Below, piece by piece: positions 1 through 64,000 of a DNA stretch of 64,000 bases. Numbering within the stretch: the stretch's first letter is position 1; every line of letters begins with the position of its first letter. The position numbers and the translations under genes are program-made. Source of the stretch: an uncultured delta proteobacterium. GTDB lineage: Bacteria > Myxococcota_A > Polyangia > Fen-1088. Under the pieces are notes generated by a model that was not told the origin of the DNA, did not search any database, and was given only the letters and a program-made list of their open reading frames with translations. The DNA is taken from the NCBI GenBank assembly GCA_963737265.1, contig CAVTRY010000011.1, positions 480,001 through 544,000 on the forward strand, written 5' to 3'.

Positions 1-1
1 C

Positions 2-664
2 GGTGCGATTCAGGCCAATTTCGAGTACCTCGCTCAGGAATCGGAGGGCCACAGCCCGAAGAAGCGCGAAGACCTCGCCGAATGCGTTCAGGACACGCGC
101 ACGACGTTTCGCGAGCTCGTGCGCAACCTTCGTACCGTCCTCGAATACGAGCGCTTCGAGGCTGGGGATATCGTCATCAAGAAGGGCAAGCTACGACTCT
201 CCGACGTGATCGAAGGCGTGCGGTCTAATCTTGAGCATCTGGCCGCGAATGCCGTCAAGGAAATCGTTTTGGACAGCTCTCTTTACGCGCTGCCGGTGCA
301 AGGAGACGATGTCTACGTCAAGGAGGCCGTGAGCAATCTAACGACCTACATCTTGCGCCAGGCTGATAATCGAACCTGCTTCCTTTGTGCGTCCTCCGAG
401 GGAGGCATTTCCCGTCTGCGCGTTTACGGTGACAGACACAAAATGTTGCCGGAAACCAGGCTGCGCATCTTCGATCCATTCTTGGGCTCCACGGACGAGA
501 AGGCGACCAAAGTGGCACACGGGGTGGGGCTCGCGCTCGCCAAGGCCATCGTCGATGCACACCACGGCTCGATATGGGTGGAGGACAATCCCCAGGCTGG
601 CTCTGGGTTCGTGCTTGAGTTTCCGTCGCATTGGCCAAGCAGGGAGCATCGCTCTTCCGAATGA
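2..664 (+). CDS. Sensor histidine kinase, C-terminal part (5'-truncated by window)
   Basis: Frame open from base 2; HATPase motifs RIFDPF, GVGLALAKAIVDAHHGSIWV, GSGFVLEFP. Confidence 0.85.
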   Translation, partial: GAIQANFEYLAQESEGHSPKKREDLAECVQDTRTTFRELVRNLRTVLEYERFEAGDIVIKKGKLRLSDVIEGVRSNLEHLAANAVKEIVLDSSLYALPVQGDDVYVKEAVSNLTTYILRQADNRTCFLCASSEGGISRLRVYGDRHKMLPETRLRIFDPFLGSTDEKATKVAHGVGLALAKAIVDAHHGSIWVEDNPQAGSGFVLEFPSHWPSREHRSSE

Positions 665-1491
665 AAGCTTTCCGCTGGGTCCAGCCGGCGATGGCGGCCT
701 TCTTCGTGTCGCTGTTCTTGGTCGCGGGCCTGGGCGCTGTTTCGGCCGCGAACAAGGTGGATGCGCTGGCGGGTGCCTTGCTAACAGATCCCAGCTTCAA
801 GGTGCGGACCCAGGCAGCGCTGCTACTCGGCAAGCTGGGGGACAGGGACGCCATCGATTCGCTCGTCAAGGCGCTGGGCGACGACAACAAAACCGTTCGC
901 GCCATGGCCGCCCAGTCGCTCGGTAAGCTTGGCGGAGACAAAGCCACGGTGGCGCTCAAGAGCCTGCTTGAGCGCGAGTCCGACCCCTTCGTGCGCGGCC
1001 AAGCCGAAAAAGCCCTGGCGGCGTTGACATCCGCTCGTCCGGTCGAATCACAGGACGGCAAAGATCGAAAGGTTTACTTGAAGTTTGGTCCATTTACCGG
1101 CGGAAGCAAAGCGGCGGACGCGAACCTGCTGGCGCTGCTCAAGGGGGCGCTCCGGCAGTCGCTCGAGAAGTTGCCGCAAATCGTTGTGGCCGAAAGCGCG
1201 GACGAGAAGAACCTCGGCAAGAACGGTAGGTTGGCCTTCCTCATTGATGGCAACGTGCTGAAACTGGAGGACAGCGCCGCCGGCTCGGGACTCGAGACGA
1301 GCTGCGAGGTCAAGGTCATGGTCGCCCGCTGGCCTTCCAAGAGTGTCATCCTTTGGACCAGCGCGGGCGCCGCGGTCCAAGGAGGCAGCCGAGACCGAGA
1401 CAAGCAAAATGCCCGACGTGATTGCATTGAAGCCTCCGCCGGGCAATTGGGTGACAGCTTGGTGGGTTACTTCAAGTCACAGGGAGGCTAG
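661..1491 (+). CDS. Secreted HEAT-repeat protein
   Basis: Signal peptide; HEAT/PBS-like repeats (DPSFKVRTQAALLLGKL, DDNKTVRAMAAQSLGKL, ESDPFVRGQAEKAL); ATG overlaps upstream stop. Confidence 0.75.
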   Translation: MKAFRWVQPAMAAFFVSLFLVAGLGAVSAANKVDALAGALLTDPSFKVRTQAALLLGKLGDRDAIDSLVKALGDDNKTVRAMAAQSLGKLGGDKATVALKSLLERESDPFVRGQAEKALAALTSARPVESQDGKDRKVYLKFGPFTGGSKAADANLLALLKGALRQSLEKLPQIVVAESADEKNLGKNGRLAFLIDGNVLKLEDSAAGSGLETSCEVKVMVARWPSKSVILWTSAGAAVQGGSRDRDKQNARRDCIEASAGQLGDSLVGYFKSQGG

Positions 1492-1524
1492 AACTCGTAT
1501 GGAACGCGGCATAGGAGCATATCG

Positions 1525-2142
1525 ATGACGAAATTCGAGCGAGCACCGCAGCAAAAGCGAAAGCTGCGCAACTATCTTCTCGATGTTGGACTGCAGCTTC
1601 GCTACACGGTCTTTATCATCGCGGTGGCGGTGTTTCTGACCGCGTTTCTTGGCCACCGCATCTACGTGGCCACGCAGGAAACCACCCGCATCGTCATCAT
1701 GACGGCCTCCGTGGATCCGAGCGTGGAACAGGAGCTGCGCTCGCAGTTCCGCGCCAACGACCGGGTGGTTCTTTGGGGCATCGTCGGGTTTGGCGTCGTT
1801 CTGCTGGTCACGGTCACCGGCGCGGGCATTTGGATGACTCACAAGATCGCCGGGCCCTTGCACAACATCGGCTCGACGTTTGCGCGCGTTCGCGACAACA
1901 AGCTTCCGGCTGACCTCGGCAAACTTCGCAAGGGCGACGAATTGCACGCCTTCCACGCCGGGTTTTGCGAGATGTACGAGGCCATTCGCGGTCGTATCGT
2001 GAAAGACACCGAGGTCCTGGCGCGAGCAATCGCCGCCATCGAGGCCGAGCCATCGCGCTCGGCGGAGCTTGAGCGAACCCTGGAGACTCTGCGCGCGCTT
2101 CACCAAGAGAAGGTTCAGAGCCTGGCGTCGTTGGGACGTTAG
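1525..2142 (+). CDS. Two-TM membrane protein with HAMP-like domain
   Basis: RBS AGGAG; two hydrophobic helices followed by THKIAGPL...LRKGDEL. Confidence 0.7.
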   Translation: MTKFERAPQQKRKLRNYLLDVGLQLRYTVFIIAVAVFLTAFLGHRIYVATQETTRIVIMTASVDPSVEQELRSQFRANDRVVLWGIVGFGVVLLVTVTGAGIWMTHKIAGPLHNIGSTFARVRDNKLPADLGKLRKGDELHAFHAGFCEMYEAIRGRIVKDTEVLARAIAAIEAEPSRSAELERTLETLRALHQEKVQSLASLGR

Positions 2143-2215
2143 GCTCAATCGCCGCGCGCGCGGGCGACTTCTGGTTTTGAGGCGGTTGGGCTAGGTTTGG
2201 CGCGCAGGTGAAGGT

Positions 2216-2243
2216 AGTTGACATAATATCTGTTATCGGACAT
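2216..2243 (-). other. dif: dif-like XerC/XerD recombination site
   Basis: Minus strand ATGTCCGATAA-CAGATA-TTATGTCAACT: 11-6-11 layout, ATAA/TTAT inner palindrome, XerD arm resembles TTATGTTAAAT; AT-rich site between convergent genes. Confidence 0.8.
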
Positions 2244-2268
2244 TCGGGCTTTCAATCGTTCAGGCTTG

Positions 2269-2320
2269 TCAGACCGTCGGCGCGCGACCTTGTCGCTCAG
2301 ACCGTCGGCGCGCGACCTTG
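2269..2320. repeat. 24-bp direct duplication of the gmd 3' end
   Basis: TCAGACCGTCGGCGCGCGACCTTG at 2269-2292 and 2297-2320. Confidence 0.9.
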
Positions 2321-3301
2321 AAGCGACGAACGAACGTCAGCTTCGTCGGACCTGACCATCATCTCGATGAGCTCCTTGAAGCGCACGCGCGGCTTCCAGC
2401 CGAGCTTCGCGGCCGCCTTGCTGGCGTCGCCGCACAGGTGGTCGACCTCGGTCGGACGATAGTAGCGGGGATCGATCTCGACGAATTTCTTCCAGTCGAG
2501 GCCCAAGGTTCCGAACGCCACGTCGAGCGCCTCGCGCACCGAATGCGCCTCGCCGGTGGCGACGACGTAGTCGTCCGGCTTTTCCTGCTGCAGCATCAGC
2601 CACATGGCTTCGACGTAATCGCCGGCAAAGCCCCAGTCGCGTTTCGCGTCCAGGTTGCCGAGGTACAGCTTCTTGTCGAGGCCGTGGCTGATGCGCGCCG
2701 CAGCCCGGGTGATCTTGCGCGTGACGAACGGGATGCCGCGGCGGGGAGATTCGTGATTAAAGAGAATGCCACTGCAGATGAACATGCCGTAGGCCTCGCG
2801 GTAGTTCTCGCACAAGTGATGGGCGAAAACCTTGGCACATGCGTACGGACTGCGCGGGCGAAACAGTGTGCTTTCGTGTTGCGGCGGCGCCGAACCTCCG
2901 AACATCTCGCTCGACGACGCCTGGTACAGTTTGCACTTGTGTCCGGTTTCGCGCAGGGTCTCAAGCAAGCGCAGCGTTCCCAGCGCGACGGTGTCGGCGG
3001 TGTACTCCGGTACATCGAAGCTGACGCGAACGTGGCTTTGCGCGCCCAGGTTGTAGATTTCGTCGGGCGCCGTCGTCCGGATAAGGTGGTTAAGCGAGCT
3101 GGCATCTTCGAGGTCGCCGAAGACCAGCCGGAAGCGATAGTCGCTGGCGTGCGGATCCTGATAGATGCCCTCGATGCGATCGGTGTTGAAGGAGCTCGAC
3201 CGGCGCACCATGCCGATGACCTCGTAGCCCTTCTTGAGCAACCACTCCGCCAGATACGATCCATCCTGTCCGGTAACCCCGGTGATCAACGCACGCTTCA
3301 T
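2297..3301 (-). CDS. gmd: GDP-mannose 4,6-dehydratase
   Basis: [49 protein letters not shown]. Confidence 0.97.
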
Positions 3302-4254
3302 AGCTCTCCCTGTTTGTGGTGTTCTTCGAAATACGCGATGGTCGCACGCAAGCCGTCGGCAAACGATGTCTTGGCCACGAAGCCAAAGCGCTCACGCGCG
3401 CGTGTCACGTCGAGGCGCCGGCGTGGCTGCCCGTTGGGCTGGCTCTTGTCCCAGCGCAACTGACCGCGAAACCCGGTCTGCTCGGCGATGAGCGTGGCCA
3501 GGTCGCGAATGGAAATTTCTTCGCCGGTGCCGAGATTCACCGGATCGCTGGCATCGTAGCTGGCGGCGGCCATCACCAATCCGACGGCGGCATCGCCCGC
3601 GTATAGGAATTCGCGCGTCGGCGATCCGTCTCCCCACAGGACGATTTGGTCGCTGCCCGCGTCGCGCGCTTCCACGCATTTGCGAATCAGCGCCGGGATC
3701 ACGTGAGACGACTTGGGATCGAAGTTGTCGCGCGGGCCGTAAAGGTTCACGGGAAAAAGCACCACGCTGTTCATTCCGTACTGCTCGCGGTAGCCCTGCG
3801 ACAGCACCAGCATCATCTTCTTGGCGATGCCGTAGGGCGCGTTGGTCTCCTCAGGATAGCCATTCCACAGGTCGTCCTCGCGGAACGGCAACGGCGCGAA
3901 TTTGGGGTAAGCACAGATGGTTCCCACCGCCACCAACTTCTTCACCGCGGACAGCCGGCACTCTTCGAAGACGTTCAGACCCATCGCCGCGTTCTCGAAC
4001 ATGAAGCGGCCGGGGTTCTCGCGATTGGCACCGATGCCGCCCACGCGCGCCGCCAGGTGGAAAACCAAATCCGGCTTGGTGTCCGCGAGAAGACGTCGGC
4101 ACGCCAGCCGGTCGACCAGGTCGACGTCGCGGCTGCGCGGCGAAACGATGTCGGTCGCTCCGCGCCTGCGTAGCTCTTCGCCGACAAAGCTACCGAGAAA
4201 GCCAGCACCGCCGGTCACGAGAATTCGGGATTTGGAAAAGTCGATGGCGCTCAC
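3298..4254 (-). CDS. fcl: GDP-L-fucose synthase
   Basis: [44 protein letters not shown]; coupled to gmd. Confidence 0.95.
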
Positions 4255-4311
4255 TCGGCTGTCATAGCGCAGGTGGCCCGCTTCTGGCCAGTTTGCAATC
4301 TGCCCGACGGC

Positions 4312-5502
4312 TCACTTGGCCGTCTGGGCAAAGGCGTCGCGCAGGGTTCGTTTGCCGGCCGCCACTTGCGCCGCGAAGGCCGTCAGCTCGGCCAAGGTGC
4401 GATTCGTGTCCTCGGGCCGCATCGAGCTTCCGCCCGGCTGGATGGTGCCACCGTAGGTCGTCACCACAAAAATGCGGATGACTTCGGCGCGCTCGGCGGG
4501 AAACATGCCGCCATAGAGTTCCACGAGGTCGACGATGTCCTTGGGCGCCTTTCCGCGCAGCGCCGCGCTGGCCCAGGCGCCGAGCAGCTTGGCCTGGAAG
4601 TTACGAAAGGTGCCCAAAATGGCCGCCGGGCTTATTCCCGGTGGCATGCGGTTGGCGGCAAACGGAGCGTAGAACGCCTCCGGCGCCACGCGCGGACCCA
4701 CCGCGCGCGATTGGGCCATGCGGTACAGGATGGTCGCAGCCACGCCGGGCGATGCCACCAGCTCGCTCGCCGGTTGCAACATTCCACCGTTGAGAACGAA
4801 GTGATTCTCGCGCACGTCTGCAAACAGCGCGCGCTGCTCGGAGGTTCCTTCGTCGAGCTGAATCACGCCGGCCGGACCCGACGTGAAACGCCATTCCCGC
4901 GCGATCACCTCCATGGCCATGCGGTAGCCGTCAACCAAGGCTTTCGGCGGCGCCGGGGCCGCATCGAGCAAGCCCGCGCTGGCGACCAGATGGGCGGCGT
5001 ATGCGGCGAAGCGAGACGCCAGGGTCTGAACCAATGCCTTGTCGCGCGCGGGATCGAATGTGATGCCGAACCAAGGCAGGGTCGGACGAACCGTGGAAGA
5101 CCCGAAGCTACCCGCAACGGCCAATCCGCGAGCGTAGGGTGTCTGGTCGACACCGACGACCAGGCAGACCGGCGCGCTGGCGTTGGCCCGCGCCAACTCG
5201 GAGAAACGCTGGCCGTCCACCGTGGCGTCGCGAATGAATTGTCCTGCCAGATACACCGTGCGCAGCATCTCCGAGGCAAAGCCGGCCTCCAGCAGTCCTG
5301 GCACCGGCTGAACCGCTTCGGTCTTGACGTTGGCGGTTCGCACCGCCAGCGGTTCGCCCGGCTTGGCGGCGGCGCCGTTCGGGACGAAAAGGACATACGA
5401 ATCCGGCGGCGCGATCGGTTTGTTGGGATTCGCATGGCAGCCGGCCAGCCCAGCGATGAAGCAGGCAAATACCAGGACGGGCGACCGATGGAATCTCGAC
5501 AT
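4312..5502 (-). CDS. Hypothetical lipoprotein
   Basis: Lipobox-like FIAGLAGC; long ORF; TAAAGT 7 nt upstream of ATG. Confidence 0.6.
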   Translation of the reverse strand: MSRFHRSPVLVFACFIAGLAGCHANPNKPIAPPDSYVLFVPNGAAAKPGEPLAVRTANVKTEAVQPVPGLLEAGFASEMLRTVYLAGQFIRDATVDGQRFSELARANASAPVCLVVGVDQTPYARGLAVAGSFGSSTVRPTLPWFGITFDPARDKALVQTLASRFAAYAAHLVASAGLLDAAPAPPKALVDGYRMAMEVIAREWRFTSGPAGVIQLDEGTSEQRALFADVRENHFVLNGGMLQPASELVASPGVAATILYRMAQSRAVGPRVAPEAFYAPFAANRMPPGISPAAILGTFRNFQAKLLGAWASAALRGKAPKDIVDLVELYGGMFPAERAEVIRIFVVTTYGGTIQPGGSSMRPEDTNRTLAELTAFAAQVAAGKRTLRDAFAQTAK

Positions 5503-5608
5503 GTACAGCACTTTACCATCGCCGCAACTTCCGCGCGGCGATGCCGATAAGACGGCATGCGCACCTGGATCTTTTTCGCATTCGCGGCGGCTCTCGGCCT
5601 ACCCTGCA

Positions 5609-6508
5609 ATGATGTTCAAGCACAGATGGTTGGCGAAGCTAGCCATCGCGACATCCCTGTGCTCGCTGCTTGCCTGCGCTCGGTTCGACAAGCCCACGTC
5701 GCCGACATCGCAAGGGGCGAAGCTCCACGTCGATTTCCTGGATGTGGGGCACGGCGACGCCGCGCTCATCACCTCTCCCACCGGAAAAACCGTTCTCATC
5801 GATGGTGGCTTGGAGGAGGCATCCCCAAGCATCGTCTCGTTTCTGCGCGGTCGGAACGCCTGCCCGCTCGACCTGATCCTGCTGACCCATCGTCACGCCG
5901 ACCATCTGGGCGGCCTGGTGCATGTCATCGAGTGGTGCGGCACGCGCCTGTACCTAGACGCGCCCTACCCCCACGACAGCGCCATCTACGCCAAGCTCCT
6001 GCGCGCCATCGAGAGCCATCACGTGCCAGTTCGCCAGGCGGAACGCGGGCGCAGCATCGAGCTCGGGGATGGCGCTCGGCTGTTGCTCCTCGGGCCGCCC
6101 TCGCCCTTTATCGGAGATACGGAGGGCGTGAATGCCAACAGCGTTGTCAGCCGCCTCGACTACGGCAAGGGCAGCGTGCTGTTCGCGGCGGATGCGGAGG
6201 AACTGGCCGAGAAGTGGCTGCTCGGCAGCGGGGCGGAGTTGCGCGCCTCGATCCTGAAGGTCGGGCATCATGGCGGCGGGCGGTCGTCCACCCTGAGGTT
6301 TCTGCAAGCGGTCGCGCCCAAAGTGGCGGTCGTCAGCACCGCCCCTGGCGATCCCAAGCATCCCCATCCCGACACCCTGGACCGGCTGGCGCAAGTCGGG
6401 GCGCGGGTCTTCCGCACCGACCTCGACGGGACGATTGCGGTCGATCTCGACGGCGCATCGGTCAGTGTGCACAGTCGAACGCGCACGGAGGCATTCAAGA
6501 CGCCATGA
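5609..6508 (+). CDS. ComEC/Rec2-type metallo-beta-lactamase-fold hydrolase, lipoprotein
   Basis: FLDVGHGDA, THRHADHLGG, NANSVV, LKVGHHGG, HPHP, RTDLDGTI. Confidence 0.9.
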   Translation: MMFKHRWLAKLAIATSLCSLLACARFDKPTSPTSQGAKLHVDFLDVGHGDAALITSPTGKTVLIDGGLEEASPSIVSFLRGRNACPLDLILLTHRHADHLGGLVHVIEWCGTRLYLDAPYPHDSAIYAKLLRAIESHHVPVRQAERGRSIELGDGARLLLLGPPSPFIGDTEGVNANSVVSRLDYGKGSVLFAADAEELAEKWLLGSGAELRASILKVGHHGGGRSSTLRFLQAVAPKVAVVSTAPGDPKHPHPDTLDRLAQVGARVFRTDLDGTIAVDLDGASVSVHSRTRTEAFKTP

Positions 6509-6753
6509 CAACGAGGAAGCCCGCCGCGAAAGTCAGCACATTGTTCATCGACGAAATAGACGACGACATCGCCAGACTGCTGCTCGGCGACCGCAGCTTC
6601 GCGGTGCCGCGCTCTCTCCTGCCCGAAGACGCCCGCGAGGGCCAGTGGCTTGAGCTATCGGTGGTTCACACGTCGGCGCCCCCCGGCGATGACAGCGCCG
6701 CCCGACGCGCGCGCCTGGGAGCCGATGACCCCGGCGGCAAAATCAAGCTATGA
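6505..6753 (+). CDS. DUF3006-like small protein
   Basis: IDEIDDDIARLL...PRSLLPEDAREGQWL; overlaps MBL stop, a usual pairing. Confidence 0.7.
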   Translation: MTTRKPAAKVSTLFIDEIDDDIARLLLGDRSFAVPRSLLPEDAREGQWLELSVVHTSAPPGDDSAARRARLGADDPGGKIKL

Positions 6754-7363
6754 TCCATGTACCCGCCGCGCCGCCTTGGCCGACCTAGCGAGCCGCCTCT
6801 GCGCATCCGAGGATGGATCTCTGCCACGAAAAAGACGATCTGAGATCGTGTCGGGAAATTTGGGACCTGCAGCTCGAAGGTGGGAGCTTCCGGGGAGTCC
6901 GTGTCTTCCGGGCGCTCACTAGCAGTTAGAGCGTGTCGGGAAGTTGCGGGCTGCCCGAAGTGCCGGCCGGCGGATCGCGGCTGCCGGCTCGCGAGAACGT
7001 GAGGGTGAGCGAGTTCGTGGGCGGTGCGCGGGAGGCGGAAAGCGCAGCGCGAGAGCGCGAGCGCTCCGCGAGTCGCGGGCCGCGCACGCTTACTCGAGCC
7101 GGCCACGCTGGCCGCGACACGCTGCGGGCGCTCACGCAACCGCGACCGCTCACGCTCGCCGATCCGCGCTGAACTGGAAGGCCGCTCGCCCATCTGGGCC
7201 AGCCGGGCCTCGCACGCCTCGCCACGAGTGCAGCGGAAGCGGCACAGTCGGTCGGCGCCTTGGCGACTGGAGGCCTCCGTATAACCTGAAGACGCTCCAC
7301 GGTCGCGCAAAACGTAAGGCCGCGGAGCCGGCGGTGCCACCCGCACCGGCTAAATAGCGGGAA

Positions 7364-7406
7364 TGAAGAAGGCCGGCGGTGACAGGCGAGCGCCGCTGGC
7401 CTTTTC
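7364..7406. terminator. GC-rich stem-loop, possible terminator
   Basis: GAAGGCCGGCGG...CCGCTGGCCTTTTC inverted repeat ending in a T-run. Confidence 0.4.
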
Positions 7407-7488
7407 GACGTTGTCTTGGCCCGCTTCGGGCTTAGATTAGGATACCGTCGTGGATCCGAATTGTCCTGCCCTTCGAATCACGCATAGG

Positions 7489-9019
7489 ATGGCGCTACGT
7501 ATTTGATTGGTCCCTCGCTTGGGCCTGATTCGCGAGATCGAAGCCAAGACGGGTGGGAAACTCACCGAGGCGGGCCGGCACTATCGGCTGATCCGGGACA
7601 TCGACTTCGAGAAATTCCCCGAGCGCAACTACTACCACGTGGTCCGCCAGGATGAGGCCAAGCAGATCCTGGACGCGCTGGCCAAGCAGCCTGGCACGTC
7701 GACGAAATTGGCCGAGCTTCTCGTCAAGGCGCGCGACCAGGTCACGCGCGACTGGCACGCGCTCACCGAGCCCGACGGTCTCATCCTTCTTCGCCGGGCG
7801 CCGGTTCGAGCGCGCGCCCGAGAAGGACACGGGACCGGCCATCACGCCGTCGCAGATGCGCAAATTGATGGAGGAGGCTGCCTTGGAAGTTTTGGCGGTG
7901 GATCTGGACAAGACGCCGCAGGAAGGGCTGGCATATCGAATCAAGGCGCCCGACGGAAACGTGGCCACCGGCAAGCTGGACAAGGAAGGCCGGACGCGCG
8001 TGAGGTCGTCCTCGCCTGGCATCTTCACCGTCGCCTTCCCCGATCTAGACGGCGCGGACTGGGATGGTGACGGCGCGATGGACCTGCCACCGGAAGAGAC
8101 GCGCGCCGACGCCAGCCGTCACAAGGTCGCGCAGGGCGAGCGTCTAGCCACCATTGCCGGCCAATACGGTTTCGCGTGCTGGCAGACCATTTGGAATTTC
8201 AAGGGCAACCAGGAGCTCAAGGACCTGCGCGAAGATCCCAACGTGCTCTTCCCCGGCGACGAAGTCGTCATTCCCACCAAGCTCAAGCGCGACGCCGAAG
8301 TGCCGGGCGGCACGGCGACCTACGTGGTGAAGCGGGGCAAGGAAGTGCTGCGAGTGTGCTTCCCCGTGGGCTGGGGCTGGGACGACGATCCGGTCTCGTA
8401 CACGGCCAAACCCGACACCGGCGGGCCGGACCTCACTGGGCCGCTCGATTCCGAAGGCTGGATGGAAATCGCCCTGCCGCCAGACACCAGCCAAGTCGAC
8501 GTTGCGCTGTGGACCGGCGATCCCGACAATCCCATCGTCAGCTATGCCCTGCGCGTGGGCGAGATGGATCCCATCGACGAGGTCACTGGCGTGCAGGCCA
8601 GACTGGCCAATCTCGGCTACTACGACGGCGCCATCGACGGCGACACGAAGAAGGTGACCGCCGCCGCCATCGCCCAGTTCCGCCGCGAGCAAGGCCTGCC
8701 AATGGGCGACCAAGTCGACGATGACTTGCTCAACGCCCTGAATGGCATGCACGGCGCCGACGAGTCGCCCGTTGACACCGAGGCGGATCAGACATTTACA
8801 GACGACGATTCCGCGGATGACGAAAGTACCGACGCCACGGAGGGCGAAGCCGCCGAACCGGCGCAAGAAGGCGATGACGATGGCCAGGATGATGAGCAGG
8901 ACGACGAATGGATCGAGGACGACGAATGGGACGGCGACTGGGAAGAGGAAGATGAAGACGGCGATAGCGACCAGGAAGACGCCGTCGAGGATTCGTCTGA
9001 CAGCTCGCCGCGGGAGTAG
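7489..9019 (+). CDS. Multi-domain protein: TTR/carboxypeptidase-regulatory-like + LysM + PG-binding domain + acidic tail (5' part frameshifted)
   Basis: YRIKAPDGNVATGKLDKEGRTRV...AFPDLD; LysM HKVAQGERLATIAGQYG...DPNVLFPGDEVVIP; PG_binding GVQARLANLGYYDGAIDG...AAIAQFRREQGL; ORFs 7507 and 7652 appear to join near 7800. Confidence 0.7.
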
Positions 9020-11128
9020 ATGATGTCGAAGAGCAAGTCGAAGTCCAGCGCACACACCCGGGCCAAGGCCAAGGCAAGGGCAAAGGCGAGCAAGAAGCCA
9101 GCGGCGACCGAGGCGAAGCCACTGGAGAATGGCGAGGTGGGAAAAAACGATCTGATGTACGGCGGCTTCCTGCTCCAGCTTGGCGACCACGACCTGCGCG
9201 AGAAGGAGCCCGCCGTGTACGGCGGCCTGATTCGCAAGCCAATCTTCAAGGACATGAAGGCCGCAGTCGCCCCTGGCGCCACCTCCGGCAACCTCATCAA
9301 TCGTGTCAACTTGGTCGCGGCCCTGCGGGACAATCTTTGGCACCTCGGCTTCTGGGTTTTTGCGCGCCAGCAAACTGGCAAGGGTGGCGTTGTCCGGCCA
9401 GTGGCATCAGACGCTTTCGACTGGCAAACCGCCTGGGCCGTGCGCGAATTCCAGATCGCCGCATCCATGCCCAACGTCGCCGTCGAAGACGTGAACAAGA
9501 AACCATCCGAAGATGAAGCCAAGAAGAAGGGCAGCTACCTCTCGCGCCTCTCGGCCAAGCCGAATGACAAGGTGTTCAATAATCCGCCATGCGGAGTCGT
9601 CACTTCGGAAACTGCCAACCTCATTGAGTACTGGATTGAACAACACTACCGCTGTCCCGTGGTCATCCAGGCCATGAAGATGGTTCCGGGACCGAAGCCC
9701 AAGGCAAAGAAGAAGGCGCCGCTTGTCATCGACAGCGTTCGGGTCGAGAACATTTGGCGCCACGACGAGGTCACGGCCGCAAATACGAAGATGTACGCCT
9801 GGGACTTCTCGGGCCACTATGACTTTCCTGGCGACCATACAAACGAACAGATTCCCGTCGGCAGTTTTAAGGCCAAAGGGAACTTCTGCGGGCCCATCGG
9901 GGATCGAAGAGATAGCTGGCCGGTAGCGCGGGTGACCCCGCAATCCTGGCGCGGAAAAGACTGGGCCTCGATGACCAGCAAGGAAAAGTCCACCTGGCGA
10001 GCCATCATGGCGGTGGCAGACCAGGAATGCGGCGGCGGCCTTGACGTCGTCAATTTCTGGGACAACTGCCACGGCTCCGCGGGACACTACCATTGGACCA
10101 TGCCCAAATCCAATGGGTCGGGTGGCGAGTTCTGCGGTCTAATGGCCATGCTGGAAGCGAAATTCCCCCAGGCTTTCAAGAAGTGCTTTGCTCAATTCGG
10201 CCTGTGGGGTCCGCGTTGGGTGGGCTCCACGGCCTCGGATAGGCGCGAGCAACTTCTTCCAGGCGTCACGTACGGCGGCTATGTGTACATCAAGGACGTG
10301 AACGGCAAATTCGTGCCTCAGCCGGAAGAGGGCAAGTTTCGCGAAGGTAACTGGCTGCGAAGCTGGCACGCGGCCTACCGTCTAGAGATGGCCGCGCGCA
10401 CCTGCGCGGACTATCGCAAGGCCATGTGGGACTACGCGCTGACGCGCCTCCAGGGCCTGCTTACCATGTCTGAGGTCGACGCCTGGCTACCTGCCGCATG
10501 CAAGACACCTGGCAAGCGCGTGACTCTGGGTGACGTCTTTACCAGCGAGCGAGGTGTGGCCTTCATCCTGCGCCTGCACGTCTGGCGACCGACCAGCTTC
10601 ACTAGCAAGACGCGGGAGCAAGTAGAGGTGAAGAACAAGAAGACCAGGAAGATCGAGAAGAAATGGGTTGGTCTGCCGATTCTTCACGATGCCTTGAAGA
10701 AGCTCATGGCCGAGGGAACGCTGATGAATGAGGATGGGTCGCCGATGACGGACGACACCGGCATCCTCAAATGGGAGATTCCCGTCAAGCAGTGGGAGGA
10801 TCGTCACGAGTGCAAACTGCTCGATGCAATGCTCAACTTCGCGGGACAGTACACCATGCAAGGCGCCAAGGGCAGCCTTCAACGTGCGCGATTCTGGCCG
10901 CTTCTAGTCGATGAAAAGACCTCCTACGGGCTTGTGTTGGAAAAGACTGGGCCAGACGAAAAGGGAAAGCCCGCCAAGACGATCAGCCCGAGCCTTGCGG
11001 TTCGACAGAATTCCCCGGGCCTTCCACGACGCCCAGGACGCGGAAAAGGCCAAGAGGCGGCGATTCGTCGTGATCTGGAGGAATTTCAGCCTAGCCCAAC
11101 GAGGAAATCCTTCCAATTGACGGATTGA
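9020..11128 (+). CDS. Large Lys-rich protein with degenerate PG-binding region and putative lysozyme-like catalytic domain
   Basis: LRDNLWHLGF...FDWQTAWAVREFQ; E-CGGGLDVVNFWD...SAGHYHWT motif; no signal peptide. Confidence 0.55.
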   Translation: MMSKSKSKSSAHTRAKAKARAKASKKPAATEAKPLENGEVGKNDLMYGGFLLQLGDHDLREKEPAVYGGLIRKPIFKDMKAAVAPGATSGNLINRVNLVAALRDNLWHLGFWVFARQQTGKGGVVRPVASDAFDWQTAWAVREFQIAASMPNVAVEDVNKKPSEDEAKKKGSYLSRLSAKPNDKVFNNPPCGVVTSETANLIEYWIEQHYRCPVVIQAMKMVPGPKPKAKKKAPLVIDSVRVENIWRHDEVTAANTKMYAWDFSGHYDFPGDHTNEQIPVGSFKAKGNFCGPIGDRRDSWPVARVTPQSWRGKDWASMTSKEKSTWRAIMAVADQECGGGLDVVNFWDNCHGSAGHYHWTMPKSNGSGGEFCGLMAMLEAKFPQAFKKCFAQFGLWGPRWVGSTASDRREQLLPGVTYGGYVYIKDVNGKFVPQPEEGKFREGNWLRSWHAAYRLEMAARTCADYRKAMWDYALTRLQGLLTMSEVDAWLPAACKTPGKRVTLGDVFTSERGVAFILRLHVWRPTSFTSKTREQVEVKNKKTRKIEKKWVGLPILHDALKKLMAEGTLMNEDGSPMTDDTGILKWEIPVKQWEDRHECKLLDAMLNFAGQYTMQGAKGSLQRARFWPLLVDEKTSYGLVLEKTGPDEKGKPAKTISPSLAVRQNSPGLPRRPGRGKGQEAAIRRDLEEFQPSPTRKSFQLTD

Positions 11129-11401
11129 CCTGCGCGCGGTGAACTATTGTCTCACACCTGCGTTCTCTGCCTTTTCCCACTCCGAAAGGTCGGCGCACTC
11201 CTCCGGCTTGCTATTGCACTTGGTACGCGTGCACAATGACCTTCCTCGTTGGATAGATGCAGACGGAACGAATGGCGCTGCCTGGCCGTTCGACCACACC
11301 GACGCTCGTGTTGACGTCGGAGGCCTCCAGGTCTGAAGTGGACCCCAAAAATGGGACCAGGAGCTAAGGTGTAGTCCGCCTCAACAACGAGGCAGGACAC
11401 G

Positions 11402-11695
11402 ATGAAAACGAACCGCCAAAAGCACACAGCACTCTTCAAGGCGCAGGTAGCTCTCGAAGCCATGCGGGAGCAGGCAACGGTTGTGGAGATCGGGCGCCGA
11501 TACAAGATCAACCCGAACCTGGTTCACAAGTGGAAGAAGGAAGCCGTCACACGGCTGGCCATGGTTTTCGAACCAGGCCATGCAAATGCAGAGGAATCGG
11601 CGAACGCCGAACGCGAATCGGAATTGCTGCGCAAGGTGGGGCAGCTGACGCTGGAGAATGATTTTTTAGCACGCGGGCTCGCGCGCATTCGCTGA
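11402..11695 (+). CDS. IS3 transposase OrfA (HTH)
   Basis: FKAQVALEA...VHKWKK...LLRKVGQLTLENDFL; T6 run near 11661 is a candidate -1 frameshift site. Confidence 0.92.
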   Translation: MKTNRQKHTALFKAQVALEAMREQATVVEIGRRYKINPNLVHKWKKEAVTRLAMVFEPGHANAEESANAERESELLRKVGQLTLENDFLARGLARIR

Positions 11696-11709
11696 CGGAG
11701 AAGCGCGCC

Positions 11710-12546
11710 ATGATCGAGCCCCACAACGACCTATCTGTCCGTCGGCAGTGCGAGCTGCTGAATCTTGCGAGATCGGGCATCTACTGGGAGCCGATGCCGA
11801 TGGCAGAGGAAGATCTGGCCATCTGCAAGGAGCTGGACAAGCTGCATCTTGAATTGCCAGCATTCGGCAGCCGGAAGCTGTCACGGTTGCTAAAGGCACA
11901 GGGGCAGACGGTGAATCGCAAACGGGTGCAGAGACTGATGCGAATCATGGGCATCGAAGCGCTGGCGCCCAAACCACGGACGACCGTGCCCGCGCCGGAA
12001 CATACGAAATTCCCGTACTTGCTGCGCCATCTCGCGATCATTCGGCCCAATCAGGTGTGGGCCTCGGATATCACGTACATCCCGACGAGACAGGGGCATT
12101 GCTACCTGGTCGCCGTGATGGATTGGTACACGCGCCGGGTTCTGTCCTGGCGCATTTCAAACACGATGGACAGCCGTTTTTGCATCGAGGTCGTGGAAGA
12201 AGCTCTTGCGAACTTCGGCTTGCCGGAGATCTTCAACACCGACCAGGGGTCGCAGTTTACCGACGACAACTTCACATCGGTTTTGCTGGACAAGGGCGTA
12301 AAGGTCAGCATGGACGGTCGCGGCCGATTCATGGACAACATCTTCGTCGAGCGTCTATGGCGGTCTGTCAAATGCGAGGAGGTCTACTTGAACGACTACC
12401 GAGACGTGGCCGACGCCCGCAGTGGCATCGCGATCTACCTGGACAAGTACAACCACAGGCGGCCTCACCAAACCCTTGGATTTCAGACACCCGTAGCGTT
12501 TTACGAATTCGAACTAAAGAAGTCGGCGATGAAAGAGGCCGCCTAA
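11710..12546 (+). CDS. IS3 transposase OrfB (DDE integrase core)
   Basis: WASDITY, FNTDQGSQF, DNIFVERLWRSVK. Confidence 0.95.
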   Translation: MIEPHNDLSVRRQCELLNLARSGIYWEPMPMAEEDLAICKELDKLHLELPAFGSRKLSRLLKAQGQTVNRKRVQRLMRIMGIEALAPKPRTTVPAPEHTKFPYLLRHLAIIRPNQVWASDITYIPTRQGHCYLVAVMDWYTRRVLSWRISNTMDSRFCIEVVEEALANFGLPEIFNTDQGSQFTDDNFTSVLLDKGVKVSMDGRGRFMDNIFVERLWRSVKCEEVYLNDYRDVADARSGIAIYLDKYNHRRPHQTLGFQTPVAFYEFELKKSAMKEAA

Positions 12547-14179
12547 ATCGCCGCTGCATCATGCTGATGGCACGCTGCCCACAACTGCAACGCGTTCACC
12601 TGCTTCTGTGGGGCCGTGCGCGCATTGCATCCGTGGACAGCAGCCATCAGCATGCCTCCGCTCTCAACAATTTCCTTGCCGGCGAGGCTCACCCGGATCT
12701 ACAAACAAACCCACGCGGACTCTCTCTTAGCTCGGGCCATTTCTGGTCCTACCAAAGGGGTCCACTTCAGTCCACCTGCGGGTCGTTGTAGTTGAGCTCG
12801 GTGTTCCGACCCAATATCTCCCGATAGTCGCCAAGACGGCCGCAACCGATTGTCACGGAAAATGCGTTCCAGCGAATGGTTGGAAGGCCGTATCCGTTCA
12901 AACCCGACGATGACAAATCTTCCCATCGACCGTCCCACCCGAAGACTAGATCGCCTAGGCCGTCGCCGTTGATATCCCCCGCCCAAACGATCCTTCCGTC
13001 ACGCTCTCCGGTCGGATTGCCCTTCCATGCCGTCGTTCCAGTGAGATCCCAGGCCGGCAGGCCACGATCCTCGTCCGGCGGGTGGCTTGAACACCAAGCC
13101 AGGGTTTGGGCGCGCAGCTTCGACTGAGCCGCTCGCGCAGCAATCGCCTTCCTGCGTGCCTCGTTGGCCGTCGCGCATTTTGTTGCCCCCAGGCTGCATG
13201 GTCCTCCGCAGAGAGCGCGGTTGAATGCGGTGCCGGGCGCATCGGGCGCGGGTAACCCGCTGAGGCATCTGATGCATGAGGCGTCGTCGCCCCGGTGATA
13301 GTTGACCATGGCCTCATCCTTGGCGAGGGCTTCGGCAACATCCGGCGTAATTTCCTTGCCGCAAGTGCGGCGGTACTTGGTGATCAGGCGCAGGGCGCTG
13401 TCGCGAAAGGCGGCCTTGTCCAATTTTGTGACGAGCTGGCGAGCTTTCTTGAAATCGCACGGTACGGTCTGATCCGAATCGTAGTCCTCCACCGTTCGGT
13501 CTCGGTCCTTGGCGCGTCTGATATCCTCTTCAATTTCCTCCTGGCGCTTCTTGACGCCGGCCTTGCAACTCCCCGCAAGAAGCGCCTTGGAACAATCGCC
13601 GCCACAGTAGCCGAACGACTTGTTGATTTCGCCTGCCGGCCCACCGCGCTCGACCAGCCGCAAGCCACGCTCGGCGACACGCCGGCAGCCGTCGAGGCCG
13701 GGGGGATCGTCTTTCAGAAACATCCTGACGATCTGGATGAGTATGTCGAGGTGGTCGCTGCTGTCGATCTTCCCCTTACAGAGTTCCAGCTCATGCTCGA
13801 AGGATCGAATCGTGTCCGCCGTCTTAATCGACGCGGCTTTGTCGAATCCGCGGTTGAGAACCTTGTGATAAGTACACTCCGCATCTTCCGCCGCCGCCGT
13901 TTTGGCCACCCCCGCGCAGGCGCAAACGACCGCGAGCGACAGCCACCAGCGGCGGGATGTCGGCGCGGCGTCGCCGCGTGTTCTATTTATCGAAAGGTCC
14001 TCTCGGACAAACCAGCCAAACATGCCAACGGTCTGCCTGGCAGTCGGAAATCTGTCAAGCAGGCATCGCGAGGCGTGCAACCGCAGCTTCCCAGCGATGC
14101 TGTGGTCGGTGGTGCTTGCCTGGCCTCCGGGTAGGCGTTCCCCAGCGATCGGGTGGAACCGAAAAGCGTTTTGGATCGG

Positions 14180-16321
14180 CTACGGTTTGTACTCGTCTGC
14201 CCCGCAGTCGCAGGCCGTGCCTTGCGGGCGGGTGTTGCCGTCGATGTCGTCGGGCGGGCAGGTATTGCCGCCGGCGTTCACACAGGGCGATGTTGCTGAC
14301 AGGTGGTAGGGGACGCTGCTGAAGGCTGGCGCCGCCGTGGATGTCGTGGCGTCGGTTTGGCAGTTGGCGGAGAAATTGGCGGTGCCGTTGCCGTTCGCGA
14401 GAATTCCGGTGACGGCGTAGGTGGCACCGCATACCACGCCGCCGAATCCATTGTTCACAACGGTATTGAACGCGAACTTGGTCGGGCCCGTTCCTGTGTA
14501 GGCACCGAGGTTGACCCCGGGAAAATTCATTCCGCCATTGCCCGCGATCACGGTATTGACGATGTCGAAGGCCGACGCGGTGGTCAGGATGCCGGTGCCG
14601 GTGTTGCCAAGCACATAGCAGCGATCCATGTGCAGGATGGACTCGCCGGTGACGCTGACGCCAACACCGTAGCCACCGGAAATCGTGAGGTCGCGCAAGG
14701 TGACTTCGCCGGCCGTGATTGCCACCACCGGAATCGCACCGCCCGGCGGACGCCCGAGGATCGCCGATGCTTGTCCCGCGACCAGCACGGGCTTGGTGGT
14801 GACTGCGAAAACCAGGTTCGTCGTTGGCGCGACAGTGCCCCGTACCACAATGACCGACTTGGTCGCCGACAGAGCCGCAACGGCGTCATCGGGAAAGCAG
14901 AACGGCGATGCCGCCGTGCCGATGCCTCGGTTGAGCGTGGAGCACGAGGGGCTATTCTGCACGTAGATGAGGTTGGCGTCCGGGCAGGCGCCGCTGAGGT
15001 CGCAAACCCCCGCAGTCGAGATGCCCACGCATTCCGAGTCGCCCTTGCACGTGCGGCACTTGTTGGTGTCGCAGATGGGATTGGCGGCGGCGCAGTCGGA
15101 ATTGAGCAGACAGCCCACGCACTGGCCGCCCACTGTCGCCGTGGTCGAGGGGGCGCACACGGGTGTGGCTCCGCCGCACGGATTGGTGGCAACCTTGTCG
15201 CAACCTGTGCAGGAGTTGGCTACGCAGAAGTGCTTGGCCGCGCTGGCGGTGCAGAGGGTGCTGTCGACGCACTCCACGCACTGGCCGGCCAGCACGCCGG
15301 TGGCGGCGCACGCGGCCTTCGCGCCCGTGCACGCGGTGGCGCCCGCGTTCTGGCAGCCGGTGCAGACGTTGTTCACGCAGAACCCCTTAGCCGGATCCGC
15401 CGTACAACCGCTGGCATCCACGCATTCCACGCACTGGCCGGCAAGCGTGCCGGTGGTGGCACACGCGGTCCTGCCGTCGGTCCTAGCCGCGCACCCGGCG
15501 GCACCCGTCGTGCCGCAGCCGGTGCACGCGTTGGCCACGCAGAAAGCCTTGGCCGGATCGGCCGCGCACTGGCCATCCGCCATGCACTGCACGCACTGGC
15601 CCGCGGCAGTCCCGCTGCTGGCACAGACCGTCTTCCCGTTGGTACGCGTGGCACAGCCAGTGGCGCCCGTCGTATTGCAGCCCGCGCATGTGTTGGCCAC
15701 GCAGAAGCCTTTGGCCGGATCTTTCGTGCATTGCCCGTCCGCCGTGCAATCGACGCATTTTCCAGAGACCGGATCGCACACCTGCGTTCCGCAAGCACTC
15801 GCGCCCGCCGCCTGGCAGCCCACGCACACTTCCGCCACGCAAAACGCATTCGCTGAGTTGGTGCAGTCGCTGTTCACGCCGCAGCTGCCCGCTGAATCGG
15901 GCACGCGCGAATCGACCGCGCTATCGACTCCGTGCGCGTCGATGGCAGCATCGAGCGCGCCTGAGTCGCGCGGCTCGATGGAGGCGTCCGATGCCGGCTG
16001 CACATCCGATGCAACAGCCGGCGCATCGCTTGCCGGCCTGTCTGCCGGTCTATCGCCTGACCCTGCGCCGTCTGTCCCCACACCTTTCGCGTCGGCCGTG
16101 GCGTCCGCGCTCGCCCCGCCATCGATGAGCTTCGCGCAACCTGGATCCGTGGCGGTGCCGTCGCAGACGCAGACATTCCTGCTTGGGTCGCAAGTGAAGC
16201 CAGCGCCGCATTCGTCGCTGGTCGCGCACGCGACCTCCTCCGACTTGGTGGGAAGGCACGCGGGCAGGGCCGCCGAAAGGAATCCGACAAGAACACAAAG
16301 GCGAAGCAAGGATGCGCGCAT
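14180..16321 (-). CDS. Cys-rich repeat lipoprotein with C-terminal parallel beta-helix domain
   Basis: Lipoprotein-type leader; repeated CVxC...C...FCVxNxCTGC units; C-terminal YHLSATSPCVNAG...DIDGNTRP...DCGADEY. Confidence 0.75.
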   Translation of the reverse strand: MRASLLRLCVLVGFLSAALPACLPTKSEEVACATSDECGAGFTCDPSRNVCVCDGTATDPGCAKLIDGGASADATADAKGVGTDGAGSGDRPADRPASDAPAVASDVQPASDASIEPRDSGALDAAIDAHGVDSAVDSRVPDSAGSCGVNSDCTNSANAFCVAEVCVGCQAAGASACGTQVCDPVSGKCVDCTADGQCTKDPAKGFCVANTCAGCNTTGATGCATRTNGKTVCASSGTAAGQCVQCMADGQCAADPAKAFCVANACTGCGTTGAAGCAARTDGRTACATTGTLAGQCVECVDASGCTADPAKGFCVNNVCTGCQNAGATACTGAKAACAATGVLAGQCVECVDSTLCTASAAKHFCVANSCTGCDKVATNPCGGATPVCAPSTTATVGGQCVGCLLNSDCAAANPICDTNKCRTCKGDSECVGISTAGVCDLSGACPDANLIYVQNSPSCSTLNRGIGTAASPFCFPDDAVAALSATKSVIVVRGTVAPTTNLVFAVTTKPVLVAGQASAILGRPPGGAIPVVAITAGEVTLRDLTISGGYGVGVSVTGESILHMDRCYVLGNTGTGILTTASAFDIVNTVIAGNGGMNFPGVNLGAYTGTGPTKFAFNTVVNNGFGGVVCGATYAVTGILANGNGTANFSANCQTDATTSTAAPAFSSVPYHLSATSPCVNAGGNTCPPDDIDGNTRPQGTACDCGADEYKP

Positions 16322-16323
16322 GG

Positions 16324-17235
16324 CTAGAACCTCACGCTGAGCGCCACATGGTTGGGGGATGCCGAAACCGAGGTCGTCGACGAGGGTGTGGTGATTTCCC
16401 AAATCACCCCCGCCACGACGAGCACGCCCCCGCCCACCAGGCCGATTACGCCCAAGGTGTGGGAAGAATAGACGTCGCACATCTTGGCGGTCGGGCCGGC
16501 CGAGCACGTCCCGGTGGACTTGCCGTCCTCGTAAAGCCCCCAAGCGCCGTAGCCGATAGCCAAGACCCCCACGCCCATCACCGTCCACGGCACCCACGCC
16601 ACTCCGCCTGACTCCGGCGGCGGCGGCGGCTCAACCAGATTTGCGGCGGGCGTCGGGCCAGGCGCCGATTCCGCTGCCGGCGCCGCTTCCGCCGGAATAG
16701 ATTTCTCTTCCGCGGTTGGGGTCGCGGCCTCCGCCATGGCAGCCGCGTCGGCAACGAGCCGCTCCGTCTCGCCCGCCAGGGCCTTGCGGACATTGGTGGC
16801 CACGGCCTCGGCGAGCTCGGCGCCCGAGCACACCGCGCACTCGCCACCGAATTCCCCTACCCATCCGCTCCCGTTCCTGCCGTTCTTGCTCCAAACCTTG
16901 ACGGTGAAGCTATACACGCTGCCGCTGTAGTTGCCGTCGATGGAGAGGACGGTTTCGACCAGCTCGCGCTGGGCAATCTCGCGCGGGCAGTCCTTGGCCA
17001 GGCAGCCGTTGGGGCCGGTTTCCACCTTTAGCGGCGCCCAGCCGCTGTCCTTCACGCTGGCCTCGACCTTTTCCCACACCTTGGAGCGATACTTCTGTGC
17101 CTTGGGCGCGAAGGCGATGGATTCCCCGACCACCACATGCTTCGCCTCCGCGCCGCCCGTTTCCGCCCAGGCCACGCCCGCGCCGGTCAGGATCAGCGTC
17201 ACCAGAAGAACCATCTTGACTAGTCTGTTTCGCAT
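16324..17235 (-). CDS. Hypothetical secreted/membrane protein
   Basis: Signal peptide, Pro/Ala linker, two Gly-rich hydrophobic segments, terminal LSVRF; RBS AGGAG. Confidence 0.65.
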   Translation of the reverse strand: MRNRLVKMVLLVTLILTGAGVAWAETGGAEAKHVVVGESIAFAPKAQKYRSKVWEKVEASVKDSGWAPLKVETGPNGCLAKDCPREIAQRELVETVLSIDGNYSGSVYSFTVKVWSKNGRNGSGWVGEFGGECAVCSGAELAEAVATNVRKALAGETERLVADAAAMAEAATPTAEEKSIPAEAAPAAESAPGPTPAANLVEPPPPPESGGVAWVPWTVMGVGVLAIGYGAWGLYEDGKSTGTCSAGPTAKMCDVYSSHTLGVIGLVGGGVLVVAGVIWEITTPSSTTSVSASPNHVALSVRF

Positions 17236-17262
17236 CGAGGCTCCTTTATTGCGCGCTTCAAG

Positions 17263-18951
17263 CTACTGATTGTCCAAGCGCTCGCGCGTGCTGTCCAGGC
17301 CGGCGCGAGCGTCGCTGTTTTCGGGATCCTTGGCCACAGCCTTGCGGAACTCGGCCTCGGCTTCCTTGAGTCGCTCCATCTTCAACAGAAGGCGGCCGGC
17401 CATGATACGCGCCTTGGCGCCGCCCCCGGCCCGCGCTGCCTGGCGCGCCAGTCGTAACGCCTTGTTGGGGTGTCCGTCCATCACCTGCGTCTCCGCGTCT
17501 TCTAGGAGCTCGCCGCTGCTTCGCCGAGGTTCGACGTGCGCCGGCTCCTCTAGTGGCTCCGCGGGCGGCGAATTCGTGGGCGGGGGCAACGCCTGCACCG
17601 CCGCTGGCGGAATTGTTTCCGGCAGCGAGAGCGTGGCCGCTGGCGCCACCACGCGCGCGTCTGGGTAGACCGCCAAAGCTCGGCTCGGGGACGATTGCAG
17701 CAGCGCTGGCATCGTCGCCCGCGCTGGGCTGCGCCGCGGAAAAATCGCCCAAAACACGGCAGGTACAGCGGCCGCGCACAGGACGATAAGTGCAAGCGCG
17801 CCCCATTTTCGGCGTGGACTGGGCGAGGTTTCCATGTCCCGTGCAGGCTGCTTGGGAGTGGGGACTTGGTCGAGCAGCGGCCGCGCCCCGGCGACCAGAG
17901 ACGCCAGCAGCTCGTCCTTTCGGACGGCGCTGTAGCGGGAAAGCAGCGTCGCCACCTGCCGCTCGCCGAGAAAAGCCGTCGGGATGAAATGCGACACGAC
18001 CTGCTGGAAGTCCTCGGCGCGCTGATAGCGAAACTCGGGATCCGCGGCCATCGCCTTGGCCACGATGCGATCGAGCGCAATGGAAATCTCGGAGTTGAAG
18101 GCGGAAGGCGGTGGAAATCGTTCGTTCGGCTCCGTCGATTCCGCGACGATGGATCCCGGATCCTTGCCCGAAAGCAGATACCAATAGAGCAGCCCCAGGG
18201 AATAGAGGTCGGCCCGGCGGTCGAGCTTCCCGCCCCGCGCCAGCTCCGGGGCGGTCCAGTTGGGCTTGCCGAGCCAGCCGCCCCGTTGGGTCAGGCCGTC
18301 CTCCAGCATGGTGGACTTGGCCACGCCGAAGTCGATCAGCTTCACCTCGCCGGTGAAGGAAAGCAAGACGTTCTCGGGCGTGACGTCGCGGTGGACGAGG
18401 CCACGCCCCTGGAAATCGTGCAGGTAGGCCAGCCCGCGCGCGATCTGGGAGACAATATACGAGGCGGTTGCGACCGGGATGGCGTCGCCGGTGGACGTGG
18501 CCGCCGAGACCAGCGAGCGGAGATCCTTGCCGTGCACGAATTCCTGAACCAGATAGGGGCCCTGTTCCTCGCCCGCGTGGTACGTCTGGGCGATCGAGCC
18601 GTGCGACAGCGACATCGCGATCTTGGCCTCGCGCCGAAAGCGCCGATCCATCTTGGGCGGCTCCCCCGCCGGAACATTCGCCCACACCGTGCCCATGCGC
18701 TTGACCACGCACAACTTCTCGGCGCCCTGGGTCCCCATGAGCGCCAGGTATACGCGGCCCATTCCGCCCTCGCCGAGAAACTGCATCAAGACGTAGGGCC
18801 CGAAACGGAAGGGAAACTTGCTTACCTCGTCTTCGCGCAGCTTGGGAGGACCGGGGATCGTCGTGGGAAAGGGCAGCGGAGCATCCGGCAACGTTGGGCA
18901 CGGGGCCGGATGCTTGAGCTTGCCTATTTTACCCTTGGGCATGGTCGCCAT
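17263..18951 (-). CDS. Membrane Ser/Thr protein kinase with C-terminal TPR
   Basis: LGEGGMGRVY, VVKRM, HRDVTPENVLL, DFG, APE; TM helix; TPR tail. Confidence 0.92.
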   Translation of the reverse strand: MATMPKGKIGKLKHPAPCPTLPDAPLPFPTTIPGPPKLREDEVSKFPFRFGPYVLMQFLGEGGMGRVYLALMGTQGAEKLCVVKRMGTVWANVPAGEPPKMDRRFRREAKIAMSLSHGSIAQTYHAGEEQGPYLVQEFVHGKDLRSLVSAATSTGDAIPVATASYIVSQIARGLAYLHDFQGRGLVHRDVTPENVLLSFTGEVKLIDFGVAKSTMLEDGLTQRGGWLGKPNWTAPELARGGKLDRRADLYSLGLLYWYLLSGKDPGSIVAESTEPNERFPPPSAFNSEISIALDRIVAKAMAADPEFRYQRAEDFQQVVSHFIPTAFLGERQVATLLSRYSAVRKDELLASLVAGARPLLDQVPTPKQPARDMETSPSPRRKWGALALIVLCAAAVPAVFWAIFPRRSPARATMPALLQSSPSRALAVYPDARVVAPAATLSLPETIPPAAVQALPPPTNSPPAEPLEEPAHVEPRRSSGELLEDAETQVMDGHPNKALRLARQAARAGGGAKARIMAGRLLLKMERLKEAEAEFRKAVAKDPENSDARAGLDSTRERLDNQ

Positions 18952-18954
18952 GAC

Positions 18955-18990
18955 TCAGGAATAATGGATAGTTCAGGAATAATAGATGGT
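18955..18990. repeat. 18-bp tandem repeat upstream of kinase start
   Basis: TCAGGAATAATGGATAGT / TCAGGAATAATAGATGGT, 16/18 identical. Confidence 0.8.
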
Positions 18991-19153
18991 TATGGTGATA
19001 GCAGCCCCGACGCCCAAGGGCAAACCCGGCGAGGCAACTGATTCGATGCTCCAGCAAAGCCTTCCGCGACGTCAAAGAAATGGCGCATGGAAACGTCGCC
19101 GCCCGACCGGCCTGCAAGAACAGCGGTAAGACGCTGCATCCGGGAAAGGGGTC

Positions 19154-20845
19154 CTACTTCCCTCGCGTGTCCACGAATTCAAACGCCGGCAATTCCCTGA
19201 TCCCGTACGCGGTCAACGCAAAGTCATCGAGCCCCGCGAAGTCGCGCTCGCGAAAGGCCTTCTTGATCTGTTTGCACAGTGATGCCGACAGACTGTCCGG
19301 TGCTGGCAGCCGAATGCGGCGCAGGTACTGGGCCTGGAAGCGTAGATAGCCGCCGCGCATCTTGACTGCGTAGGACCACACGAAGAACAGTGCCACGCGC
19401 GAACTAAGCAGGCCGCCGAGAACCTCCAAGTCCCATTGGTCGGAAGTCACGAAGTACAGGTTGTGATGCGGATGGAACTTGCCTTCGTCGTAGGCAACCT
19501 CGTTTGCGCCCGCGATGTCGGGAATGAGCAGCTTGGGCGTGCCGACGAGCTTGGGGTAGACGCGGTCGATGGTACGAAACCAATTGGCCGGCGCTTTTTG
19601 GGCCACGTGCCGTTTCCGAACAGCAGGCATATTCGCCTTCAGATAGCGGGCCAGCTTGGGGTAGTCAGCGAGATTGACCACGCCACCCTCGTCCCGAAAG
19701 GTGTTGATGACGTACCGGCGGGCGTCGCGAATTCGCCCCTGGTCGATTTCGTCCCGCATGACCAAGGGCACCAGCCGCTCTGTTTCGATGTCCGCGTCCT
19801 TGCCCACAATGAAGACGGCGTCACAGCCCGTGGCCACGCCGATGCCCACGTGGGCGACGGCGTCCTTCTCAATGGGGGCGAATTTACCCTCCAGCAAGCG
19901 CAGCGTTTGGTTCTGTTCTGGGGAGGTCACAATCCAGGGTGCGTCGCCCCCGAACCAGGTTGGGTAGGATTCAACCTGGCTGTTGTCACCCGACCCGCTT
20001 CCTTGAACCGCTGCACGGATAGCTTCGCACTCTATGGAAGTGCCGGTGGTCATCCGCGCCACCACGACTGGACCGGCCGGCTCGCGGCCAATGGAGAAAA
20101 TGGCGGGATACGCCGACACCTCGGACTCGAAGGGCGAGGCCCGGTGCAAATCGACGTAACACCGGACGTGATAGCGCTCGGCGATCAAGCGTCGCAAGGG
20201 GGCGCCGTAGCGATTGAGCGTCCACCGATCCGCGCACACGTACGACAGCACCCCGCGCGGACCGAGAAGCTGGAGGCCGCGCTCGATAAAGGCCACGTAG
20301 AGATCGGCCCGGTCGTAAATCGACTGGTAGCGCGCGCGATACTCGGCTTGCAGCGCCGGCGCGATCTGTTCAATGCGGATGTAGGGAGGATTGCCGACCA
20401 CAGCATCGAACTGTCCTTCGCATGGCACGAGTAGGAAATCGCCCTGCCGGATCCAGGTCTGGGCCAGCTTGGAGGCGTCGGAGCCGCTCGCCCCGTATCG
20501 CCGAAGGACTTCAGCGACAGCGGAGCGAGAAATGGCAACATGGTCTTCGTCGATATCGAAGGCGTGCACGCAGGCCGCCAGTTTGTTTGGCTTCACCCTC
20601 GCGGCTTTGGCCGCCTTCATAAGTCGCTCGACGGCAGGCACCAAGAAGGCCCCGTGTCCGCAGGCCGGTTCGAGCAGCCGCATTTGCGCCAGGTCTTGGT
20701 CGCGCGAATAACCCGCGAGATCGAGGATGAGCTCTACGATATGGGGCTTGGTAAGGACCACGCCGTGAACCTCGCCCGACGAGCGCTGCCCATAGTCATA
20801 GGCCTCTTTCGGGAAGGTGATGGGGAGATTCATGGTGAGCTGCAT
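19154..20845 (-). CDS. Type II N6-adenine DNA methyltransferase (PaeR7I/XhoI, Eco57I-like gamma class)
   Basis: LLEPACGHGAFL motif I; VVGNPPY motif IV; ADLYVAFIERGL; MRGGYLRFQAQYL. Confidence 0.92.
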   Translation of the reverse strand: MQLTMNLPITFPKEAYDYGQRSSGEVHGVVLTKPHIVELILDLAGYSRDQDLAQMRLLEPACGHGAFLVPAVERLMKAAKAARVKPNKLAACVHAFDIDEDHVAISRSAVAEVLRRYGASGSDASKLAQTWIRQGDFLLVPCEGQFDAVVGNPPYIRIEQIAPALQAEYRARYQSIYDRADLYVAFIERGLQLLGPRGVLSYVCADRWTLNRYGAPLRRLIAERYHVRCYVDLHRASPFESEVSAYPAIFSIGREPAGPVVVARMTTGTSIECEAIRAAVQGSGSGDNSQVESYPTWFGGDAPWIVTSPEQNQTLRLLEGKFAPIEKDAVAHVGIGVATGCDAVFIVGKDADIETERLVPLVMRDEIDQGRIRDARRYVINTFRDEGGVVNLADYPKLARYLKANMPAVRKRHVAQKAPANWFRTIDRVYPKLVGTPKLLIPDIAGANEVAYDEGKFHPHHNLYFVTSDQWDLEVLGGLLSSRVALFFVWSYAVKMRGGYLRFQAQYLRRIRLPAPDSLSASLCKQIKKAFRERDFAGLDDFALTAYGIRELPAFEFVDTRGK

Positions 20846-20851
20846 GGAAGC

Positions 20852-21586
20852 CTACTTGATGGCGGCCAGGTAGCCCGCAACGTGACCCGCGAAACTGGCG
20901 AGAAAGCGCTTCATCGTCAGATCTTCGGCTGGCTCCGCGAAGTCACCCCGGACGCCGCCCTTCTCTGTAGAGGTTAGAAAGGTCGCCGCGTCGTAAAGCT
21001 TCTCGTACACCAACTTGCGCAAGAGAAGCTCGTAGCGACCGGCGCAGGAGGCGGTGGAAAACTCTGAGAACACCTTGAAATGCGGCTCGGCCACTGCCAC
21101 CGGACGAGTTGAGCCAGCGCATTCTTCGAGGAGCATCACCCAACCGAGCCACGGGCGCGGTCGTCCCTTGCCATAGGCGCCCTCCCGAAATGCAGTCCAC
21201 AAGTCGGTGGCGGTCCCGAGCGCCTCCTCGGTGCGGTTGTTGAAGTTGTTCCCGAAGGATGGGCCACGTTGCGACTTGAATTCCACTGCGGCCACCAGGT
21301 GACCTTCATGCGCCACCAGCATGTCCCACTCTTTCGTCGGCCTAAAGAAGCCTGGGATTTCGCGGTCTGCGCGCATGTAGATACCGGCCTCTCCAAGACC
21401 GTTTTCGTGCAGGACCCAACGGGCCAACTCGCAGAATCCGTCCATATGCTTGCCGCCAGTGGCTTCCGAGCGGCGCCCGTGGTCCGTCCCGGCTTTCTGT
21501 CTGCTCAACTGGGCAGCGCGCGTTCCCCAGTAGTGGGCGACGGCTTCGCGGAGACGGTCTTCGAAGGGTGGCAGAACGATGGGCAT
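20852..21586 (-). CDS. PaeR7I/XhoI-family type II restriction endonuclease
   Basis: PGFFRPTKEWD, EFKSQRGPSFGNNFNNRTEEALG; directly upstream of the MTase. Confidence 0.9.
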   Translation of the reverse strand: MPIVLPPFEDRLREAVAHYWGTRAAQLSRQKAGTDHGRRSEATGGKHMDGFCELARWVLHENGLGEAGIYMRADREIPGFFRPTKEWDMLVAHEGHLVAAVEFKSQRGPSFGNNFNNRTEEALGTATDLWTAFREGAYGKGRPRPWLGWVMLLEECAGSTRPVAVAEPHFKVFSEFSTASCAGRYELLLRKLVYEKLYDAATFLTSTEKGGVRGDFAEPAEDLTMKRFLASFAGHVAGYLAAIK

Positions 21587-21766
21587 CCGGCGACGAATCA
21601 TGGCAGTTAAGGTTATCGGCGCATAGCCGAAAAAGGTGCGTGCGGAAGGCACGCTCGATGAGCGCTCCGGATGGGCATGGCGACCTCCGGTGCCTCGGGA
21701 TGTCCGCCGCTCTCCCTCCGCTACGCCCGTGCCGCTTCCAGCGGCGGCAAATGGTAGTATTGCCGC

Positions 21767-22188
21767 GTGACCATCGAGGAACTGACCCGCGCGCTCGGCC
21801 AGGCCCTGCAGGGCGGCCCGAGGTGCGCCTGGCGCTGCTCTTCGGATCGTCGGTCACGAGGGGATTGGAAAACGCCCGCGACCTCGATGTGGCGGTCGCC
21901 TTTATGCGGTCCGTCTCCTTGATGGAACAGTGCCGCCTCGGCGAACACCTGGAAAAGGTCGCCGGTCGCGAAATCGATCTCGTCGATCTGGACAGCGCCT
22001 CGACCCTCCTGCGCGCGGAGGTCGCACGCCACGGGGTTTTTCTGTGGGCCAGGGATCGGCGCGATCTGGTGGATTTCCGGGCGCGCGCGCCGCTTGAATT
22101 CTTCGACTTGCAGCCCTACCGCGAACGCGAGGCAGAAGGACTGCGCCGGATCTTGGAGGCGGCAAGGTGGTCCAGCTCAACCTCGTGA
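21767..22188 (+). CDS. MntA-type minimal nucleotidyltransferase antitoxin (frameshift near 21815)
   Basis: GTG start MTIEELTRALGQAL shifts into EVRLALLFGS...DLDVAV...IDLVDL. Confidence 0.8.
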
Positions 22189-22595
22189 GAGACAAGATCG
22201 TGCGCTTGCGCGACACCGCAGCGGCGCTACGGTCGTGTCTGCCTGGCACGGCGACTTCCATGACAACGAGTCGCGACGTTCGCGACCTCGTGTCCTTTCG
22301 CGTTTACTTGGCCGTCCAAGAAGCCATCGACCTTTGCTCGCATGTCATCGCCGACCGGGGCTGGGGCCCGGTCGCCAGCTTGCGCGACCACTTCACGCTG
22401 CTGGGCAACAAGGGCGTCCTGCCGACCGAGCTGGCTGGACAGTCTGCCACCGCCGTCAAAGTGCGAAACCTGGTCGGCCATGGTTACGCCGACGTGGATC
22501 CGGAAAAGATGCGCGAAGCTGCCGCCATCCTGGTGTCGCTTGTCGATCCATTCTGCGACGCGATCTTGGCCTTTGCCGGGACACACGCGACCTGA
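22167..22595 (+). CDS. HepT/DUF86 HEPN RNase toxin
   Basis: RNLVGHGY (RX4HXY) motif; overlaps MNT gene. Confidence 0.85.
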   Translation: MVQLNLVRDKIVRLRDTAAALRSCLPGTATSMTTSRDVRDLVSFRVYLAVQEAIDLCSHVIADRGWGPVASLRDHFTLLGNKGVLPTELAGQSATAVKVRNLVGHGYADVDPEKMREAAAILVSLVDPFCDAILAFAGTHAT

Positions 22596-22628
22596 GCGCG
22601 AGAAGTCGATCGCGCACAGCCAGAATTT

Positions 22629-24878
22629 CTAACAACAGCGGCTTGGGCCGTGCGGGTTGTCGTATTTGTCGGCGAGGGTTTGGCTGAGCGCCTGGTCGGG
22701 CGGGAGTTGCGTGCGGGCGGCGGCGGCTTCGCCGGAGAGCTCGCGCACGAGGGCGCCCAGAATGATCACGGCCGGGCCAAGTTGCCACCAGGCGCGCCGA
22801 GCTTCCGACTCGATGACGGTCTTGGGCAGCCATTCCGGCGAGGTTTCGTGCAAAAGCGCGGATTTTCGCCGCAGCAGAACGAGCGCCCATTCGCGGAGGG
22901 AAACCGCCAGGATGGCCACGACCAGGACGAGAAAGAGCCCGGCCACAACGGCGTCGAGACGGCTATTGAAGATGAGAGCGCGGGTGGCGGCGACCTTGGC
23001 GGCGGGAATCTTGCCGGCGGCGAGTTCGGCGCCAAGCTTGCCGGCCATGGCGAGAAAGCCGATGCGCGGATTGGGATGGGCGATCTTTTCCATGCCGGCG
23101 GTGAAGGTGACCGCACCCAGGGCGACCAGGGGCAGTAGCACGACGAGCGACAAGCGCGCCCGCCCCGCCTTGATCAAAATGGTGGTGCCCAAACACAGCG
23201 CCACGCAGGCGAGCAATTGGTTGGCGATGCCGAAGAGTGGCCACAGCGAATTCACGCCGCCCAGGGGATCCTTGACGCCGGAATAGAGAAAATAGCCCCA
23301 CGCCCCGGCGAACAGCAGGCTGGCGCCGATGTTGGCGGGATAGAACTTGGTGTCCCCGGCGCGCCTCCAGATGCGGCCACCGAGCTCTTGGATGAGGAAG
23401 CGGCCGATGCGCGTGGCCACGTCCACTGTGGTCAGAATGAACAGCGCCTCGAACATCAGGGCGAAGTGGTACCAGAGCTTCATGGCAGCGTCGCCGCCGA
23501 TGATGGCGCGGAAGATGCTGGCCATGCCGATGGCCAGGGTGGGTGCGCCGCCGGTGCGCGCGAGAACGCTCTTTTCACCGATGGCGCTGGCGAGCGCATG
23601 GATCTGGTCGGCGCCGACCGGGAAGCCCCAGGCCGACACCGCCCGCGCCACGGCATCGGGCGCGCTGCCCACCAGGCCGGCGGGGGCGTTGACGGCGAAA
23701 TACACGCCGGGGTCGAGCACGCAGGCGGCGATCATGGCCATGATGGCGACGAAGCTTTCCAGGCACATGGCCCCATAGCCGACGGAACGAATGGTGCGTT
23801 CGCGGGTAATCATCTTGGGTGTGGTGCCGCTCGATACCAGCGCATGGAAACCGCTGATGGCGCCGCAAGCGATGGTGATGAAGCAGAACGGGAACAGGCT
23901 GCCCGACACCACCGGGCGCATGCCGCCGGTGAAGCTTGAAGGATTGGTCAGCCAGGGCATCTTGATGGGCGGCAGAACGACCACGATGCCAATGGCCAGC
24001 AAGATGACGACGCCGATTTTCAGGAAGGTCACGAGATAATCGCGCGGTGCCAGCAGCAGCCACACCGGCAACACGCTGGCGGCAAAGCCGTAGACGATGA
24101 GGCAGACGGCGAGCTTCTCTTTGCTGAGCGTGAACATGGGCGCGAGCGTGGGATGGTGGTTCACGGCAAAGCCCGCCAGCAGCGACACCGCGAGGAACAC
24201 GACGCCGATGGCGGTCATCTCCATCACCTTGCCGACGCGCAGGTAGCGCAGATAAAGGCCCATGAGCATGGCGAACGGCATGGTCATCCCCGTCGTGACG
24301 ATGCCCCACGGACTTTCCGCCAAGGCGTTGTCGACCACCAGGGCGAGGTTCGCGACCAGAATCACCAGGATGCCCAAAATGGCGAACATGGCGATGGTGC
24401 CGGCGGGTCCGCTGACTTCTTCGCGCACCATCTCGGCCAGGGATTTTCCGTCGCGGCGGACCGAGGCGAAGAGAATCACGAAGTCTTGCACCGCCCCGCC
24501 GAGCAGGGCGCCGATGAGGATCCACAACGTGCCGGGCAAGTAGCCGAACTGCGCTGCCAGCACCGGGCCGACGAGCGGTCCGGGGCCGCTGATGGAGGCG
24601 AAGTGGTGGCCGAAGAGGACGAGCTTGTTGGTCTTGACGAAGTCGCGGCCGTCGTCGTGCACCTCGGCGGGCGGGGCGCGCAGATCGTCGAGCATTAGCA
24701 CCTTGGCGGCGATCCACTTGGAATAGAAGCGGATGCCGATGGCGTAGCTGCATAGGGCGGCGACGATCAGCCAGGCGGCATTGAGGGGCTCGCCGCGGCG
24801 GAGGGCGATGACCGCGTAGGCGGCGGCCCCGAGAAGAGAAATCAAGGTCCAAAGAATCGTTCGTGCAACGCTCTTCAT
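22629..24878 (-). CDS. cstA: Carbon starvation protein A family transporter
   Basis: LFGHHFASISGPGPLVGP, APRDYL, ACGAISGFHAL, LWPLFGIANQLLA. Confidence 0.95.
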   Translation of the reverse strand: MKSVARTILWTLISLLGAAAYAVIALRRGEPLNAAWLIVAALCSYAIGIRFYSKWIAAKVLMLDDLRAPPAEVHDDGRDFVKTNKLVLFGHHFASISGPGPLVGPVLAAQFGYLPGTLWILIGALLGGAVQDFVILFASVRRDGKSLAEMVREEVSGPAGTIAMFAILGILVILVANLALVVDNALAESPWGIVTTGMTMPFAMLMGLYLRYLRVGKVMEMTAIGVVFLAVSLLAGFAVNHHPTLAPMFTLSKEKLAVCLIVYGFAASVLPVWLLLAPRDYLVTFLKIGVVILLAIGIVVVLPPIKMPWLTNPSSFTGGMRPVVSGSLFPFCFITIACGAISGFHALVSSGTTPKMITRERTIRSVGYGAMCLESFVAIMAMIAACVLDPGVYFAVNAPAGLVGSAPDAVARAVSAWGFPVGADQIHALASAIGEKSVLARTGGAPTLAIGMASIFRAIIGGDAAMKLWYHFALMFEALFILTTVDVATRIGRFLIQELGGRIWRRAGDTKFYPANIGASLLFAGAWGYFLYSGVKDPLGGVNSLWPLFGIANQLLACVALCLGTTILIKAGRARLSLVVLLPLVALGAVTFTAGMEKIAHPNPRIGFLAMAGKLGAELAAGKIPAAKVAATRALIFNSRLDAVVAGLFLVLVVAILAVSLREWALVLLRRKSALLHETSPEWLPKTVIESEARRAWWQLGPAVIILGALVRELSGEAAAARTQLPPDQALSQTLADKYDNPHGPSRCC

Positions 24879-24921
24879 GAGGGATGGAGGCGGCCGGGAT
24901 GGCCAGGCGAAAGTCTAGTCC

Positions 24922-25348
24922 TCACTTTGCGCGCGCTCCAGACTCCTCGCCGCGGGCGCCGATGGCTTTGCGAATGGCGGCGAATAGGTCCGAGGAATCG
25001 AAGGGCTTTTGCAGGAAGTGCTCGGTCAGGACGGGTTGTTGGCGCGTGGCCAGGCTCGAACTGATCGTAGCCGGACATGAACAGCACGGGCAGCCCGGGC
25101 CGCAAGCTGCGCACCCGTTCGATGAGCTCCTTGCCGTTCATCTCGGGCATGACCACGTCGGTGATGAGCAAAGCCACGGGGTAGGTCAGCACCTCGACCG
25201 CTTCGATGCATCGGCGTCCGCTGTCCACGGCGATAACCCGGTAGCCGTTTCCGCGTAGGGCGGCTTCCATCGACCTGCGCACCAGGGCGTTGTCTTCAAC
25301 GAGCACGAGCGTCTCCTGCTCGCTCGGTTGTGGGATTGGAAAAGACAC
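24922..25348 (-). CDS. Single-domain response regulator (frameshift near 25060)
   Basis: VLVEDN, LLITDVVMPEMNG, LFMSGY, then FLQKPF in the adjacent frame. Confidence 0.8.
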
Positions 25349-25433
25349 GGCTCGCGGAGCATACCATCGTCGAAACGATCGTGATGATCCATGGACAACC
25401 GTGGGGCGGCCGCCGTAGGTTCTAGGCCTCGCC

Positions 25434-26639
25434 GTGAATTCCACCCCTGATGTTCCCGTCGATGTCGCCGTGCTGGGCGCTGGTATCAGCGGGCTTTCCT
25501 TTGCACACCACAGCGCGCGCGCCGGACTGCGCACGCTGGTCCTCGAGAAAGCCGCCGCTCCCGGGGGCAGTATCCACACCGTGCGCACGCCCGAGGGCTT
25601 CTGGCTAGAGCTGGGCGCTCATACGCTTTACAACTCCTACGGAGCGCTGCTGGAAGTCGTCGCGGCGCTCGGTCTCGAGGAGCACGTCTTGCGGCGCCAG
25701 AAAGCACCGTACCGGCTTCTCATCGAAGGAAGACTGCGTTCGGTCCCGTCGCAACTCGCGCTGGGTGAATTGTTCGCGTCGGCATGGCGCATCTTCAGCG
25801 AGCGCAAAGACGGCCGCACCGTCGGTGACTACTACGGCCGACTGGTCGGCAAACGCAACTGGCGGTGCGTCTTCGCCCCGCTGCTGTCGGCCGTGCCCTC
25901 GCAGCGCGCTGACGACTTCCCGACCGAGATGCTGTTCAAGCGGCGTCCGCGTCGCAAGGATTTGCCGCGCAGCTTCACCCTGGAAGGCGGCCTGAACACG
26001 TTGATCGAACGGATCGTCCGCGCCGAGGGCATCACGGTGCAGGCGAATCGTGGGGCGCGCGCCATCAAGCGCACCGAGCGCGGTTTTCTCGTCAGCACCA
26101 ACGACGGCGCCAGCGTCGAGACGCGCAACCTGGTTTTGGCGCTGCCGCCGGATGCCGCCGCAGGCCTGCTCCTTCCCATCGCGCCCGGCGCGTCCGCGGT
26201 CCTTGCGCGCATTCGCATCGCCTCCATTGACTCTACTGGCGTGGTGATTGCCAAGCGCGACCTGTCCATCCCTCGCCTGGCCGGGCTCGTCCCGGTGGAC
26301 GACATCTTCTTCTCGGCGGTCAGCCGCGACGTGATTCCCGATGATCGCTTTCGCGCCCTCGCCTTCCACTTTCGCACCGGGCTCTCGCGCGACGAGCGAC
26401 TCGATCACATCGCCGCCGTGACCAAGACCACGCGCGCAAGCTTCGTCCACGTCGCCGAGCACGCGACCTCCCTGCCCTCGCCCGGCCTCGGCCATGCCGA
26501 TCTCGTGCGCGCCATCGACGAGAGCATCGCCGGCTCGCGCATCTTCATCACCGGCAACTACTTCGGCGGCCTGGCCCTCGAAGACTGCGTGCTGCGCTCG
26601 GTGGCCGAAAGTCGGCGCCTGGTTAGCGAGTGTAGATGA
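25434..26639 (+). CDS. FAD-dependent oxidoreductase, protoporphyrinogen oxidase-like
   Basis: VAVLGAGISGL, LEK...GG, ELGAHT, GNYFGGLALEDC. Confidence 0.8.
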   Translation: MNSTPDVPVDVAVLGAGISGLSFAHHSARAGLRTLVLEKAAAPGGSIHTVRTPEGFWLELGAHTLYNSYGALLEVVAALGLEEHVLRRQKAPYRLLIEGRLRSVPSQLALGELFASAWRIFSERKDGRTVGDYYGRLVGKRNWRCVFAPLLSAVPSQRADDFPTEMLFKRRPRRKDLPRSFTLEGGLNTLIERIVRAEGITVQANRGARAIKRTERGFLVSTNDGASVETRNLVLALPPDAAAGLLLPIAPGASAVLARIRIASIDSTGVVIAKRDLSIPRLAGLVPVDDIFFSAVSRDVIPDDRFRALAFHFRTGLSRDERLDHIAAVTKTTRASFVHVAEHATSLPSPGLGHADLVRAIDESIAGSRIFITGNYFGGLALEDCVLRSVAESRRLVSECR

Positions 26640-27756
26640 CGATTTCCCGGTTGTTGTCGGACGTCTTGCGCGCAATCGCGATCTTGTTTCCGCCCGCCGA
26701 CCACGGATAGGGCTGCTTGTCCGGCAGCGGGATCTCGCCGATGACGGTTACCTTCGCGCTCGCGGGATCGAGGCTGAAGAAATCGAGGGCAAAGCGTGTC
26801 GACTCGTTCATATCGCCGCGCTTTTGCCCTGGACGATCCGCGAGCAACGAGAACACCACCTTGCCGCCCAGCTGATGCTGCTCCAGCGACGTGGGATCGT
26901 AGTCTTGCTTCGGTACTGTCAGATCGATGGCACGAACCTTCTCGCCCGGCCCCACCAATTCGTACCCCTGCTGGCCTTCGGCCGGGACGATGACCGCCGG
27001 CAGATCGGGCTTCTCGCCCCGCTTGCGAACGTAGTCGAGAAAATTATCCAGCTTGGGGGGCGTTTTGCCCGGCCCCGTCTTGCCGCTCTTGATGTCGTAG
27101 AGCGCAAATTGCGGCGGTTGGCGCACGTCGGTCTTGCGGTTGTAGGCGCCGGGTTTCTCGACCATCGCGGCGAAATGGCTGTTGGTGAAACCAAAAAATG
27201 TCGCCCCGTCCAGCCCGGCAACGTTTCCGGCACTGTCGACCACCAAGTCGTGCAGCATGAGTGTCGATCCGTCGGGCCGGTAGGCCTGAATGCTGAAACG
27301 CCGGTTGCCCCCCGGTTCGGTCCTCTCCGAATAGGCCACGAATGCCTTGGGCGACGTGGAAATTTCACAAGAGTCGAACGACTCCGTGGTTCGGCGAATC
27401 CTGCCGCTGGAATCCACGATGGCGGCCCGGCGCTGGCCTTCGTTCGACACCACGAACCAGTAGCCAGCCAGTCCAAGAATCTTTTCCGGCGTGGCCGAGA
27501 AGCTGGCGATGTCGGAAACATGTTGCTTGCCCCCCGGCGGCCCGACGAGAAACTGCACGGCGCCCTTGGCGGTGAACTGGATGGTGGCCAGCTTGCCGCC
27601 GGTTTCGTCGAGCGCGAAGGCGTCGTGAAGCGTGCCTCCGCTGGCGGTAACCTTCCCGGAAGGCTTTAGGAGCTTGGGCGCTGCCAGAAGGGGGCCGCTG
27701 ATTAAACATGAGAGCGAGAGCGCGGACAGCGAGAGGAAGGTCATGCTGCGCTTCAT
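26623..27756 (-). CDS. Hypothetical secreted protein (beta-propeller-like)
   Basis: Signal peptide; long ORF rich in beta-strand-like segments. Confidence 0.65.
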   Translation of the reverse strand: MKRSMTFLSLSALSLSCLISGPLLAAPKLLKPSGKVTASGGTLHDAFALDETGGKLATIQFTAKGAVQFLVGPPGGKQHVSDIASFSATPEKILGLAGYWFVVSNEGQRRAAIVDSSGRIRRTTESFDSCEISTSPKAFVAYSERTEPGGNRRFSIQAYRPDGSTLMLHDLVVDSAGNVAGLDGATFFGFTNSHFAAMVEKPGAYNRKTDVRQPPQFALYDIKSGKTGPGKTPPKLDNFLDYVRKRGEKPDLPAVIVPAEGQQGYELVGPGEKVRAIDLTVPKQDYDPTSLEQHQLGGKVVFSLLADRPGQKRGDMNESTRFALDFFSLDPASAKVTVIGEIPLPDKQPYPWSAGGNKIAIARKTSDNNREIVIYTR

Positions 27757-27826
27757 GGCGCGCATCTTACGTCCATGTCGGAAGAATTCGTCAAGCCATT
27801 CGCGCCCCAGTTTGCCAACCCGTTGT

Positions 27827-28404
27827 GGGTGCCTCCCTGAAACGGGGGCCCCAGCCGGGGGCTCGGTGAGGTAGCAACTTCTGGCGGAGTGCCGCCGAAA
27901 ACGCAGATATGGAACAGCGAGGAACGGAGAAACAGAGACAGGATGACTTTACTGGGCAAATTATCGCCGCCTGCATCGAAGTCCACCGTCACCTCGGTCC
28001 CGGGCTGCTTGAGTCGGCCTACGAGCACTGCCTGGCGCGCGAGCTAGGCCTGCGTGGATTTCGCACGCAACGTCAGGTCGCGATTCCTCTGCAGTACAAA
28101 GGCATTGACCTCGACTGCGGCTATCGCCTCGACCTCATGGTGGAAGGCCGTTTGGTCGTCGAAGTCAAGGCGGTAGAGCAGTTGCTTCCTGTCCACTTGG
28201 CACAGTCATTACCTATCTCAAGCTCCTACGACTGCCGGTGGGCCTGCTCGTCAATTTCCACGTCCCCGTACTTCGCGAGGGTCTCCGCCGCCTCGTCAAC
28301 CCAACCCGTGATTCCTCTGGTCCTCCGTTCCTCCCTGTTTTTCCCTCCGATCCCACCTGCGCGGGGCGAGGTGAAGCCACAGCCCCCATTTCAGGGAAGC
28401 ACCC
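27827..28404. mobile_element. Non-autonomous 578-bp element with terminal inverted repeats, carrying a GxxExxY gene
   Basis: IRs GGGTGCCTCCCTGAAACGGGGGC (27827-27849) and reverse complement GGGTGCTTCCCTGAAATGGGGGC (28382-28404), 21/23; ACCCGTTGT directly repeated at 27818-27826 and 28405-28413. Confidence 0.85.
27909..28311 (+). CDS. GxxExxY protein (PD-(D/E)XK-like); frameshift near 28205, 3' end uncertain
   Basis: IEVHRHLGPGLLESAYE, YRLDLMVE...VVEVKAV; continues as ITYLKL...GLLVNF in the next frame. Confidence 0.9.
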
Positions 28405-28456
28405 ACCCGTTGTTCGGATCTGTGTATCGGGACGAGACACGGCTACAATAGTTCCG

Positions 28457-29437
28457 GTGTACGCGAGCTTGATTCTGGCCACCGCTCAGGCCGCCCTGGT
28501 CACGGTTGCCCCTGGTCCGAGCGACAACTGCCCGTCTTCGGCGCAGGTGCTGGCAGCGCTCGAATCACACGCACCAGCCTTGATAGCGCCAGGCACGGAT
28601 GGCGATTCGGCCGGCCAAACGACCTTGGTGCTCTCACCCGCGTTGGCCACCGGTGAGATCACCTTCTTCCTCCTCGACGGGGCTGGCCGCGTGAAACTGA
28701 ATCGCACCTTGCCTCCTCCCGATGGAGATCGCGGGCGCGACTGCGCCGCGCTTGCCGACACCGTGGCCTTGATCGTCGACCGCTACTACAACGAGGTCGA
28801 ACTGCCTCCGCTGCCCGAGAAAAAGGCCAAGGCCGAGCCAGCGCCCGCGCCACCTTCACAAAAGCTCGCGCGCGAGCCTGAGCTCAAGCCCCAGATCGAG
28901 GCTGGAAAGTACGCGCTTTCCCTAGGTACAGGCAGACGGACGCCGGACTCCGCGACGTATCTTGGCGGAGACGAGATTAGCCTGATAGGCGGAATGGCCG
29001 TGGCTGGGTTTGGACGGCGCGGAGGGCGGCTGTGGCTCGAAACGTCCGCGGGCATCGTGGGGATTGGGATTGTGTATTGGGGCTGGCCGCAGGGGAATGT
29101 GACCGTCGTCCGCACCGCTTGGGGTCTGTCTGCTCTGCTGGCCTGGCCGGTGTGGCGCGGGCGCCTCTACGCGGGCGCGTCGACTTCCGTCGAGTACCTC
29201 TGGTTAGATGCCACGTCCAACAGCCACCTCCAGCATGAAACGCGTCTGGCTTCGTCTTCCGGCCTGCGTGCTGGCTACTTGCTCTTCTTGCGAGAACACA
29301 TCTTCGTTCGAACGGACTTGGGCGGCGACGTCGCCACTGTGCGCTATAGACTTGCAACGCAAAGCGGCTCTGGCACGCTGCTTAGCGCACCGCGGGTTTT
29401 CGCCACGGTAGCCATTGGCGTTGGAATTTCCTTCTGA
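28457..29437 (+). CDS. Hypothetical secreted protein, possible C-terminal beta-barrel
   Basis: CPS...RTL...DCAALADTVALIV; terminal GVGISF; first gene of ECF cassette. Confidence 0.6.
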   Translation: MYASLILATAQAALVTVAPGPSDNCPSSAQVLAALESHAPALIAPGTDGDSAGQTTLVLSPALATGEITFFLLDGAGRVKLNRTLPPPDGDRGRDCAALADTVALIVDRYYNEVELPPLPEKKAKAEPAPAPPSQKLAREPELKPQIEAGKYALSLGTGRRTPDSATYLGGDEISLIGGMAVAGFGRRGGRLWLETSAGIVGIGIVYWGWPQGNVTVVRTAWGLSALLAWPVWRGRLYAGASTSVEYLWLDATSNSHLQHETRLASSSGLRAGYLLFLREHIFVRTDLGGDVATVRYRLATQSGSGTLLSAPRVFATVAIGVGISF

Positions 29438-29488
29438 TCTGGGATGATGAAGTCTGGCCAGCACGGTCTCTAATAGATAAAGGCAACG

Positions 29489-30067
29489 ATGGGACAAAAG
29501 CAGTTCACCAAAACCCCATTGCCGATGCCAGGGGCGGCGGCTGACGCCGAGCTTGTGCGGTTGTGCAGGGAAGGAGATACGGCGGCCTGGCGCAGCCTCT
29601 ATGATCGCCACGCGCCGTCGGTTTATCGTTTCACCGCCGCGCTTGGCGTGCCGGCCGAGGAGCGCGAGGATGCGGCGCAAGACATCTTCATCGCCGTCTT
29701 CCGTAGTCTGCGCCATTTTCGCGGGGAGGCGCAGCTATCCACCTGGATCTACCGAATCGCCGCGCGCCACGCGATTCGACTTGGGCGACGGCGACGAGCG
29801 CGCGAGATGATGCGCGCGGTCATGCTGAAAGAGTCGCCCCATCCCACCATCGACCCCGCCGAACGGTCGACACAAATCGCGACCCTCGACCGAATGCTGG
29901 CCAAACTTCCCCTGAAAAAGCGAACCGTCCTCGTTCTGTTCGAGATCGAAGGGCTGTCGGCCAAAGAGATTTCCGACGTCGTTGGGTGCCCCGAGAACAC
30001 CGTCTGGTCGCGCCTTCACCATGCGCGGGCCGAGATGGTTGCGGTGGCAAGGAGAATGGTGTCATGA
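29489..30067 (+). CDS. ECF sigma-70 factor
   Basis: EDAAQDIF, QLSTWIYRI, EGLSAKEISDVVG...TVWSRLHHAR. Confidence 0.93.
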   Translation: MGQKQFTKTPLPMPGAAADAELVRLCREGDTAAWRSLYDRHAPSVYRFTAALGVPAEEREDAAQDIFIAVFRSLRHFRGEAQLSTWIYRIAARHAIRLGRRRRAREMMRAVMLKESPHPTIDPAERSTQIATLDRMLAKLPLKKRTVLVLFEIEGLSAKEISDVVGCPENTVWSRLHHARAEMVAVARRMVS

Positions 30068-31257
30068 AGTGGCTTGAACCGCCTCGCAGCGAAGCCGAGC
30101 GCCTAGTTCGCGAGGGATTGGACCAGGCGGCGCAGCGAACCGGCGATGAAATTACCCATCGCAGGGTGTGGGCCCAGATCGGCGACACGACCGAGGCGCC
30201 ACCTTTGCGATCTTACCGCGGCCTCGTCGTCTCGGGCGCTGCGCTCGTGCTGCTCGGCATGGCCGGCGTACTCGCGTATTCCCATCTGCATGGCAAGGTT
30301 CCGGTGGCGGTCGTTGCCGGCAATCCGACGCCCCCGACGGCTCCGGACAATCCACCGATGGTGGTTGGATCGGATTCCACGTCCTCGCAGGAGGCCGCCA
30401 TTGCCGAAGCCGAACACGTGCCTGGACACTATGTGCGAACCGGTCCGGGTGAGCGAGCACGCGTAGCGCTCGGCGGCGGGGCGGAAGCGGCTCTGGACGA
30501 GAGTTCCGCGCTCACTTGGGACAGCCAGCATCGCCCTTCAATTGAACGAGGGAGCGCGCGGATGTCGGTTCCCCATCAGCCACCCGGCTGGAGATTCTCG
30601 GTCACTGCCGGGCCCTATGTCGTCACCGTGGTAGGCACGAAATTCGACGTTCGCGTGGCAAGCCGCATGGTGGGAGTCGACGTGTCCGAGGGCATCGTCG
30701 AGGTCTGGCACGGAACGCACTCGACCAGGCTGGTTGCTGGTGACTCCTGGCATGGGCCGCTCTATCCCGAGGAGTCGTTGCCAGTGCAGCCGTCGCTTGC
30801 GCCCACGCCGACGGCTGACAACTCTCCGGCCGTGACTCCGGCGCGCGGCAAGCCGTCGTTGCAAACAAGCCAGAGTCTGCTGGATGCCCAGGCCGCTCTC
30901 CAAGCCGGGAACTCTTCCAAGGCTGTCGAGATCCTCACTCGCACTGCCCAGGGCAACGGCCCGGCCGCGGAGAACGCGGCTTATGAGCTGGGACGAATCG
31001 CGCGCTACCATCTCGATCATCCGCGCCAAGCGGTTGCCCTGTGGGACAAATATCGAATCCGATTTCCGTCCGGCCTGCTGCGCACGGAGGCCGACCTGTC
31101 CATCGTCGAGACATTGAGTCACATGGGCGACGTGCGCGCCGCCCTAGCCGAAGCCGACGCCTTTGTGACGCGCCACCCGGACAGCGAACGGCGTCTCGAC
31201 GTGCAGCGACTGGCCGAACGTCTGCGCGCCGCCGAAGCCGCCGCCGATTCCAGGTGA
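30064..31257 (+). CDS. FecR-domain anti-sigma factor with TPR-like tail
   Basis: TM helix; VTVVGTKFDV...VDVSEGIVEV; YRIRFPSGLLRTEA. Confidence 0.8.
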   Translation: MKWLEPPRSEAERLVREGLDQAAQRTGDEITHRRVWAQIGDTTEAPPLRSYRGLVVSGAALVLLGMAGVLAYSHLHGKVPVAVVAGNPTPPTAPDNPPMVVGSDSTSSQEAAIAEAEHVPGHYVRTGPGERARVALGGGAEAALDESSALTWDSQHRPSIERGSARMSVPHQPPGWRFSVTAGPYVVTVVGTKFDVRVASRMVGVDVSEGIVEVWHGTHSTRLVAGDSWHGPLYPEESLPVQPSLAPTPTADNSPAVTPARGKPSLQTSQSLLDAQAALQAGNSSKAVEILTRTAQGNGPAAENAAYELGRIARYHLDHPRQAVALWDKYRIRFPSGLLRTEADLSIVETLSHMGDVRAALAEADAFVTRHPDSERRLDVQRLAERLRAAEAAADSR

Positions 31258-31262
31258 GTGCC

Positions 31263-32348
31263 ATGTTTCGGCGCGCCGCTTCCCTCGGCTTGGCGTTCGC
31301 GCTTGGAGGCTGCACCGAGACGGTCTTGATTCGCGACGTATGGGACAGCGGCTCCAAGGAGGCCACTATCGATGCCACTATCGTCTCGGCGGGAATCGAT
31401 TCCGGCTCCTGTCCCATATCGACCTATCAGGGCAGTTTACCGATCCAACATACCCAGCTCTGGATCTTGCTTGATCGATCGTCCTCGATGCAGTCCTCGT
31501 TCGACACGACGACTCGGCAGGCGGCTGTGCAAACGGCCTTGAACACCACCATTCCGCAGTATGAAGGTTCAGTCGACTTCGGGTTTGAGCAGTTTCCAGC
31601 AGGCCCCAATGACGGGAGCAACTGCCCGAGCAACAGATGCTGCGCGGGATCGCCGACCCCACCCACTCCCAGCAACTGGTTCGACGTAAAAACACTCATC
31701 GAGTGCGATGGGCCGCAGAGCCCCGCGTGCGACTCTCCGAGCCAAGATTCCCCGTCGTACGCCGCGCTTGCCCAGCTGGATGACTACTTCAACAAGTCCG
31801 GTAAAATAAAGGCGACGACTGGATACATCTTGCTTGTGACGTCGTCGGATCCCTCGTGCGCCGCCGATAGCAGCAATCTATGCAGCCAGGCCCTCAATGC
31901 CGTGGAAGATCTCGCCAATTCGTTCAGCATGCGGACCTTGGTGCTCAACGTGGGCTCGCCGGCAACCAGTTCCGGTTCCTGTCTGGCTCAAATCAGCAGG
32001 AAGGGCTCGGGATTAAGCGCGCATTCGGGTCCCAGCGGCCAATCGCTTTACACCGCGAATAGCCAAGCCGATCTCAAAAAAGCGATTGACGAGATCGTTT
32101 CCCCAATAGCTCAAGGGGCGTGCACCGTCGATCTCACCCATATCACCATTACCAATCAGGTGGCGGTTTCGTTCGACAACGGCAACAACGGCAACAGTCC
32201 GGTTCAGCCGCACGATCCCGGCAACCCGGCCGCGAATGGATGGACCATGTCAGCTGACGAGACAAGCATTACGTTCGCTGGATCCGCCTGCGCACAGATT
32301 GAGAGTGGCGCAGCGAAATCAATTCGGATCAAAACGTGCAGCCAATAG
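31263..32348 (+). CDS. vWA-domain lipoprotein
   Basis: Lipobox LGGC; MIDAS-like ILLDRSSSM; C-terminal ITFAGSACAQI. Confidence 0.75.
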   Translation: MFRRAASLGLAFALGGCTETVLIRDVWDSGSKEATIDATIVSAGIDSGSCPISTYQGSLPIQHTQLWILLDRSSSMQSSFDTTTRQAAVQTALNTTIPQYEGSVDFGFEQFPAGPNDGSNCPSNRCCAGSPTPPTPSNWFDVKTLIECDGPQSPACDSPSQDSPSYAALAQLDDYFNKSGKIKATTGYILLVTSSDPSCAADSSNLCSQALNAVEDLANSFSMRTLVLNVGSPATSSGSCLAQISRKGSGLSAHSGPSGQSLYTANSQADLKKAIDEIVSPIAQGACTVDLTHITITNQVAVSFDNGNNGNSPVQPHDPGNPAANGWTMSADETSITFAGSACAQIESGAAKSIRIKTCSQ

Positions 32349-32363
32349 CAGGCCTGTCCGACG

Positions 32364-33416
32364 CTACCATTCATCGATAACGCCGATTGCGGGAATCGAC
32401 GACGTCAGCGGAATGGTGTCGATGCCCCTCGCGCCCATCGCGGCGAGGTCGTAGCGGATCTTGGCCAGTGGTAGCTTGGAGCTGGCGGTGTCCACTTCGA
32501 TGCTGTACTCGGTGTACGACTGACCGCTGATCCGGCTGGGCTCGTCGGCAAACAGGTTGTTTTGCACGAGGTACGCTTCCACGTCGGCCGCGTTCTTGAC
32601 CGGGACATTGAATAGCAGGAGGACTTTGTTCTCGGCGTTGATGGCGCCGTACAGATTGATGAGGAACATGCGCAAAAGCTCGTACTTCTGTTGGTGCTCG
32701 CGGATCGCCGGGTTCACCCAGATCGAGGTTCCCGATTCCATGACTTCGTCGATGATGCGCAGGCCGTAGTTCTTGATGGCACTGCCGCTCTGGGTGATTT
32801 CAAGGCCGAGGTCCGCGCCGCCGTTCTTCACCTTGGCTTCGGTCTTTCCCCAGGTTTCAAAAATGAGAACCCCGGCGTCGATCTTCGGCGGCGTCGAATA
32901 TTTCTGCACCGAGAATTTCGTGAAGGACTTGTCGAGGCCAGCGTCTTTCAGCCGCTTGCCGATCCATTCCAGCGCCAGATAGGGCATCTCGGCCACCGCC
33001 GTGATCAAAGACTTTTGACTGCCCAGCTCCTTGAAGAATTCGACCGCGTCCCGATAGTCCTTCTCCGGCCGAATGATGCCGACGAGGCGCACGCTGCCGC
33101 GCTTAAGCGACATGATCCTTCGCAGCCCGAGGTCCTGGCCGTACTCGTACTTCAGCTCGAGGACGCGTTCGCGAATCCAATCGTCGCCGGCGATGGCCAC
33201 GTCCAGCTCGCCGATGCCGAGCTGCGTGGCGAACTCCTGCGGCCGGCCGTCCCAGCCGTAGAGGAAGTTGACCGTAGCGAATTTGCTCGGCCCGCCGGAC
33301 TGGTAGCCCGTGGTGCGAAAGCCGGCCTGTTCCAGCAGCTGCACGAGGTTGCCACCCCGGTTGGGATCAGCGAGGGAGCCAGCGGGCATGCCGATGCGAA
33401 GTACGTCGTTGCTCAT
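32364..33416 (-). CDS. hisG: ATP phosphoribosyltransferase, atypical long form
   Basis: LRIGMPAGSL, RPQE...GELDVAIAGDDW, WGKTEAKV, EITQSGSAIKNYGL. Confidence 0.75.
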   Translation of the reverse strand: MSNDVLRIGMPAGSLADPNRGGNLVQLLEQAGFRTTGYQSGGPSKFATVNFLYGWDGRPQEFATQLGIGELDVAIAGDDWIRERVLELKYEYGQDLGLRRIMSLKRGSVRLVGIIRPEKDYRDAVEFFKELGSQKSLITAVAEMPYLALEWIGKRLKDAGLDKSFTKFSVQKYSTPPKIDAGVLIFETWGKTEAKVKNGGADLGLEITQSGSAIKNYGLRIIDEVMESGTSIWVNPAIREHQQKYELLRMFLINLYGAINAENKVLLLFNVPVKNAADVEAYLVQNNLFADEPSRISGQSYTEYSIEVDTASSKLPLAKIRYDLAAMGARGIDTIPLTSSIPAIGVIDEW

Positions 33417-33541
33417 GAATCCGGCCATCCTGCCTAGAAAATCCGCTTCTGTCACCATCTCGCGCGCAGCACTCGACGGATACTGCGTGGAGACTTTCAT
33501 CCGCGGCTGCTACATTGGCGATGCGCGTTCTCGGAGACGCC

Positions 33542-34129
33542 ATGAAAATCGCTCTTGCAGGTGCACTGTCGGTACTTCGGACCGCAGGCCGAGGCCGGGT
33601 TCTGGTTCTAGAACTCCTCGCGCTTGCCATGACGCTGGCCACGCCCACGGCGCTGTCCGGTGGTGGGCCCGGCGACGATCCGCTGCGCACGTTTTTTCCA
33701 ACTGCCGACGACATGGCGGGCCTCGCTCCAAGTGGAAGCTCCCATTTCAGTGGCGGCGACCTGACAGATATTTACGACGGCGGTGCCATGCGCTTCGTCA
33801 ACGCTGGCGTGATTGGCGCAAGTCGGCGCTACTACAAGCTCAACGGTGCCAGCGCCGAAATTGTCATTCATCGGATGACCAGCACGAAAGCGGCAGAGGA
33901 CTTCCTGGTCTTGCTGTGCAAGGACATCAAGACCAAGGTGGAAAGCGCGGTCAAGACCAAGGCATGCGTTGCTGCCAGCACGGGAACTTCGTACGGATAC
34001 CTCGCCGCCGGTCCATACCTGTCGTTCGCGTCGTTCGACAACGAAGACGCCAGGAAGGTGCGCTCCCTGCTTGAAATATGCAGCCGGCGTATGAATGCCC
34101 ACGGCAATCCCCGCAAGAAGCCAAAGTAG
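33542..34129 (+). CDS. Hypothetical secreted protein (DUF6599-like)
   Basis: Hydrophobic leader; LTDIYDGGA...EIVIHRM; start uncertain. Confidence 0.45.
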   Translation: MKIALAGALSVLRTAGRGRVLVLELLALAMTLATPTALSGGGPGDDPLRTFFPTADDMAGLAPSGSSHFSGGDLTDIYDGGAMRFVNAGVIGASRRYYKLNGASAEIVIHRMTSTKAAEDFLVLLCKDIKTKVESAVKTKACVAASTGTSYGYLAAGPYLSFASFDNEDARKVRSLLEICSRRMNAHGNPRKKPK

Positions 34130-34202
34130 GAATGGCGCAAATGCCGTTTCCTCGCGCGCAAGCCCGATGCATGCATTTGCGGTTTGTGTATGATGCCAGC
34201 CG

Positions 34203-35534
34203 ATGCGCGGTACGACCAGGGACCAGCCCCCATCTTTCCACCCGGTGAGTGCATCCGACTTTTTGCCCACGCCGCAGCTGCGCGGTCTGCAACTCGATCG
34301 CCTGCGCGCTATCGTGGCCCACACCCACGCTCACGTCGAGATGTTCCGCCAGCGCATGCAGCAGCGGAACATCACACCCGCGGAGCTGACTTCGCTGGCC
34401 GACATCGCGCGCCTCCCGTTCACGGCAAAGACGGATCTGCGCGACACCTATCCGTTCGGCCTGTTCGCCGATCCGCTGCGCTCCATCGTGCGTCTGCACG
34501 CTTCGAGCGGCACAACCGGCAAACCCATCGTTGTCGCGTACACCAAGCAAGACGTCGAGGTCTGGACGGAAGTCATGGTGCGCAGCTTCGCCGCTTGCGG
34601 CTTGCACGCGGGCGACATCGTGCAAAACGCGTACGGTTACGGCCTTTTCACCGGCGGGCTCGGCGCGCACTACGGCGCCGAAGGAATCGGTGCCACGGTC
34701 ATTCCGATTTCCGGTGGCAACACCGACCGCCAGATTATGGTGCTCAAGGATTTTGGCGTCACCGCCATCTGCTGCACGCCCACTTACTTTCTTCACATCG
34801 TAGATCGGGCGGCACAACTCGGGGTCGACCTCAAAGCGCTTCCCCTGCGCGTCGGCGTGTTCGGTGCCGAGCCGTGGACCGAATCGATGCGCAAGCACAT
34901 ACAGACCGCCTCCAACATCGACCCGTTCGACATCTACGGCCTGTCGGAGATCATCGGCCCTGGCGTCGCGGTCGAGTGCCCGTGCCACGATGGTCTGCAC
35001 ATCTTCGAGGATCACTTTTACCCAGAAATCATCGATCCGCAAACCGGCGCGGTCCTTCCCGATGGGCAGGAGGGGGAATTGGTCCTGACCACGCTGTCCA
35101 AGTGGGCCATGCCCATGATTCGCTACCGCACGCGCGACATCAGCGCGCTGCTGCCGGGCCCGTGTGCGTGCGGTCGAACGCTGCGGCGCATGCGACGCAT
35201 CGGCCGGCGCAGCGACGATATGCTCATCGTCCGCGGCGTGAACATTTATCCTTCGCAAATCGAAGCCGCGATGCTGGAAATCGAGGGCACCCTGCCCCAC
35301 TACCAGATCATCCTCACGCGCGAGCATGGCTTGGACCAGATCGAGGTCCAGGTCGAGGTCACGCCCCAGATATTCAGCGACAAGGTAGGCGCCCTCGAAG
35401 CCCTGGCCGCGCGCCTCGGCGACACGCTCGAACGCGTGCTCGGCATCCGCATCCGGGTAACGCTGGTCGAGCCGCAAACCATCCAGCGCAGCGAAGGCAA
35501 GGCCAAGCGCGTGATCGATAGGCGAGCATCATGA
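34203..35534 (+). CDS. paaK: Phenylacetate-CoA ligase
   Basis: HASSGTTGKP, YGYGLFTGGLG, DIYGLSE, RYRTRD, GRRSDDMLIVRGVNIYP. Confidence 0.93.
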   Translation: MRGTTRDQPPSFHPVSASDFLPTPQLRGLQLDRLRAIVAHTHAHVEMFRQRMQQRNITPAELTSLADIARLPFTAKTDLRDTYPFGLFADPLRSIVRLHASSGTTGKPIVVAYTKQDVEVWTEVMVRSFAACGLHAGDIVQNAYGYGLFTGGLGAHYGAEGIGATVIPISGGNTDRQIMVLKDFGVTAICCTPTYFLHIVDRAAQLGVDLKALPLRVGVFGAEPWTESMRKHIQTASNIDPFDIYGLSEIIGPGVAVECPCHDGLHIFEDHFYPEIIDPQTGAVLPDGQEGELVLTTLSKWAMPMIRYRTRDISALLPGPCACGRTLRRMRRIGRRSDDMLIVRGVNIYPSQIEAAMLEIEGTLPHYQIILTREHGLDQIEVQVEVTPQIFSDKVGALEALAARLGDTLERVLGIRIRVTLVEPQTIQRSEGKAKRVIDRRAS

Positions 35535-35962
35535 AAATCATGCAACTTTCTCTCTTCGTCGAAAACAAACCAGGTCATCTTCTGGCACCCTGCCGGCTGC
35601 TCGCGGACAACCACATCGATCTGCGAGCGCTGTCGGTCGCCGACACCCAGCAGTTCGGCATTCTTCGTTTGATCGTTGCCGAGCCGAAGCAAGCGTACGC
35701 CCTGCTCGACTGCCACGGTTTTGCGGTCAAGACCAACGAAGTCGTCGCGGTCGAAGTCGAGGATCGGCCGGGCGGTCTCGCGCGCGTGCTGGCGGCCATG
35801 GAGGGAACGCCGCTCAACATCGAGTACATGTACGCCTTCCCCTTCGGTCACGACGACCGCGCCGTCCTGATTTTCCGTTTTGACGATCCCGACGCCGCCG
35901 TCGCGCGCCTGCAAGCGGCTGGCCTCAGCGTGCTGTCGGCGAGCGAGCTCCTGGGGGGCTGA
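35531..35962 (+). CDS. Tandem ACT-domain protein
   Basis: QLSLFVENKPG, EDRPGGL, NIEYMYAF. Confidence 0.9.
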   Translation: MKIMQLSLFVENKPGHLLAPCRLLADNHIDLRALSVADTQQFGILRLIVAEPKQAYALLDCHGFAVKTNEVVAVEVEDRPGGLARVLAAMEGTPLNIEYMYAFPFGHDDRAVLIFRFDDPDAAVARLQAAGLSVLSASELLGG

Positions 35963-35973
35963 GACATACCGCC

Positions 35974-37143
35974 ATGTTGGTCGCCCAGAGCATCCGCGAA
36001 AAACTAGAACGCTCGTCGTGGATCCGGCGCATGTTCGAGGAAGGCGCACGGCTGCGCCAAGAACGCGGCGCCGACCATGTCTTCGATTTCACCCTGGGCA
36101 ACCCCGAGGTCGAGCCACCCGCGTCCGTCATCGCCGCCCTCCGCCGCGCCGTCGACGACGGCCTGCCCGGCTGCCACGGCTACATGCCCAACGCCGGCCT
36201 CACCGATGCGCGCTCGGCGGTGGCTGGCAAACTGACCCGCGAAACCGGCCTGCTGTTTTCGGCTGCCGACGTCGTGATGACGGTCGGCTCGGCCGGTGCC
36301 TGCAATGTCATTCTCAAGGCCATTCTCGATCCAGGCGACGAAGTCATCGTGCTCGTGCCCCATTTTTCGGAGTATGAATTCTACATTGGCAACCACGGCG
36401 GCAAGATCGTTCCGGTGGAAACCGGCGTGGATTTCTTGCCCGACATCGATTGCCTCCAAGCCGCCATCACCGGGCGCACGCGCGCCATCCTGCTCAACAC
36501 GCCCAACAACCCCACCGGCCGCGTCTATTCTGGCCAAGTCCTCGCGGCAATCGAATCCCTTCTCTTAGGCCTCGACCATCCCGTTTTGGTGATCTCGGAC
36601 GAGCCCTACCAGAGCCTGGTTTACGACGGAAACGAGCAGTCTCCCGTTGCGGCGGCGATGGCGAACGTCGTTGTTTGCAGCTCGTGGTCCAAGTCACAGG
36701 CCCTGGCGGGCGAACGCATCGGCTTTCTCGCCCTGTCGCCCCGCCTGCCCGACTTGCCCGCGCTCCGCAATGCCTGCACCTTTGCCAACCGCGTGCTGGG
36801 TTTCGTGAACGCCCCCGCCCTGTGGCAGCGCGTGATCGCCCAGGTGCCGGACGCCCACGTCGACATCGCCGGCTATCAACAGAAACGCGACCGCCTGTGC
36901 GACGGCATGGCGTCCATCGGCTACGACGTGCGCAAGCCCGAAGGCGCCTTCTACGTTTTTTGCAAAACCCCTATCGCCGACGACATCGACTTCGTGGGCA
37001 AACTGGCGCGCGAGGGCGTGCTGGCAGTCCCCGGAACGGGCTTCGGTCGTGGCGGCTACCTGCGCCTGAGCCTTACCGTGCCACCGGTCACGATTGAACG
37101 TGCCTTGCCGCTCCTCGAGCGCGTCTTCCGCGCCGTCCGCTGA
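35974..37143 (+). CDS. PLP-dependent aminotransferase class I/II
   Basis: SSWIRRMFEEG, NTPNNPTG, SDEPY, SWSKS...GERIG. Confidence 0.92.
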   Translation: MLVAQSIREKLERSSWIRRMFEEGARLRQERGADHVFDFTLGNPEVEPPASVIAALRRAVDDGLPGCHGYMPNAGLTDARSAVAGKLTRETGLLFSAADVVMTVGSAGACNVILKAILDPGDEVIVLVPHFSEYEFYIGNHGGKIVPVETGVDFLPDIDCLQAAITGRTRAILLNTPNNPTGRVYSGQVLAAIESLLLGLDHPVLVISDEPYQSLVYDGNEQSPVAAAMANVVVCSSWSKSQALAGERIGFLALSPRLPDLPALRNACTFANRVLGFVNAPALWQRVIAQVPDAHVDIAGYQQKRDRLCDGMASIGYDVRKPEGAFYVFCKTPIADDIDFVGKLAREGVLAVPGTGFGRGGYLRLSLTVPPVTIERALPLLERVFRAVR

Positions 37144-37164
37144 ACTTATCCGCTGAACTTGGAC

Positions 37165-37193
37165 TTGAGCTTGCGCTAGCGCGCAACTACGAT
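37165..37193 (+). promoter_or_regulatory. Sigma-70 promoter with a palindrome in the spacer
   Basis: TTGAGC-N17-TACGAT; TTGCGC-N4-GCGCAA at 37171-37186. Confidence 0.55.
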
Positions 37194-37202
37194 CGGACCA
37201 CC

Positions 37203-38230
37203 ATGGCGACCGCCTCTGACTCTCTATTGCGCGAGGGCCTTGCTGCCCTGGGAGAGATTCTGCCCGACGGCTACCGGCTGGCGAAATCCAGCGTGCGCAA
37301 CCGAGAAGTACCGGCGGACGCGTGGATCCTAGTCCGCAACCCTGCCAAGCAAAGCGTCACCTGTTTGGTGGTTGCGCGACGCCGGGTCGAGACCCGCGAT
37401 CTCGGAGCCATCGCTACCAGCGTCGCGCGCGCCCCCAACCCCGCCCTGCTGGTCTCCACCTATCTCGCGCCAGTTGTGAAGGAAAGGTTGCGCGGCTTCG
37501 GCATTGGCTTCTGGGATCTGGCGGGCGGCGCGGGGATCGTTCTTCAGGACATCGGATTGCGCATCGAACGGGATGGCGCCGCCGGTGTCTCTGGAAACAG
37601 CGAGCATGCCGTCCGCTCGCTTTGCGGAGAGATGTCGGGCCGCGTGGCCCGCGCCCTGGTCGACGTCCGCCCCCCTTACCCGCTCGGCGTGCTGGCCGAA
37701 CATGCGCACGTTCCCCGAGCTACGCCTCGCGCGTGGTGGCTTTTCTCGGCGACGCCGGGCTCTTGCAACGCCAGCCCCGCGGCAGGATTGAACAAGTCGC
37801 CTGGCAGGAGATTTTGCGACGCTGGTCGTTGGATACACCCGCGCAGGCGCGGGGCGAGTCGTCCACGTTCACCAACGCCCGGGGAATTCCCGATTTCCTC
37901 GCGCGGCTCGGCCCAAGCGGTTTTCTCCATGCGCTGACCGGCGAGAGCGCCTTTGCCGCCCTGGCGTCCGCACCGCCCCCCGGCGCGGCGGTGGCTTACG
38001 TCGACGACGTTCAAGCGGCCGTCGATCAGTTCGCCCTGCACCCGGCTGAAGAGGGCGCCAACATCGTCCTCGTGAAGCCCGTCGATCGGAGCGTTTTTCT
38101 GCGCTCGACCGAAGCCGGCGGCCTACGCTTCGTCTCGCCGAGCTTGATGATCGCCGATCTCGGCGACAGCCTGCGGTTCGAGTCGTCTCTCGCCTGGATG
38201 GAGGAGCACGAATCAGTCTGGCGCAGGTCG
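37203..38230 (+). CDS. AbiEi_2/DUF2186-like transcriptional regulator (frameshift near 37715; end uncertain)
   Basis: LLVSTYL...RLRGFGIGFWDLAG, central HTH, GANIVLVKP...VSPSLMIADL. Confidence 0.55.
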
Positions 38231-40427
38231 AGCACCGAGCTTCCAGTTGGCCAGCGCTGCCGACGCACACAGCGCCGCCGCCAGCAGCGCGACGGGAACG
38301 AGCCCCATGAGTGGAATCGCGAGCAGCGCGGTGAGCGCGGCGGCCCCGGCTGCTCCGGCCAGATCCCAGGCGTAGACTCGCGCCGCAGGGCTCCGGCCGG
38401 CCTGCGATGCCGGCACCGAATCAACAGCCAGCGGATAAACTGCTCCGGTTGCGGCGCCGACAACGCCAGTCAGGCCAACAATGAGAAAGCGCCCCACGCC
38501 AGGCGCGGCTTGTGCCACGTGCAGCGCCAAGGGAACGAGCGCGGCGACGCCAGCGACCACTACGCAGGCGCCAGCCAGCGCGCGCGAACGGCCGCAATAG
38601 CGCCGGCCCGCCAACGCCCCCGCGGCCATGCCCGCCATGAACACGGCCAGCATGCCACCCAGAGCGTGATAGAGGTGTCCTTGCAGCGCCTGAAAGGCGA
38701 GCAGGAGCACGAGTTGCAATCCCATGCCGGCCGCGCCCGCCGCCGCGGCCGCAAATCCGGGTGCTCCCCTGCCCCGCCGCAAAATCAGCACCGGCGCCGC
38801 CACGCCAAGAACCCCGACCACCACCAACCAAATGGCCCAAGGCGCGCGTACAAAAGTCAGAGCGGCTCGGCCAAGGGTCGGCGATAGCCGTCCGATATTT
38901 TCGATGAGTCCGAACAGATACACGACGGGACGAAAGTCGCGACTCACGATGGGCGCCGCTTCGGCCAGTGCGTGGCGGTATTCTTCCGCGTGCAAGGGCA
39001 ACAGGCGGTTACGCAGCCACGCCCTCCCGACCTGCGCCAAGTGCAATCGGCGTTCGCTTAGCCTGCCAGTTAGCAAGGTCGGGGAGGCGTCGAGGCTTTC
39101 CTCGGAGCCCCACAGAATCGTTTCGCCGCCCGGGGCGCTTCCCGTCGCCGGAAAGGTGGCTGCCAGTGTCGCGACCAACGCGGCGTGTCGCTGCCTGGCC
39201 GGACCATCGAGATACGCGTCCGAGCCTGGCGTGATCAGAACGAACACTCCGCCCGGTGCCAATGCGCGACGTGCGTCCTCAAAACACTCCCGGCTGGAAA
39301 AGCGGGCCATCAGCGCGTTTTGAGGGACGGGGAGATCGACGAGGATGACATCGTAGCGCTGGATACTGTTGTGCAAGAGACTTCGCCCATCTGCGACGAC
39401 GGCGTGGACGCGCGGATCGGCAAGCGCAATGCGCGTTCCTTCGTCGGCGAACGCACGGGCAAGCCGAAAAATATCCGGATCCATCTCCACGTAGTCGATC
39501 CAATCGGGCTGATGTTTGAGCACCTCGGAAAGGCCGCCGCCAAGTCCGCCGCCAATCAGCAAGACGCGGGTGGGATGCGGGTGCAGCAACATGGGAAGAT
39601 GAACGCTTTCCTCCGCAGCGATCGCATCCTCGGTAGTGAACAGCAGGACGCCGTCGTGAAAGAAAGCCCGCTGATCCCCTCGCGCCGCCACCGCGAGCAA
39701 ACCGTAGCGCGATGGCTGGGTGGCGACAATCTGCTCGCCGCGAAAGCGCGCCGACGTGAGGGCCGCCGTCAAGCGCGGCGCAAGCGGTACGCCAAGAGCG
39801 ACGACGACCAAGCTGCCAGCAACCGCAGTCCCCATTCGTCGAGGCAGGACGAGCCGCGCGCCCGCCCAAACGCAAACGACGGCGGGCAAAAGGAGAATCC
39901 ATGCGCTCGTCAGTCGTTCGGCAAAAAGGAAGTGGAAGAGCAGGCCCGCGACGACCGCGCCACCTGTCTCGGCAATGTAGATTGTTGCGGCGTGGGTGGC
40001 GCCCTTCTTCTCCAGAGCACCCGCCGCGAACGCGAACGCGAGCCCGCCTAGGCAACAGGCGGGCGTCAGAGCCGCGAGCGAGGCAAGTAAAACAGTCAGG
40101 ATCCCGGGATCCTGCCCCACCAGCAGGGACGCGGGCCGCGTGAGCTCGGTCAGCCACAACGAGCCGACCAGAAGCACGGGCGCCGCACACAACAACAGCC
40201 CAAACCACCGAGTCGTGCGGACCTGACCGGAAGCCAAGCGACCACCCGTGGCACTGGCTATCGCGGTCAGGCACAGCCACAGCGCCAGGACCAGGCCCAG
40301 CACCAGCTCATTGCCTTGCGAAGAAGCCAGGATTTCGCGCAGCAGAACCACCTCGGCCAAAAGCGAGGCCGCGCCCGCAGCCGCAACACCGCGATGGACG
40401 GCGCCGAGAACCGCCGTTCAGCTCCAT
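38213..40427 (-). CDS. Multi-TM spermidine-synthase-like SAM-dependent protein (5' frameshift)
   Basis: EVVLLRE, EESVHLPMLLHP, VLLIGGGLGG, VEMDP, DGR, YDVILVDLP. Confidence 0.85.
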
Positions 40428-41552
40428 ACGCCGGGGATGGTGTTGCCGCAGAACTCGCAGCGGCCATTCTTGATGTGCATCTCGTCCAGCTCGAAACCAC
40501 GCCGAACTACCACCGCCTTGTTACAGCGTGGGCAAATCGTGCTCTCGCCGTCGAGCCCCGGCACGTTGCCGATGTAGACGTAGTGCAGTCCCTCGGCCAG
40601 CGCCGATTTCGCGGCAGCGAATCAGGGTGGCATTGGGCGTGGGCGCGACGTTCTTCATCTGGTATTCCGGGTGAAAGCGCGTGAAGTGGACGGGGACGTC
40701 CGCGCCCAGATGGTCCCTTCACCCAGCGGCACATGGCCAGGATCTCGGTCTCGCTGTCGTTCTGGCCGGGAACGCACAAGTGAACCAGTTCCAGCCACAC
40801 GCCGCTCGCTCGAATCACCTCGAGCGTCTTGAGCACGGGTTCGAGCTTGCCCTTGCACATGCGCTGGTAGTAGTCCTCGGTGAATCCCTTGAGATCGACC
40901 TTCACGGCGTCGAGGTGCTTCAGCGCTTCCTTCATGGGCTCGGCCTCGCCCGAGCCGCCCGTGACCATGGTCGTGCGCACGCCGGCCTTGCGCGCGGCCG
41001 CCGCAGTGTCGATGCAATATTCGAGAAAAACGATGGGTTCGGAGTAGGTGAAGGTCACGCAGGCGTCATAGTCCTTGGCCTGGCGCACGACTTCGTCGGG
41101 CGGCATGAAGCGAAAATCCACGTCCTCGGGCTTCGACTGGGAAATGTCCCAATTCTGGCAACACTTGCATTCCAGGTTGCAGCCCGCGGTGGCGATGGAA
41201 AATGCGTGGCTGCCCGGGCAGGAAATGAAAGAGCGGCTTCTTCTCGATGGGATCCAGGTGCACAGCGCAGGGTTGGCCCCACACCAGGGTCAAGTACTCG
41301 CCGTCGCGATTTTCGCGCACGCCGCAGAATCCACGCTCGCGATCCTCGACCTTGCAGTGCTTGGGGCACAGACCGCACTCGATACGCTTTTGCGGAAGTT
41401 TTTTCCAGAAGCGCGCGGGAAATGCGCGCGGGCGTCGTTGGCAGCAAGCGCGCGACCGGGCGCGGCAACAGCACGCTGCCCGCGGACACCCCCGCGGCCA
41501 AGGCACAGCCCCCGCCGCCACAAGTGAAAACAAAATCGCGTCGCGAAAGCAT
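40418..41552 (-). CDS. amrS: AmmeMemoRadiSam radical SAM enzyme with Tat-like leader (several frameshifts)
   Basis: SRRDF; CGLCPKHC...RGFCGVR; DPIEKKPLFHF; GCNLECKCCQNW; FTYSEP; IPGVWS end. Confidence 0.85.
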
Positions 41553-41554
41553 GG

Positions 41555-42614
41555 CTAGACCTCCACGGTCACGACTTCAATGCCGGCGCGATCCGAGACG
41601 CCGAGGCCAAGCTTGCTCGACGTCGCCAGATAGGTCGGCGTCAGCCCGACTTGGGCAAGCGAGGGCAGTTCGCGCTTCTTGCGCAAATCTTCCAGAATCC
41701 CGAGCGCCACCGTGTCCACCGCAACGAGATCGGTTGCGAAGAGCAAGAGGTTGGCGACTTCGCCCATGCCGGGTTGATAGCTGGGCCCGTTGTCGACCAC
41801 CGGCCGAAGCGCATCCATGATGACGAGCCGCTGCTTGCCGCGAATCTCCGGCACGGCATTGACCTCGGCAATGTACGGGATCGCAATTGTCAAGGTGCAT
41901 CTTGTTGGGATTGTGAATGCAGCCGAAGTTGTTCTTGAGAGCGCCGGTCATGCCCGAAAGCATGTGCTGCTTGAGAATGGGAAGATTGAGTACGCCATCC
42001 ACATGAGTCGTCAACACGCGTGGCAAGGCGCGACGCCGACGACGGCATTTGCACCAACTCCTCCTCGTGCCCGGCTTCATCGTTGCCGAGGCAGCGATAG
42101 CCGTGCGGCTTGCTCGAAAAACCCGAAGCGGTCAGGTCCGAGGTAAAGCGGTCGAAAGCGATCTGATGGTGCCCGTCGATGTCGGCCTTGCCGAGCAAGG
42201 CAGACAATTCATCGACCAATTCCACATGCGTGGCGGCATTGCGACCGGCGAGGCCGTTGATCTTCAGGCCAACGCGCTCGCCTGGCCGAACGTATCGAGC
42301 GAGCGCGGCGGCGGCATTCTTCTGGCCCGAGAACGCAATCAACCCGGCTTCTAGCATGGCCCGCAGAGCGCCGCGATCCGCATCGTAACCGTGGCGTGAG
42401 CGCCTTCTTGGTTCGTACCACCACCACGCGCGGTTTGTTCCGCCGCAATGGGTTTCACAGGAACTGCTTCCGTCACAGGACCGCTAGCAGACCGTCTCCG
42501 CTCCTCGGCACGACTGCTTCCGCACGACGAACCACAACCCGCGATGGCCAGGGCCGCGCCTCCCAACGCCTGCAGGAAGCGACGACGATCCGAACTATTC
42601 GCGTCCGCAGCCAC
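41555..42614 (-). CDS. DUF362 protein with Tat lipoprotein leader (several frameshifts)
   Basis: DRRRFLQALGGAALAIAGC; VGLKIN, NLPILKQH..SGMTGALKNNFG, TDLVAVD. Confidence 0.8.
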
Positions 42615-42643
42615 GAAAGAGAGTATAGCGCGCGTTTCGGCCT

Positions 42644-43243
42644 CTACCGGTTTTCGTCTTCGCCAAAGACAATAGCTTCGTACACGCGGAACTCGGCCTT
42701 CCTCCAACCGTCCTCGGCAAGTCCGGCTTTGCGCGCCAGATGGCGCAGCGTGGTTTCGCGATCCCACCCCTGCTCGGGCGCGACTTGCGGCAAGAAAGTC
42801 GCGCGATTCCAGCCCGAGCTGAGCACGATCCCGTGTTTCCCTATGACGATTTCTTCGGCGCTCTTTACCGGCCGCGGCGGCGTCAACACCGACACTTCGA
42901 TAGTGATGAAGGGCAATTCGGGCACGCTCACTGGATGTGGGAAACGCGTGTCTTCCAGCGCCGCGCTGGCCGCACGCATGGCCACCGTGTCGTAGAGCGA
43001 ATCGCTGGGTTCAATGGTGCCGATGCAGCCGCGCAAGTCGTCGCCACGCCCCACGCACAAACCGTCGTCGTTCATCTTGCACTTGAGCGTGACAAAGGCG
43101 CCGGCCTTGCGTTCGAGCGAAGGCGTGGCCGGGACTGCGCCTTTCACGGCCGCATCGAACGAGCCCTTGCGCACGGAGGCTTCGAGCGAAGCACGCGCCA
43201 GGCGCAGCAACGTCGTGCGGTCTTCGTCGCTGAGTGGAAACAT
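42644..43243 (-). CDS. amrA: AMMECR1-family protein A, possibly fused to AmrB
   Basis: GAFVTL, LRGCIG, DTRF, IEVSVLT, ATFLPQV. Confidence 0.92.
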   Translation of the reverse strand: MFPLSDEDRTTLLRLARASLEASVRKGSFDAAVKGAVPATPSLERKAGAFVTLKCKMNDDGLCVGRGDDLRGCIGTIEPSDSLYDTVAMRAASAALEDTRFPHPVSVPELPFITIEVSVLTPPRPVKSAEEIVIGKHGIVLSSGWNRATFLPQVAPEQGWDRETTLRHLARKAGLAEDGWRKAEFRVYEAIVFGEDENR

Positions 43244-44282
43244 CTTTTCTCCCCCTGCCCTGGCCGCGTTCGAGCTTCGATCCGTCGGGCCATTTACCGG
43301 TAAATGCCACGTCTACGTATGTCACGCTACTCGACCAATCGGAACTCACGTCTCCAGAAGTGTAGCGCTGCACGACTTGGCCACGAATCCCCTGAAATCG
43401 TCCGAGCAATTCCAGCAGCAGGGCGATTGGATGCAAGCCGCAGATGGTGGTGCCGGTCTTGTCCGCGTGGGCGAGCAAGCCGGGCCGACTGAGCTTGAGA
43501 ATCTGCTCGACCGAACCGTCGTCCACCCGGGCCAGGCGCTCTTGAATCGTCCCCTGGCCCGCGGGAACTTCGTAGTCGTAATTGGCCCCGCGATGGGTGA
43601 AGTCGCTCGATGCCACCACCAGCGTGTGTTGGTCCACGATGTCGGCCAATGCCGAGGCCAACAGGGCATAGTCCGCATCGGCCATGCGTCCGACTAGAAT
43701 TGGTACCAGGGTGAATTTCGGCAGCACGTGCTGGAGCAGCGGCAGTTGCATCTCCAGCGAATGCTCGTCGGTCTCCGCTTCGGCGACGGCGCCCACGATT
43801 GGGCAGCGACGCAACCTGGCCACCGCCTGACTGTCGAGCGGAATGAGCCCAAGCGGGGTCTCGAAATGGGTGACGTCCGCGATCGAGGCGCCGCGAAAAG
43901 GATAGTGGTGGGAAATAGCCAACACGACAATCCGGCGAATGTCCTTCCCGCGCAGCAGCGCATAGCCCGTCGCCGCGGCCTTGCCTGAAAAACGATACCC
44001 CGCGTGGGGCGAGATCAAAGCTATGACGTTGCCGTCGATACGCGGCGGTTTGGCATCGGCGAACAACTGGTCGAGATAGGCGGTCAGATGCTCCTTGTCG
44101 CCCGGATACCACGACCCAGCGACCTGCGCGCGCCGCACGCGCATGGTCTCCGGTGGCCGCGGCGGCGCCGGATTCGAGACTGCGGCCTTGGGCGCGGCGG
44201 CATTGGCGCTCGGCTGCTTGGCGCAAGCGGCGACGACAAAGGCGAGCGTCAACGCAAGAAGCCTGGCCGGGCGAATCTCCAT
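43244..44282 (-). CDS. amrB: MEMO1-family protein B, lipoprotein; 3' end probably frameshifts into amrA
   Basis: Lipobox VVAAC; AQVAGSWYP, PHAGYRFSG, EHSLEMQLP, ASSDFTH, TICG. Confidence 0.9.
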
Positions 44283-44392
44283 GCTCGCCATGGTTGCCCC
44301 AGGCCCGGCCGCTGTCAATCACATCCACCGACGCCACCGACGCCATCGTCGCGATCGGATTTTCGCCGCGAGCAGCAGCAACAAAAATGGCC

Positions 44393-45655
44393 TTACGTCA
44401 CCCGCAACATCTTCCTCGCTCCGCGCGCGGCCACCGCCTGGCGGTAGGCATCGAGCGCCGCGGGGAATGGCTGAAGGGCGCGCTCGAAGATGCCCAGGCT
44501 GTAGGCAATCGCCAGCCCGTAGTTCGTGATGGGAACGCCAGCGCGGTTGCAGGCGAAAATGCGCGACAGAACCTCGCGGCGATTCAGCATGCACGAACCA
44601 CAATGGATCACGAGCTTGTATTCCTTGGGATCGGAGACGAAGTCGCGTCCCTGCACTTGCTCGACCGTTAGCGAGCCGCCGACGTACTGGCCGAGCCAGC
44701 GCGGGATCTTCACGCGACCGATGTCCTCGCCGATGGGGTGATGCGAACAGGCTTCGGCAATGGCGATGCGGTCGCCTGGCTTCAGGTTGTCGATGGCCAA
44801 CGCTCCACGCGCGAATTGCAGCAGGTCGCCTTTCTGTCGGGCGAACAAGATGGAAAACGAAGTCAGCGGCACGTCAGGCGGAGTGTCGGCCGAAACCTTC
44901 AAGAAGGCCTGTGAATCGGTGACGACCAGGGCCGGCTTGCGCTTGAGGTTGTCTAGCACCTGGCGCAGCTCGCGTTCTTGCGTCACGATGGCGCAGGAAT
45001 CGTGATCGAGCAGATCGCGGATGGCTTGCGACTGCGGCAAGATCAAGCGACCCTTGGGCGCTTCCTTGTCGACGGGAACGACGAGCACCGCGAATTCGCC
45101 AGGCGGCACCAAGTCTGAAAGAATCGTCGGCGCATTGAGAAACTCGTCCGGCGCCAGGTTGACCAGCGCCTCGCGGATTTCCGCCAAGCCTTCCCCGCGC
45201 GCGGCGCTCGCGATCACGGGCTTGAGCCCGCGATGAAGCAGGCGATCCATCGTCGCCTCGGACGGCTTGGCCAAGTCACTCTTGTTGAGCACTGGCAGCA
45301 CCGGGATCTTGCGCTCATCGAACGCGTCGAGCAGGGCGATTTCCAGACTGCCGAGTCCTTCCTCGGCCAGCACCAAGATCGCGAGCTCGGTGCGTTCCAG
45401 CACCTTCATCGTGCGTTCCACGCGCTTGGCACCTAGCGCGCCGACGTCGTCGAGGCCGGCGGTGTCGATAAACAGCACCGGACCGAGTGGAATGATCTCC
45501 ATCGGCTTTTCTACCGGATCGGTCGTGGTGCCGGGCTCGGGCGAGACGATAGATACTTGCTGCCGAGTGAGGGCGTTGAGAAGCGACGACTTCCCGACAT
45601 TGCGCCGACCGAAAATCCCGATGTGTAGACGTACTCCACGAGGTGCCGCGTTCAT
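44393..45655 (-). CDS. hydF: [FeFe]-hydrogenase H-cluster maturation GTPase
   Basis: GRRNVGKSS, TTTDPV, DTAG, NKSD, APKGRLILPQ, EACSHH...HCGSC. Confidence 0.95.
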   Translation of the reverse strand: MNAAPRGVRLHIGIFGRRNVGKSSLLNALTRQQVSIVSPEPGTTTDPVEKPMEIIPLGPVLFIDTAGLDDVGALGAKRVERTMKVLERTELAILVLAEEGLGSLEIALLDAFDERKIPVLPVLNKSDLAKPSEATMDRLLHRGLKPVIASAARGEGLAEIREALVNLAPDEFLNAPTILSDLVPPGEFAVLVVPVDKEAPKGRLILPQSQAIRDLLDHDSCAIVTQERELRQVLDNLKRKPALVVTDSQAFLKVSADTPPDVPLTSFSILFARQKGDLLQFARGALAIDNLKPGDRIAIAEACSHHPIGEDIGRVKIPRWLGQYVGGSLTVEQVQGRDFVSDPKEYKLVIHCGSCMLNRREVLSRIFACNRAGVPITNYGLAIAYSLGIFERALQPFPAALDAYRQAVAARGARKMLRVT

Positions 45656-47073
45656 TCTGTCTCCTTACTGCGATGGCCAATTTGGTTCACCCGTCCAGGC
45701 GAAGTGAGGTGATCGTATTCGTCGCCCGAAAGCAGGCCGCGGCGAATCACCAGCTCGCGCAGCGTGCCCTGCCCGTCGGCGACGGCCTGGGAAAGGTCGT
45801 TGCTGGCGGCGTGACCGAGCCGTTCGACCAGCGCGGTCAGCGCCGCGGTGCCGTCGTGCACGTGGGCATGGCACTGCTCGACGTTGGCGACGATTCCCGT
45901 CACACACTCGCGCGCGAGCATCCGGCAGGACGCGGTCAGCAGATCCAAGCCGCCCAGCAGCGCGTCCGCCACCAGCGGCAGAAACGGATTGAGCTCGAGC
46001 GAGCCCGAGGACACCGCCAGCGTGATGGCGAGATCGTTCGCGATCACCTGCATCGCCGCCTGGGTCACCGCCTCGGGCACCACCGGATTTACCTTGCCGG
46101 GCATGATGGACGAACCCGCCTGGCGCGGCGGCAGGCGAATCTCGGCCAGCCCTGCGCTCGGCCCCGACGACAGCAGGCGCAGATCCGAGCAGACCTTCCA
46201 CAGATTGGTCGCACATGCCTTGAGAATCCCGCTCACCTCGACGAAAGCGTCGGCATTTTGGGTCGCTTCCACCAAGTTCTCGGCGCGCGCCAGGCCGAAA
46301 CCGCTCAGCTCGCGCAGAACATCGACCACACCGAAGATGTACGCCCGCGGCGCGCCGAGGCCGGTGCCGATCGCGGTGCCGCCCAGATTGACCACGCGCA
46401 GGCGCTCCTCGCATTTGTAAATGCGCCAGCGATCGCGCGTGAAGGCTTCGGCATAGGCGCCCATTTCGCGGCCGAGGGTCGTGAGCACGGCGTCCTGCAA
46501 CTCCGTACGCCCGACCTTGACGACGTCCGCCAGCTCGCGCTCTTTGACCTGAAACGCCTCTTGCAGCTCGACCACTGCCTTTTCCAGCACGCGCAGGCTG
46601 GCGATGGCGGCCACCTTCAGCGCCGTGGGGTAGGTATCGTTGGTCGACTGGTGCAGGTTCACATGGTCGAGCGGATCGATGACGGCGTAGTCGCCCGGCG
46701 CGCGCCCGAGCGCCGTAAGCGCGCGATTCGCCAACACCTCGTTGACGTTCATGTTCAAGGAAGTTCCCGCGCCGCCCTGCAGGGCATCCACCAAAATGTG
46801 CTCGTCGAGCTTGCCCACGGCCATCTCCGCCGCCGCGCTTTCGATGGCCTCGGCCTCACGCGCGGAAAGACTGCCGACCTCGCGGTTGGTGCGCGCACAG
46901 GCCTGCTTGACCAGGCCGTAAGCGTGGATCAGCCCGGGAAAGACCCGCCGACCAGACAAGGGGAAATTCTCCGTCGCGCGCAAGGTATGGATCCCCCACA
47001 GCGCCGCCGCCGGCACATAGCGCTCGCCGAGGAGGTCGCGTTCCTTGCGCGTCGTCGAGCTTGGGGCGGACAT
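45652..47073 (-). CDS. aspA: Aspartate ammonia-lyase
   Basis: QGGAGTSLNMN, QSTNDTYP, GRTELQDA, GSSIMPGKVNP. Confidence 0.9.
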   Translation of the reverse strand: MSAPSSTTRKERDLLGERYVPAAALWGIHTLRATENFPLSGRRVFPGLIHAYGLVKQACARTNREVGSLSAREAEAIESAAAEMAVGKLDEHILVDALQGGAGTSLNMNVNEVLANRALTALGRAPGDYAVIDPLDHVNLHQSTNDTYPTALKVAAIASLRVLEKAVVELQEAFQVKERELADVVKVGRTELQDAVLTTLGREMGAYAEAFTRDRWRIYKCEERLRVVNLGGTAIGTGLGAPRAYIFGVVDVLRELSGFGLARAENLVEATQNADAFVEVSGILKACATNLWKVCSDLRLLSSGPSAGLAEIRLPPRQAGSSIMPGKVNPVVPEAVTQAAMQVIANDLAITLAVSSGSLELNPFLPLVADALLGGLDLLTASCRMLARECVTGIVANVEQCHAHVHDGTAALTALVERLGHAASNDLSQAVADGQGTLRELVIRRGLLSGDEYDHLTSPGRVNQIGHRSKETE

Positions 47074-47209
47074 CGCTTCAACCCTACCCTGTCCTGCTCG
47101 ACTATCAACCACCAAGGTCACTGGCTGGGCACCTGGCCAGGCACCGAACTTCATTGAACTTGCCGTCAAAGGGCGCTAGGTCATGGGCCGCGCACTGGAA
47201 GTGCAAACC

Positions 47210-47371
47210 ATGAAGAAATATGTGTGCTCCGCCTGTGACTACGAATACGATCCCGCGCTCGGCGATCCCGAGCATGGCATCGCGCCAGGCACTGCCTTCG
47301 AAGACATTCCCAACGATTGGAGATGCCCGGTCTGTGGTATTTCCAAAGACGCGTTCATCCCGATGGATTAA
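47210..47371 (+). CDS. Rubredoxin
   Basis: [12 protein letters not shown]...[16 protein letters not shown]. Confidence 0.95.
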
Positions 47372-47407
47372 CCTTCCCCTGACCCGCCGACGAAGGAGTT
47401 TCTGACT

Positions 47408-48586
47408 ATGGCCCCACGCGAAATTAAACCCGGAGTGTATTCGGTCGGCGCGATCGACTGGGATCGGCGCCTCTTCGATTCCTTGATCCCGCTGCCGCTC
47501 GGAACCAGCTACAACGCCTACCTGGTCAAAGGATCGAACAAAGTCGCCCTCATCGACACCGTCGAGCCGGCCTTGGCCAAGGATCTCTTCGCCAACCTCG
47601 ACGAGCTCGGCGTCACCAAGATCGACTACGTGGTCTGCCATCATGCCGAACAGGATCACTCGGGTAGCATTCCCGCCGTGCTTGCGCGCTACCCCGGCGC
47701 CAAGGTCGTGACCAACCAGAAATGCGCCGATCTGCTCGCCTCGCACCTGCGCGTTCCCACCGAGGCGTGCGACATCATCACCGACGGAGCCGTGCTCGAC
47801 CTCGGCGGCCGCACGCTTCAGTTCATGTTCGCGCCCTGGGTGCACTGGCCCGAGACCATGCTGAGCTTCCTGCGCGAAGACAAAATCCTCTTCACCTGCG
47901 ATTTCTTTGGCTCCCACTTCGCCACCGGCACCCTGTACGCCGACGACGAACATCACGTGTACCTCTCGGCCAAACGCTACTACGCCGAGATCATGATGCC
48001 GTTTCGACAGAAGTATCCGGCGTACCTGTTGAAGATCGATGCCATGGGTCCTGCGCTCATCGCGCCCAGCCATGGCCCAATTTATCGCCGGCCGGAGTTC
48101 ATCGTGAACGCGTACAAGGACTGGACCTCGGACAAGGTGAAGAACGAGGCGTTAGTCGCGTACGTGTCCATGCACGGCAGCACCAAGGTGATGGTCGACC
48201 GCCTGGTGGACCGTCTGGTCGCCCGCGGGGTCAACGTCAAGCAATTCGACCTAGCCACCATCGATCTCGGCGAGCTGGCCATGGCCCTGGTCGACGCCGC
48301 GACGCTGGTGCTGGCCACGCCGACGGTACTCAACGGCCCTCACCCCGCCGCCGTCTACGCCGCCTACCTGACCGGCGCCATCAAGCCCAAGCTGCGCCAC
48401 GCGGTCATCATCGGCTCGCAAGCCTGGGGCGGGAAGACCGTCGACACCCTCAAGGGCCTGCTCGCCGGCCTCAAGCTGGAAATGTTCGACCCGCTCATGA
48501 GCAAAGGCCTGCCCACCGCCGAGGATCTCGCCGCTGTCGACAAGCTGGCCGAGACGATTCAGGCGAGACACGCGGCTTTGGCGTAG
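47408..48586 (+). CDS. fprA: FprA-family flavodiiron protein
   Basis: GTSYNAY, HHAEQDHSG, HWPET, DFFG, PSHG, flavodoxin SMHGST. Confidence 0.93.
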   Translation: MAPREIKPGVYSVGAIDWDRRLFDSLIPLPLGTSYNAYLVKGSNKVALIDTVEPALAKDLFANLDELGVTKIDYVVCHHAEQDHSGSIPAVLARYPGAKVVTNQKCADLLASHLRVPTEACDIITDGAVLDLGGRTLQFMFAPWVHWPETMLSFLREDKILFTCDFFGSHFATGTLYADDEHHVYLSAKRYYAEIMMPFRQKYPAYLLKIDAMGPALIAPSHGPIYRRPEFIVNAYKDWTSDKVKNEALVAYVSMHGSTKVMVDRLVDRLVARGVNVKQFDLATIDLGELAMALVDAATLVLATPTVLNGPHPAAVYAAYLTGAIKPKLRHAVIIGSQAWGGKTVDTLKGLLAGLKLEMFDPLMSKGLPTAEDLAAVDKLAETIQARHAALA

Positions 48587-48604
48587 AGCGAGCTCGCCAT
48601 TCGA

Positions 48605-49432
48605 TCAGCGGTGGCCGCCCCCATGGCCGCCACCAAAGCCACCGTGCGAGCCGCCACCAAAGCCACCGTGCGAGCCGCCGCCGCCACCGTGAAACCCGCC
48701 GAATGAGCTAGTGCCACCGCCAGTTGCCCCGTGAAATCCTCCTCCTCCGTAGTTATGGGCGGCGACTCCACCGCGGAATCCGCCGGCCGCGTGGTATCCG
48801 CCACCAACACCGCCACGATATCCGGCTGCCGCGTGATAGCCCGCCCCGCCGCGAAATCCCCCGCCGTATCCGCCGCGAAAACCGTACCCGCCGCGATAGC
48901 CGCCGCGGTACCCGCCCCAGCCGTACCCGGCGTGGACAAGTCCGCGATACCATCCGAAGGCGAACGGACCCCGAACACCAAAGTAGGGATAAGCGCCCCA
49001 ACCCCAGATCCAGGGCGCGGCCAGCCAGGACCATCCGTAGCTCGGGTAGTACACGTAGGCGTAAGGAGACGTGTCGTAGGCGGTCCCTTCGTAGGTGTAC
49101 TGGTCTCCGTAGGGCATCCAAATCCATCCGTAGTCGGCCGTGTAAACCCACTGGCCGCCGGCTGACGTTTGGCTCGGAGCCACGGGCTGCTGCGCTTGGC
49201 GTTGCCCCTGCGCCTGAACCGGCACAGGCGGCGGCTGAAGAGGCGGCGCAGGCGGTTGCTGACTCGGCGCTGCGGTGGCCGGCTGCACATGCTGCGTCTC
49301 GGGATTCGTTTCGGAATAGGACGCCTGGCTCGGCGCGATCTCTATGAAGTCCCCAGCGGCTTGCTGGGCGCGCGCGACACCGCCCAACCCGAAGAGCAAG
49401 AAACAAAGGCTCGCAGTCAGATTCGTCTTCAT
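48605..49432 (-). CDS. Secreted protein with WVY/YGW motifs and Gly-rich tail
   Basis: Signal peptide; GQWVYTADYGWIWMPY; GGYRGG/GGSHGGFG repeats; RBS GAGGTG. Confidence 0.7.
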   Translation of the reverse strand: MKTNLTASLCFLLFGLGGVARAQQAAGDFIEIAPSQASYSETNPETQHVQPATAAPSQQPPAPPLQPPPVPVQAQGQRQAQQPVAPSQTSAGGQWVYTADYGWIWMPYGDQYTYEGTAYDTSPYAYVYYPSYGWSWLAAPWIWGWGAYPYFGVRGPFAFGWYRGLVHAGYGWGGYRGGYRGGYGFRGGYGGGFRGGAGYHAAAGYRGGVGGGYHAAGGFRGGVAAHNYGGGGFHGATGGGTSSFGGFHGGGGGSHGGFGGGSHGGFGGGHGGGHR

Positions 49433-49499
49433 GGCATCACCTCAAATTATGGATGACGACGCAGTCATTCTACTCTGCAACGTATCCAAACCATCTTGG

Positions 49500-49515
49500 T
49501 GCAATCCCCGTGCCC
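49500..49515 (-). promoter_or_regulatory. Sigma-54 (-24/-12) promoter
   Basis: GGGCACGGGGATTGCA (GG-N10-GC) upstream of the Gly-rich gene. Confidence 0.6.
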
Positions 49516-49717
49516 ATCGAACTCGTCAATTGTCCCCGATGGCGTGCGGGATGCCAGCCGATTCGGCTGACTTCCGTGGCGAGGACAGCCCGCTGTGAAT
49601 TGTCTTCACGGCAGCACGATCTTGTAGCCGCTCTGAATCATCCGGCGGTTGTGTGGTGTTCGCGGGCGGTACGCGGTGCTACATCGCGGGACGCACGTCC
49701 TGCGGTAGACTGCGCAC

Positions 49718-51064
49718 GTGGAGCCACTGAACGTCCTCATCATCGACGACGAGAAGAACATCCGTCACGCCTTGCGCGTGTGCATTGAAGCGCTGGGAGC
49801 GAAGGTCAGCGAAGCGCCCTCGGCGCAAGCAGCGCTGGATGCCATGGGCCGAACGACCTACGAAGTGGCCTTCCTTGACCTCAAGCTGGGCGTCGACAGT
49901 GGCCTCGACCTGATTCCCCAACTTCTCGCCGAGAATCCCAATCTCACCATCGTGGTCGTGACGGCCTACGCGACCATCGAGACTGCGGTCGAGGCGATGA
50001 GGCGCGGCGCCTGGGACTACCTACCCAAGCCGTTCACACCCGCGCAGATACGCCACACCTTGGATCGCATCCTCAAGCAGCACTCGCTGATGGTGCGCGC
50101 CGCCGACCTTGAAAGCCAGCTCACGGCCGAAACCCCCGACATCCTTCTCGCCTCGGCGGCCCCCTCGGTACGCGGCGTTCTCGACATCGTGGCGCGGGCT
50201 GCTCAGTCGGACGCCGCGGTACTATTTCGCGGCGAGAGCGGTACCGGGAAGGGAGTGCTCGCTCGGGCGTTGCACAAGCAAAGTAAGCGCCGCGAGCGTC
50301 CCTTCGTCTTGGTGAATTGCCCTACCCTGTCCGAGGACCTTCTCGCCAGTGAGCTCTTCGGCCACGCCAAGGGCGCCTTCACCGGCGCCATACGCGACCA
50401 AGTCGGCCGCGTGGAGGCGGCCGAGGGCGGCACGTTGTTCCTCGATGAAATCGGAGAAATGCCCGCCAATCTTCAGGCCAAGCTATTGCGCTTTCTTCAG
50501 GAAAAACAGTTCGAGCGCATCGGCGAAACCCGAACCCGCCAAGCCGACGTGCGCGTCGTCGCCGCCACCAACCGCGACTTGGATGCGGACGTGAGAAACG
50601 GCACCTTTCGCGAGGATCTGCTGTATCGCTTGAACGTGGTTGAGGTGAGGGTTCCCGCCTTGCGCGAGAGGCGCGAAGACATTCTGCCTCTGGCACGCCA
50701 TTTCTTGAGCTTCTTCGCCCGGTCGATGGGACGATCCGTTCCTGGGCTTTCGCCCGCGGCCGAGCAGGCGCTGGGAGACCACGCGTGGCCCGGCAACGTG
50801 CGCGAGCTACGCAACGCCATCGAGCGCGCCATTATCCTATGGCCGTCGCCTCGACTGGAGCCGCAAGCTTTCCCCGAACGCATCGCCGGAGCGAAAGAAC
50901 GCGGCCCGCACGTCGGCGGTGACTTCAGTGTGGAGGCCATCGAACGCGCCCACATCTTGTCCGTGATGGCGCGTGCTCCGTCGCTCGACAGCGCCGCGGC
51001 CATTCTCGGCATCGATTCATCGACCTTGTGGCGCAAGCGCAAGCGCTTCGACGAGGGTGCCTGA
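49718..51064 (+). CDS. Sigma-54-dependent response regulator (NtrC/AlgB-like)
   Basis: Receiver domain; GESGTGK, GAFTGA, LFLDEIG, WPGNVREL; Fis HTH. Confidence 0.95.
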   Translation: MEPLNVLIIDDEKNIRHALRVCIEALGAKVSEAPSAQAALDAMGRTTYEVAFLDLKLGVDSGLDLIPQLLAENPNLTIVVVTAYATIETAVEAMRRGAWDYLPKPFTPAQIRHTLDRILKQHSLMVRAADLESQLTAETPDILLASAAPSVRGVLDIVARAAQSDAAVLFRGESGTGKGVLARALHKQSKRRERPFVLVNCPTLSEDLLASELFGHAKGAFTGAIRDQVGRVEAAEGGTLFLDEIGEMPANLQAKLLRFLQEKQFERIGETRTRQADVRVVAATNRDLDADVRNGTFREDLLYRLNVVEVRVPALRERREDILPLARHFLSFFARSMGRSVPGLSPAAEQALGDHAWPGNVRELRNAIERAIILWPSPRLEPQAFPERIAGAKERGPHVGGDFSVEAIERAHILSVMARAPSLDSAAAILGIDSSTLWRKRKRFDEGA

Positions 51065-51066
51065 CC

Positions 51067-51720
51067 ATGTCGCCAACACTGCTCATGGTCGGCGTCCGCT
51101 CGCTCGGCCGATCCATTGCGCTTCATTTCGCGCGCCAGGGCTGGACCGTCCTATGTGCCGCGCTCACGCGCGCGTCCGTCGAGTCCCTCGCCGCCGAGGT
51201 TGGAAGTGCTGGCGGGACGGGAATCCCAGTGGCCTGCGACCTACGCGATCCGCAATCGCTGCGCGGGCTGCGCGACCACGAGCACATCGATCTGTGTATC
51301 GCCGCGCAGACCGCGGGCGGACGCTTCGGTCCGCGGCCGTTTCTTGACACCGACGACGTCGGGCGGAAAATGGTCGAGCAGCAGGCCGGAACATTGCTGC
51401 AGATCGGCACTTCGTCCGGTGTGCGCACGAAAGAAGGCTTCGCTCCGCTCGGGGCCGCGCAACACGCCCTGCGCGCCCTGGTCCAGGTGGCGGCGCGCGA
51501 GTGGCGAGTCCATGGCGTGCACGTGGCGTACCTACCCATCGACGGCGGCATCGAGAGCGCGCTTTCGGCAGACTGGATCGCGCGCAAAGGGGCCGACCGA
51601 GCGATTCCTCCCGACGAAATCGCTCGCGCCTGCGAGTATCTGCACCGGCAAGATCGCCGCGCCTGGACCCACGAGCTCTTGTTGCGTCCACCTGGCAGCG
51701 AATGGCTGGCGCCCACGTAG
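51067..51720 (+). CDS. Short-chain dehydrogenase/reductase (apparent internal deletion)
   Basis: LGRSIALHFA..GW, CDL, AREW..HGVHVA, AWTHEL; short between FLDTDD and VGRKM. Confidence 0.7.
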   Translation: MSPTLLMVGVRSLGRSIALHFARQGWTVLCAALTRASVESLAAEVGSAGGTGIPVACDLRDPQSLRGLRDHEHIDLCIAAQTAGGRFGPRPFLDTDDVGRKMVEQQAGTLLQIGTSSGVRTKEGFAPLGAAQHALRALVQVAAREWRVHGVHVAYLPIDGGIESALSADWIARKGADRAIPPDEIARACEYLHRQDRRAWTHELLLRPPGSEWLAPT

Positions 51721-51749
51721 GTAGGAGCCACACCCCGTTCTTAGCGCCG

Positions 51750-52355
51750 CTACTGAGCTACCGCGGTCGGATGCGAGCCTGCCTGGCCGAATTGACGGTC
51801 GAGCGCAAGGTTCAATTCGAGCACGTTGACCGTCGCCTCCCCGAGGAAGCCAAGATCGCGGCCGGAGACAGATTCTTCGACGGTCGCTCTGATGCGCGCC
51901 GGGCTCACGCCGCGCGCCCGCGCAACACGCGGCACCTGCCACATCGCGACGCTAGGGCTGATGTGTGGATCGAGCCCGCTGCCCGACGCGGTGACGAGAT
52001 CCGCGGGAACCCTTCCGGGAGCTTCGGGGTTCTCTTTTTGCAGACGGGCCAAGTCGGCCTTCACCCGGTCTTGCAGCTTCGCCGAGGTCGGGCCGAAATT
52101 CGATCCGCCCGACGCCAAGGGGTCGTAGCCGTTGCCGGCGGCGGATGGCCGTGGCTGAAAGTAGGCTGGATTCGTGAAGGTTTGACCAAGTAGGCGCGAA
52201 CCCACGACCTTTCCGCTCTCGTCGCGGACCAGGCTGCCATTGGCTGCGCTCGGGAAAAGCACCTGGGCTAAGGCCGTCATTCCCAGGGGATAGAGAATGC
52301 CCGTCAATACGATCGTAACCAGGCTGACCCGCAGAGCGACAATGAATGTCTTCAT
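51750..52355 (-). CDS. kdpC: K+-transporting ATPase subunit C
   Basis: ANGSL, YFQPRPSA, SGGSN, DLVTASGSGLDPHIS, VNVLELNLALD. Confidence 0.96.
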   Translation of the reverse strand: MKTFIVALRVSLVTIVLTGILYPLGMTALAQVLFPSAANGSLVRDESGKVVGSRLLGQTFTNPAYFQPRPSAAGNGYDPLASGGSNFGPTSAKLQDRVKADLARLQKENPEAPGRVPADLVTASGSGLDPHISPSVAMWQVPRVARARGVSPARIRATVEESVSGRDLGFLGEATVNVLELNLALDRQFGQAGSHPTAVAQ

Positions 52356-52365
52356 GATTGACTCC

Positions 52366-54420
52366 TCAGACAAGATGAAGCGCCTTGAGGGCGACATCGA
52401 CAATTTTGATACCAACGAAGGGAGCGATGATTCCGCCCAATCCATAAATGAGCATGGAACGACGGAAGAGCGCCGCCGCGCCGAGCGGCCGGTATTTCAC
52501 GCCCCGGAGTGCGAGCGGAATTAGCAATACGATAATAATGGCATTGAAAATGACGGCAGACAGAATCGCACTTGACGGTGAAGCAAGGCCCATGACGTTG
52601 AGAGGCGCGATCTCCGGGAACGCGCTCATGAACATGGCTGGAAGAATGGCGAAGTATTTGGCGACGTCATTGGCAATAGAGAAGGTCGTCAGCGCGCCAC
52701 GGGTCATCAATAGCTGCTTCCCGACTTCAACCACCTCCAACAGCTTGGTGGGATTCGAGTCGAGATCGATCATGTTGCCGGCCTCTTTCGCGGCCTGCGT
52801 CCCACTGTTCATGGCCACACCGACATCGGCTTGAGCCAGCGCAGGAGCGTCGTTGGTGCCATCGCCAGTCATGGCCACCAGCTTGCCCTTCGCCTGCTCG
52901 GTCTTGATGAGGCGCATCTTGGCTTCCGGCGTGGCTTCGGCGAGGAAGTCGTCGACGCCAGCTTCGCGCGCGATGGCCGCCGCCGTGCGCGGATTGTCGC
53001 CGGTAATCATGATGGTGCGAATGCCCATGGCGCGGAAGCGATCGAAACGCTCCTTGATGCCGCCTTTGACGACGTCGTTGAGCCGCACCACCCCGAGCAC
53101 GTTCTTGCCCTCGGCCACCGCGAGCGGCGTGGCGCCCTGATCCGCGATCTTCTGCGCCACTTCCGTCAGCGCCGCCGGTACCTCGCCGCCCATGGATTCC
53201 ACCCACGATTTGATGGCGTCCACCGCGCCCTTGCGAATCTTGCGGCCGTCGAGGTCGCAGCCACTCATGCGCGTGAGCGCCGTGAACTTCACGAATTGCG
53301 CCCCCAGCTTTTCCACGTCGCGCCCGCGCAGATTGAACTTCTCCTTCGCCAGCACCACGATGGAGCGTCCTTCGGGGGTCTCGTCGGCAAGACTGGCCAA
53401 CTGGGCGGCATCCGCCAGCGCCTCCACCGCTCCGCCGCCCACCGGAATGAATTCCGTTGCCATGCGGTTGCCGAGCGTGATGGTACCGGTCTTGTCCAGC
53501 AGCAAAGTGTCCACGTCTCCGGCGGCCTCGATGGCACGGCCGCTCATGGCGATGACGTTCTTGCGAATCAAGCGGTCCATGCCGGCGATGCCGATGGCGG
53601 ACAACAAGCCACCGATGGTGGTGGGAATGAGACAGACCAATAGTGCGACGATGACGGTCGCGGAAAGGTGGATGGACGAATACGCCGCCAGGGGTACGAG
53701 CGTCACGCAGGCAAGCAAGAAGACGATGGTCATTCCCACCAGCAGGATGTGCAGCGCAATCTCATTGGGTGTCTTCTGCCGGGTCGCCCCTTCCACGAGA
53801 GCGATCATGCGATCGAGAAAGGTATGCCCGGGGTCGGACGTGATCTTGATGACGATATGGTCCGACAGCACGCGCGTGCCGCCCGTCACCGCCGACCGGT
53901 CGCCGCCGCTTTCGCGGATGACCGGCGCGGACTCGCCAGTGATGGCCGACTCGTCCACCGAGGCAACGCCGGCGATAACCTCGCCGTCGCCCGGAATAAG
54001 CTCGCCAGCGTCAACCACGACCAAGTCGCCGGTACGCAAGGTGTCCGCGCCGACCACCTCTTCCGGTCCGTTGCGTGTCTTGAGCCGACGGGCGGAGGTT
54101 TGCGTGCGCATCTTGCGCAAGCTCGCGGCCTGCGCCTTGCCCCGTCCTTCGGCCACGGCCTCGGCCAGGTTGGCGAACACCACCGTAAACCACAGCCAAA
54201 GGGAAATGCTGATGGTAAACCAAAGCGGTGCCGACTGCGCGGTCGGCGCAATCGCATCGCGCAGGGCCACCAAGGTGGTGAGGACGCTGCCGATCTCGAC
54301 CACGAACATGACGGGATTGCGGATGACCTTGGTGGGAGAGAGTTTGCGCACGCTCTCCCACGCGGCCTCCTTGAGGATTTTGCTATCGAACAGGGCGACG
54401 GCTTGGGCTTGCGAACGCAT
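52366..54420 (-). CDS. kdpB: K+-transporting ATPase subunit B
   Basis: [31 protein letters not shown]. Confidence 0.98.
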
Positions 54421-56147
54421 TAGAATACCTTTCCGGCCAGTGCGACGAAGTGCTCGGCGACTGGACCAAGCGACAGTGCGGGGAAGAAGGTCAGCGCGCC
54501 GACAATGAGGATGACCGACACGAGCAGACCCGAAAACAGAACACCGTGGGTGGGAAAGGTTCCGGGACCGGCCGGTACGGTTCGTTTACCACGCATGGAG
54601 CCGGCGATGGCCATCACAGGAATCATCATGAAGAAGCGGCCAAACAGCATGGACAGGCCGAGTGTTGTATTCCACCACGGCGTGTTGGCATTGAGTCCGG
54701 CGAAGGCCGAGCCGTTATTGCCAGTGGCGCTGGCGTAGGCGTAGAGAATTTCGGACAACCCGTGCGGCCCCGCATTGTTGAGCGACGAGGTACCATAACC
54801 TGCAACCGAGGACCACGCCGAGAAGCCCAAGATGATAAGTGGAAAAATGAGGATGTAGAGCATGGCCAGCTTCATTTCCTTGCCTTCGATCTTCTTGCCC
54901 AAATACTCGGGCGTGCGGCCCACCATCAAGCCGGCAATGAACACCGACATCAGCACGAACATCAACATGCCGAACAGGCCAGCACCCACGCCGCCGAAGA
55001 CAACCTCGCCGAGCTTGATATTGATGAGCGGCACCATGCCGCCTAACGGATTGAAGCTGTCGTGCATGGAATTGACGGCCCCGCACGAGGTTCCGGTCGT
55101 GACCGTCGCCCACAAGACGGAGTTCGCCACGCCAAAGCGGGTTTCCTTTCCCTCCATGTTGCCGAGTCCGTGGTCCAGTTGGAACGCAGACAGAGCTGCA
55201 TTGGGCTGCGCTTCGGATGCATAGGCAGTGGTGATACCGGCGACCACTAGGACGGTCATGGCGGTGAGAATGGCCCAGCCTTGTTTCTGGTTTCCGGCCA
55301 TGCGGCCAAAGGTGTAGGTCAGCGCAGCGGGGATGCAGAGCAATAGCAGCATCTCGATAAAGTTGATGAGAGGTGTCGGGTTCTCGAAGGGATGCGCGCT
55401 GTTGGCATTGAAGAAGCCGCCGCCGTTGGTGCCGAGCTCCTTAATCACCTCCTGCGAGGCAACCGGGCCGAGCGGAATAACCTGCGCCGCTCCCTCCAGA
55501 GTCGTTACGTGATGGTATCCAGCGAAGGTCTGCACCACCCCTTGCGAGACCAGCAGTAGCGTGAAGATCACACTGATGGGGAGCAGCACGTACACGATGG
55601 AGCGAATCAGATCGACCGAGAAGTTTCCGACGGTCTGGTCGCCCTTTTCATCCGGCTTGCGGGTTAGCCCGCGCGCCAAGGCCAGCGCGACACCCAAACC
55701 AGCGGCGGCGGAGGTGAAGTTGTGCCAGGCCAGCCCCGCCATCTGGGTGAGATAGCTCATCGTCGTCTCGCCCGAGTAGGATTGCCAGTTGGTATTGGTA
55801 TTGAAGCTGACCGCCGTGTTAAAGGCGAGGTGCTCGGCCGGCGCCGCCAGCTTTTCGGGGTTGAAAGGCAGCACATGCTGCAAGCGCTGGATGAGATAGG
55901 TAACCAAGATGCCGATGACGCTGAATACAAGCAGCGCCGCCGTGTATTGCTTCCAGTTTTGCCCCGCAGGCTGTTTGAGGCCACTTAGACGTAGGAGAAA
56001 CCTCTCGCACGCGCCGAGGGTGCGGCGAAAAGGCTGCCGTTCACCTTCGAAGACGCTGTGAAGATAGATTCCGAGAGGTTTGGTGATGGCGAGAATCACC
56101 GCGAGAAAGAATGCAATCTGAAGCCAACCGTTCGCTGTCATGGACAT
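54420..56147 (-). CDS. kdpA: K+-transporting ATPase subunit A
   Basis: [34 protein letters not shown]. Confidence 0.98.
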
Positions 56148-56156
56148 TGGACAACC

Positions 56157-56246
56157 TCAAAAACGCTCTGGTTTAACCAGGGCGTAGACCAGGTACGCGG
56201 CGAGCGCCGCCGCAAGGATCGCGCCCAGTGCATAGTCGAGACTCAT
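56157..56246 (-). CDS. kdpF: K+-transporting ATPase subunit F
   Basis: MSLDYALGAILAAALAAYLVYALVKPERF; RBS AAGGAG. Confidence 0.9.
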   Translation of the reverse strand: MSLDYALGAILAAALAAYLVYALVKPERF

Positions 56247-56260
56247 GGTGGTTCTCCTTG

Positions 56261-56344
56261 TTAGAGTCGTTCGCAGGCCTTGGTGTAAAGCCAAGACACA
56301 GCAAAGAAGCCGACCGTGATGAAGCAGAAAAGTAGATCTTTCAT
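56261..56344 (-). CDS. 27-aa membrane peptide upstream of kdpF
   Basis: MKDLLFCFITVGFFAVSWLYTKACERL. Confidence 0.7.
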   Translation of the reverse strand: MKDLLFCFITVGFFAVSWLYTKACERL

Positions 56345-56365
56345 GGCGTCTGAACAGCTTCGTAG

Positions 56366-56381
56366 AGCATGGGCTGTGCCA
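56366..56381 (-). promoter_or_regulatory. Sigma-54 promoter of the kdp operon
   Basis: TGGCACAGCCCATGCT (GG-N10-GC), 22 nt before the first ATG. Confidence 0.7.
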
Positions 56382-56593
56382 GAAGGCGCCCAAGAGTCGA
56401 CGCGGAAGTTCCGGCACGAACCCGAACGTCGGGTTGCAAAGAGAAACAATGAGCACACTGAAGGTTGTAAAATGCAGGCTCGCCGGTCGCGGCGCGGCAG
56501 GAGAACAATGGTAATTCCCCCTAAGATACGAGTCCTCCGATGCGTGCCCTTGGCCCCTCGCTTGCTACACCCGATGCCTAGGATGCCCGAAAC

Positions 56594-57757
56594 ATGACCA
56601 CTCCCCCCCCGCGGCCTCGCGCCGAGGACTTTCTTGAGCTGGTTCAGAAAAGCAAGCGCGGGCGACTGAAGCTCTATATCGGCTTTGCCGCGGGCGTGGG
56701 CAAAACGTACAGAATGCTCGAAGAGGCGCACGCCCTCAAGCAGCGTGGGGTGGATGTTGTGATCGGGTTCATCGAAACCCATGGACGCGCCGAAACCGCG
56801 GCTCTGGTCGATGGGCTTGAAAGCGTGCCCCTGCGTCAGGTCGAATACCGCGGTGTCGTGATCGAGGAAATGAACCTGAACCAGATCCTCAAACGCAACC
56901 CCGCGGTCGCCCTCGTCGACGAGCTGGCGCACAGCAATCCGCCCGGCAGCCGCAACAAACGCCGCTACCTCGATGTTCTAGAATTGCTCAACGCTGGCAT
57001 CAACGTCATCGGGGCGTTCAATGTCCAACACCTGGAGAGCCTCAACGACCTGGTCGAACGGGTGACTGGCGTGGTGGTGCGCGAGACCGTCCCGGACAGT
57101 TTTCTCAAGCAAGCCGATCAGGTGGTCAACCTCGACCTCACCGTCGAGGATCTGCAAGAACGGTTGCGGGCAGGGAAAATCTATCCTTTGGACCGCATTC
57201 CCTGGGCGCTCGAGCATTTCTTTCAAGAAAACAACCTCGCGCATTTGCGCGAGCTCGCCCTGCGCGAAGTGGCGGAGAGCATCGAACGCGCCACGATCAC
57301 TCGCCCCATGGCGGCCGACGGCAGCGGCGCCGTGCCGGCGTCCACGCGCAGCCGCGTGATGGTTTGCGTGTCGTCGGGCTCGCCGCGCACGCCCATGCTG
57401 GTGCGGCGGGGCTCACGCATGGCGGGCCGATTCAACACCGACTGGTTCGTGGTCTTCGTCGAGACACCGGGGGAAGCGCCCGACCAGATCGACGCCGAAC
57501 TGCAGCGCCACTTGTTCGCCAACATCGAAAAGGCCAAGGAGCTCGGCGCCGAAACCGTGCGCATCAAGAGCAAAGATCCCGTGGCGGGAATCCTCGACTT
57601 CGCCCAGTCGCACAACGTCGGACACATCGTGGTTGGGCGCTCGCAGCAGCCGTGGTGGAAACAGTTGCTCGGCCGCTCGGTACCGCTGCGGCTGGTACGC
57701 GAGGCCGCGCAGTTCGACCTTCACATCATTTCGCACGAAGACGAGGTGACCGGATGA
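56594..57757 (+). CDS. Stand-alone KdpD N-terminal domain + USP domain
   Basis: GRLKLYIGFAAGVGKTYRML, ETHGRAET, VDELAH, NVQHLESLND, LRELALR; no TM or HisKA. Confidence 0.92.
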   Translation: MTTPPPRPRAEDFLELVQKSKRGRLKLYIGFAAGVGKTYRMLEEAHALKQRGVDVVIGFIETHGRAETAALVDGLESVPLRQVEYRGVVIEEMNLNQILKRNPAVALVDELAHSNPPGSRNKRRYLDVLELLNAGINVIGAFNVQHLESLNDLVERVTGVVVRETVPDSFLKQADQVVNLDLTVEDLQERLRAGKIYPLDRIPWALEHFFQENNLAHLRELALREVAESIERATITRPMAADGSGAVPASTRSRVMVCVSSGSPRTPMLVRRGSRMAGRFNTDWFVVFVETPGEAPDQIDAELQRHLFANIEKAKELGAETVRIKSKDPVAGILDFAQSHNVGHIVVGRSQQPWWKQLLGRSVPLRLVREAAQFDLHIISHEDEVTG

Positions 57758-59610
57758 CCTTCAAGAGCAAGCTCATGCTCACCATGGCGCCGCTGGTCCT
57801 GGCACTAGCCGCGGTCGGCATCGTCTCGGGCATGGTCGCCAGCATTCTTGCCCGTCAACCGGCACACATTTGGAAGGATAACTACCGCAGCGTTCTGGCG
57901 GGCCAGCGCATGAAGGAGATTATCGAGCGCATCGACGAGTCCGCTCTTCTCAAGCTCTTGCGGCCCGAACAAGCCGTGCTGCCCATGCTCAACTATCACG
58001 ACCAGTTCGACCGCGAGCTTGCCGCCGAGGCGGGCAACATCACCGAAATAGGAGAGGACGAAGCCGTGGCCAAGCTCCGCGCCAGTTGGGCGGAGTACCA
58101 ACGGGTTCTGGCGCAATTTCATGCGGAGCCGGACACTGCCAATCGTCGCGCGATCTGTTTCGGTCCGCTGCACGCTGCCTTCACCAAGGTCAAACACGCG
58201 GCCGACGAGATCCTCGACATCAACCAAGATGCGATGGTGCGCAAGGGCCAGCGGACCGAGCGACGTGCCGCCCGCTTCGAACATGTGCTCACCGTGGCTG
58301 TTCTGGTGGCTTCGGTGCTCGGCCTTTTGGCATCGGTCAGCCTTACCACCCGGTTGCTGCGTCCGCTCGGCGTCGTGTCGGCGGCGGTGCGACGTTTCGG
58401 GCAAGGCGACACGCAGGCGCGCGCACGTGTGCAAGGCGAAGACGATATCGCCCAGCTCGCACAGGAATTCAATACCATGGCGGATCACCTGGAACGCTAT
58501 CGCAAAAGCTCGCTCGGCGAGCTGTTGCAAGCGCAGCAGGCGTCGCAGGCCGCCATCGATAGCCTGCCCGATCCAGTGCTGATGTTGGATGCGATGGGAA
58601 ACCTGCAAGGCACCAACCAGGCGTCCAGACAGTGGTTGAACATCGACCCCGAGGAATCCGGCAGCGGCTCGCTCGACCATGCGGATCCCGGCGTGCGCTC
58701 GCTGCTGGATCGACTACGCGCCCACGTCGTGGGTGGCCGCGGCGCCTACAGTCCCAAGGGTTTCGAGGACGCTCTGCGGGTGACCACTCCCGAGGGCGAG
58801 CGCATCTATCTTCCCCGCGCCACGCCCATTTACGGCGAGAATGGCAGCGTCACGGGCACCGCCCTGGTTCTGCAGGACATCACCCGCCTGTTTCGCTTCG
58901 ACGAGCTCAAGAACAATTTGGTCGCCACCGTGGCGCATGAATTCCGCACTCCGCTGACGTCGTTGCGCATGGCCATTCACCTGTGCACCGACGAGACCGT
59001 GGGCCCACTCACCACCAAGCAGGCGGATCTGCTGTTCGCGGCCCGCGACGACTGCGAACGGTTGCAGGGTATCGTCGATGACCTGCTCAATCTGTCGCGC
59101 CTCGAATCGGGACGCATCGATCTGCAGAAGCGCAGGGTCGAGCCCAAGTCGCTGGTCGACCTGGCCGTCGACGTGCACAGCGCCGCCGCCGCAAACAAAC
59201 AGATCGCGCTCCGCTCCGAAATCTATCCCGGCTTGGCCGAGACCTTCGCCGATTCGGATCGCCTGCAATTGGTATTCACCAATCTCATCACCAACGCGCT
59301 TCGCTATTCGCCGGCTGGAAGCGAAATCGTGGTGCGCGCCGTGGCCGAGACCGACGGCTCCCCGGCGGACGGCTTCGTTCGTTTCGAGGTTGTCGACCAC
59401 GGACCGGGCATACCCGCCGAACACCAGGAGTCCCTGTTCGAAAAATTCTTTCGTGTCCCCGGCAGCCCCGCCGGCGGCGCCGGGCTTGGCCTTTTCATCG
59501 CACGCGGGATCGTGCAGGCGCACGGTGGTCGCATCGGCATCACCAGCGAACCCGAACGAGGCGCGACCTTCTGGTTCACGATTCCGACGGCGCCCGACCG
59601 GCCGGCCTAG
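57754..59610 (+). CDS. Sensor histidine kinase (periplasmic four-helix, HAMP, PAS, HisKA, HATPase; KinB-like)
   Basis: NYRSV, AHEFRTPLTS, NLITNALRYS, DHGPGI, GAGLGL. Confidence 0.92.
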   Translation: MTFKSKLMLTMAPLVLALAAVGIVSGMVASILARQPAHIWKDNYRSVLAGQRMKEIIERIDESALLKLLRPEQAVLPMLNYHDQFDRELAAEAGNITEIGEDEAVAKLRASWAEYQRVLAQFHAEPDTANRRAICFGPLHAAFTKVKHAADEILDINQDAMVRKGQRTERRAARFEHVLTVAVLVASVLGLLASVSLTTRLLRPLGVVSAAVRRFGQGDTQARARVQGEDDIAQLAQEFNTMADHLERYRKSSLGELLQAQQASQAAIDSLPDPVLMLDAMGNLQGTNQASRQWLNIDPEESGSGSLDHADPGVRSLLDRLRAHVVGGRGAYSPKGFEDALRVTTPEGERIYLPRATPIYGENGSVTGTALVLQDITRLFRFDELKNNLVATVAHEFRTPLTSLRMAIHLCTDETVGPLTTKQADLLFAARDDCERLQGIVDDLLNLSRLESGRIDLQKRRVEPKSLVDLAVDVHSAAAANKQIALRSEIYPGLAETFADSDRLQLVFTNLITNALRYSPAGSEIVVRAVAETDGSPADGFVRFEVVDHGPGIPAEHQESLFEKFFRVPGSPAGGAGLGLFIARGIVQAHGGRIGITSEPERGATFWFTIPTAPDRPA

Positions 59611-59795
59611 CTAGGCTCACGGCTTGGCGCCCACACCCCCTGACGAGAGCGCACCTCCAGGCGCTCCCGTGCTGATGAGTCGGAGAAAACTCCAGCCGAA
59701 AGACCCCTGAATTTCTCGATTGTGGCGTAGATACGCGACCGCCGACGTGCAAAGTGCATTCTGGCCGGTTCGCAAGGCTTGCGGTTCGCGACAGG

Positions 59796-59811
59796 TGGCC
59801 CCGCCCATGCA
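59796..59811 (+). promoter_or_regulatory. Sigma-54-type promoter
   Basis: TGGCCCCGCCCATGCA (GG-N10-GC), 13/16 identical to the kdp promoter. Confidence 0.5.
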
Positions 59812-59839
59812 CGTAGCGTAGTTACAGCGAGGTTGTCAG

Positions 59840-60235
59840 ATGAAAAGCCTGGATGTTAACGATCGTCTCGACCAGTACCTCATTACCGACGTGTTGGCAG
59901 TGACCATCACCGCGACGGTGTTCAAGGGACGCGACTCGGAGACCGGTCGCTTCGTGTGCATCAAGGTCCAGAACCTGCAGTGCGAGGGCGACCCCGCGTT
60001 TCGCGAGAGGTTCGCGCGCGAGGCGAGGATTCTCGGTCGGCTGGAGCACCCGAACATCGTCTGTACTGTCGAGCCGCGCGTCACGAGCTGCCTTTTCCTC
60101 GTAACCGAGCTCGTGGAAGGCCAGTCGCTCCGTGCCTTGCTTGCTGCGGGGCCATTGCGCGAGGAGCGGGCCGTGAGCATCGCCGTTCCACGCTACGTCG
60201 AATTGGGTACATCCCGGCCCATACCTGCGGCATAG
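59840..60235 (+). pseudogene. Truncated Ser/Thr kinase (N-lobe only)
   Basis: VCIKV, RFAREARIL..LEHPNIV, LVTELVEGQSL; no HRD or DFG. Confidence 0.65.
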
Positions 60236-60284
60236 TGCCACCCGCCCGCCAATTCTGGCGGTCGATTAGCTCCGGAAAGACAAC

Positions 60285-61223
60285 ATGAGGACCAAGACCA
60301 GCGCCGAAAGTGTCCCTTGGCTGATTGCGGGGGTTGTGTTCCTCGCCCTGCTTCTCCTTGTCGTCTGGCATTTTCGCCAAGATGCGAGCCCCGCCCAGCA
60401 ACTCGCCGCCAAGGCCAGCCGGGTCGATCTCGTCGGACGAATGCAACTCGATCTCGCCTCGGCCGCGGAGTCGGAAAAGAGCGCCGTCCTCGCCATCACC
60501 GACGAGGATTCGCAAAAATTCGCCGACCAGGCCCGGGCGGCGGCGGCGGAGGTCGAGCGGGAACGACAGGAGCTCGCCGCTCTCCTCGCCACCGGAGGAA
60601 CCCAACCCGAACGAGATCTGCTGGCCCAATTTTCCCAGGCCTTCGCCAATCTTCAGCATGTCGACAGCGAGGTGCTGGCCCTGGCGGTGAAGAACACCAA
60701 CCTCAAGGCTTACAGTCTGCTCTTTGGCCCGGCCGCGGACACTCTGGCGGAGATGGATGCCGCGCTCGCCCGCGTCGTGGCGACTGTCGCCGACGCGGCG
60801 GACGCCAAGCGCGTAATGCTCATGGCCTTTGGCGCCCGCCTTGGGGTCCTGCGCATCCAGACCCTGCTTGCGCCGCATATCGCCGAGGAAAGCGATGCGA
60901 AGATGGATCAAATGGAAGCGTCGATGGCCAAGGAGGAGGCGAACATCCGCAAGGATCTCGATGGCCTCGCGGCGCTGCCCAAGCTCGCCAGGGACGCCGA
61001 CCTGGCGACGGCGGCGGCAAGCTTCGGCCGTTATACCGAGATCAAAGCCCGGATCCTGCCGCTCTCGCGCGAGAATACCAACGTCCGGTCGCTGTCCCTG
61101 TCGCTCAATCAGAAGCGCAAGGCGATGCTGGTCTGCTTGGGCGCGCTTGGCTCGCTAAAGCAAGCCATCCTCGACGAGCCGATCGCGGGCATCACCTACG
61201 GCCGGCCAGCCAGACCGCGGTAG
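60285..61223 (+). CDS. Membrane-anchored four-helix-bundle sensor-like protein
   Basis: Single N-terminal TM; EKSAVLAITD, NTNLKAY, ENTNVRSL; no signalling domain. Confidence 0.65.
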   Translation: MRTKTSAESVPWLIAGVVFLALLLLVVWHFRQDASPAQQLAAKASRVDLVGRMQLDLASAAESEKSAVLAITDEDSQKFADQARAAAAEVERERQELAALLATGGTQPERDLLAQFSQAFANLQHVDSEVLALAVKNTNLKAYSLLFGPAADTLAEMDAALARVVATVADAADAKRVMLMAFGARLGVLRIQTLLAPHIAEESDAKMDQMEASMAKEEANIRKDLDGLAALPKLARDADLATAAASFGRYTEIKARILPLSRENTNVRSLSLSLNQKRKAMLVCLGALGSLKQAILDEPIAGITYGRPARPR

Positions 61224-61366
61224 GCTGCGCGCACAATTGGCGATTTTTGCGGTGACTTTGTGCTTCATCGTGGAAGGTTTGGGACGTCCACCTACGTTGT
61301 CGGATGGACTCGTGTGTCTTTGAGCCAACCTTTTCCCCGAATGGTCCACCAATTGATGAGGTTCCG

Positions 61367-62707
61367 ATGAAGTGTTCGTTGTGCTGTCGTTCAAGTCTTT
61401 GGGCCGGCGCTGCATTGGCCACTCTGCTCGCGGCCAGTTGCACATCGAACACCGCCAGCATCACCGGTACCGGTGGCGCGACTGCATCAGGGGGAGGAAG
61501 CGGCGGCGGTGCTGGCGGGCAACTTCTCGGATCCGGTGGAGCGACTTCGTCTGGCGGAACCGCCGCGAGCACGAGAGGAGGCAATGGCAGCGGGGGAAAG
61601 AGTGGCACCGCGGGAGCGACGGGCAACGGCGGGGCGTCAGCCGCCGGGGGCATGACCGCCGCCGGGGGCGCGGCGGCTGCGAGCGGAGGAGCGGGCTTGG
61701 CCACTGGCGGCAAAGCCGGAACCGGCGGGGCCGGTCGCGGCGGCTCGACGGGTGCAGGCGGCATGATATCGGCTGGCGGCGCAACCGGCACCGGGAACGC
61801 TGGCGGTACGGGAACGACGTGTCCATTGCCGAAGACCTTCAAATGGACATCGACGGGCCCGCTCGCGACGCCACAGAACGGGTCGCTCGCGCTCAAGGAC
61901 TTCACCAACGTCGTCTACAATAGCCAGCACATCGTCTACTTCACGACGGTCGGTAGTTCAGGGAACTGGGGCGGCGGCATGGTGACTTTCGCCGATTGGC
62001 CTGACATGGCCACGGCCACCCAGCACGCGTTGCCCATGGGATCCGTTGCGCCGACCCTGATCTATTTCACCCCGAAGAGCACATGGGTGCTGACCTACCA
62101 GTGGGGCTTCCAGTACGCGACATCGTCCGACCCCACGGACCCGACGAAGTGGTCGGGCGGCAAGACGCTCCTCAACGGCGGCCCACCGACTGCCCTCGAC
62201 CAAACGTTCATCTGCGACGGCACGACCTGTTATCTATTCTTCGCCGGGGACAACGGCAGCATCTATCGGTCATCGATGCCAATCGGCAATTATCCGGGCA
62301 CCTTCAACGGCTACCAGACGGTCATGACCGACACCGCGGCCAACCTGTTCGAGGCGGTGGAGGTCTACACGGTGAAGGGGGCGAACCAGTATCTTTTGAT
62401 TATCGAGGCGGCGGGCAGTGCAGGAAGGTATTTCCGATCCTTTACCGCGACCGATCTCGCAGGTTCGTGGACTCCGCTGGCAGCGACCGAGAGCAATCCG
62501 TTCGCCGGCAAGGCCAATGTCACCTTCACCGGCGCGGCCTGGACCCATGACATCAGCCACGGGGACCTGGTTCGCAACAATCCCGACGAGACGCAGACTG
62601 TCGACCCGTGCAATTTGCAATTTCTCTATCAGGGGGACGCCCCCACGTCTGGTCTTCAATACTTCCAGGTCCCGTACCGCCCGGGCGTGCTCACGCTCGT
62701 TCAATAG
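61367..62707 (+). CDS. GH62 alpha-L-arabinofuranosidase, lipoprotein with Gly-rich linker
   Basis: FKWTSTGPL, LKDFT, APTLIYF, YLFFAGDNG, LFEAVEVY, DISHGDLVR, LQFLYQG, PYRPGVLTL. Confidence 0.92.
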   Translation: MKCSLCCRSSLWAGAALATLLAASCTSNTASITGTGGATASGGGSGGGAGGQLLGSGGATSSGGTAASTRGGNGSGGKSGTAGATGNGGASAAGGMTAAGGAAAASGGAGLATGGKAGTGGAGRGGSTGAGGMISAGGATGTGNAGGTGTTCPLPKTFKWTSTGPLATPQNGSLALKDFTNVVYNSQHIVYFTTVGSSGNWGGGMVTFADWPDMATATQHALPMGSVAPTLIYFTPKSTWVLTYQWGFQYATSSDPTDPTKWSGGKTLLNGGPPTALDQTFICDGTTCYLFFAGDNGSIYRSSMPIGNYPGTFNGYQTVMTDTAANLFEAVEVYTVKGANQYLLIIEAAGSAGRYFRSFTATDLAGSWTPLAATESNPFAGKANVTFTGAAWTHDISHGDLVRNNPDETQTVDPCNLQFLYQGDAPTSGLQYFQVPYRPGVLTLVQ

Positions 62708-62923
62708 TGGGTCCTGGCCACCGAGGAATGGAGGAGCTAGATGAACCGTTGGATCCACGCCCCAGCCCGGCGCCTTGCGCACAGACTCCAAAGAAAGGAC
62801 CCTGGGAGGGTTCTTTCAAACTCCCGCAGTAAGTGCAGTCGGGCGAGGCCCGCCTGCACTCGCGCGCTCTGCGACGGCAGCACCACCCCGTCGGCGGTCA
62901 TCTCGGCCTTGCCACGGATTCGG

Positions 62924-64000
62924 GTGCGCAACTTCAGGTTGGCAGGACTGCCGTTGTCGGTCGCGGCAGCGTTGCTGATGATCTGCGGATGCGGTTCGTC
63001 CAACAATGATGCCCACAACGCGGGGGGCGGAGGGACGGCTGGAAGTGGCGGTGCCGGCGCAATTGGCACCGGCGGTGGGAGTGGCGCTGCAGGCACGGGC
63101 GGCAGTGCAAGCGTGGGCGGTAGCGTGGGCACGGGTGGCGTCGCAGCTGCGGGCGGGACGCCAGCCGCGGGCGGCGCAACGGCGACGGGCGGCGCAGGCA
63201 CGGGTGGCCGTGCAAGCACCGGCGGAGCCGTAGGTACGGGCGGCGCAGGCACTGGCGGCGGCGCAAGCACAGGCGGAGTGCCAGGCACGGGCGGCGCAGG
63301 CACCGGCGGCGGCGCAGGCACCGGCGGCGGCGCAAGCACAGGCGGAGCGCCGGGCGCGGGCGGCGCAGGCACCGGCGGCGGCACAAGCACAGGCGGAGCG
63401 CCAGGCGCGGACGGAGCCGGGGGCGCTCCAGACCCGGCCCTCGAAACGATTGTGGTGCCAGGAGGCACCGGAGTCGGAGTCTCCAAGACCTCGCTCGACA
63501 ATGGCGAGCTTTTCTTGCTTCGCGCGAGCGGCACCGTCGATTTCGGTGGGACGACGATAGATGCGGAGTTCGGCGGTTTTGCCACCGGCACGGACGGCAC
63601 CGATTCCGTCGGGAACGTCGACGTGGGCGTTGATTTCGGGCTCCAGACCGTTCGCTCGGCGGTGACCCCCCCTACTGTCCCACGCATGAAGTGGTTCGGC
63701 GCCTATCGCAGCGACCATGTCTACTACATCATTGTGAACGGAGTAGGTAAACCGCTTTCTCTCAAGCTGCTCCCGCCTACGGCAACGGCCGGATCGGGCG
63801 GCATCACGATATCGCTTTATCGGCTTTCACCCACGCTGCAGACCGTCGGGAAGGTGGTCGACACAGTGATGGCTCCGCTGACCGAGACGACGGTCAAGAG
63901 CGCCATCTCAACGACCCAAAGCACGCTCTACCTCCTGCAATGCAATGGCGAGGGCGCTGTCAGCCCGTGGGGACCGGGCGACGCCGACTATATGGACTAT
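62924..64000 (+). CDS. Lipoprotein with Gly/Ala/Thr repeat linker, runs off window
   Basis: Leader ...LLMICGC; GGAGTGGGASTGG repeats at about 63180-63425; frame open to the end; alternative start at 62741. Confidence 0.7.
   Translation, partial: MRNFRLAGLPLSVAAALLMICGCGSSNNDAHNAGGGGTAGSGGAGAIGTGGGSGAAGTGGSASVGGSVGTGGVAAAGGTPAAGGATATGGAGTGGRASTGGAVGTGGAGTGGGASTGGVPGTGGAGTGGGAGTGGGASTGGAPGAGGAGTGGGTSTGGAPGADGAGGAPDPALETIVVPGGTGVGVSKTSLDNGELFLLRASGTVDFGGTTIDAEFGGFATGTDGTDSVGNVDVGVDFGLQTVRSAVTPPTVPRMKWFGAYRSDHVYYIIVNGVGKPLSLKLLPPTATAGSGGITISLYRLSPTLQTVGKVVDTVMAPLTETTVKSAISTTQSTLYLLQCNGEGAVSPWGPGDADYMDY

What the first reader, a model, noticed from the sequence alone, without database searches (positions are those of the whole stretch)
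27818..28413. Transposase-free 578-bp mini-element whose only cargo is a GxxExxY gene
Seen: 23-bp terminal inverted repeats (21/23) at 27827-27849 and 28382-28404, flanked exactly by the 9-bp direct repeat ACCCGTTGT. A second, nested inverted repeat (AACAGCGAGGAACGGAG at 27913-27929 vs 28323-28339, 16/17) brackets the single ORF. Established: IR plus 9-bp target duplication is the footprint of DDE transposition, and GxxExxY proteins are PD-(D/E)XK-like proteins of unknown function. Inference: a MITE-like unit mobilised in trans carries this gene, or the GxxExxY gene with its inner repeats is its own mobile unit nested in a MITE. Either would be direct evidence that GxxExxY genes travel as selfish cassettes.
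Basis: partly seen in the sequence, partly recalled or inferred. Interest (0 to 1): 0.85.

Follow-up and report, generated by a model that had tools for sequence, protein, structure and literature searches.

The report
Transposase-free mini-transposon carrying a GxxExxY nuclease cassette
This is one of about forty near-identical copies of a small transposase-free jumping element whose cargo is a GxxExxY nuclease gene, and that gene's own flanking repeats belong to a wider, apparently undescribed family of gene-plus-palindrome repeats.

Summary
Window 27827-28404 is one of 31 full-length copies, plus about 10 partial or interrupted ones, of a 579-bp element in this 6.55-Mb genome. Of the 31, 29 have perfect 9-bp target duplications, all at different sites. 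The orthologous site lacks the element in 10 of 10 same-genus relatives where both flanks lie on one contig. No relative carries the element.

It has no transposase. A single 2,120-bp ISKra4-family IS in the same genome has ends matching 19/23 and also makes a 9-bp duplication. It is the likely helper, acting in trans. Copies with broken cargo still spread, and the window copy carries a 1-bp frameshift.

The inner repeat is not peculiar to this element. Comparable inverted arms, built of tandem 8-9-nt units, bracket GxxExxY genes in 14 of 19 loci across the phylum. They do so in 4 of 4 records from three other phyla.

The same arms also occur as ORF-less palindromes, in up to about 130 arm copies per genome. 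In this genus they are common only in genomes that keep a GxxExxY gene (8 of 8 with the gene, 0 of 5 without). This pattern resembles REPIN-RAYT systems but involves a PD-(D/E)XK nuclease. I found no description of it in print.

The parts
27818..27826 (.). Left copy of the 9-bp target-site duplication ACCCGTTGT
   Evidence: Of 31 full-length copies, 29 have perfect 9-bp duplications, all different. There is no target consensus, and duplication GC is 0.65 against 0.63 for the genome.
27827..27849 (+). Left terminal inverted repeat (outer TIR) GGGTGCCTCCCTGAAACGGGGGC
   Evidence: It matches 19/23 the left end of the 2,120-bp ISKra4-family IS at G000:C20:66979-69098.
27850..27908 (+). Leader. 27850-27866 belongs only to the outer element. 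27867-27908 (TGAGGTAGCAACTTCTGG..GCAGAT, with a small hairpin) belongs to the inner GxxExxY unit.
   Evidence: The leader from about element position 41-46 is conserved, together with the gene, in units of G005 and G009 that lack the outer TIRs.
27909..28303 (+). GxxExxY (PF13366 / TIGR04256) nuclease ORF, codons 1-132. It is frameshifted in this copy by loss of one G after 28204.
   Evidence: truncated Pfam match; consensus and the 379G deletion; collapsed metagenome contigs carry the extra G. Intact copies score 140.8 bits on TIGR04256.
27913..27937 (+). Left arm of the inner inverted repeat, made of tandem GGAACRGAG-like units. It overlaps codons 2-10.
   Evidence: 25 nt, 88%. It forms the closing stem of the RNA minimum-free-energy fold. 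The same arm type occurs as ORF-less palindromes in G009, G010 and G005.
28315..28339 (+). Right arm of the inner inverted repeat, just after the end of the nuclease domain
28340..28381 (+). Spacer between the inner unit and the right TIR. The first roughly 15-20 nt (..TCCGATCCCACC) are shared with the unit in relatives.
28382..28404 (-). Right terminal inverted repeat (outer TIR)
28405..28413 (.). Right copy of the 9-bp target-site duplication ACCCGTTGT

Best explanation
Window 27827-28404 is one copy of a non-autonomous DDE-type transposon. It can be called a MITE with a passenger gene, or a 'mobile insertion cassette'. It encodes no transposase. An ISKra4-family transposase supplied in trans most likely recognises its 23-bp ends and inserts it with 9-bp staggered cuts. 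The best candidate is the single 2,120-bp IS at G000:C20:66979-69098. The element expanded to about 40 copies in this one genome.

Its cargo is a separate, older unit: a GxxExxY PD-(D/E)XK nuclease gene bracketed by its own inverted arms of tandem 8-9-nt units. The cargo rides passively. It is kept functional at the lineage level but decays in individual copies, and the window copy is one such frameshifted copy.

Shown: copy number, the ends, the duplications, absence from the orthologous site in relatives, absence of a transposase, presence of a related IS, and selection on the cargo. Inferred: which transposase does the work, and what the cargo does.
For: Copies and insertion footprint
- There are 31 full-length copies plus about 10 partial or interrupted ones. 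Similarity starts and stops at the TIR tips.
- 29 of 31 have perfect 9-bp duplications, all different.
- Most copies differ from the 579-bp consensus at 0-9 positions. A second subfamily of 4 copies (564-569 bp) is about 93% identical.

Relatives
- In 10 of 10 same-genus relatives with both flanks on one contig, the interval is 538-607 bp shorter than in the window. The expected difference is 587 bp. This is worked out from the coordinates. G001 aligned across the junction shows 54 bp where the window has 637 bp.
- None of 40 relatives has the element with its TIRs.
- Among GTDB representative genomes there is only one other exact TIR match, and it is a solo end.

Candidate helper
- The only ORF in the element is the GxxExxY gene.
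- The IS at C20:66979-69098 has a 466-aa transposase that scores 256.9 bits on NF033572 ISKra4 (cut-off 205). Its ends match the MITE ends 19/23, and its 9-bp duplication is GGAAAGCGG.
- A second ISKra4/ISLre2-like IS (1,782 bp, about 10 copies) also starts GGGTG and makes 9-bp duplications.
- That transposase was found in 1 of 41 genomes of the family, namely G000 alone, the same genome that has the burst.

Mobilisation in trans
- 15 of 31 copies have a broken ORF.
- 8 copies at different sites share 379delG, 5 share 470delG and 3 share the start-codon change 83A>C.

The cargo is functional
- Between the two subfamilies the domain has 8 synonymous and 3 non-synonymous differences (Fisher p=0.0013).
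- Omega is 0.11-0.26 against the units of G005 and G009.
- The catalytic E, D, ExK and Q residues are invariant.

Independent assemblies collapse the repeat and break exactly at its ends.
Against: - The candidate IS shares only the terminal roughly 22 nt with the element. There are 4 mismatches in 23, and blastn found no internal similarity. Cross-mobilisation is therefore plausible but unproven.
- The true helper could be lost, unassembled (the genome is in 25 contigs), or a different IS.
- The link between IS presence and the burst rests on a single genome.
- The shared indels could partly be assembly or polishing errors in a repeat. The variant pattern among copies is mosaic, which also fits gene conversion.
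- No contig or read joins across a site without the element in the sampled population, so current activity is not shown.
Confidence: 0.85

Rival explanations
1. The GxxExxY nuclease, together with its arms, is the active partner of a REPIN/RAYT-like system. The nuclease would recognise the tandem-unit arms that flank its own gene and would spread or maintain ORF-less palindromes carrying the same arms. The MITE is then one vehicle that picked such a unit up. This complements the best explanation and concerns the inner repeat.
For: Arms bracket the gene widely
- They do so in 14 of 19 full-length loci from other genomes of the phylum (z 10-28, 0 of 100 shuffles each).
- They do so in 4 of 4 plasmid or chromid records from Gemmatimonadota, Bacteroidota (two records) and Alphaproteobacteria (z 9-15).
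- Unit cores are alike across phyla (CACAGAG, CGCAGAG, CACGGAG, CGCGAAG), and several arms start with TTCAC.

ORF-less palindromes share the arms
- G000 has about 14 ORF-less palindromes of 105-125 bp. They carry the arms of its comM-like/recA-locus cassette. Triple-unit arrays number 14, against 0.33 in shuffles.

Co-occurrence with the gene
- In the genus, arm-pattern counts are 13-129 in the 8 genomes with a GxxExxY gene and 0-3 in the 5 without. The reversed-pattern control gave 0 everywhere (Fisher p=0.0008).
- In the phylum sample, at least 4 arm arrays occur in 7 of 19 gene-bearing genomes against 1 of 132 others (p=1.2e-6).
- G050 has 102 arm matches and 6 genes.
- The arm type of the MITE cargo gives 36 matches in G009, which has two genes of that type. 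Some of those viewed are ORF-less hairpins.

Other support
- Arms co-vary within orthologous cassettes at the recA-upstream site.
- A palindrome is present at one orthologous site in G000, G002, G001 and G008 and missing in G010.
Against: - There is no biochemical evidence of any kind.
- Related genomes are not independent, so the p-values overstate the case.
- The cassette's own two arms add to the counts.
- 11 of 19 gene-bearing genomes had no match to the one unit pattern tried. Their arms use other units, which were not counted.
- G089 has 7 arrays but no gene at E<=1e-10.
- No clean filled-versus-unfilled pair close enough to read a target duplication was found.
- Co-loss of gene and repeats could reflect common descent.
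Confidence: 0.5
2. The inner inverted repeat works at the RNA level. The 5' and 3' arms of the transcript would pair, closing the mRNA into a long stem. That stem would occlude the start region, or create a processing site for a double-strand RNase, so that a promoterless cassette inserted in a host transcript is insulated or repressed.
For: - The minimum-free-energy fold of an intact copy closes with the inner arms and places the AUG at the base of the stem.
- In G050 the arm contains the GAGG just upstream of the ATG.
- Cassettes sit co-directionally in tight gaps between host genes: radA|x|FAD-dependent protein, fabD|x|fabG, ade|x|mannose-1-phosphate guanylyltransferase, and comM-like|x|recA.
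- No sigma-70-type promoter or terminator was predicted in the element.
- Arms keep their complementarity through species-specific changes.
Against: - Mismatches between arms show no clear excess of G:U-compatible over A:C types on the sense strand: 35 against 23, p=0.15.
- Pairing alone does not explain the tandem-unit build, the unit core shared across phyla, or the many ORF-less copies.
- The whole-element fold is not clearly better than shuffles: z -1.8, with 2 of 20 shuffles folding as well.
Confidence: 0.3
3. The 578-bp element is autonomous, and the GxxExxY nuclease is itself the enzyme that moves the outer TIR-bounded unit.
For: - It is the only ORF in the element.
- Its catalytic residues are intact in 16 of 31 copies.
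- PD-(D/E)XK nucleases take part in some transposition systems, for example TnsA of Tn7 (recalled, not from a call).
Against: - The same gene unit occurs in other genomes without these TIRs.
- It also lies inside elements with quite different ends.
- The outer ends and the 9-bp duplication match ISKra4-family ISs of the same genome.
- Lineages with broken ORFs still multiplied.
- A 120-residue minimal nuclease fold has no strand-transfer module.
Confidence: 0.04
4. The helper is not the C20 IS. It would be another transposase of this genome, or one no longer present. Candidates are the 10-copy 1,782-bp ISKra4/ISLre2-like IS and the 10-copy IS4-family IS.
For: - The C20 IS is single-copy and its ends differ from the MITE ends at 4 of 23 positions.
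- The 1,782-bp IS is active-looking, at about 10 copies 99.7-100% identical. It starts GGGTG and makes 9-bp duplications.
- IS4-family elements can make duplications of 9-12 bp (range recalled). The one here made about 11 bp.
Against: - The ends of the 1,782-bp IS share only GGGTG with the MITE.
- The IS4-like ends (CATAGGCATTAACCC) are unrelated.
- The C20 IS is the only element with a 19/23 end match in a genome-wide search allowing 5 mismatches.
Confidence: 0.12

Closest known systems
MITEs carrying passenger genes / mobile insertion cassettes (MICs, e.g. MIC231 of the Bacillus cereus group; recalled, no call)
   Same: It is bounded by IS-type terminal inverted repeats and flanked by a target duplication. 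It has no transposase, carries a gene unrelated to transposition, exists in many copies, and is presumably mobilised in trans by a related IS.
   Different: - The ends are of ISKra4 type.
- The cargo is itself a repeat-bracketed unit found in other transposable elements too.
- The cargo ORF has no stop codon inside the element and reads out through the right end.
ISKra4-family insertion sequences (NCBIfam NF033572)
   Same: The duplication is 9 bp. The termini start GGGTGCCT..GAAACGGGGG, as in the family member at C20:66979-69098 of the same genome.
   Different: The element encodes no transposase and shares nothing with that IS beyond the terminal roughly 22 nt. It is not a simple internal-deletion derivative.
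REPIN-RAYT systems (papers seen as search listing and starts of abstracts only: PMC3116915, PMC3337134, bioRxiv 10.1101/2021.07.10.451892)
   Same: - A gene present in one or a few copies is flanked by inverted repeats.
- The same repeats occur dispersed as short extragenic palindromic doublets, in tens to more than a hundred copies.
- Repeats are present where the gene is and nearly absent where it was lost.
- The gene is vertically retained at one site in a genus.
   Different: - The protein is a minimal PD-(D/E)XK nuclease of about 120-155 aa, not an HUH/Y1 transposase.
- The arms are arrays of tandem 8-9-nt units and are translated as the N- and C-terminal tails of the protein.
- The gene unit also rides in conventional transposons.
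Correia/NEMIS-type elements of Neisseria (recalled, no call)
   Same: They are small palindromic intergenic elements, co-transcribed with neighbouring genes, whose inverted ends can form RNA stems.
   Different: Those elements carry no ORF and have a TA duplication. Here there is a protein-coding master unit, and no duplication could be read for the inner unit.
GxxExxY protein family (TIGR04256 / Pfam PF13366 PDDEXK_3)
   Same: The cargo is a clear member, at 140.8 bits against a cut-off of 35, with motif and catalytic residues present.
   Different: The only text found lists the function as unknown, with 'multiple transfers' (PMC3424549, one table row seen). None of the 3 papers that contain the word GxxExxY deals with repeats or mobility (I read one passage of one of them).

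Membership tests
MITE / mobile insertion cassette (non-autonomous TIR transposon) | Terminal inverted repeats at both ends | tested here: met
   They match 21/23 and are conserved in all 31 full-length copies.
MITE / mobile insertion cassette (non-autonomous TIR transposon) | Target-site duplication of fixed length whose sequence varies between copies | tested here: met
   29 of 31 are perfect 9-bp duplications, all different. One reads as 10 bp and one is degenerate.
MITE / mobile insertion cassette (non-autonomous TIR transposon) | No transposase gene inside | tested here: met
   The only ORF with a family match is PF13366/TIGR04256.
MITE / mobile insertion cassette (non-autonomous TIR transposon) | Insertion polymorphism (sites without the element) | tested here: met
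   10 of 10 genus relatives with both flanks on one contig lack about 587 bp at the site. These are other species, about 70-78% identical in the flanks. No allele without the element was seen within the population.
MITE / mobile insertion cassette (non-autonomous TIR transposon) | An autonomous element with matching ends in the same or a related genome | tested here: inconclusive
   The ISKra4-family IS at C20:66979-69098 matches the ends 19/23 and makes the same 9-bp duplication. No element with identical ends was found in G000, in 40 relatives, or in the GTDB representative genomes.
Mobilised by an ISKra4-family transposase | Transposase of that family present in the genome | tested here: met
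   NF033572 scores 256.9 bits against a cut-off of 205. A second, distant family member has about 10 copies.
Mobilised by an ISKra4-family transposase | The transposase acts on these ends | not testable with these tools
   This needs a transposition or binding assay.
GxxExxY protein (TIGR04256 / PF13366) | Profile match above the curated cut-off | tested here: met
   An intact copy scores 140.8 bits (cut-off 35) and 138.9 bits on PF13366. The window copy scores 102.9 bits, truncated at profile position 89.
GxxExxY protein (TIGR04256 / PF13366) | GxxExxY motif and the PD-(D/E)XK catalytic residues | tested here: met
   G18, G20, E23, Y26, D63, E73, K75 (nearly invariant) and Q87 are conserved in a 16-sequence alignment. 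The model shows an alpha-beta nuclease core at pLDDT 95.
REPIN-RAYT system | The gene is flanked by inverted copies of a repeat that is also dispersed as palindromic doublets | tested here: met
   G000 cassette upstream of recA and about 14 ORF-less palindromes; arm type of the MITE cargo in G009, G010 and G005.
REPIN-RAYT system | Repeat population present only with the gene | tested here: met
   In the genus it is 8 of 8 against 0 of 5. In the phylum it is 7 of 19 against 1 of 132 for at least 4 arrays. The genomes are not phylogenetically independent.
REPIN-RAYT system | The enzyme is an HUH/Y1 (IS200/IS605-like) transposase | tested here: not met
   The protein is a PD-(D/E)XK nuclease. 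It is therefore not a member. The resemblance is in how the system is organised.

The most novel reading that the evidence does not exclude
GxxExxY genes would be the protein-coding master copies of a widespread and so far undescribed class of bacterial repeats. In this reading a minimal PD-(D/E)XK nuclease recognises the tandem-unit inverted arms flanking its own gene. It propagates or maintains ORF-less palindromes carrying the same arms, in tens to more than a hundred copies per genome. This parallels REPIN-RAYT systems but uses an unrelated enzyme. The gene-plus-arms unit also lodges inside conventional transposons: an ISKra4-type MITE here, a second MITE in G003 and G004, and an IS630-like IS in G050. 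That would explain the family's multi-copy, patchy distribution.
Probability: 0.45. Interest if true: 0.88.

Novelty: new variant of a known kind. Interest (0 to 1): 0.74.

Why it matters
GxxExxY proteins (PF13366) form a very large family. One search scored 8,000 candidates and 7,976 cluster representatives reached E<=1e-10. Their function is listed as unknown.

This locus gives direct evidence that such a gene spreads as cargo of a transposase-free transposon. It also led to a testable idea for the whole family. The gene comes with its own inverted arms. The same arms populate genomes as palindromic repeats, and the repeats track the presence of the gene.

If the nuclease acts on those arms, this would be a second, mechanistically unrelated system of the REPIN-RAYT type. 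It would also give a handle on how extragenic palindromes arise outside the Proteobacteria.

In practical terms, the arms explain the odd TE-rich N-terminal and SV-rich C-terminal tails of annotated GxxExxY proteins.

Tried and rejected
RNA and structure searches
- Rfam permissive scan of 27500-28800: one match, far below threshold (13.6 bits against 210), taken as chance.
- PDB by sequence: no match at E<=0.01.
- Foldseek against PDB: nothing at E<=0.001. The best matches are generic PD-(D/E)XK folds (Cas4 SSO0001 at E 0.012, Hjc, lambda exonuclease, tRNA-splicing endonuclease). No specific relative can be named.
- Promoter and terminator scan of the element: 0 and 0.
- Test for an RNA stem by G:U against A:C mismatch asymmetry: 35 against 23, p=0.15, inconclusive.

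Sequencing runs
- No RNA holder was listed.
- In contigs of four soil-metagenome runs, no contig joins across the element, and the unique flanks next to it are uncovered. Nothing can be said about alleles lacking the element in the population.

Wider survey
- The cross-phylum DNA survey in metagenome contigs could not be run. The first alignment was too diverse, and the same query then got no answer four times.
- Generality outside the phylum therefore rests on four plasmid or chromid records and on protein tails.
- My strict regular expressions on the 109 of 120 homologues with the exact G.G..E..Y motif gave: 80 with a periodic N-tail, 68 with a periodic C-tail, 57 with both. Many of those that failed visibly carry looser versions.

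Ends and partners
- The one other exact TIR match in GTDB representatives (L120) is a solo end with no partner within 3.4 kb.
- Searches for clean unfilled sites for the TIR-less units of G009 met rearranged or unconserved flanks.
- No target duplication could be read for the inner unit or for the mini-palindromes, because the unfilled orthologues are too diverged.
- The ends of the second MITE type in G003 and G004 were located, but no duplication could be read.

Other
- Supplementary files of papers were not consulted. The supplements of PMC3424549 may hold more on PF13366.
- No structure-based complex prediction was run, because no protein-protein binding is claimed.
Full report
**1. The observation**

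Reading the window confirms every feature at the stated coordinates.
- The 23-bp terminal inverted repeats (TIRs) lie at 27827-27849 and 28382-28404 and match 21/23.
- The direct repeat ACCCGTTGT abuts both ends.
- The inner inverted repeat extends to 25 nt at 88% (27913-27937 against 28315-28339).
- The 23-mer matches only these two places in the window at up to 3 mismatches, and none of 100 shuffles gave a match.
- The ORF between the repeats matches Pfam PF13366 (PDDEXK_3), but only over profile positions 2-89 of 117.

**2. It is a multi-copy transposable element**

The window is G000:C11:480001-544000, in a genome of 6.55 Mb and 25 contigs.
- A search of that genome with the element gave dozens of near-identical matches whose ends coincide with the TIR tips.
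- Local blastn gave 44 HSPs. Thirty-one are full-length copies, and the rest are partial, internally deleted or interrupted copies.
- With flanks extracted, 29 of 31 copies have a perfect 9-bp duplication, each with a different sequence. One reads as 10 bp, and one older copy has 2 mismatches in 9.
- The consensus is 579 bp. Most copies differ from it at 0-9 positions. A four-copy subfamily of 564-569 bp is about 93% identical.
- The window copy lacks one G, at consensus position 379 (after window 28204). This shifts the frame two thirds of the way through the nuclease domain.
- Contigs from four soil-metagenome runs of one study collapse the repeat. Depth is about 60-98 over the element against 6.4 on the flank. 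The contigs break exactly at 27827 and 28404 and run on into other flanks. They carry the extra G, which is the majority, intact form.

**3. The orthologous site in relatives**

All 12 same-genus genomes match the flanks.
- In the 10 where both flanks lie on one contig, the interval is 538-607 bp shorter than in the window. The expected difference is 587 bp (worked out from the coordinates).
- G001, aligned across the junction, has 54 bp where the window has 637 bp.
- These are other species, about 70-78% identical in the flanks. This shows the element was absent ancestrally; it does not show a segregating allele.
- None of 40 relatives carries the element with its TIRs.
- An exact-pattern scan of GTDB representative genomes found one other TIR, a solo end with no partner.
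- The burst is therefore specific to this genome.

**4. What moves it**

The element has no transposase. A genome-wide fuzzy search for the TIR, allowing up to 5 mismatches, found one further inverted pair 2,120 bp apart at C20:66979-69098.
- This pair bounds an IS with a 466-aa ORF that scores 256.9 bits on NCBIfam NF033572, 'ISKra4 family transposase' (cut-off 205).
- Its ends match the MITE ends 19/23, and it is flanked by the 9-bp duplication GGAAAGCGG.
- It is single-copy and shares nothing else with the MITE.
- A second, distant ISKra4/ISLre2-like IS (1,782 bp, about 10 copies) also begins GGGTG and makes 9-bp duplications.
- The C20 transposase was found in 1 of 41 genomes of the family, G000 alone.
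- My conclusion is trans-mobilisation by an ISKra4-family DDE transposase, most likely the C20 one. The identity of the helper is inferred.

Several findings show that the cargo is not needed in cis:
- 15 of 31 copies have a broken ORF.
- Eight copies at different sites share 379delG, five share 470delG, and three share loss of the start codon (83A>C).
- So lineages with damaged cargo still multiplied.
- A caveat applies. The variants form a mosaic among copies, so some gene conversion or repeat-polishing error cannot be excluded.

**5. The cargo is a functional nuclease gene**
- Intact copies score 140.8 bits on TIGR04256 (GxxExxY) and cover PF13366 end to end.
- In a 16-sequence alignment the G.G..E..Y motif, D63, E73 and Q87 are invariant, and K75 nearly so.
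- Between the two MITE subfamilies the domain has 8 synonymous and 3 conservative non-synonymous differences (p=0.0013).
- Against related units in G005 and G009, omega is 0.11-0.26.
- An AlphaFold model is confident (pLDDT 95). It resembles only generic PD-(D/E)XK folds in the PDB: best E 0.012 for Cas4 SSO0001, then Hjc, lambda exonuclease and splicing endonuclease. There is no sequence match.
- The consensus ORF has no stop inside the element and reads out through the right TIR.

**6. The inner repeat marks a separate unit**

The stretch from about element position 46 to 520 comprises a short leader, the ORF and both inner arms. It occurs without the outer TIRs.
- It is found in G005:C17 (91% identical) and twice in G009 (81-82%), in unrelated flanks.
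- The G000-G005 synonymous distance is only about 0.17-0.18, although flanking orthologues are about 72% identical.
- In G003 and G004 an internally deleted version (element 80-180 joined to 454-535) lies inside a different MITE with unrelated, longer TIRs, in at least ten copies.
- In G050, which belongs to another family of the phylum, a GxxExxY unit sits between the stop codon of an ORF and the element's right end. I recognised that ORF's C-terminus (..PFRWTYTGRALQA) and TA-ended terminus as IS630-like; no family search was run on it. The unit is present in 5-6 copies.
- The unit has thus been picked up by at least three kinds of transposon.

**7. Arm-bracketing is common across the family**

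I took the full-length GxxExxY loci returned from a 151-genome sample of the phylum, in which 19 genomes have the family, mostly in 1-7 copies. I added the one non-MITE copy of G000.
- In 14 of 19 loci there is a highly significant inverted repeat between the 150 nt before the domain and the 170 nt after it (z 10-28; 0 of 100 shuffles each). The other 5 had none.
- The arms are arrays of 2-6 tandem 8-9-nt units with similar cores: CACAGAG, CGCAGAG, CACGGAG, CGCGAAG.
- Four tblastn hits in plasmid or chromid records of other phyla all show the same architecture (z 9-15). The records are from Gemmatirosa, Bacteroides finegoldii, Sphingomonas parapaucimobilis and Bernardetia. Two arms start with TTCAC.
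- In the three of these records that are annotated, the unit sits co-directionally in a tight gap between host genes: radA|x|FAD-dependent protein, fabD|x|fabG, and ade|x|mannose-1-phosphate guanylyltransferase.
- In G000 the non-MITE cassette lies between a gene whose C-terminus I recognised as comM/yifB-like and recA, which I recognised from its N-terminus. Neither label comes from a family search. The ORF runs from arm to arm (MFTTECTEGAEDGEE...SVSSASSVPSVVKNS).
- This explains the TE-rich N-tails and SV-rich C-tails seen in the 120 nearest database homologues.
- At this site the cassette is present in G000, G002, G003, G005, G008 and G010. It is reduced to remnants in G001, G007 and G011, and not detectable in G006 and G012. 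The two arms change together from species to species, and the unit number varies.

**8. The arms also exist without the gene, and track the gene**
- G000 has 14 triple-unit arrays against 0.33 expected. Several are pairs 55-115 bp apart that fold into hairpins of -40 to -110 kcal/mol.
- A profile built from six of them finds about 14 ORF-less palindromes of 105-125 bp. None lies in the window.
- Sister genomes have many more.

Genus counts for the arm pattern CACCACRGAGN{1,2}CRCRGAG (both strands), set beside TIGR04256 matches. The reversed-pattern control gave 0 everywhere.

| Genome | Arm matches | GxxExxY matches |
|---|---|---|
| G004 | 129 | 1 |
| G002 | 110 | 1 |
| G009 | 78 | 2 |
| G008 | 49 | 2 |
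| G010 | 23 | 1 |
| G003 | 17 | 1 |
| G000 | 15 | 40 |
| G005 | 13 | 2 |
| G001 | 3 | 0 |
| G011 | 1 | 0 |
| G006 | 0 | 0 |
| G007 | 0 | 0 |
| G012 | 0 | 0 |

- This is 8 of 8 against 0 of 5 (p=0.0008). Related genomes are not independent.
- In the phylum sample, a triple-unit pattern gives at least 4 arrays in 7 of 19 gene-bearing genomes against 1 of 132 others (p=1.2e-6). G050 alone has 102.
- Gene-bearing genomes without a match use other unit types, which I did not count.
- One palindrome is present at an orthologous site in G000, G001, G002 and G008 and absent in G010.
- The arm type of the MITE cargo gives 36 matches in G009, which has two such genes. Examples in G009, G010 and G005 are ORF-less hairpins.
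- In G000 this arm type occurs only inside MITE copies.

**9. How it most likely works**

Outer element:
- It is a conventional cut-or-copy DDE transposition in trans with 9-bp staggered target cuts.
- The footprint is shown; the enzyme is inferred.

Inner unit:
- The organisation parallels REPIN-RAYT. A gene in one or a few copies is flanked by the repeat, dispersed palindromic doublets exist, and both are gained and lost together.
- The enzyme, however, is a PD-(D/E)XK nuclease, so the unit is not a member of that family.
- I rate at about one half the reading that the nuclease acts on its arms.
- An RNA-level role of the arms is not excluded and not exclusive. The fold closes on the arms with the AUG at the base. 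The mismatch-type test, however, is inconclusive at 35 against 23.
- Pairing alone does not explain the tandem units or the ORF-less copies.

**10. What is known**
- The word GxxExxY occurs in 3 papers of the searchable library, of which 2 were listed. I read one passage of one of them, which concerns a Cas4 mix-up.
- PDDEXK_3 occurs in one paper, which lists the function as unknown with multiple transfers. I saw one table row.
- Searches combining extragenic palindromes with restriction-endonuclease-like proteins and myxobacteria found nothing relevant.
- I saw the REPIN/RAYT papers only as a listing and starts of abstracts.
- Mobile insertion cassettes, Correia elements and the ISKra4 family traits given by ISfinder are recalled and come from no call.
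- The outer element is thus a new member of a known kind. The gene-plus-arms system is, as far as these searches show, undescribed.

**11. Limits**
- The metagenome-wide DNA survey could not be run.
- There are no RNA data.
- No duplication or exact ends could be read for the inner unit.
- The organism is probably a member of the Polyangia. That label sits on an 81%-identical protein. This is an inference only.

Noticed in passing
G000:C17:62354-63520 (outside the window): Two copies of the element lie head to tail, separated by exactly the 9-bp duplication, which appears three times (GCGCCACGG|copy|GCGCCACGG|copy|GCGCCACGG). The two copies differ at several subfamily-diagnostic positions. This looks like a second insertion into the duplicated target of the first.
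   Followed up: partly
G000:C20:14671-16100 and G000:C23:162588-164019 (outside the window): A 1,428-bp IS4-family IS (438-aa transposase, about 10 copies, ends CATAGGCATTAACCC) is inserted in two copies of the element. The insertions lie at mirror-image positions about 24-35 nt from either TIR tip, in the GC-rich CCCCAGCCGGGG stretch. Two of 10 copies fall within 0.35% of the genome (p=5.5e-4).
   Followed up: partly
G000:C7:274440-276221 and about 9 other places: There is a 1,782-bp IS with a 585-aa open frame distantly related to ISKra4/ISLre2 transposases. Its ends are GGGTGGGTTGCACGGG, it makes 9-bp duplications, and its roughly 10 copies are 99.7-100% identical.
   Followed up: partly
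L038 (G004:C267) 1485-1800 and about 10 loci in G003 and G004: A different MITE, about 315-400 bp with TIRs near GGGAACCCTGAGAGGGCACCCCTTTCAAGGTGTT, carries an internally deleted GxxExxY unit. The same deletion junction is present in all copies, so it multiplied after the deletion.
   Followed up: partly
L107-L112 (G050): A GxxExxY unit is a passenger between the stop codon of an ORF and the right end of an IS. From its C-terminus and TA-ended terminus I recognised the IS as IS630-like, without a family search. It has 5-6 copies at 87-99% identity. The same genome has 102 matches to the arm pattern, many as short hairpin pairs 25-45 bp apart.
   Followed up: partly
G000, whole genome: Copies of the element are unevenly spread. 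Contigs C12, C22 and C23 (0.43-0.55 Mb each) hold 5-7 full-length copies each. The 1.4-Mb contig C11 holds 2 full-length copies plus one truncated, and the 0.45-Mb contig C16 holds none. Possible causes are local hopping, a replicon or regional bias, or a mixed bin (contamination estimate 7.6%).
   Followed up: no
Proteins P0030, P0031, P0044, P0062, P0063, P0067, P0076: Some database relatives are 263-272 aa long. The three whose sequences were printed (P0030, P0031, P0067) hold two GxxExxY domains in tandem.
   Followed up: no
L123 (Sphingomonas parapaucimobilis record) 1450-1911; L137 (G000:C22) 1421-1891: GxxExxY cassettes sit inside conserved gene rows: between fabD and fabG in one case, and between a gene I recognised as comM/yifB-like and recA in this genus. 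The start codon lies directly after the upstream stop, and the downstream ribosome-binding site directly after the right arm.
   Followed up: partly
window 27763-27826 and 28405-28460: The window copy sits in a divergent intergenic region. It is 61 bp upstream of the start of a 380-aa minus-strand ORF with no Pfam match (26623-27765). It also lies upstream of a plus-strand ORF that shares its frame with the shifted tail of the cargo, which creates an artificial 399-aa open frame at 28238-29437.
   Followed up: no
window 29489-31257: This is an ordinary pair of an ECF sigma factor (Sigma70_r2/r4_2) and a FecR-domain protein with overlapping ORFs.
   Followed up: no

Follow-up and report, generated by a model that had tools for sequence, protein, structure and literature searches.

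Likely sigma-54-dependent control of a kdpFABC locus by an NtrC-type activator, with no KdpD/KdpE pair, in an uncultured member of the Polyangia

Introduction

Among the described Kdp systems, that of Desulfovibrio vulgaris Hildenborough is the closest to the locus considered here, and its kdpFABC genes are a target of DVU3334, a sigma-54 regulator carrying a GAFTGA motif (Rajeev et al., 2011, PMC3333781; Kazakov et al., 2015, PMC4641369). In the published account of this system, the kinase is described as split between DVU3336 (KdpD-N and Usp) and DVU3335, the motif of DVU3334 is given as CGTTACATTTTGTAACG and that of DVU3305 as GTTGCAAAATGCAAC, the kdpF promoter is listed in Table S10 as GTGGCACGTCAAATGCT, and three D. 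vulgaris regulators are reported to target kdp (Rajeev et al., 2011, PMC3333781). A different mode of action is described for stand-alone KdpD-N/Usp proteins, which act post-translationally by serine phosphorylation of KdpB; the histidine kinase of E. coli is modulated by these two domains (Silberberg et al., 2024, PMC11018627).

The window analyzed in this work is a stretch of 64,000 nucleotides from an uncultured delta proteobacterium (contig CAVTRY010000011.1, positions 480,001–544,000), for which an initial annotation had proposed a Kdp pump controlled by sigma-54 and a split KdpD, with no KdpE. Judged from its nearest relatives, this soil organism is a myxobacterium and probably belongs to the Polyangia. 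Every feature listed in that annotation is present where it had been placed. The gene content of the locus was assigned with Pfam and NCBIfam profiles, and it was compared with a set of 80 related loci, 55 of which were used for a promoter scan upstream of kdpA and 36 for a palindrome scan.

Organization of the kdp Locus

The genes for the pump are all located on the minus strand. They consist of kdpF (56157–56246, 29 aa; TIGR02115, 36.4 bits, cut-off 26.85; PF09604, 1.5e-09), kdpA (54420–56147; PF03814, 1.4e-241), kdpB (52366–54420), which encodes the P-type ATPase subunit with the motifs TGES (residues 161–164), DKTGT (309) and GDGTND (519), and kdpC (51750–52358; PF02669, 1.2e-72; NF001454, 231.5 bits, cut-off 178). 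The first cistron 3' of the predicted sigma-54 promoter is an unannotated ORF of 27 codons (ORF X; 56261–56344, minus strand), which encodes one hydrophobic helix. It is conserved among the related loci, a counterpart of 26–28 aa preceding kdpF in 41 of the 80, and its codon-position entropy is 0.96/0.71/1.28 with a GC3 of 85%. ORF X has no family match in Pfam or NCBIfam, none of seven such peptides was found in a collection of 15 billion proteins, and hhalign showed no relationship to KdpF (probability 0.1).

The statement that the window contains no OmpR-type kdpE is correct, as the only Trans_reg_C match of the contig (C11:621947) is located outside 480001–544000. The genome contains 11 Trans_reg_C matches, one of them in a 1033-aa frame on another contig (C7), and the scan for KdpE covered the other ten. 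Among these no KdpE-grade regulator was found, the best score with NF007820 being 165.7 bits (cut-off 325), and KdpE was not the top family for any of them. A full-length KdpD, with KdpD-N, Usp, four TM segments, GAF, HisKA, and HATPase on one chain, was also not found, and there is a single KdpD-N domain in the genome.

Based upon these observations and those described below, it appears likely that Kdp in this organism is controlled via sigma-54 and an NtrC-type activator, with KdpD-N/Usp shutting the pump down, and without a KdpD/KdpE pair. The core of the earlier proposal, sigma-54 control through an NtrC-type regulator without KdpE, is thus supported, since the promoter, the palindrome pair and the linkage of the activator are all conserved and rpoN is present. 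The genes and motifs, and the extent to which they are conserved, are observed directly; who binds, who phosphorylates whom and what signal is sensed are inferred from them. ORF X, kdpF, kdpA, kdpB, and kdpC would be read as one operon from the sigma-54 promoter at 56381–56366, and the regulator at 49718–51064 would be the most likely activator of their transcription. The activator, most likely phosphorylated by the histidine kinase with the four-helix-bundle/HAMP/PAS sensor (57754–59610), is predicted to bind in its phosphorylated form to two palindromes 31 bp apart (56466–56476 and 56435–56445) and to drive the opening of the complex of sigma-54 polymerase with ATP. The kinase and KdpD-N/Usp would be co-translated and read from a divergent sigma-54-like promoter (56551–56566), and positive feedback could result from the upstream sites that the two promoters share. 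KdpD-N/Usp, in turn, would shut the pump by phosphorylating the serine of the KdpB TGES motif, which is Ser164 here.

The KdpD-N/Usp Protein and the Histidine Kinase

The gene at 56594–57757 (plus strand) encodes a stand-alone cytoplasmic protein of 387 aa, which consists of KdpD-N (PF02702, 4e-92) and Usp and in which no TM segment is predicted. Its scores were below the cut-offs of both NF038185, the "KdpD-like non-kinase potassium sensor" (378 bits, cut-off 550), and NF007793 (359.9 bits, cut-off 1123). The residues G30, G36, K37, T38, D109, E110, and R190 showed no variation among 76 sequences, and this protein possesses the residues expected of the serine kinase, viz. Walker A (G-X5-GKT), Walker B (D-E) and R190, with TGES present in KdpB; position 39 is Tyr, not the Trp of the adenine-binding W/R pair. 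Because the residues of the KdpD atypical serine kinase are kept, phosphorylation of the KdpB serine, leading to pump shut-down, appears from the sequence to be the best-founded role of KdpD-N/Usp. Control of this protein by c-di-AMP is possible, as two diadenylate cyclase domains are encoded in the genome.

The sensor histidine kinase gene (57754–59610, plus strand) overlaps the stop codon of kdpD-N with its start (ATGA), and the encoded protein contains, in this order, a TM segment, a predicted periplasmic four-helix bundle, a second TM segment, HAMP, PAS (PAS_4), HisKA (His395), and HATPase_c. The overlap and the Pfam domains confirm the divergent cytoplasmic KdpD-N/Usp gene, coupled to a HAMP/PAS kinase, that had been noted initially. 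A model of residues 1–200 was all-helical (pLDDT 89.5), and its best match in the PDB was a weak one to the KinB sensor domain (4llc_A; E 4.6e-3, 14% identity, TM-score 0.75 by target length), no PDB match being obtained at E ≤ 0.001. The sensor region gave no family-level sequence match, and no DUF4118 or GAF match was found in the kinase. As the TM/GAF part of KdpD is missing and a predicted four-helix-bundle/HAMP/PAS sensor takes its place, the kinase does not correspond to one half of a divided KdpD, and the term "split KdpD" of the initial annotation is imprecise.

A related interpretation is that the locus encodes a three-component circuit, where KdpD-N/Usp acts as a sensor of intracellular K+ or c-di-AMP which binds the kinase and is needed for induction, the pair representing one KdpD cut in two. 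This would be consistent with the kinase gene following kdpD-N in 75 of the 80 loci, where in many cases the two frames overlap or nearly touch, with the view of Rajeev et al. (2011, PMC3333781) that DVU3336 and DVU3335 make up a split kinase, and with the modulation of the histidine kinase by these domains in E. coli (PMC11018627). However, the link of KdpD-N/Usp to the kinase is one of gene adjacency, and the kinase, having its own predicted periplasmic sensor and PAS and no KdpD TM/GAF part, should be able to sense without KdpD-N. In addition, the invariant serine-kinase residues of KdpD-N can alone explain its retention and co-expression with the pump, and proteins consisting only of KdpD and Usp are described to act post-translationally (PMC11018627). 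Hence, we regard a three-component circuit as a tentative possibility.

The NtrC-Type Activator

The response regulator/enhancer-binding protein encoded at 49718–51064 (plus strand) contains REC, Sigma54_activat (PF00158, 4e-67), and HTH_8 domains, with a GAFTGA motif at residue 219. A GAFTGA activator on the other flank of the operon had been noted previously; it is indeed present, but kdp is not its immediate neighbor. Directly 3' of the activator gene, between it and kdpC, lies an SDR-like ORF (51067–51720, plus strand), which was taken from the ORF listing and gave only weak NCBIfam SDR matches; the activator gene and kdpC are convergent. No counterpart of the SDR-like ORF was seen in any of the rows listed in the maps of the related loci, and it probably has no role in the Kdp circuit.

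In 62 of the 80 loci, an ortholog of the activator (55–89% identity) lies no more than 10 kb from kdpD-N, and this linkage spans three different gene orders, including one inside the operon. The next-best paralog in the same genome, among 40 matches, is 46% identical. In 18 of the 80 loci, no ortholog was detected within 10 kb; the flanks are complete for at least three of these loci (L026, L031, and L040).

These results also bear upon the suggestion that the sigma-54 promoter is real, but that another enhancer-binding protein drives kdp, the regulator at 49718–51064 controlling something else, e.g., the SDR-like gene. The 40 such matches in the genome, the separated and convergent position of the regulator, the loci where it is absent within 10 kb and the three regulators that target kdp in D. 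vulgaris (PMC3333781) are all compatible with this suggestion, as is the fit of the TGCA-N3-TGCA palindrome (see below) to the DVU3305 motif GTTGCAAAATGCAAC, which is at least as good as that to CGTTACATTTTGTAACG (PMC3333781). However, the recurrence of orthologs of 55–89% identity beside kdp in three gene orders, the lower identity (at most 46%) of the paralogs within the genome and the lack of conservation of the SDR-like gene beside the regulator in the map rows listed make this explanation improbable.

Promoters and Upstream Sites

The −24/−12 element TGGCACagcccATGCT (TGGCAC-N5-ATGCT; 56381–56366, minus strand) has one mismatch to TGGCAC-N5-TTGCW, with GG at −24, GC at −12 and exact spacing. 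When up to one mismatch was allowed, the window contained three matches versus 2.12 expected, a number reached in 33 of 100 shuffles, and the match is therefore not significant alone; its weight derives from its position and its conservation across loci, not from the match itself. With up to two mismatches (background 0.127 per kb, or about 0.06 expected per locus), 36 of the 55 loci scanned contained the element ahead of kdpA, mostly at a distance of 199–260 nt (234 nt in the window), and it aligned in 12 of the 13 rows of the upstream alignment; the other 19 loci gave no match at this threshold. It is this comparison across loci that makes the promoter noted initially convincing. In Myxococcaceae-type loci, an equivalent promoter and palindrome are located further upstream, 5' of a porin gene. 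Based upon the −12 GC at 56368–56367, transcription is predicted to start near 56355. The genome contains a single Sigma54_DBD match, representing rpoN (C12:190318–190794, 217 bits).

The candidate enhancer repeats GGTTG(C/T)AAA noted earlier, GGTTGCAAA (56432–56440) and GGTTGTAAA (56463–56471), were both located by sequence match and proved to be the window copies of a conserved pair of TGCA-N3-TGCA palindromes. The distal site UAS1 (TGTAAAATGCA, 56466–56476, shown as the plus strand), which overlaps the repeat at 56463, has one mismatch, and the proximal site UAS2 (TGCAAAGAGAA, 56435–56445, likewise shown), which overlaps that at 56432, has two, its right half-site being degenerate; UAS2 is identical in the close relative L014. 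UAS1 is at −95 from the −24 element, which is the modal position among the loci, and UAS2 at −64, so that the two are 31 bp apart; pairs separated by 31–32 bp were found in 14 loci. These candidate sites lie at the distance of ~80–150 bp from the start that is looked for at sigma-54 promoters. TGCA-N3-TGCA was present in 31 of the 36 promoter-upstream regions and absent from five, its density being 7.66 versus 0.30 per kb (25-fold), whereas motifs in which the spacer was 2, 4, or 5 nt long occurred at 0.71–0.85 per kb against backgrounds of 0.18–0.48, far under the N3 excess. When the window, L014 and L053 were left out of the weight matrix, UAS1 ranked fourth of all window positions. As better matches include those at 62605 and 59744, the palindrome is not confined to kdp, and similar sites may serve other members of the 40 matches to enhancer-binding proteins in the genome.

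A second sigma-54-like element (TGGCCC-N5-TTGCT; 56551–56566, plus strand) is located 43 nt 5' of the ATG of kdpD-N. It points away from the kdp promoter, and the upstream sites are common to both. Equivalent elements occur 31–58 nt 5' of kdpD-N in 12 loci, none of which belongs to the class where kdpD-N follows kdpC in the same orientation. That the −24/−12 match is due to chance, with kdp transcribed instead from a sigma-70 promoter that an unnamed regulator controls, is very improbable, since, although the number of matches in the window is near that expected, the element is kept in sequence and position across loci, it is accompanied by a paired palindrome at fixed distances, and the ten Trans_reg_C proteins scanned include no KdpE-grade regulator.

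Comparison with Known Systems

The locus shares with the E. coli KdpD/KdpE system the kdpFABC pump, a KdpD-N/Usp module and the KdpB TGES serine. It differs in lacking a full-length KdpD and, among the ten Trans_reg_C proteins scanned, a KdpE-grade OmpR regulator, in its different kinase, and in having a sigma-54 promoter and an AAA+ activator in place of the sigma-70/KdpE control named as canonical in the initial annotation. The kinase may resemble P. aeruginosa KinB (PDB 4llc) in its predicted periplasmic four-helix-bundle sensor, for which the fold match is weak, in its HAMP, PAS and kinase core, and in being found with an NtrC-family regulator; KinB reportedly partners the NtrC-family regulator AlgB.

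The stand-alone KdpD/Usp serine kinases, such as D. geothermalis KdpD (Silberberg et al., 2024, PMC11018627), likewise contain only KdpD and Usp domains, with the Walker A G-X5-GKT, Walker B D109/E110 and R190 conserved and KdpE absent. The protein described here differs in having Tyr rather than Trp at position 39, in its translational coupling to a histidine kinase and in the dedicated sigma-54 two-component transcriptional control; the available sections of that paper contain no description of this combination.

By its architecture and the published description, the design matches that of D. vulgaris DVU3334–DVU3339.1 (Rajeev et al., 2011, PMC3333781; Kazakov et al., 2015, PMC4641369). In both cases a GAFTGA NtrC-type regulator, a KdpD-N/Usp protein as its own ORF and a separate PAS ("sensory box") histidine kinase are linked to kdpFABC, and 5' of kdpF there is a sigma-54 promoter, predicted in the present case, whose −12 element reads ATGCT. 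The D. vulgaris site (TTACA-TTT-TGTAA) and TGCA-N3-TGCA are both palindromic with 4-nt half-sites, a 3-nt spacer and GTT/AAC flanks, but the half-sites are TACA and TGCA, respectively. The genes of D. vulgaris are described as one operon (DVU3334–3339), whereas here kdpD-N and the kinase gene diverge from kdp and have a separate sigma-54-like promoter, and the regulator gene, which converges with kdp, is found at the opposite end beyond the SDR-like gene; no small ORF is named before kdpF among the rows listed in the operon table (Table S5, PMC3333781). The novelty implied by the initial annotation was therefore overstated, this design having been described for D. vulgaris in 2011 (PMC3333781). 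A sigma-54 Kdp design was thus already known from Desulfovibrio, and the present comparison indicates that it is widespread.

Gene content of the Kdp locus

The Kdp locus described in the initial annotation is complete, and the features that had been observed in it were confirmed. The pump genes kdpF (56157-56246), kdpA (54420-56147), kdpB (52366-54420, with TGES at residues 161-164 of its product) and kdpC (51750-52358) are located on the reverse strand and were identified with Pfam and NCBIfam. Divergent from them, on the forward strand, is a gene (56594-57757) for a cytoplasmic KdpD-N/Usp protein of 387 aa (PF02702, 4e-92; no TM segment), which is followed by that for a histidine kinase of 618 aa (57754-59610) containing TM helices at residues 5-23 and 173-191 and HAMP, PAS_4, HisKA (His395) and HATPase_c domains. 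The ATG of the kinase gene overlaps the kdpD-N stop codon in the sequence ATGA. Convergent with kdpC is the gene for an NtrC-type response regulator (49718-51064, +), referred to below as the activator, which is comprised of REC, Sigma54_activat (4e-67), AAA lid and HTH_8 domains with GAFTGA at residue 219. An SDR-like ORF (51067-51720, +) is present directly 3' of the activator gene, so that this gene and kdp are not immediate neighbours. A search of 48000-61000 for riboswitches and other known RNAs gave no match at E <= 1.

The predicted kdp promoter and its conservation in related loci

Regulation of the kdp genes is generally taught as a matter of KdpD/KdpE with sigma-70. Ahead of the operon in the window there is a -24/-12 element, TGGCACagcccATGCT (56381-56366, -), that fits the sigma-54 promoter pattern with at most one mismatch. 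At this stringency, the pattern has 3 matches in the window compared with 2.12 expected, and 33 of 100 shuffled sequences also reach 3; the match within the window alone is not above chance, and the case for this promoter hence rests on its relatives. For this comparison, 80 related loci were fetched with KdpD-N as the query; by title most are from Myxococcota (Polyangia, Kofleriaceae, Myxococcaceae, Archangiaceae, and Anaeromyxobacter), and a few bear the labels Binatia or Pirellulales. The closest are 89% identical, which makes the source of the window a myxobacterium, probably one of the Polyangia. In 55 of the loci the sequence upstream of kdpA could be used, and the 500 nt before kdpA were searched with GG and GC fixed and up to 2 mismatches allowed. 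Conservation of the promoter, which had been proposed as a check upon it, was borne out by the presence of a sigma-54 element in 36 of these 55 loci, where the background rate in the locus sequence as a whole, 0.127 per kb, would predict about 0.06 in each region. The distance from this element to kdpA is mostly 199-260 nt among the loci and 234 nt in the window. Additionally, a TGGCAC-N5-(A/T)TGCT block was aligned in 12 of 13 rows (the window and 12 loci), with the sequence further upstream being unalignable.

The remaining 19 loci had no match before kdpA at this threshold. Among them, promoters in loci of the Myxococcaceae/Archangiaceae type were missed because an extra gene heads the operon; in three of the eight such loci checked, a sigma-54 element (TGGTACggcggGTGCT) is found upstream of this head gene, and in four (these three and L076) a perfect palindrome is present 55-75 nt further up. 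The extra gene encodes an OmpL-like beta-barrel porin (BBP2) and lies directly before kdpFABC and the small ORF X discussed below (L074:3751-4971, BBP2 2e-73; L092:4239-5387, 8.4e-70; also in L076, L077, L084, L088, and L090). Its product may provide an outer-membrane route of K+ entry that is co-regulated with the pump.

Paired palindromes upstream of the promoter

Palindromes of the form TGCA-N3-TGCA (<=1 mismatch) were observed within 200 nt upstream of the promoter in 31 of the 36 regions, with 54 sites in all and none in the other five. Their density in promoter-upstream sequence is 7.66 per kb, compared with 0.30 per kb when the loci are taken whole. With spacers of 2, 4, or 5 nt the densities were 0.71-0.85 per kb (backgrounds 0.18-0.48), far under the excess seen for N3, and a 4-nt spacer was rejected on its matches in only 6 of the 36 regions. 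In 14 loci the palindromes are paired 31-32 bp apart, corresponding to three helical turns, the commonest distances from the -24 element being about -95 and -64. The same arrangement is seen in the window: the candidate distal activator site UAS1, TGTAAAATGCA (56466-56476), is exactly at -95 and the proximal site UAS2, TGCAAAGAGAA (56435-56445), is at -64, its right half being degenerate with 2 mismatches. The candidate enhancer repeats noticed earlier, GGTTGTAAA (56463) and GGTTGCAAA (56432), correspond to the left halves of UAS1 and UAS2 plus their flanks. A perfect inverted repeat, AACCCGAcgtTCGGGTT (56418-56434; arms AACCCGA and TCGGGTT around cgt), lies between these sites and the kdp promoter, abutting UAS2; since the closest relative, L014, does not share it, it was rejected as a functional site and is probably due to chance.

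When the window and its two closest relatives were left out of the weight matrix, the site at 56462-56480 ranked fourth in the whole window. Two better matches were found elsewhere in the window, at 62605 and 59744, and this type of palindrome is thus not exclusive to kdp. The best match (62605-62623, TGCAATTTGCA, score 19.3) is in the 3' end of the gene for a GH62 glycosyl hydrolase (61304-62707), about 120 nt before an ORF without a family (62741-64000, +), and no sigma-54 element with <=2 mismatches was found near it. The stretch 59744-59762 contains a perfect TGCA-N3-TGCA located 34 nt before the sigma-54-like sequence TGGCCCcgcccATGCA (59796-59811, +, 2 mismatches). The kinase gene ends shortly before this pair (59744-59811), and the pair is followed by an ORF of 131 aa (59840-60235), which contains the N-terminal part only of a protein kinase domain (Pkinase 3.6e-09) and is possibly a gene fragment.

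A putative second promoter and ORF X

A second sigma-54-like element, TGGCCCctcgcTTGCT (56551-56566, +), divergent from the kdp promoter, is present 43 nt before the kdpD-N ATG. Equivalent elements were found 31-58 nt before kdpD-N in 12 loci, all of them outside the class in which kdpD-N is downstream of kdpC and shares its strand. As both UAS1 and UAS2 lie between these two putative divergent promoters, the arrangement suggests positive feedback on the sensor genes via shared upstream sites.

Between the kdp promoter and kdpF there is an unannotated ORF of 27 codons (ORF X; 56261-56344, -) encoding one hydrophobic helix. A regular expression that fixes some of its positions detected ORFs of this pattern (26-28 codons) before kdpF in 41 of the 80 loci, with the consensus M-x-D-L-V-F-V-x-V-T-x-x-F-F-A-x-A-W-x-Y-x-x-x-C-D-R-L. 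The 33 copies of exactly 27 codons have a GC3 of 85% and entropies of 0.96/0.71/1.28 at the three codon positions, a pattern that has the character of a coding signature. No family for ORF X was found in Pfam or NCBIfam, and none of seven versions of it occurred in a collection of 15 billion proteins. That it is a paralog of KdpF was rejected on the hhalign probability of 0.1. With a transcription start predicted near 56355, its leader would be about 11 nt long, and in some relatives there would be almost none. The product of ORF X may serve Kdp as an additional small subunit, or it may act as a leader peptide.

The candidate activator and other regulators in the genome

Homologs of the activator (55-89% identical) were found within 10 kb of kdpD-N in 62 of the 80 loci; other enhancer-binding proteins in these loci are 33-45% identical to it, and the best of 40 matches among its paralogs in the window's own genome is 46% identical. 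This linkage, in keeping with the synteny that the initial annotation proposed to look for, survives three gene orders: the divergent order of the window, kdpABC-kdpD-N-kinase with the regulator convergent behind the kinase, and kdpABC-regulator-kdpD-N-kinase all on one strand. Most of the 18 loci that do not have it are short contigs, and at least three with full flanks (L026, L031, and L040) also lack it. These associations provide circumstantial but good evidence that this regulator activates kdp.

Upstream of the activator gene in the window, neither a sigma-54 element nor a palindrome is present, and autoregulation of this gene was rejected as a general feature since the 58 regions compared have sigma-54 elements in 3 and palindromes in 10. 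A TGCA-N3-TGCA pair 31-32 bp apart is present upstream of this gene in L014 (73 and 104 nt before the start), L046, and L017, the last also having a sigma-54 element there; in view of these sites and of their absence from the window, autoregulation appears to vary between genomes. A third sigma-54-like element, GGGCACggggaTTGCA (49500-49515, -), is found 68 nt before an ORF of 275 aa (48605-49432, -) that is divergent from the activator gene. This ORF belongs to no family in Pfam or NCBIfam, and the maps of the 80 loci showed no match to it.

The genome containing the window (6.55 Mb, 99.5% complete) has one rpoN and one KdpD-N domain. Of its 11 Trans_reg_C matches, 10 were scanned (all but the one in a 1033-aa frame); no KdpE-like regulator was found among these 10, KdpE was never the top family, and the best NF007820 match was 165.7 bits compared with a cut-off of 325. 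The earlier proposal that kdp is under sigma-54 control without KdpE is well supported by this comparative evidence from promoters, palindromes, and activator linkage.

KdpD-N/Usp and the histidine kinase

According to the available part of one report (Silberberg et al., 2024; PMC11018627), the N-terminal domain of KdpD is a serine kinase of an atypical kind, with the TGES serine of KdpB as its target, and proteins with only KdpD and Usp parts, one of them controlled by c-di-AMP, occur mainly in species without KdpE. The serine-kinase residues, viz. G-X5-GKT (G30, G36, K37, T38), D109/E110 and R190, are invariant in 76 KdpD-N orthologs; in the KdpD-N/Usp protein the equivalent of W39 is replaced by Tyr, the sole change among the residues named in that part of PMC11018627. 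Two diadenylate cyclase domains are encoded in the window's genome.

In a confident model of the first 200 residues of the kinase (pLDDT 89.5), these form a periplasmic helical bundle between two TM helices, within which N43, S46, N95, E98, E101, N157, and D159 are invariant. The bundle has no PDB match at E <= 0.001, and the best one obtained, a weak match, is to the sensor domain of KinB (4llc_A, E 4.6e-3); the description of the kinase as KinB-like in the initial annotation is therefore reasonable. The domain search detected neither DUF4118 nor GAF in the kinase, which rules it out as the other half of KdpD. The reading as a three-component circuit with a split KdpD is only partly supported. 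A complex prediction for KdpD-N/Usp with kinase residues 195-618, both as alignments, scored 0.07 against a mark of 0.32, a result that is neutral as to their binding.

Proposed mechanism and significance

In the proposed sequence of events, low K+ would be sensed by the kinase via its periplasmic bundle and/or PAS domain and, as the gene linkage suggests, the kinase would phosphorylate the NtrC-type regulator. Motif conservation and the Desulfovibrio vulgaris precedent point to assembly of this regulator on the two palindromes, from which it would open sigma-54 polymerase at both divergent promoters. The KdpD-N/Usp protein, co-produced with the kinase, would most securely be an off-switch acting on KdpB, in view of its conserved catalytic residues, and might in addition modulate the kinase. 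A more elaborate joint reading, which we consider rather doubtful, adds a dual output of KdpD-N/Usp: at high cytoplasmic K+ (or c-di-AMP) it would phosphorylate Ser164 of KdpB, stopping the pump, and simultaneously dock on the HAMP/PAS kinase, quenching sigma-54-dependent transcription. The four-helix periplasmic bundle of the kinase would read external K+, so that inside and outside signals would be combined on an all-or-none promoter with positive feedback, and ORF X would be a lineage-specific fifth small pump subunit or assembly factor.

At the level of sequence, the comparison shows that the relatives sampled, most of them Myxococcota and a few labelled Binatia or Pirellulales, have a putative non-KdpD/KdpE logic as their conserved state. 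In this logic a sigma-54 promoter is combined with a paired palindromic enhancer and an NtrC-type regulator, alongside a four-helix-bundle/HAMP/PAS kinase and a KdpD-N/Usp protein that stands alone. As the serine-kinase module of KdpD is physically apart here, its role and that of the histidine kinase can be studied separately. ORF X is a cheap and testable addition to the parts list of the pump.

Comparison with known systems

Our literature search, which had most subscription journals outside its scope, found no work on sigma-54 control of kdp in myxobacteria. In the parts available, a Myxococcus xanthus transcriptome paper assumes KdpDE (PMC5857379), PMC3162934 ties kdp to sigma-54 only indirectly, via the PTS-Ntr system, and PMC10599522 describes a kdpD/kdpE pair; the kdp portions of the latter two name no sigma-54-dependent activator at a kdp promoter. 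The words kdp and potassium have no occurrence in PMC12316311.

The closest precedent is in D. vulgaris, where, in the accessible portions of the respective reports, the sigma-54-dependent regulator DVU3334 controls the operon to which it belongs and which codes for kdpFABC, with the motif CGTTACATTTTGTAACG at -149 of kdpF and a predicted sigma-54 promoter GTGGCACGTCAAATGCT at -44 (Rajeev et al., 2011; PMC3333781), and this GAFTGA protein is listed as a potassium-uptake regulator (Kazakov et al., 2015; PMC4641369). A search with the published 18-mer yielded 121 unrelated stretches, with no kdp genes in 80 fetched loci, and the 18-mer combined with the published promoter 17-mer at a gap of 75-105 gave no match. 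On an Acidobacteriaceae contig (L163:10001-10056), two exact copies of the 18-mer for the DVU3334 site are present 38 bp apart, with no kdp genes within 10 kb; another enhancer-binding protein may use them as a paired site.

The D. vulgaris system, with DVU3334 compared by description, resembles that of the window in its gene set, its ATGCT-type -12 element and its palindrome architecture of 4-nt half-sites with a 3-nt spacer. The half-sites differ, being TACA in D. vulgaris and TGCA in the window, and those of the window fit the published DVU3305 motif GTTGCAAAATGCAAC, as given in the available text, at least as well. The window's Kdp system is therefore not of a new kind, the D. vulgaris case having already been published. 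What is added here is a cis-regulatory layout that is defined and widely conserved, together with a putative second, divergent promoter and a small ORF lacking annotation. The comparison turns the single published case into a family whose defined cis-elements can serve in annotation and in the prediction of regulons.
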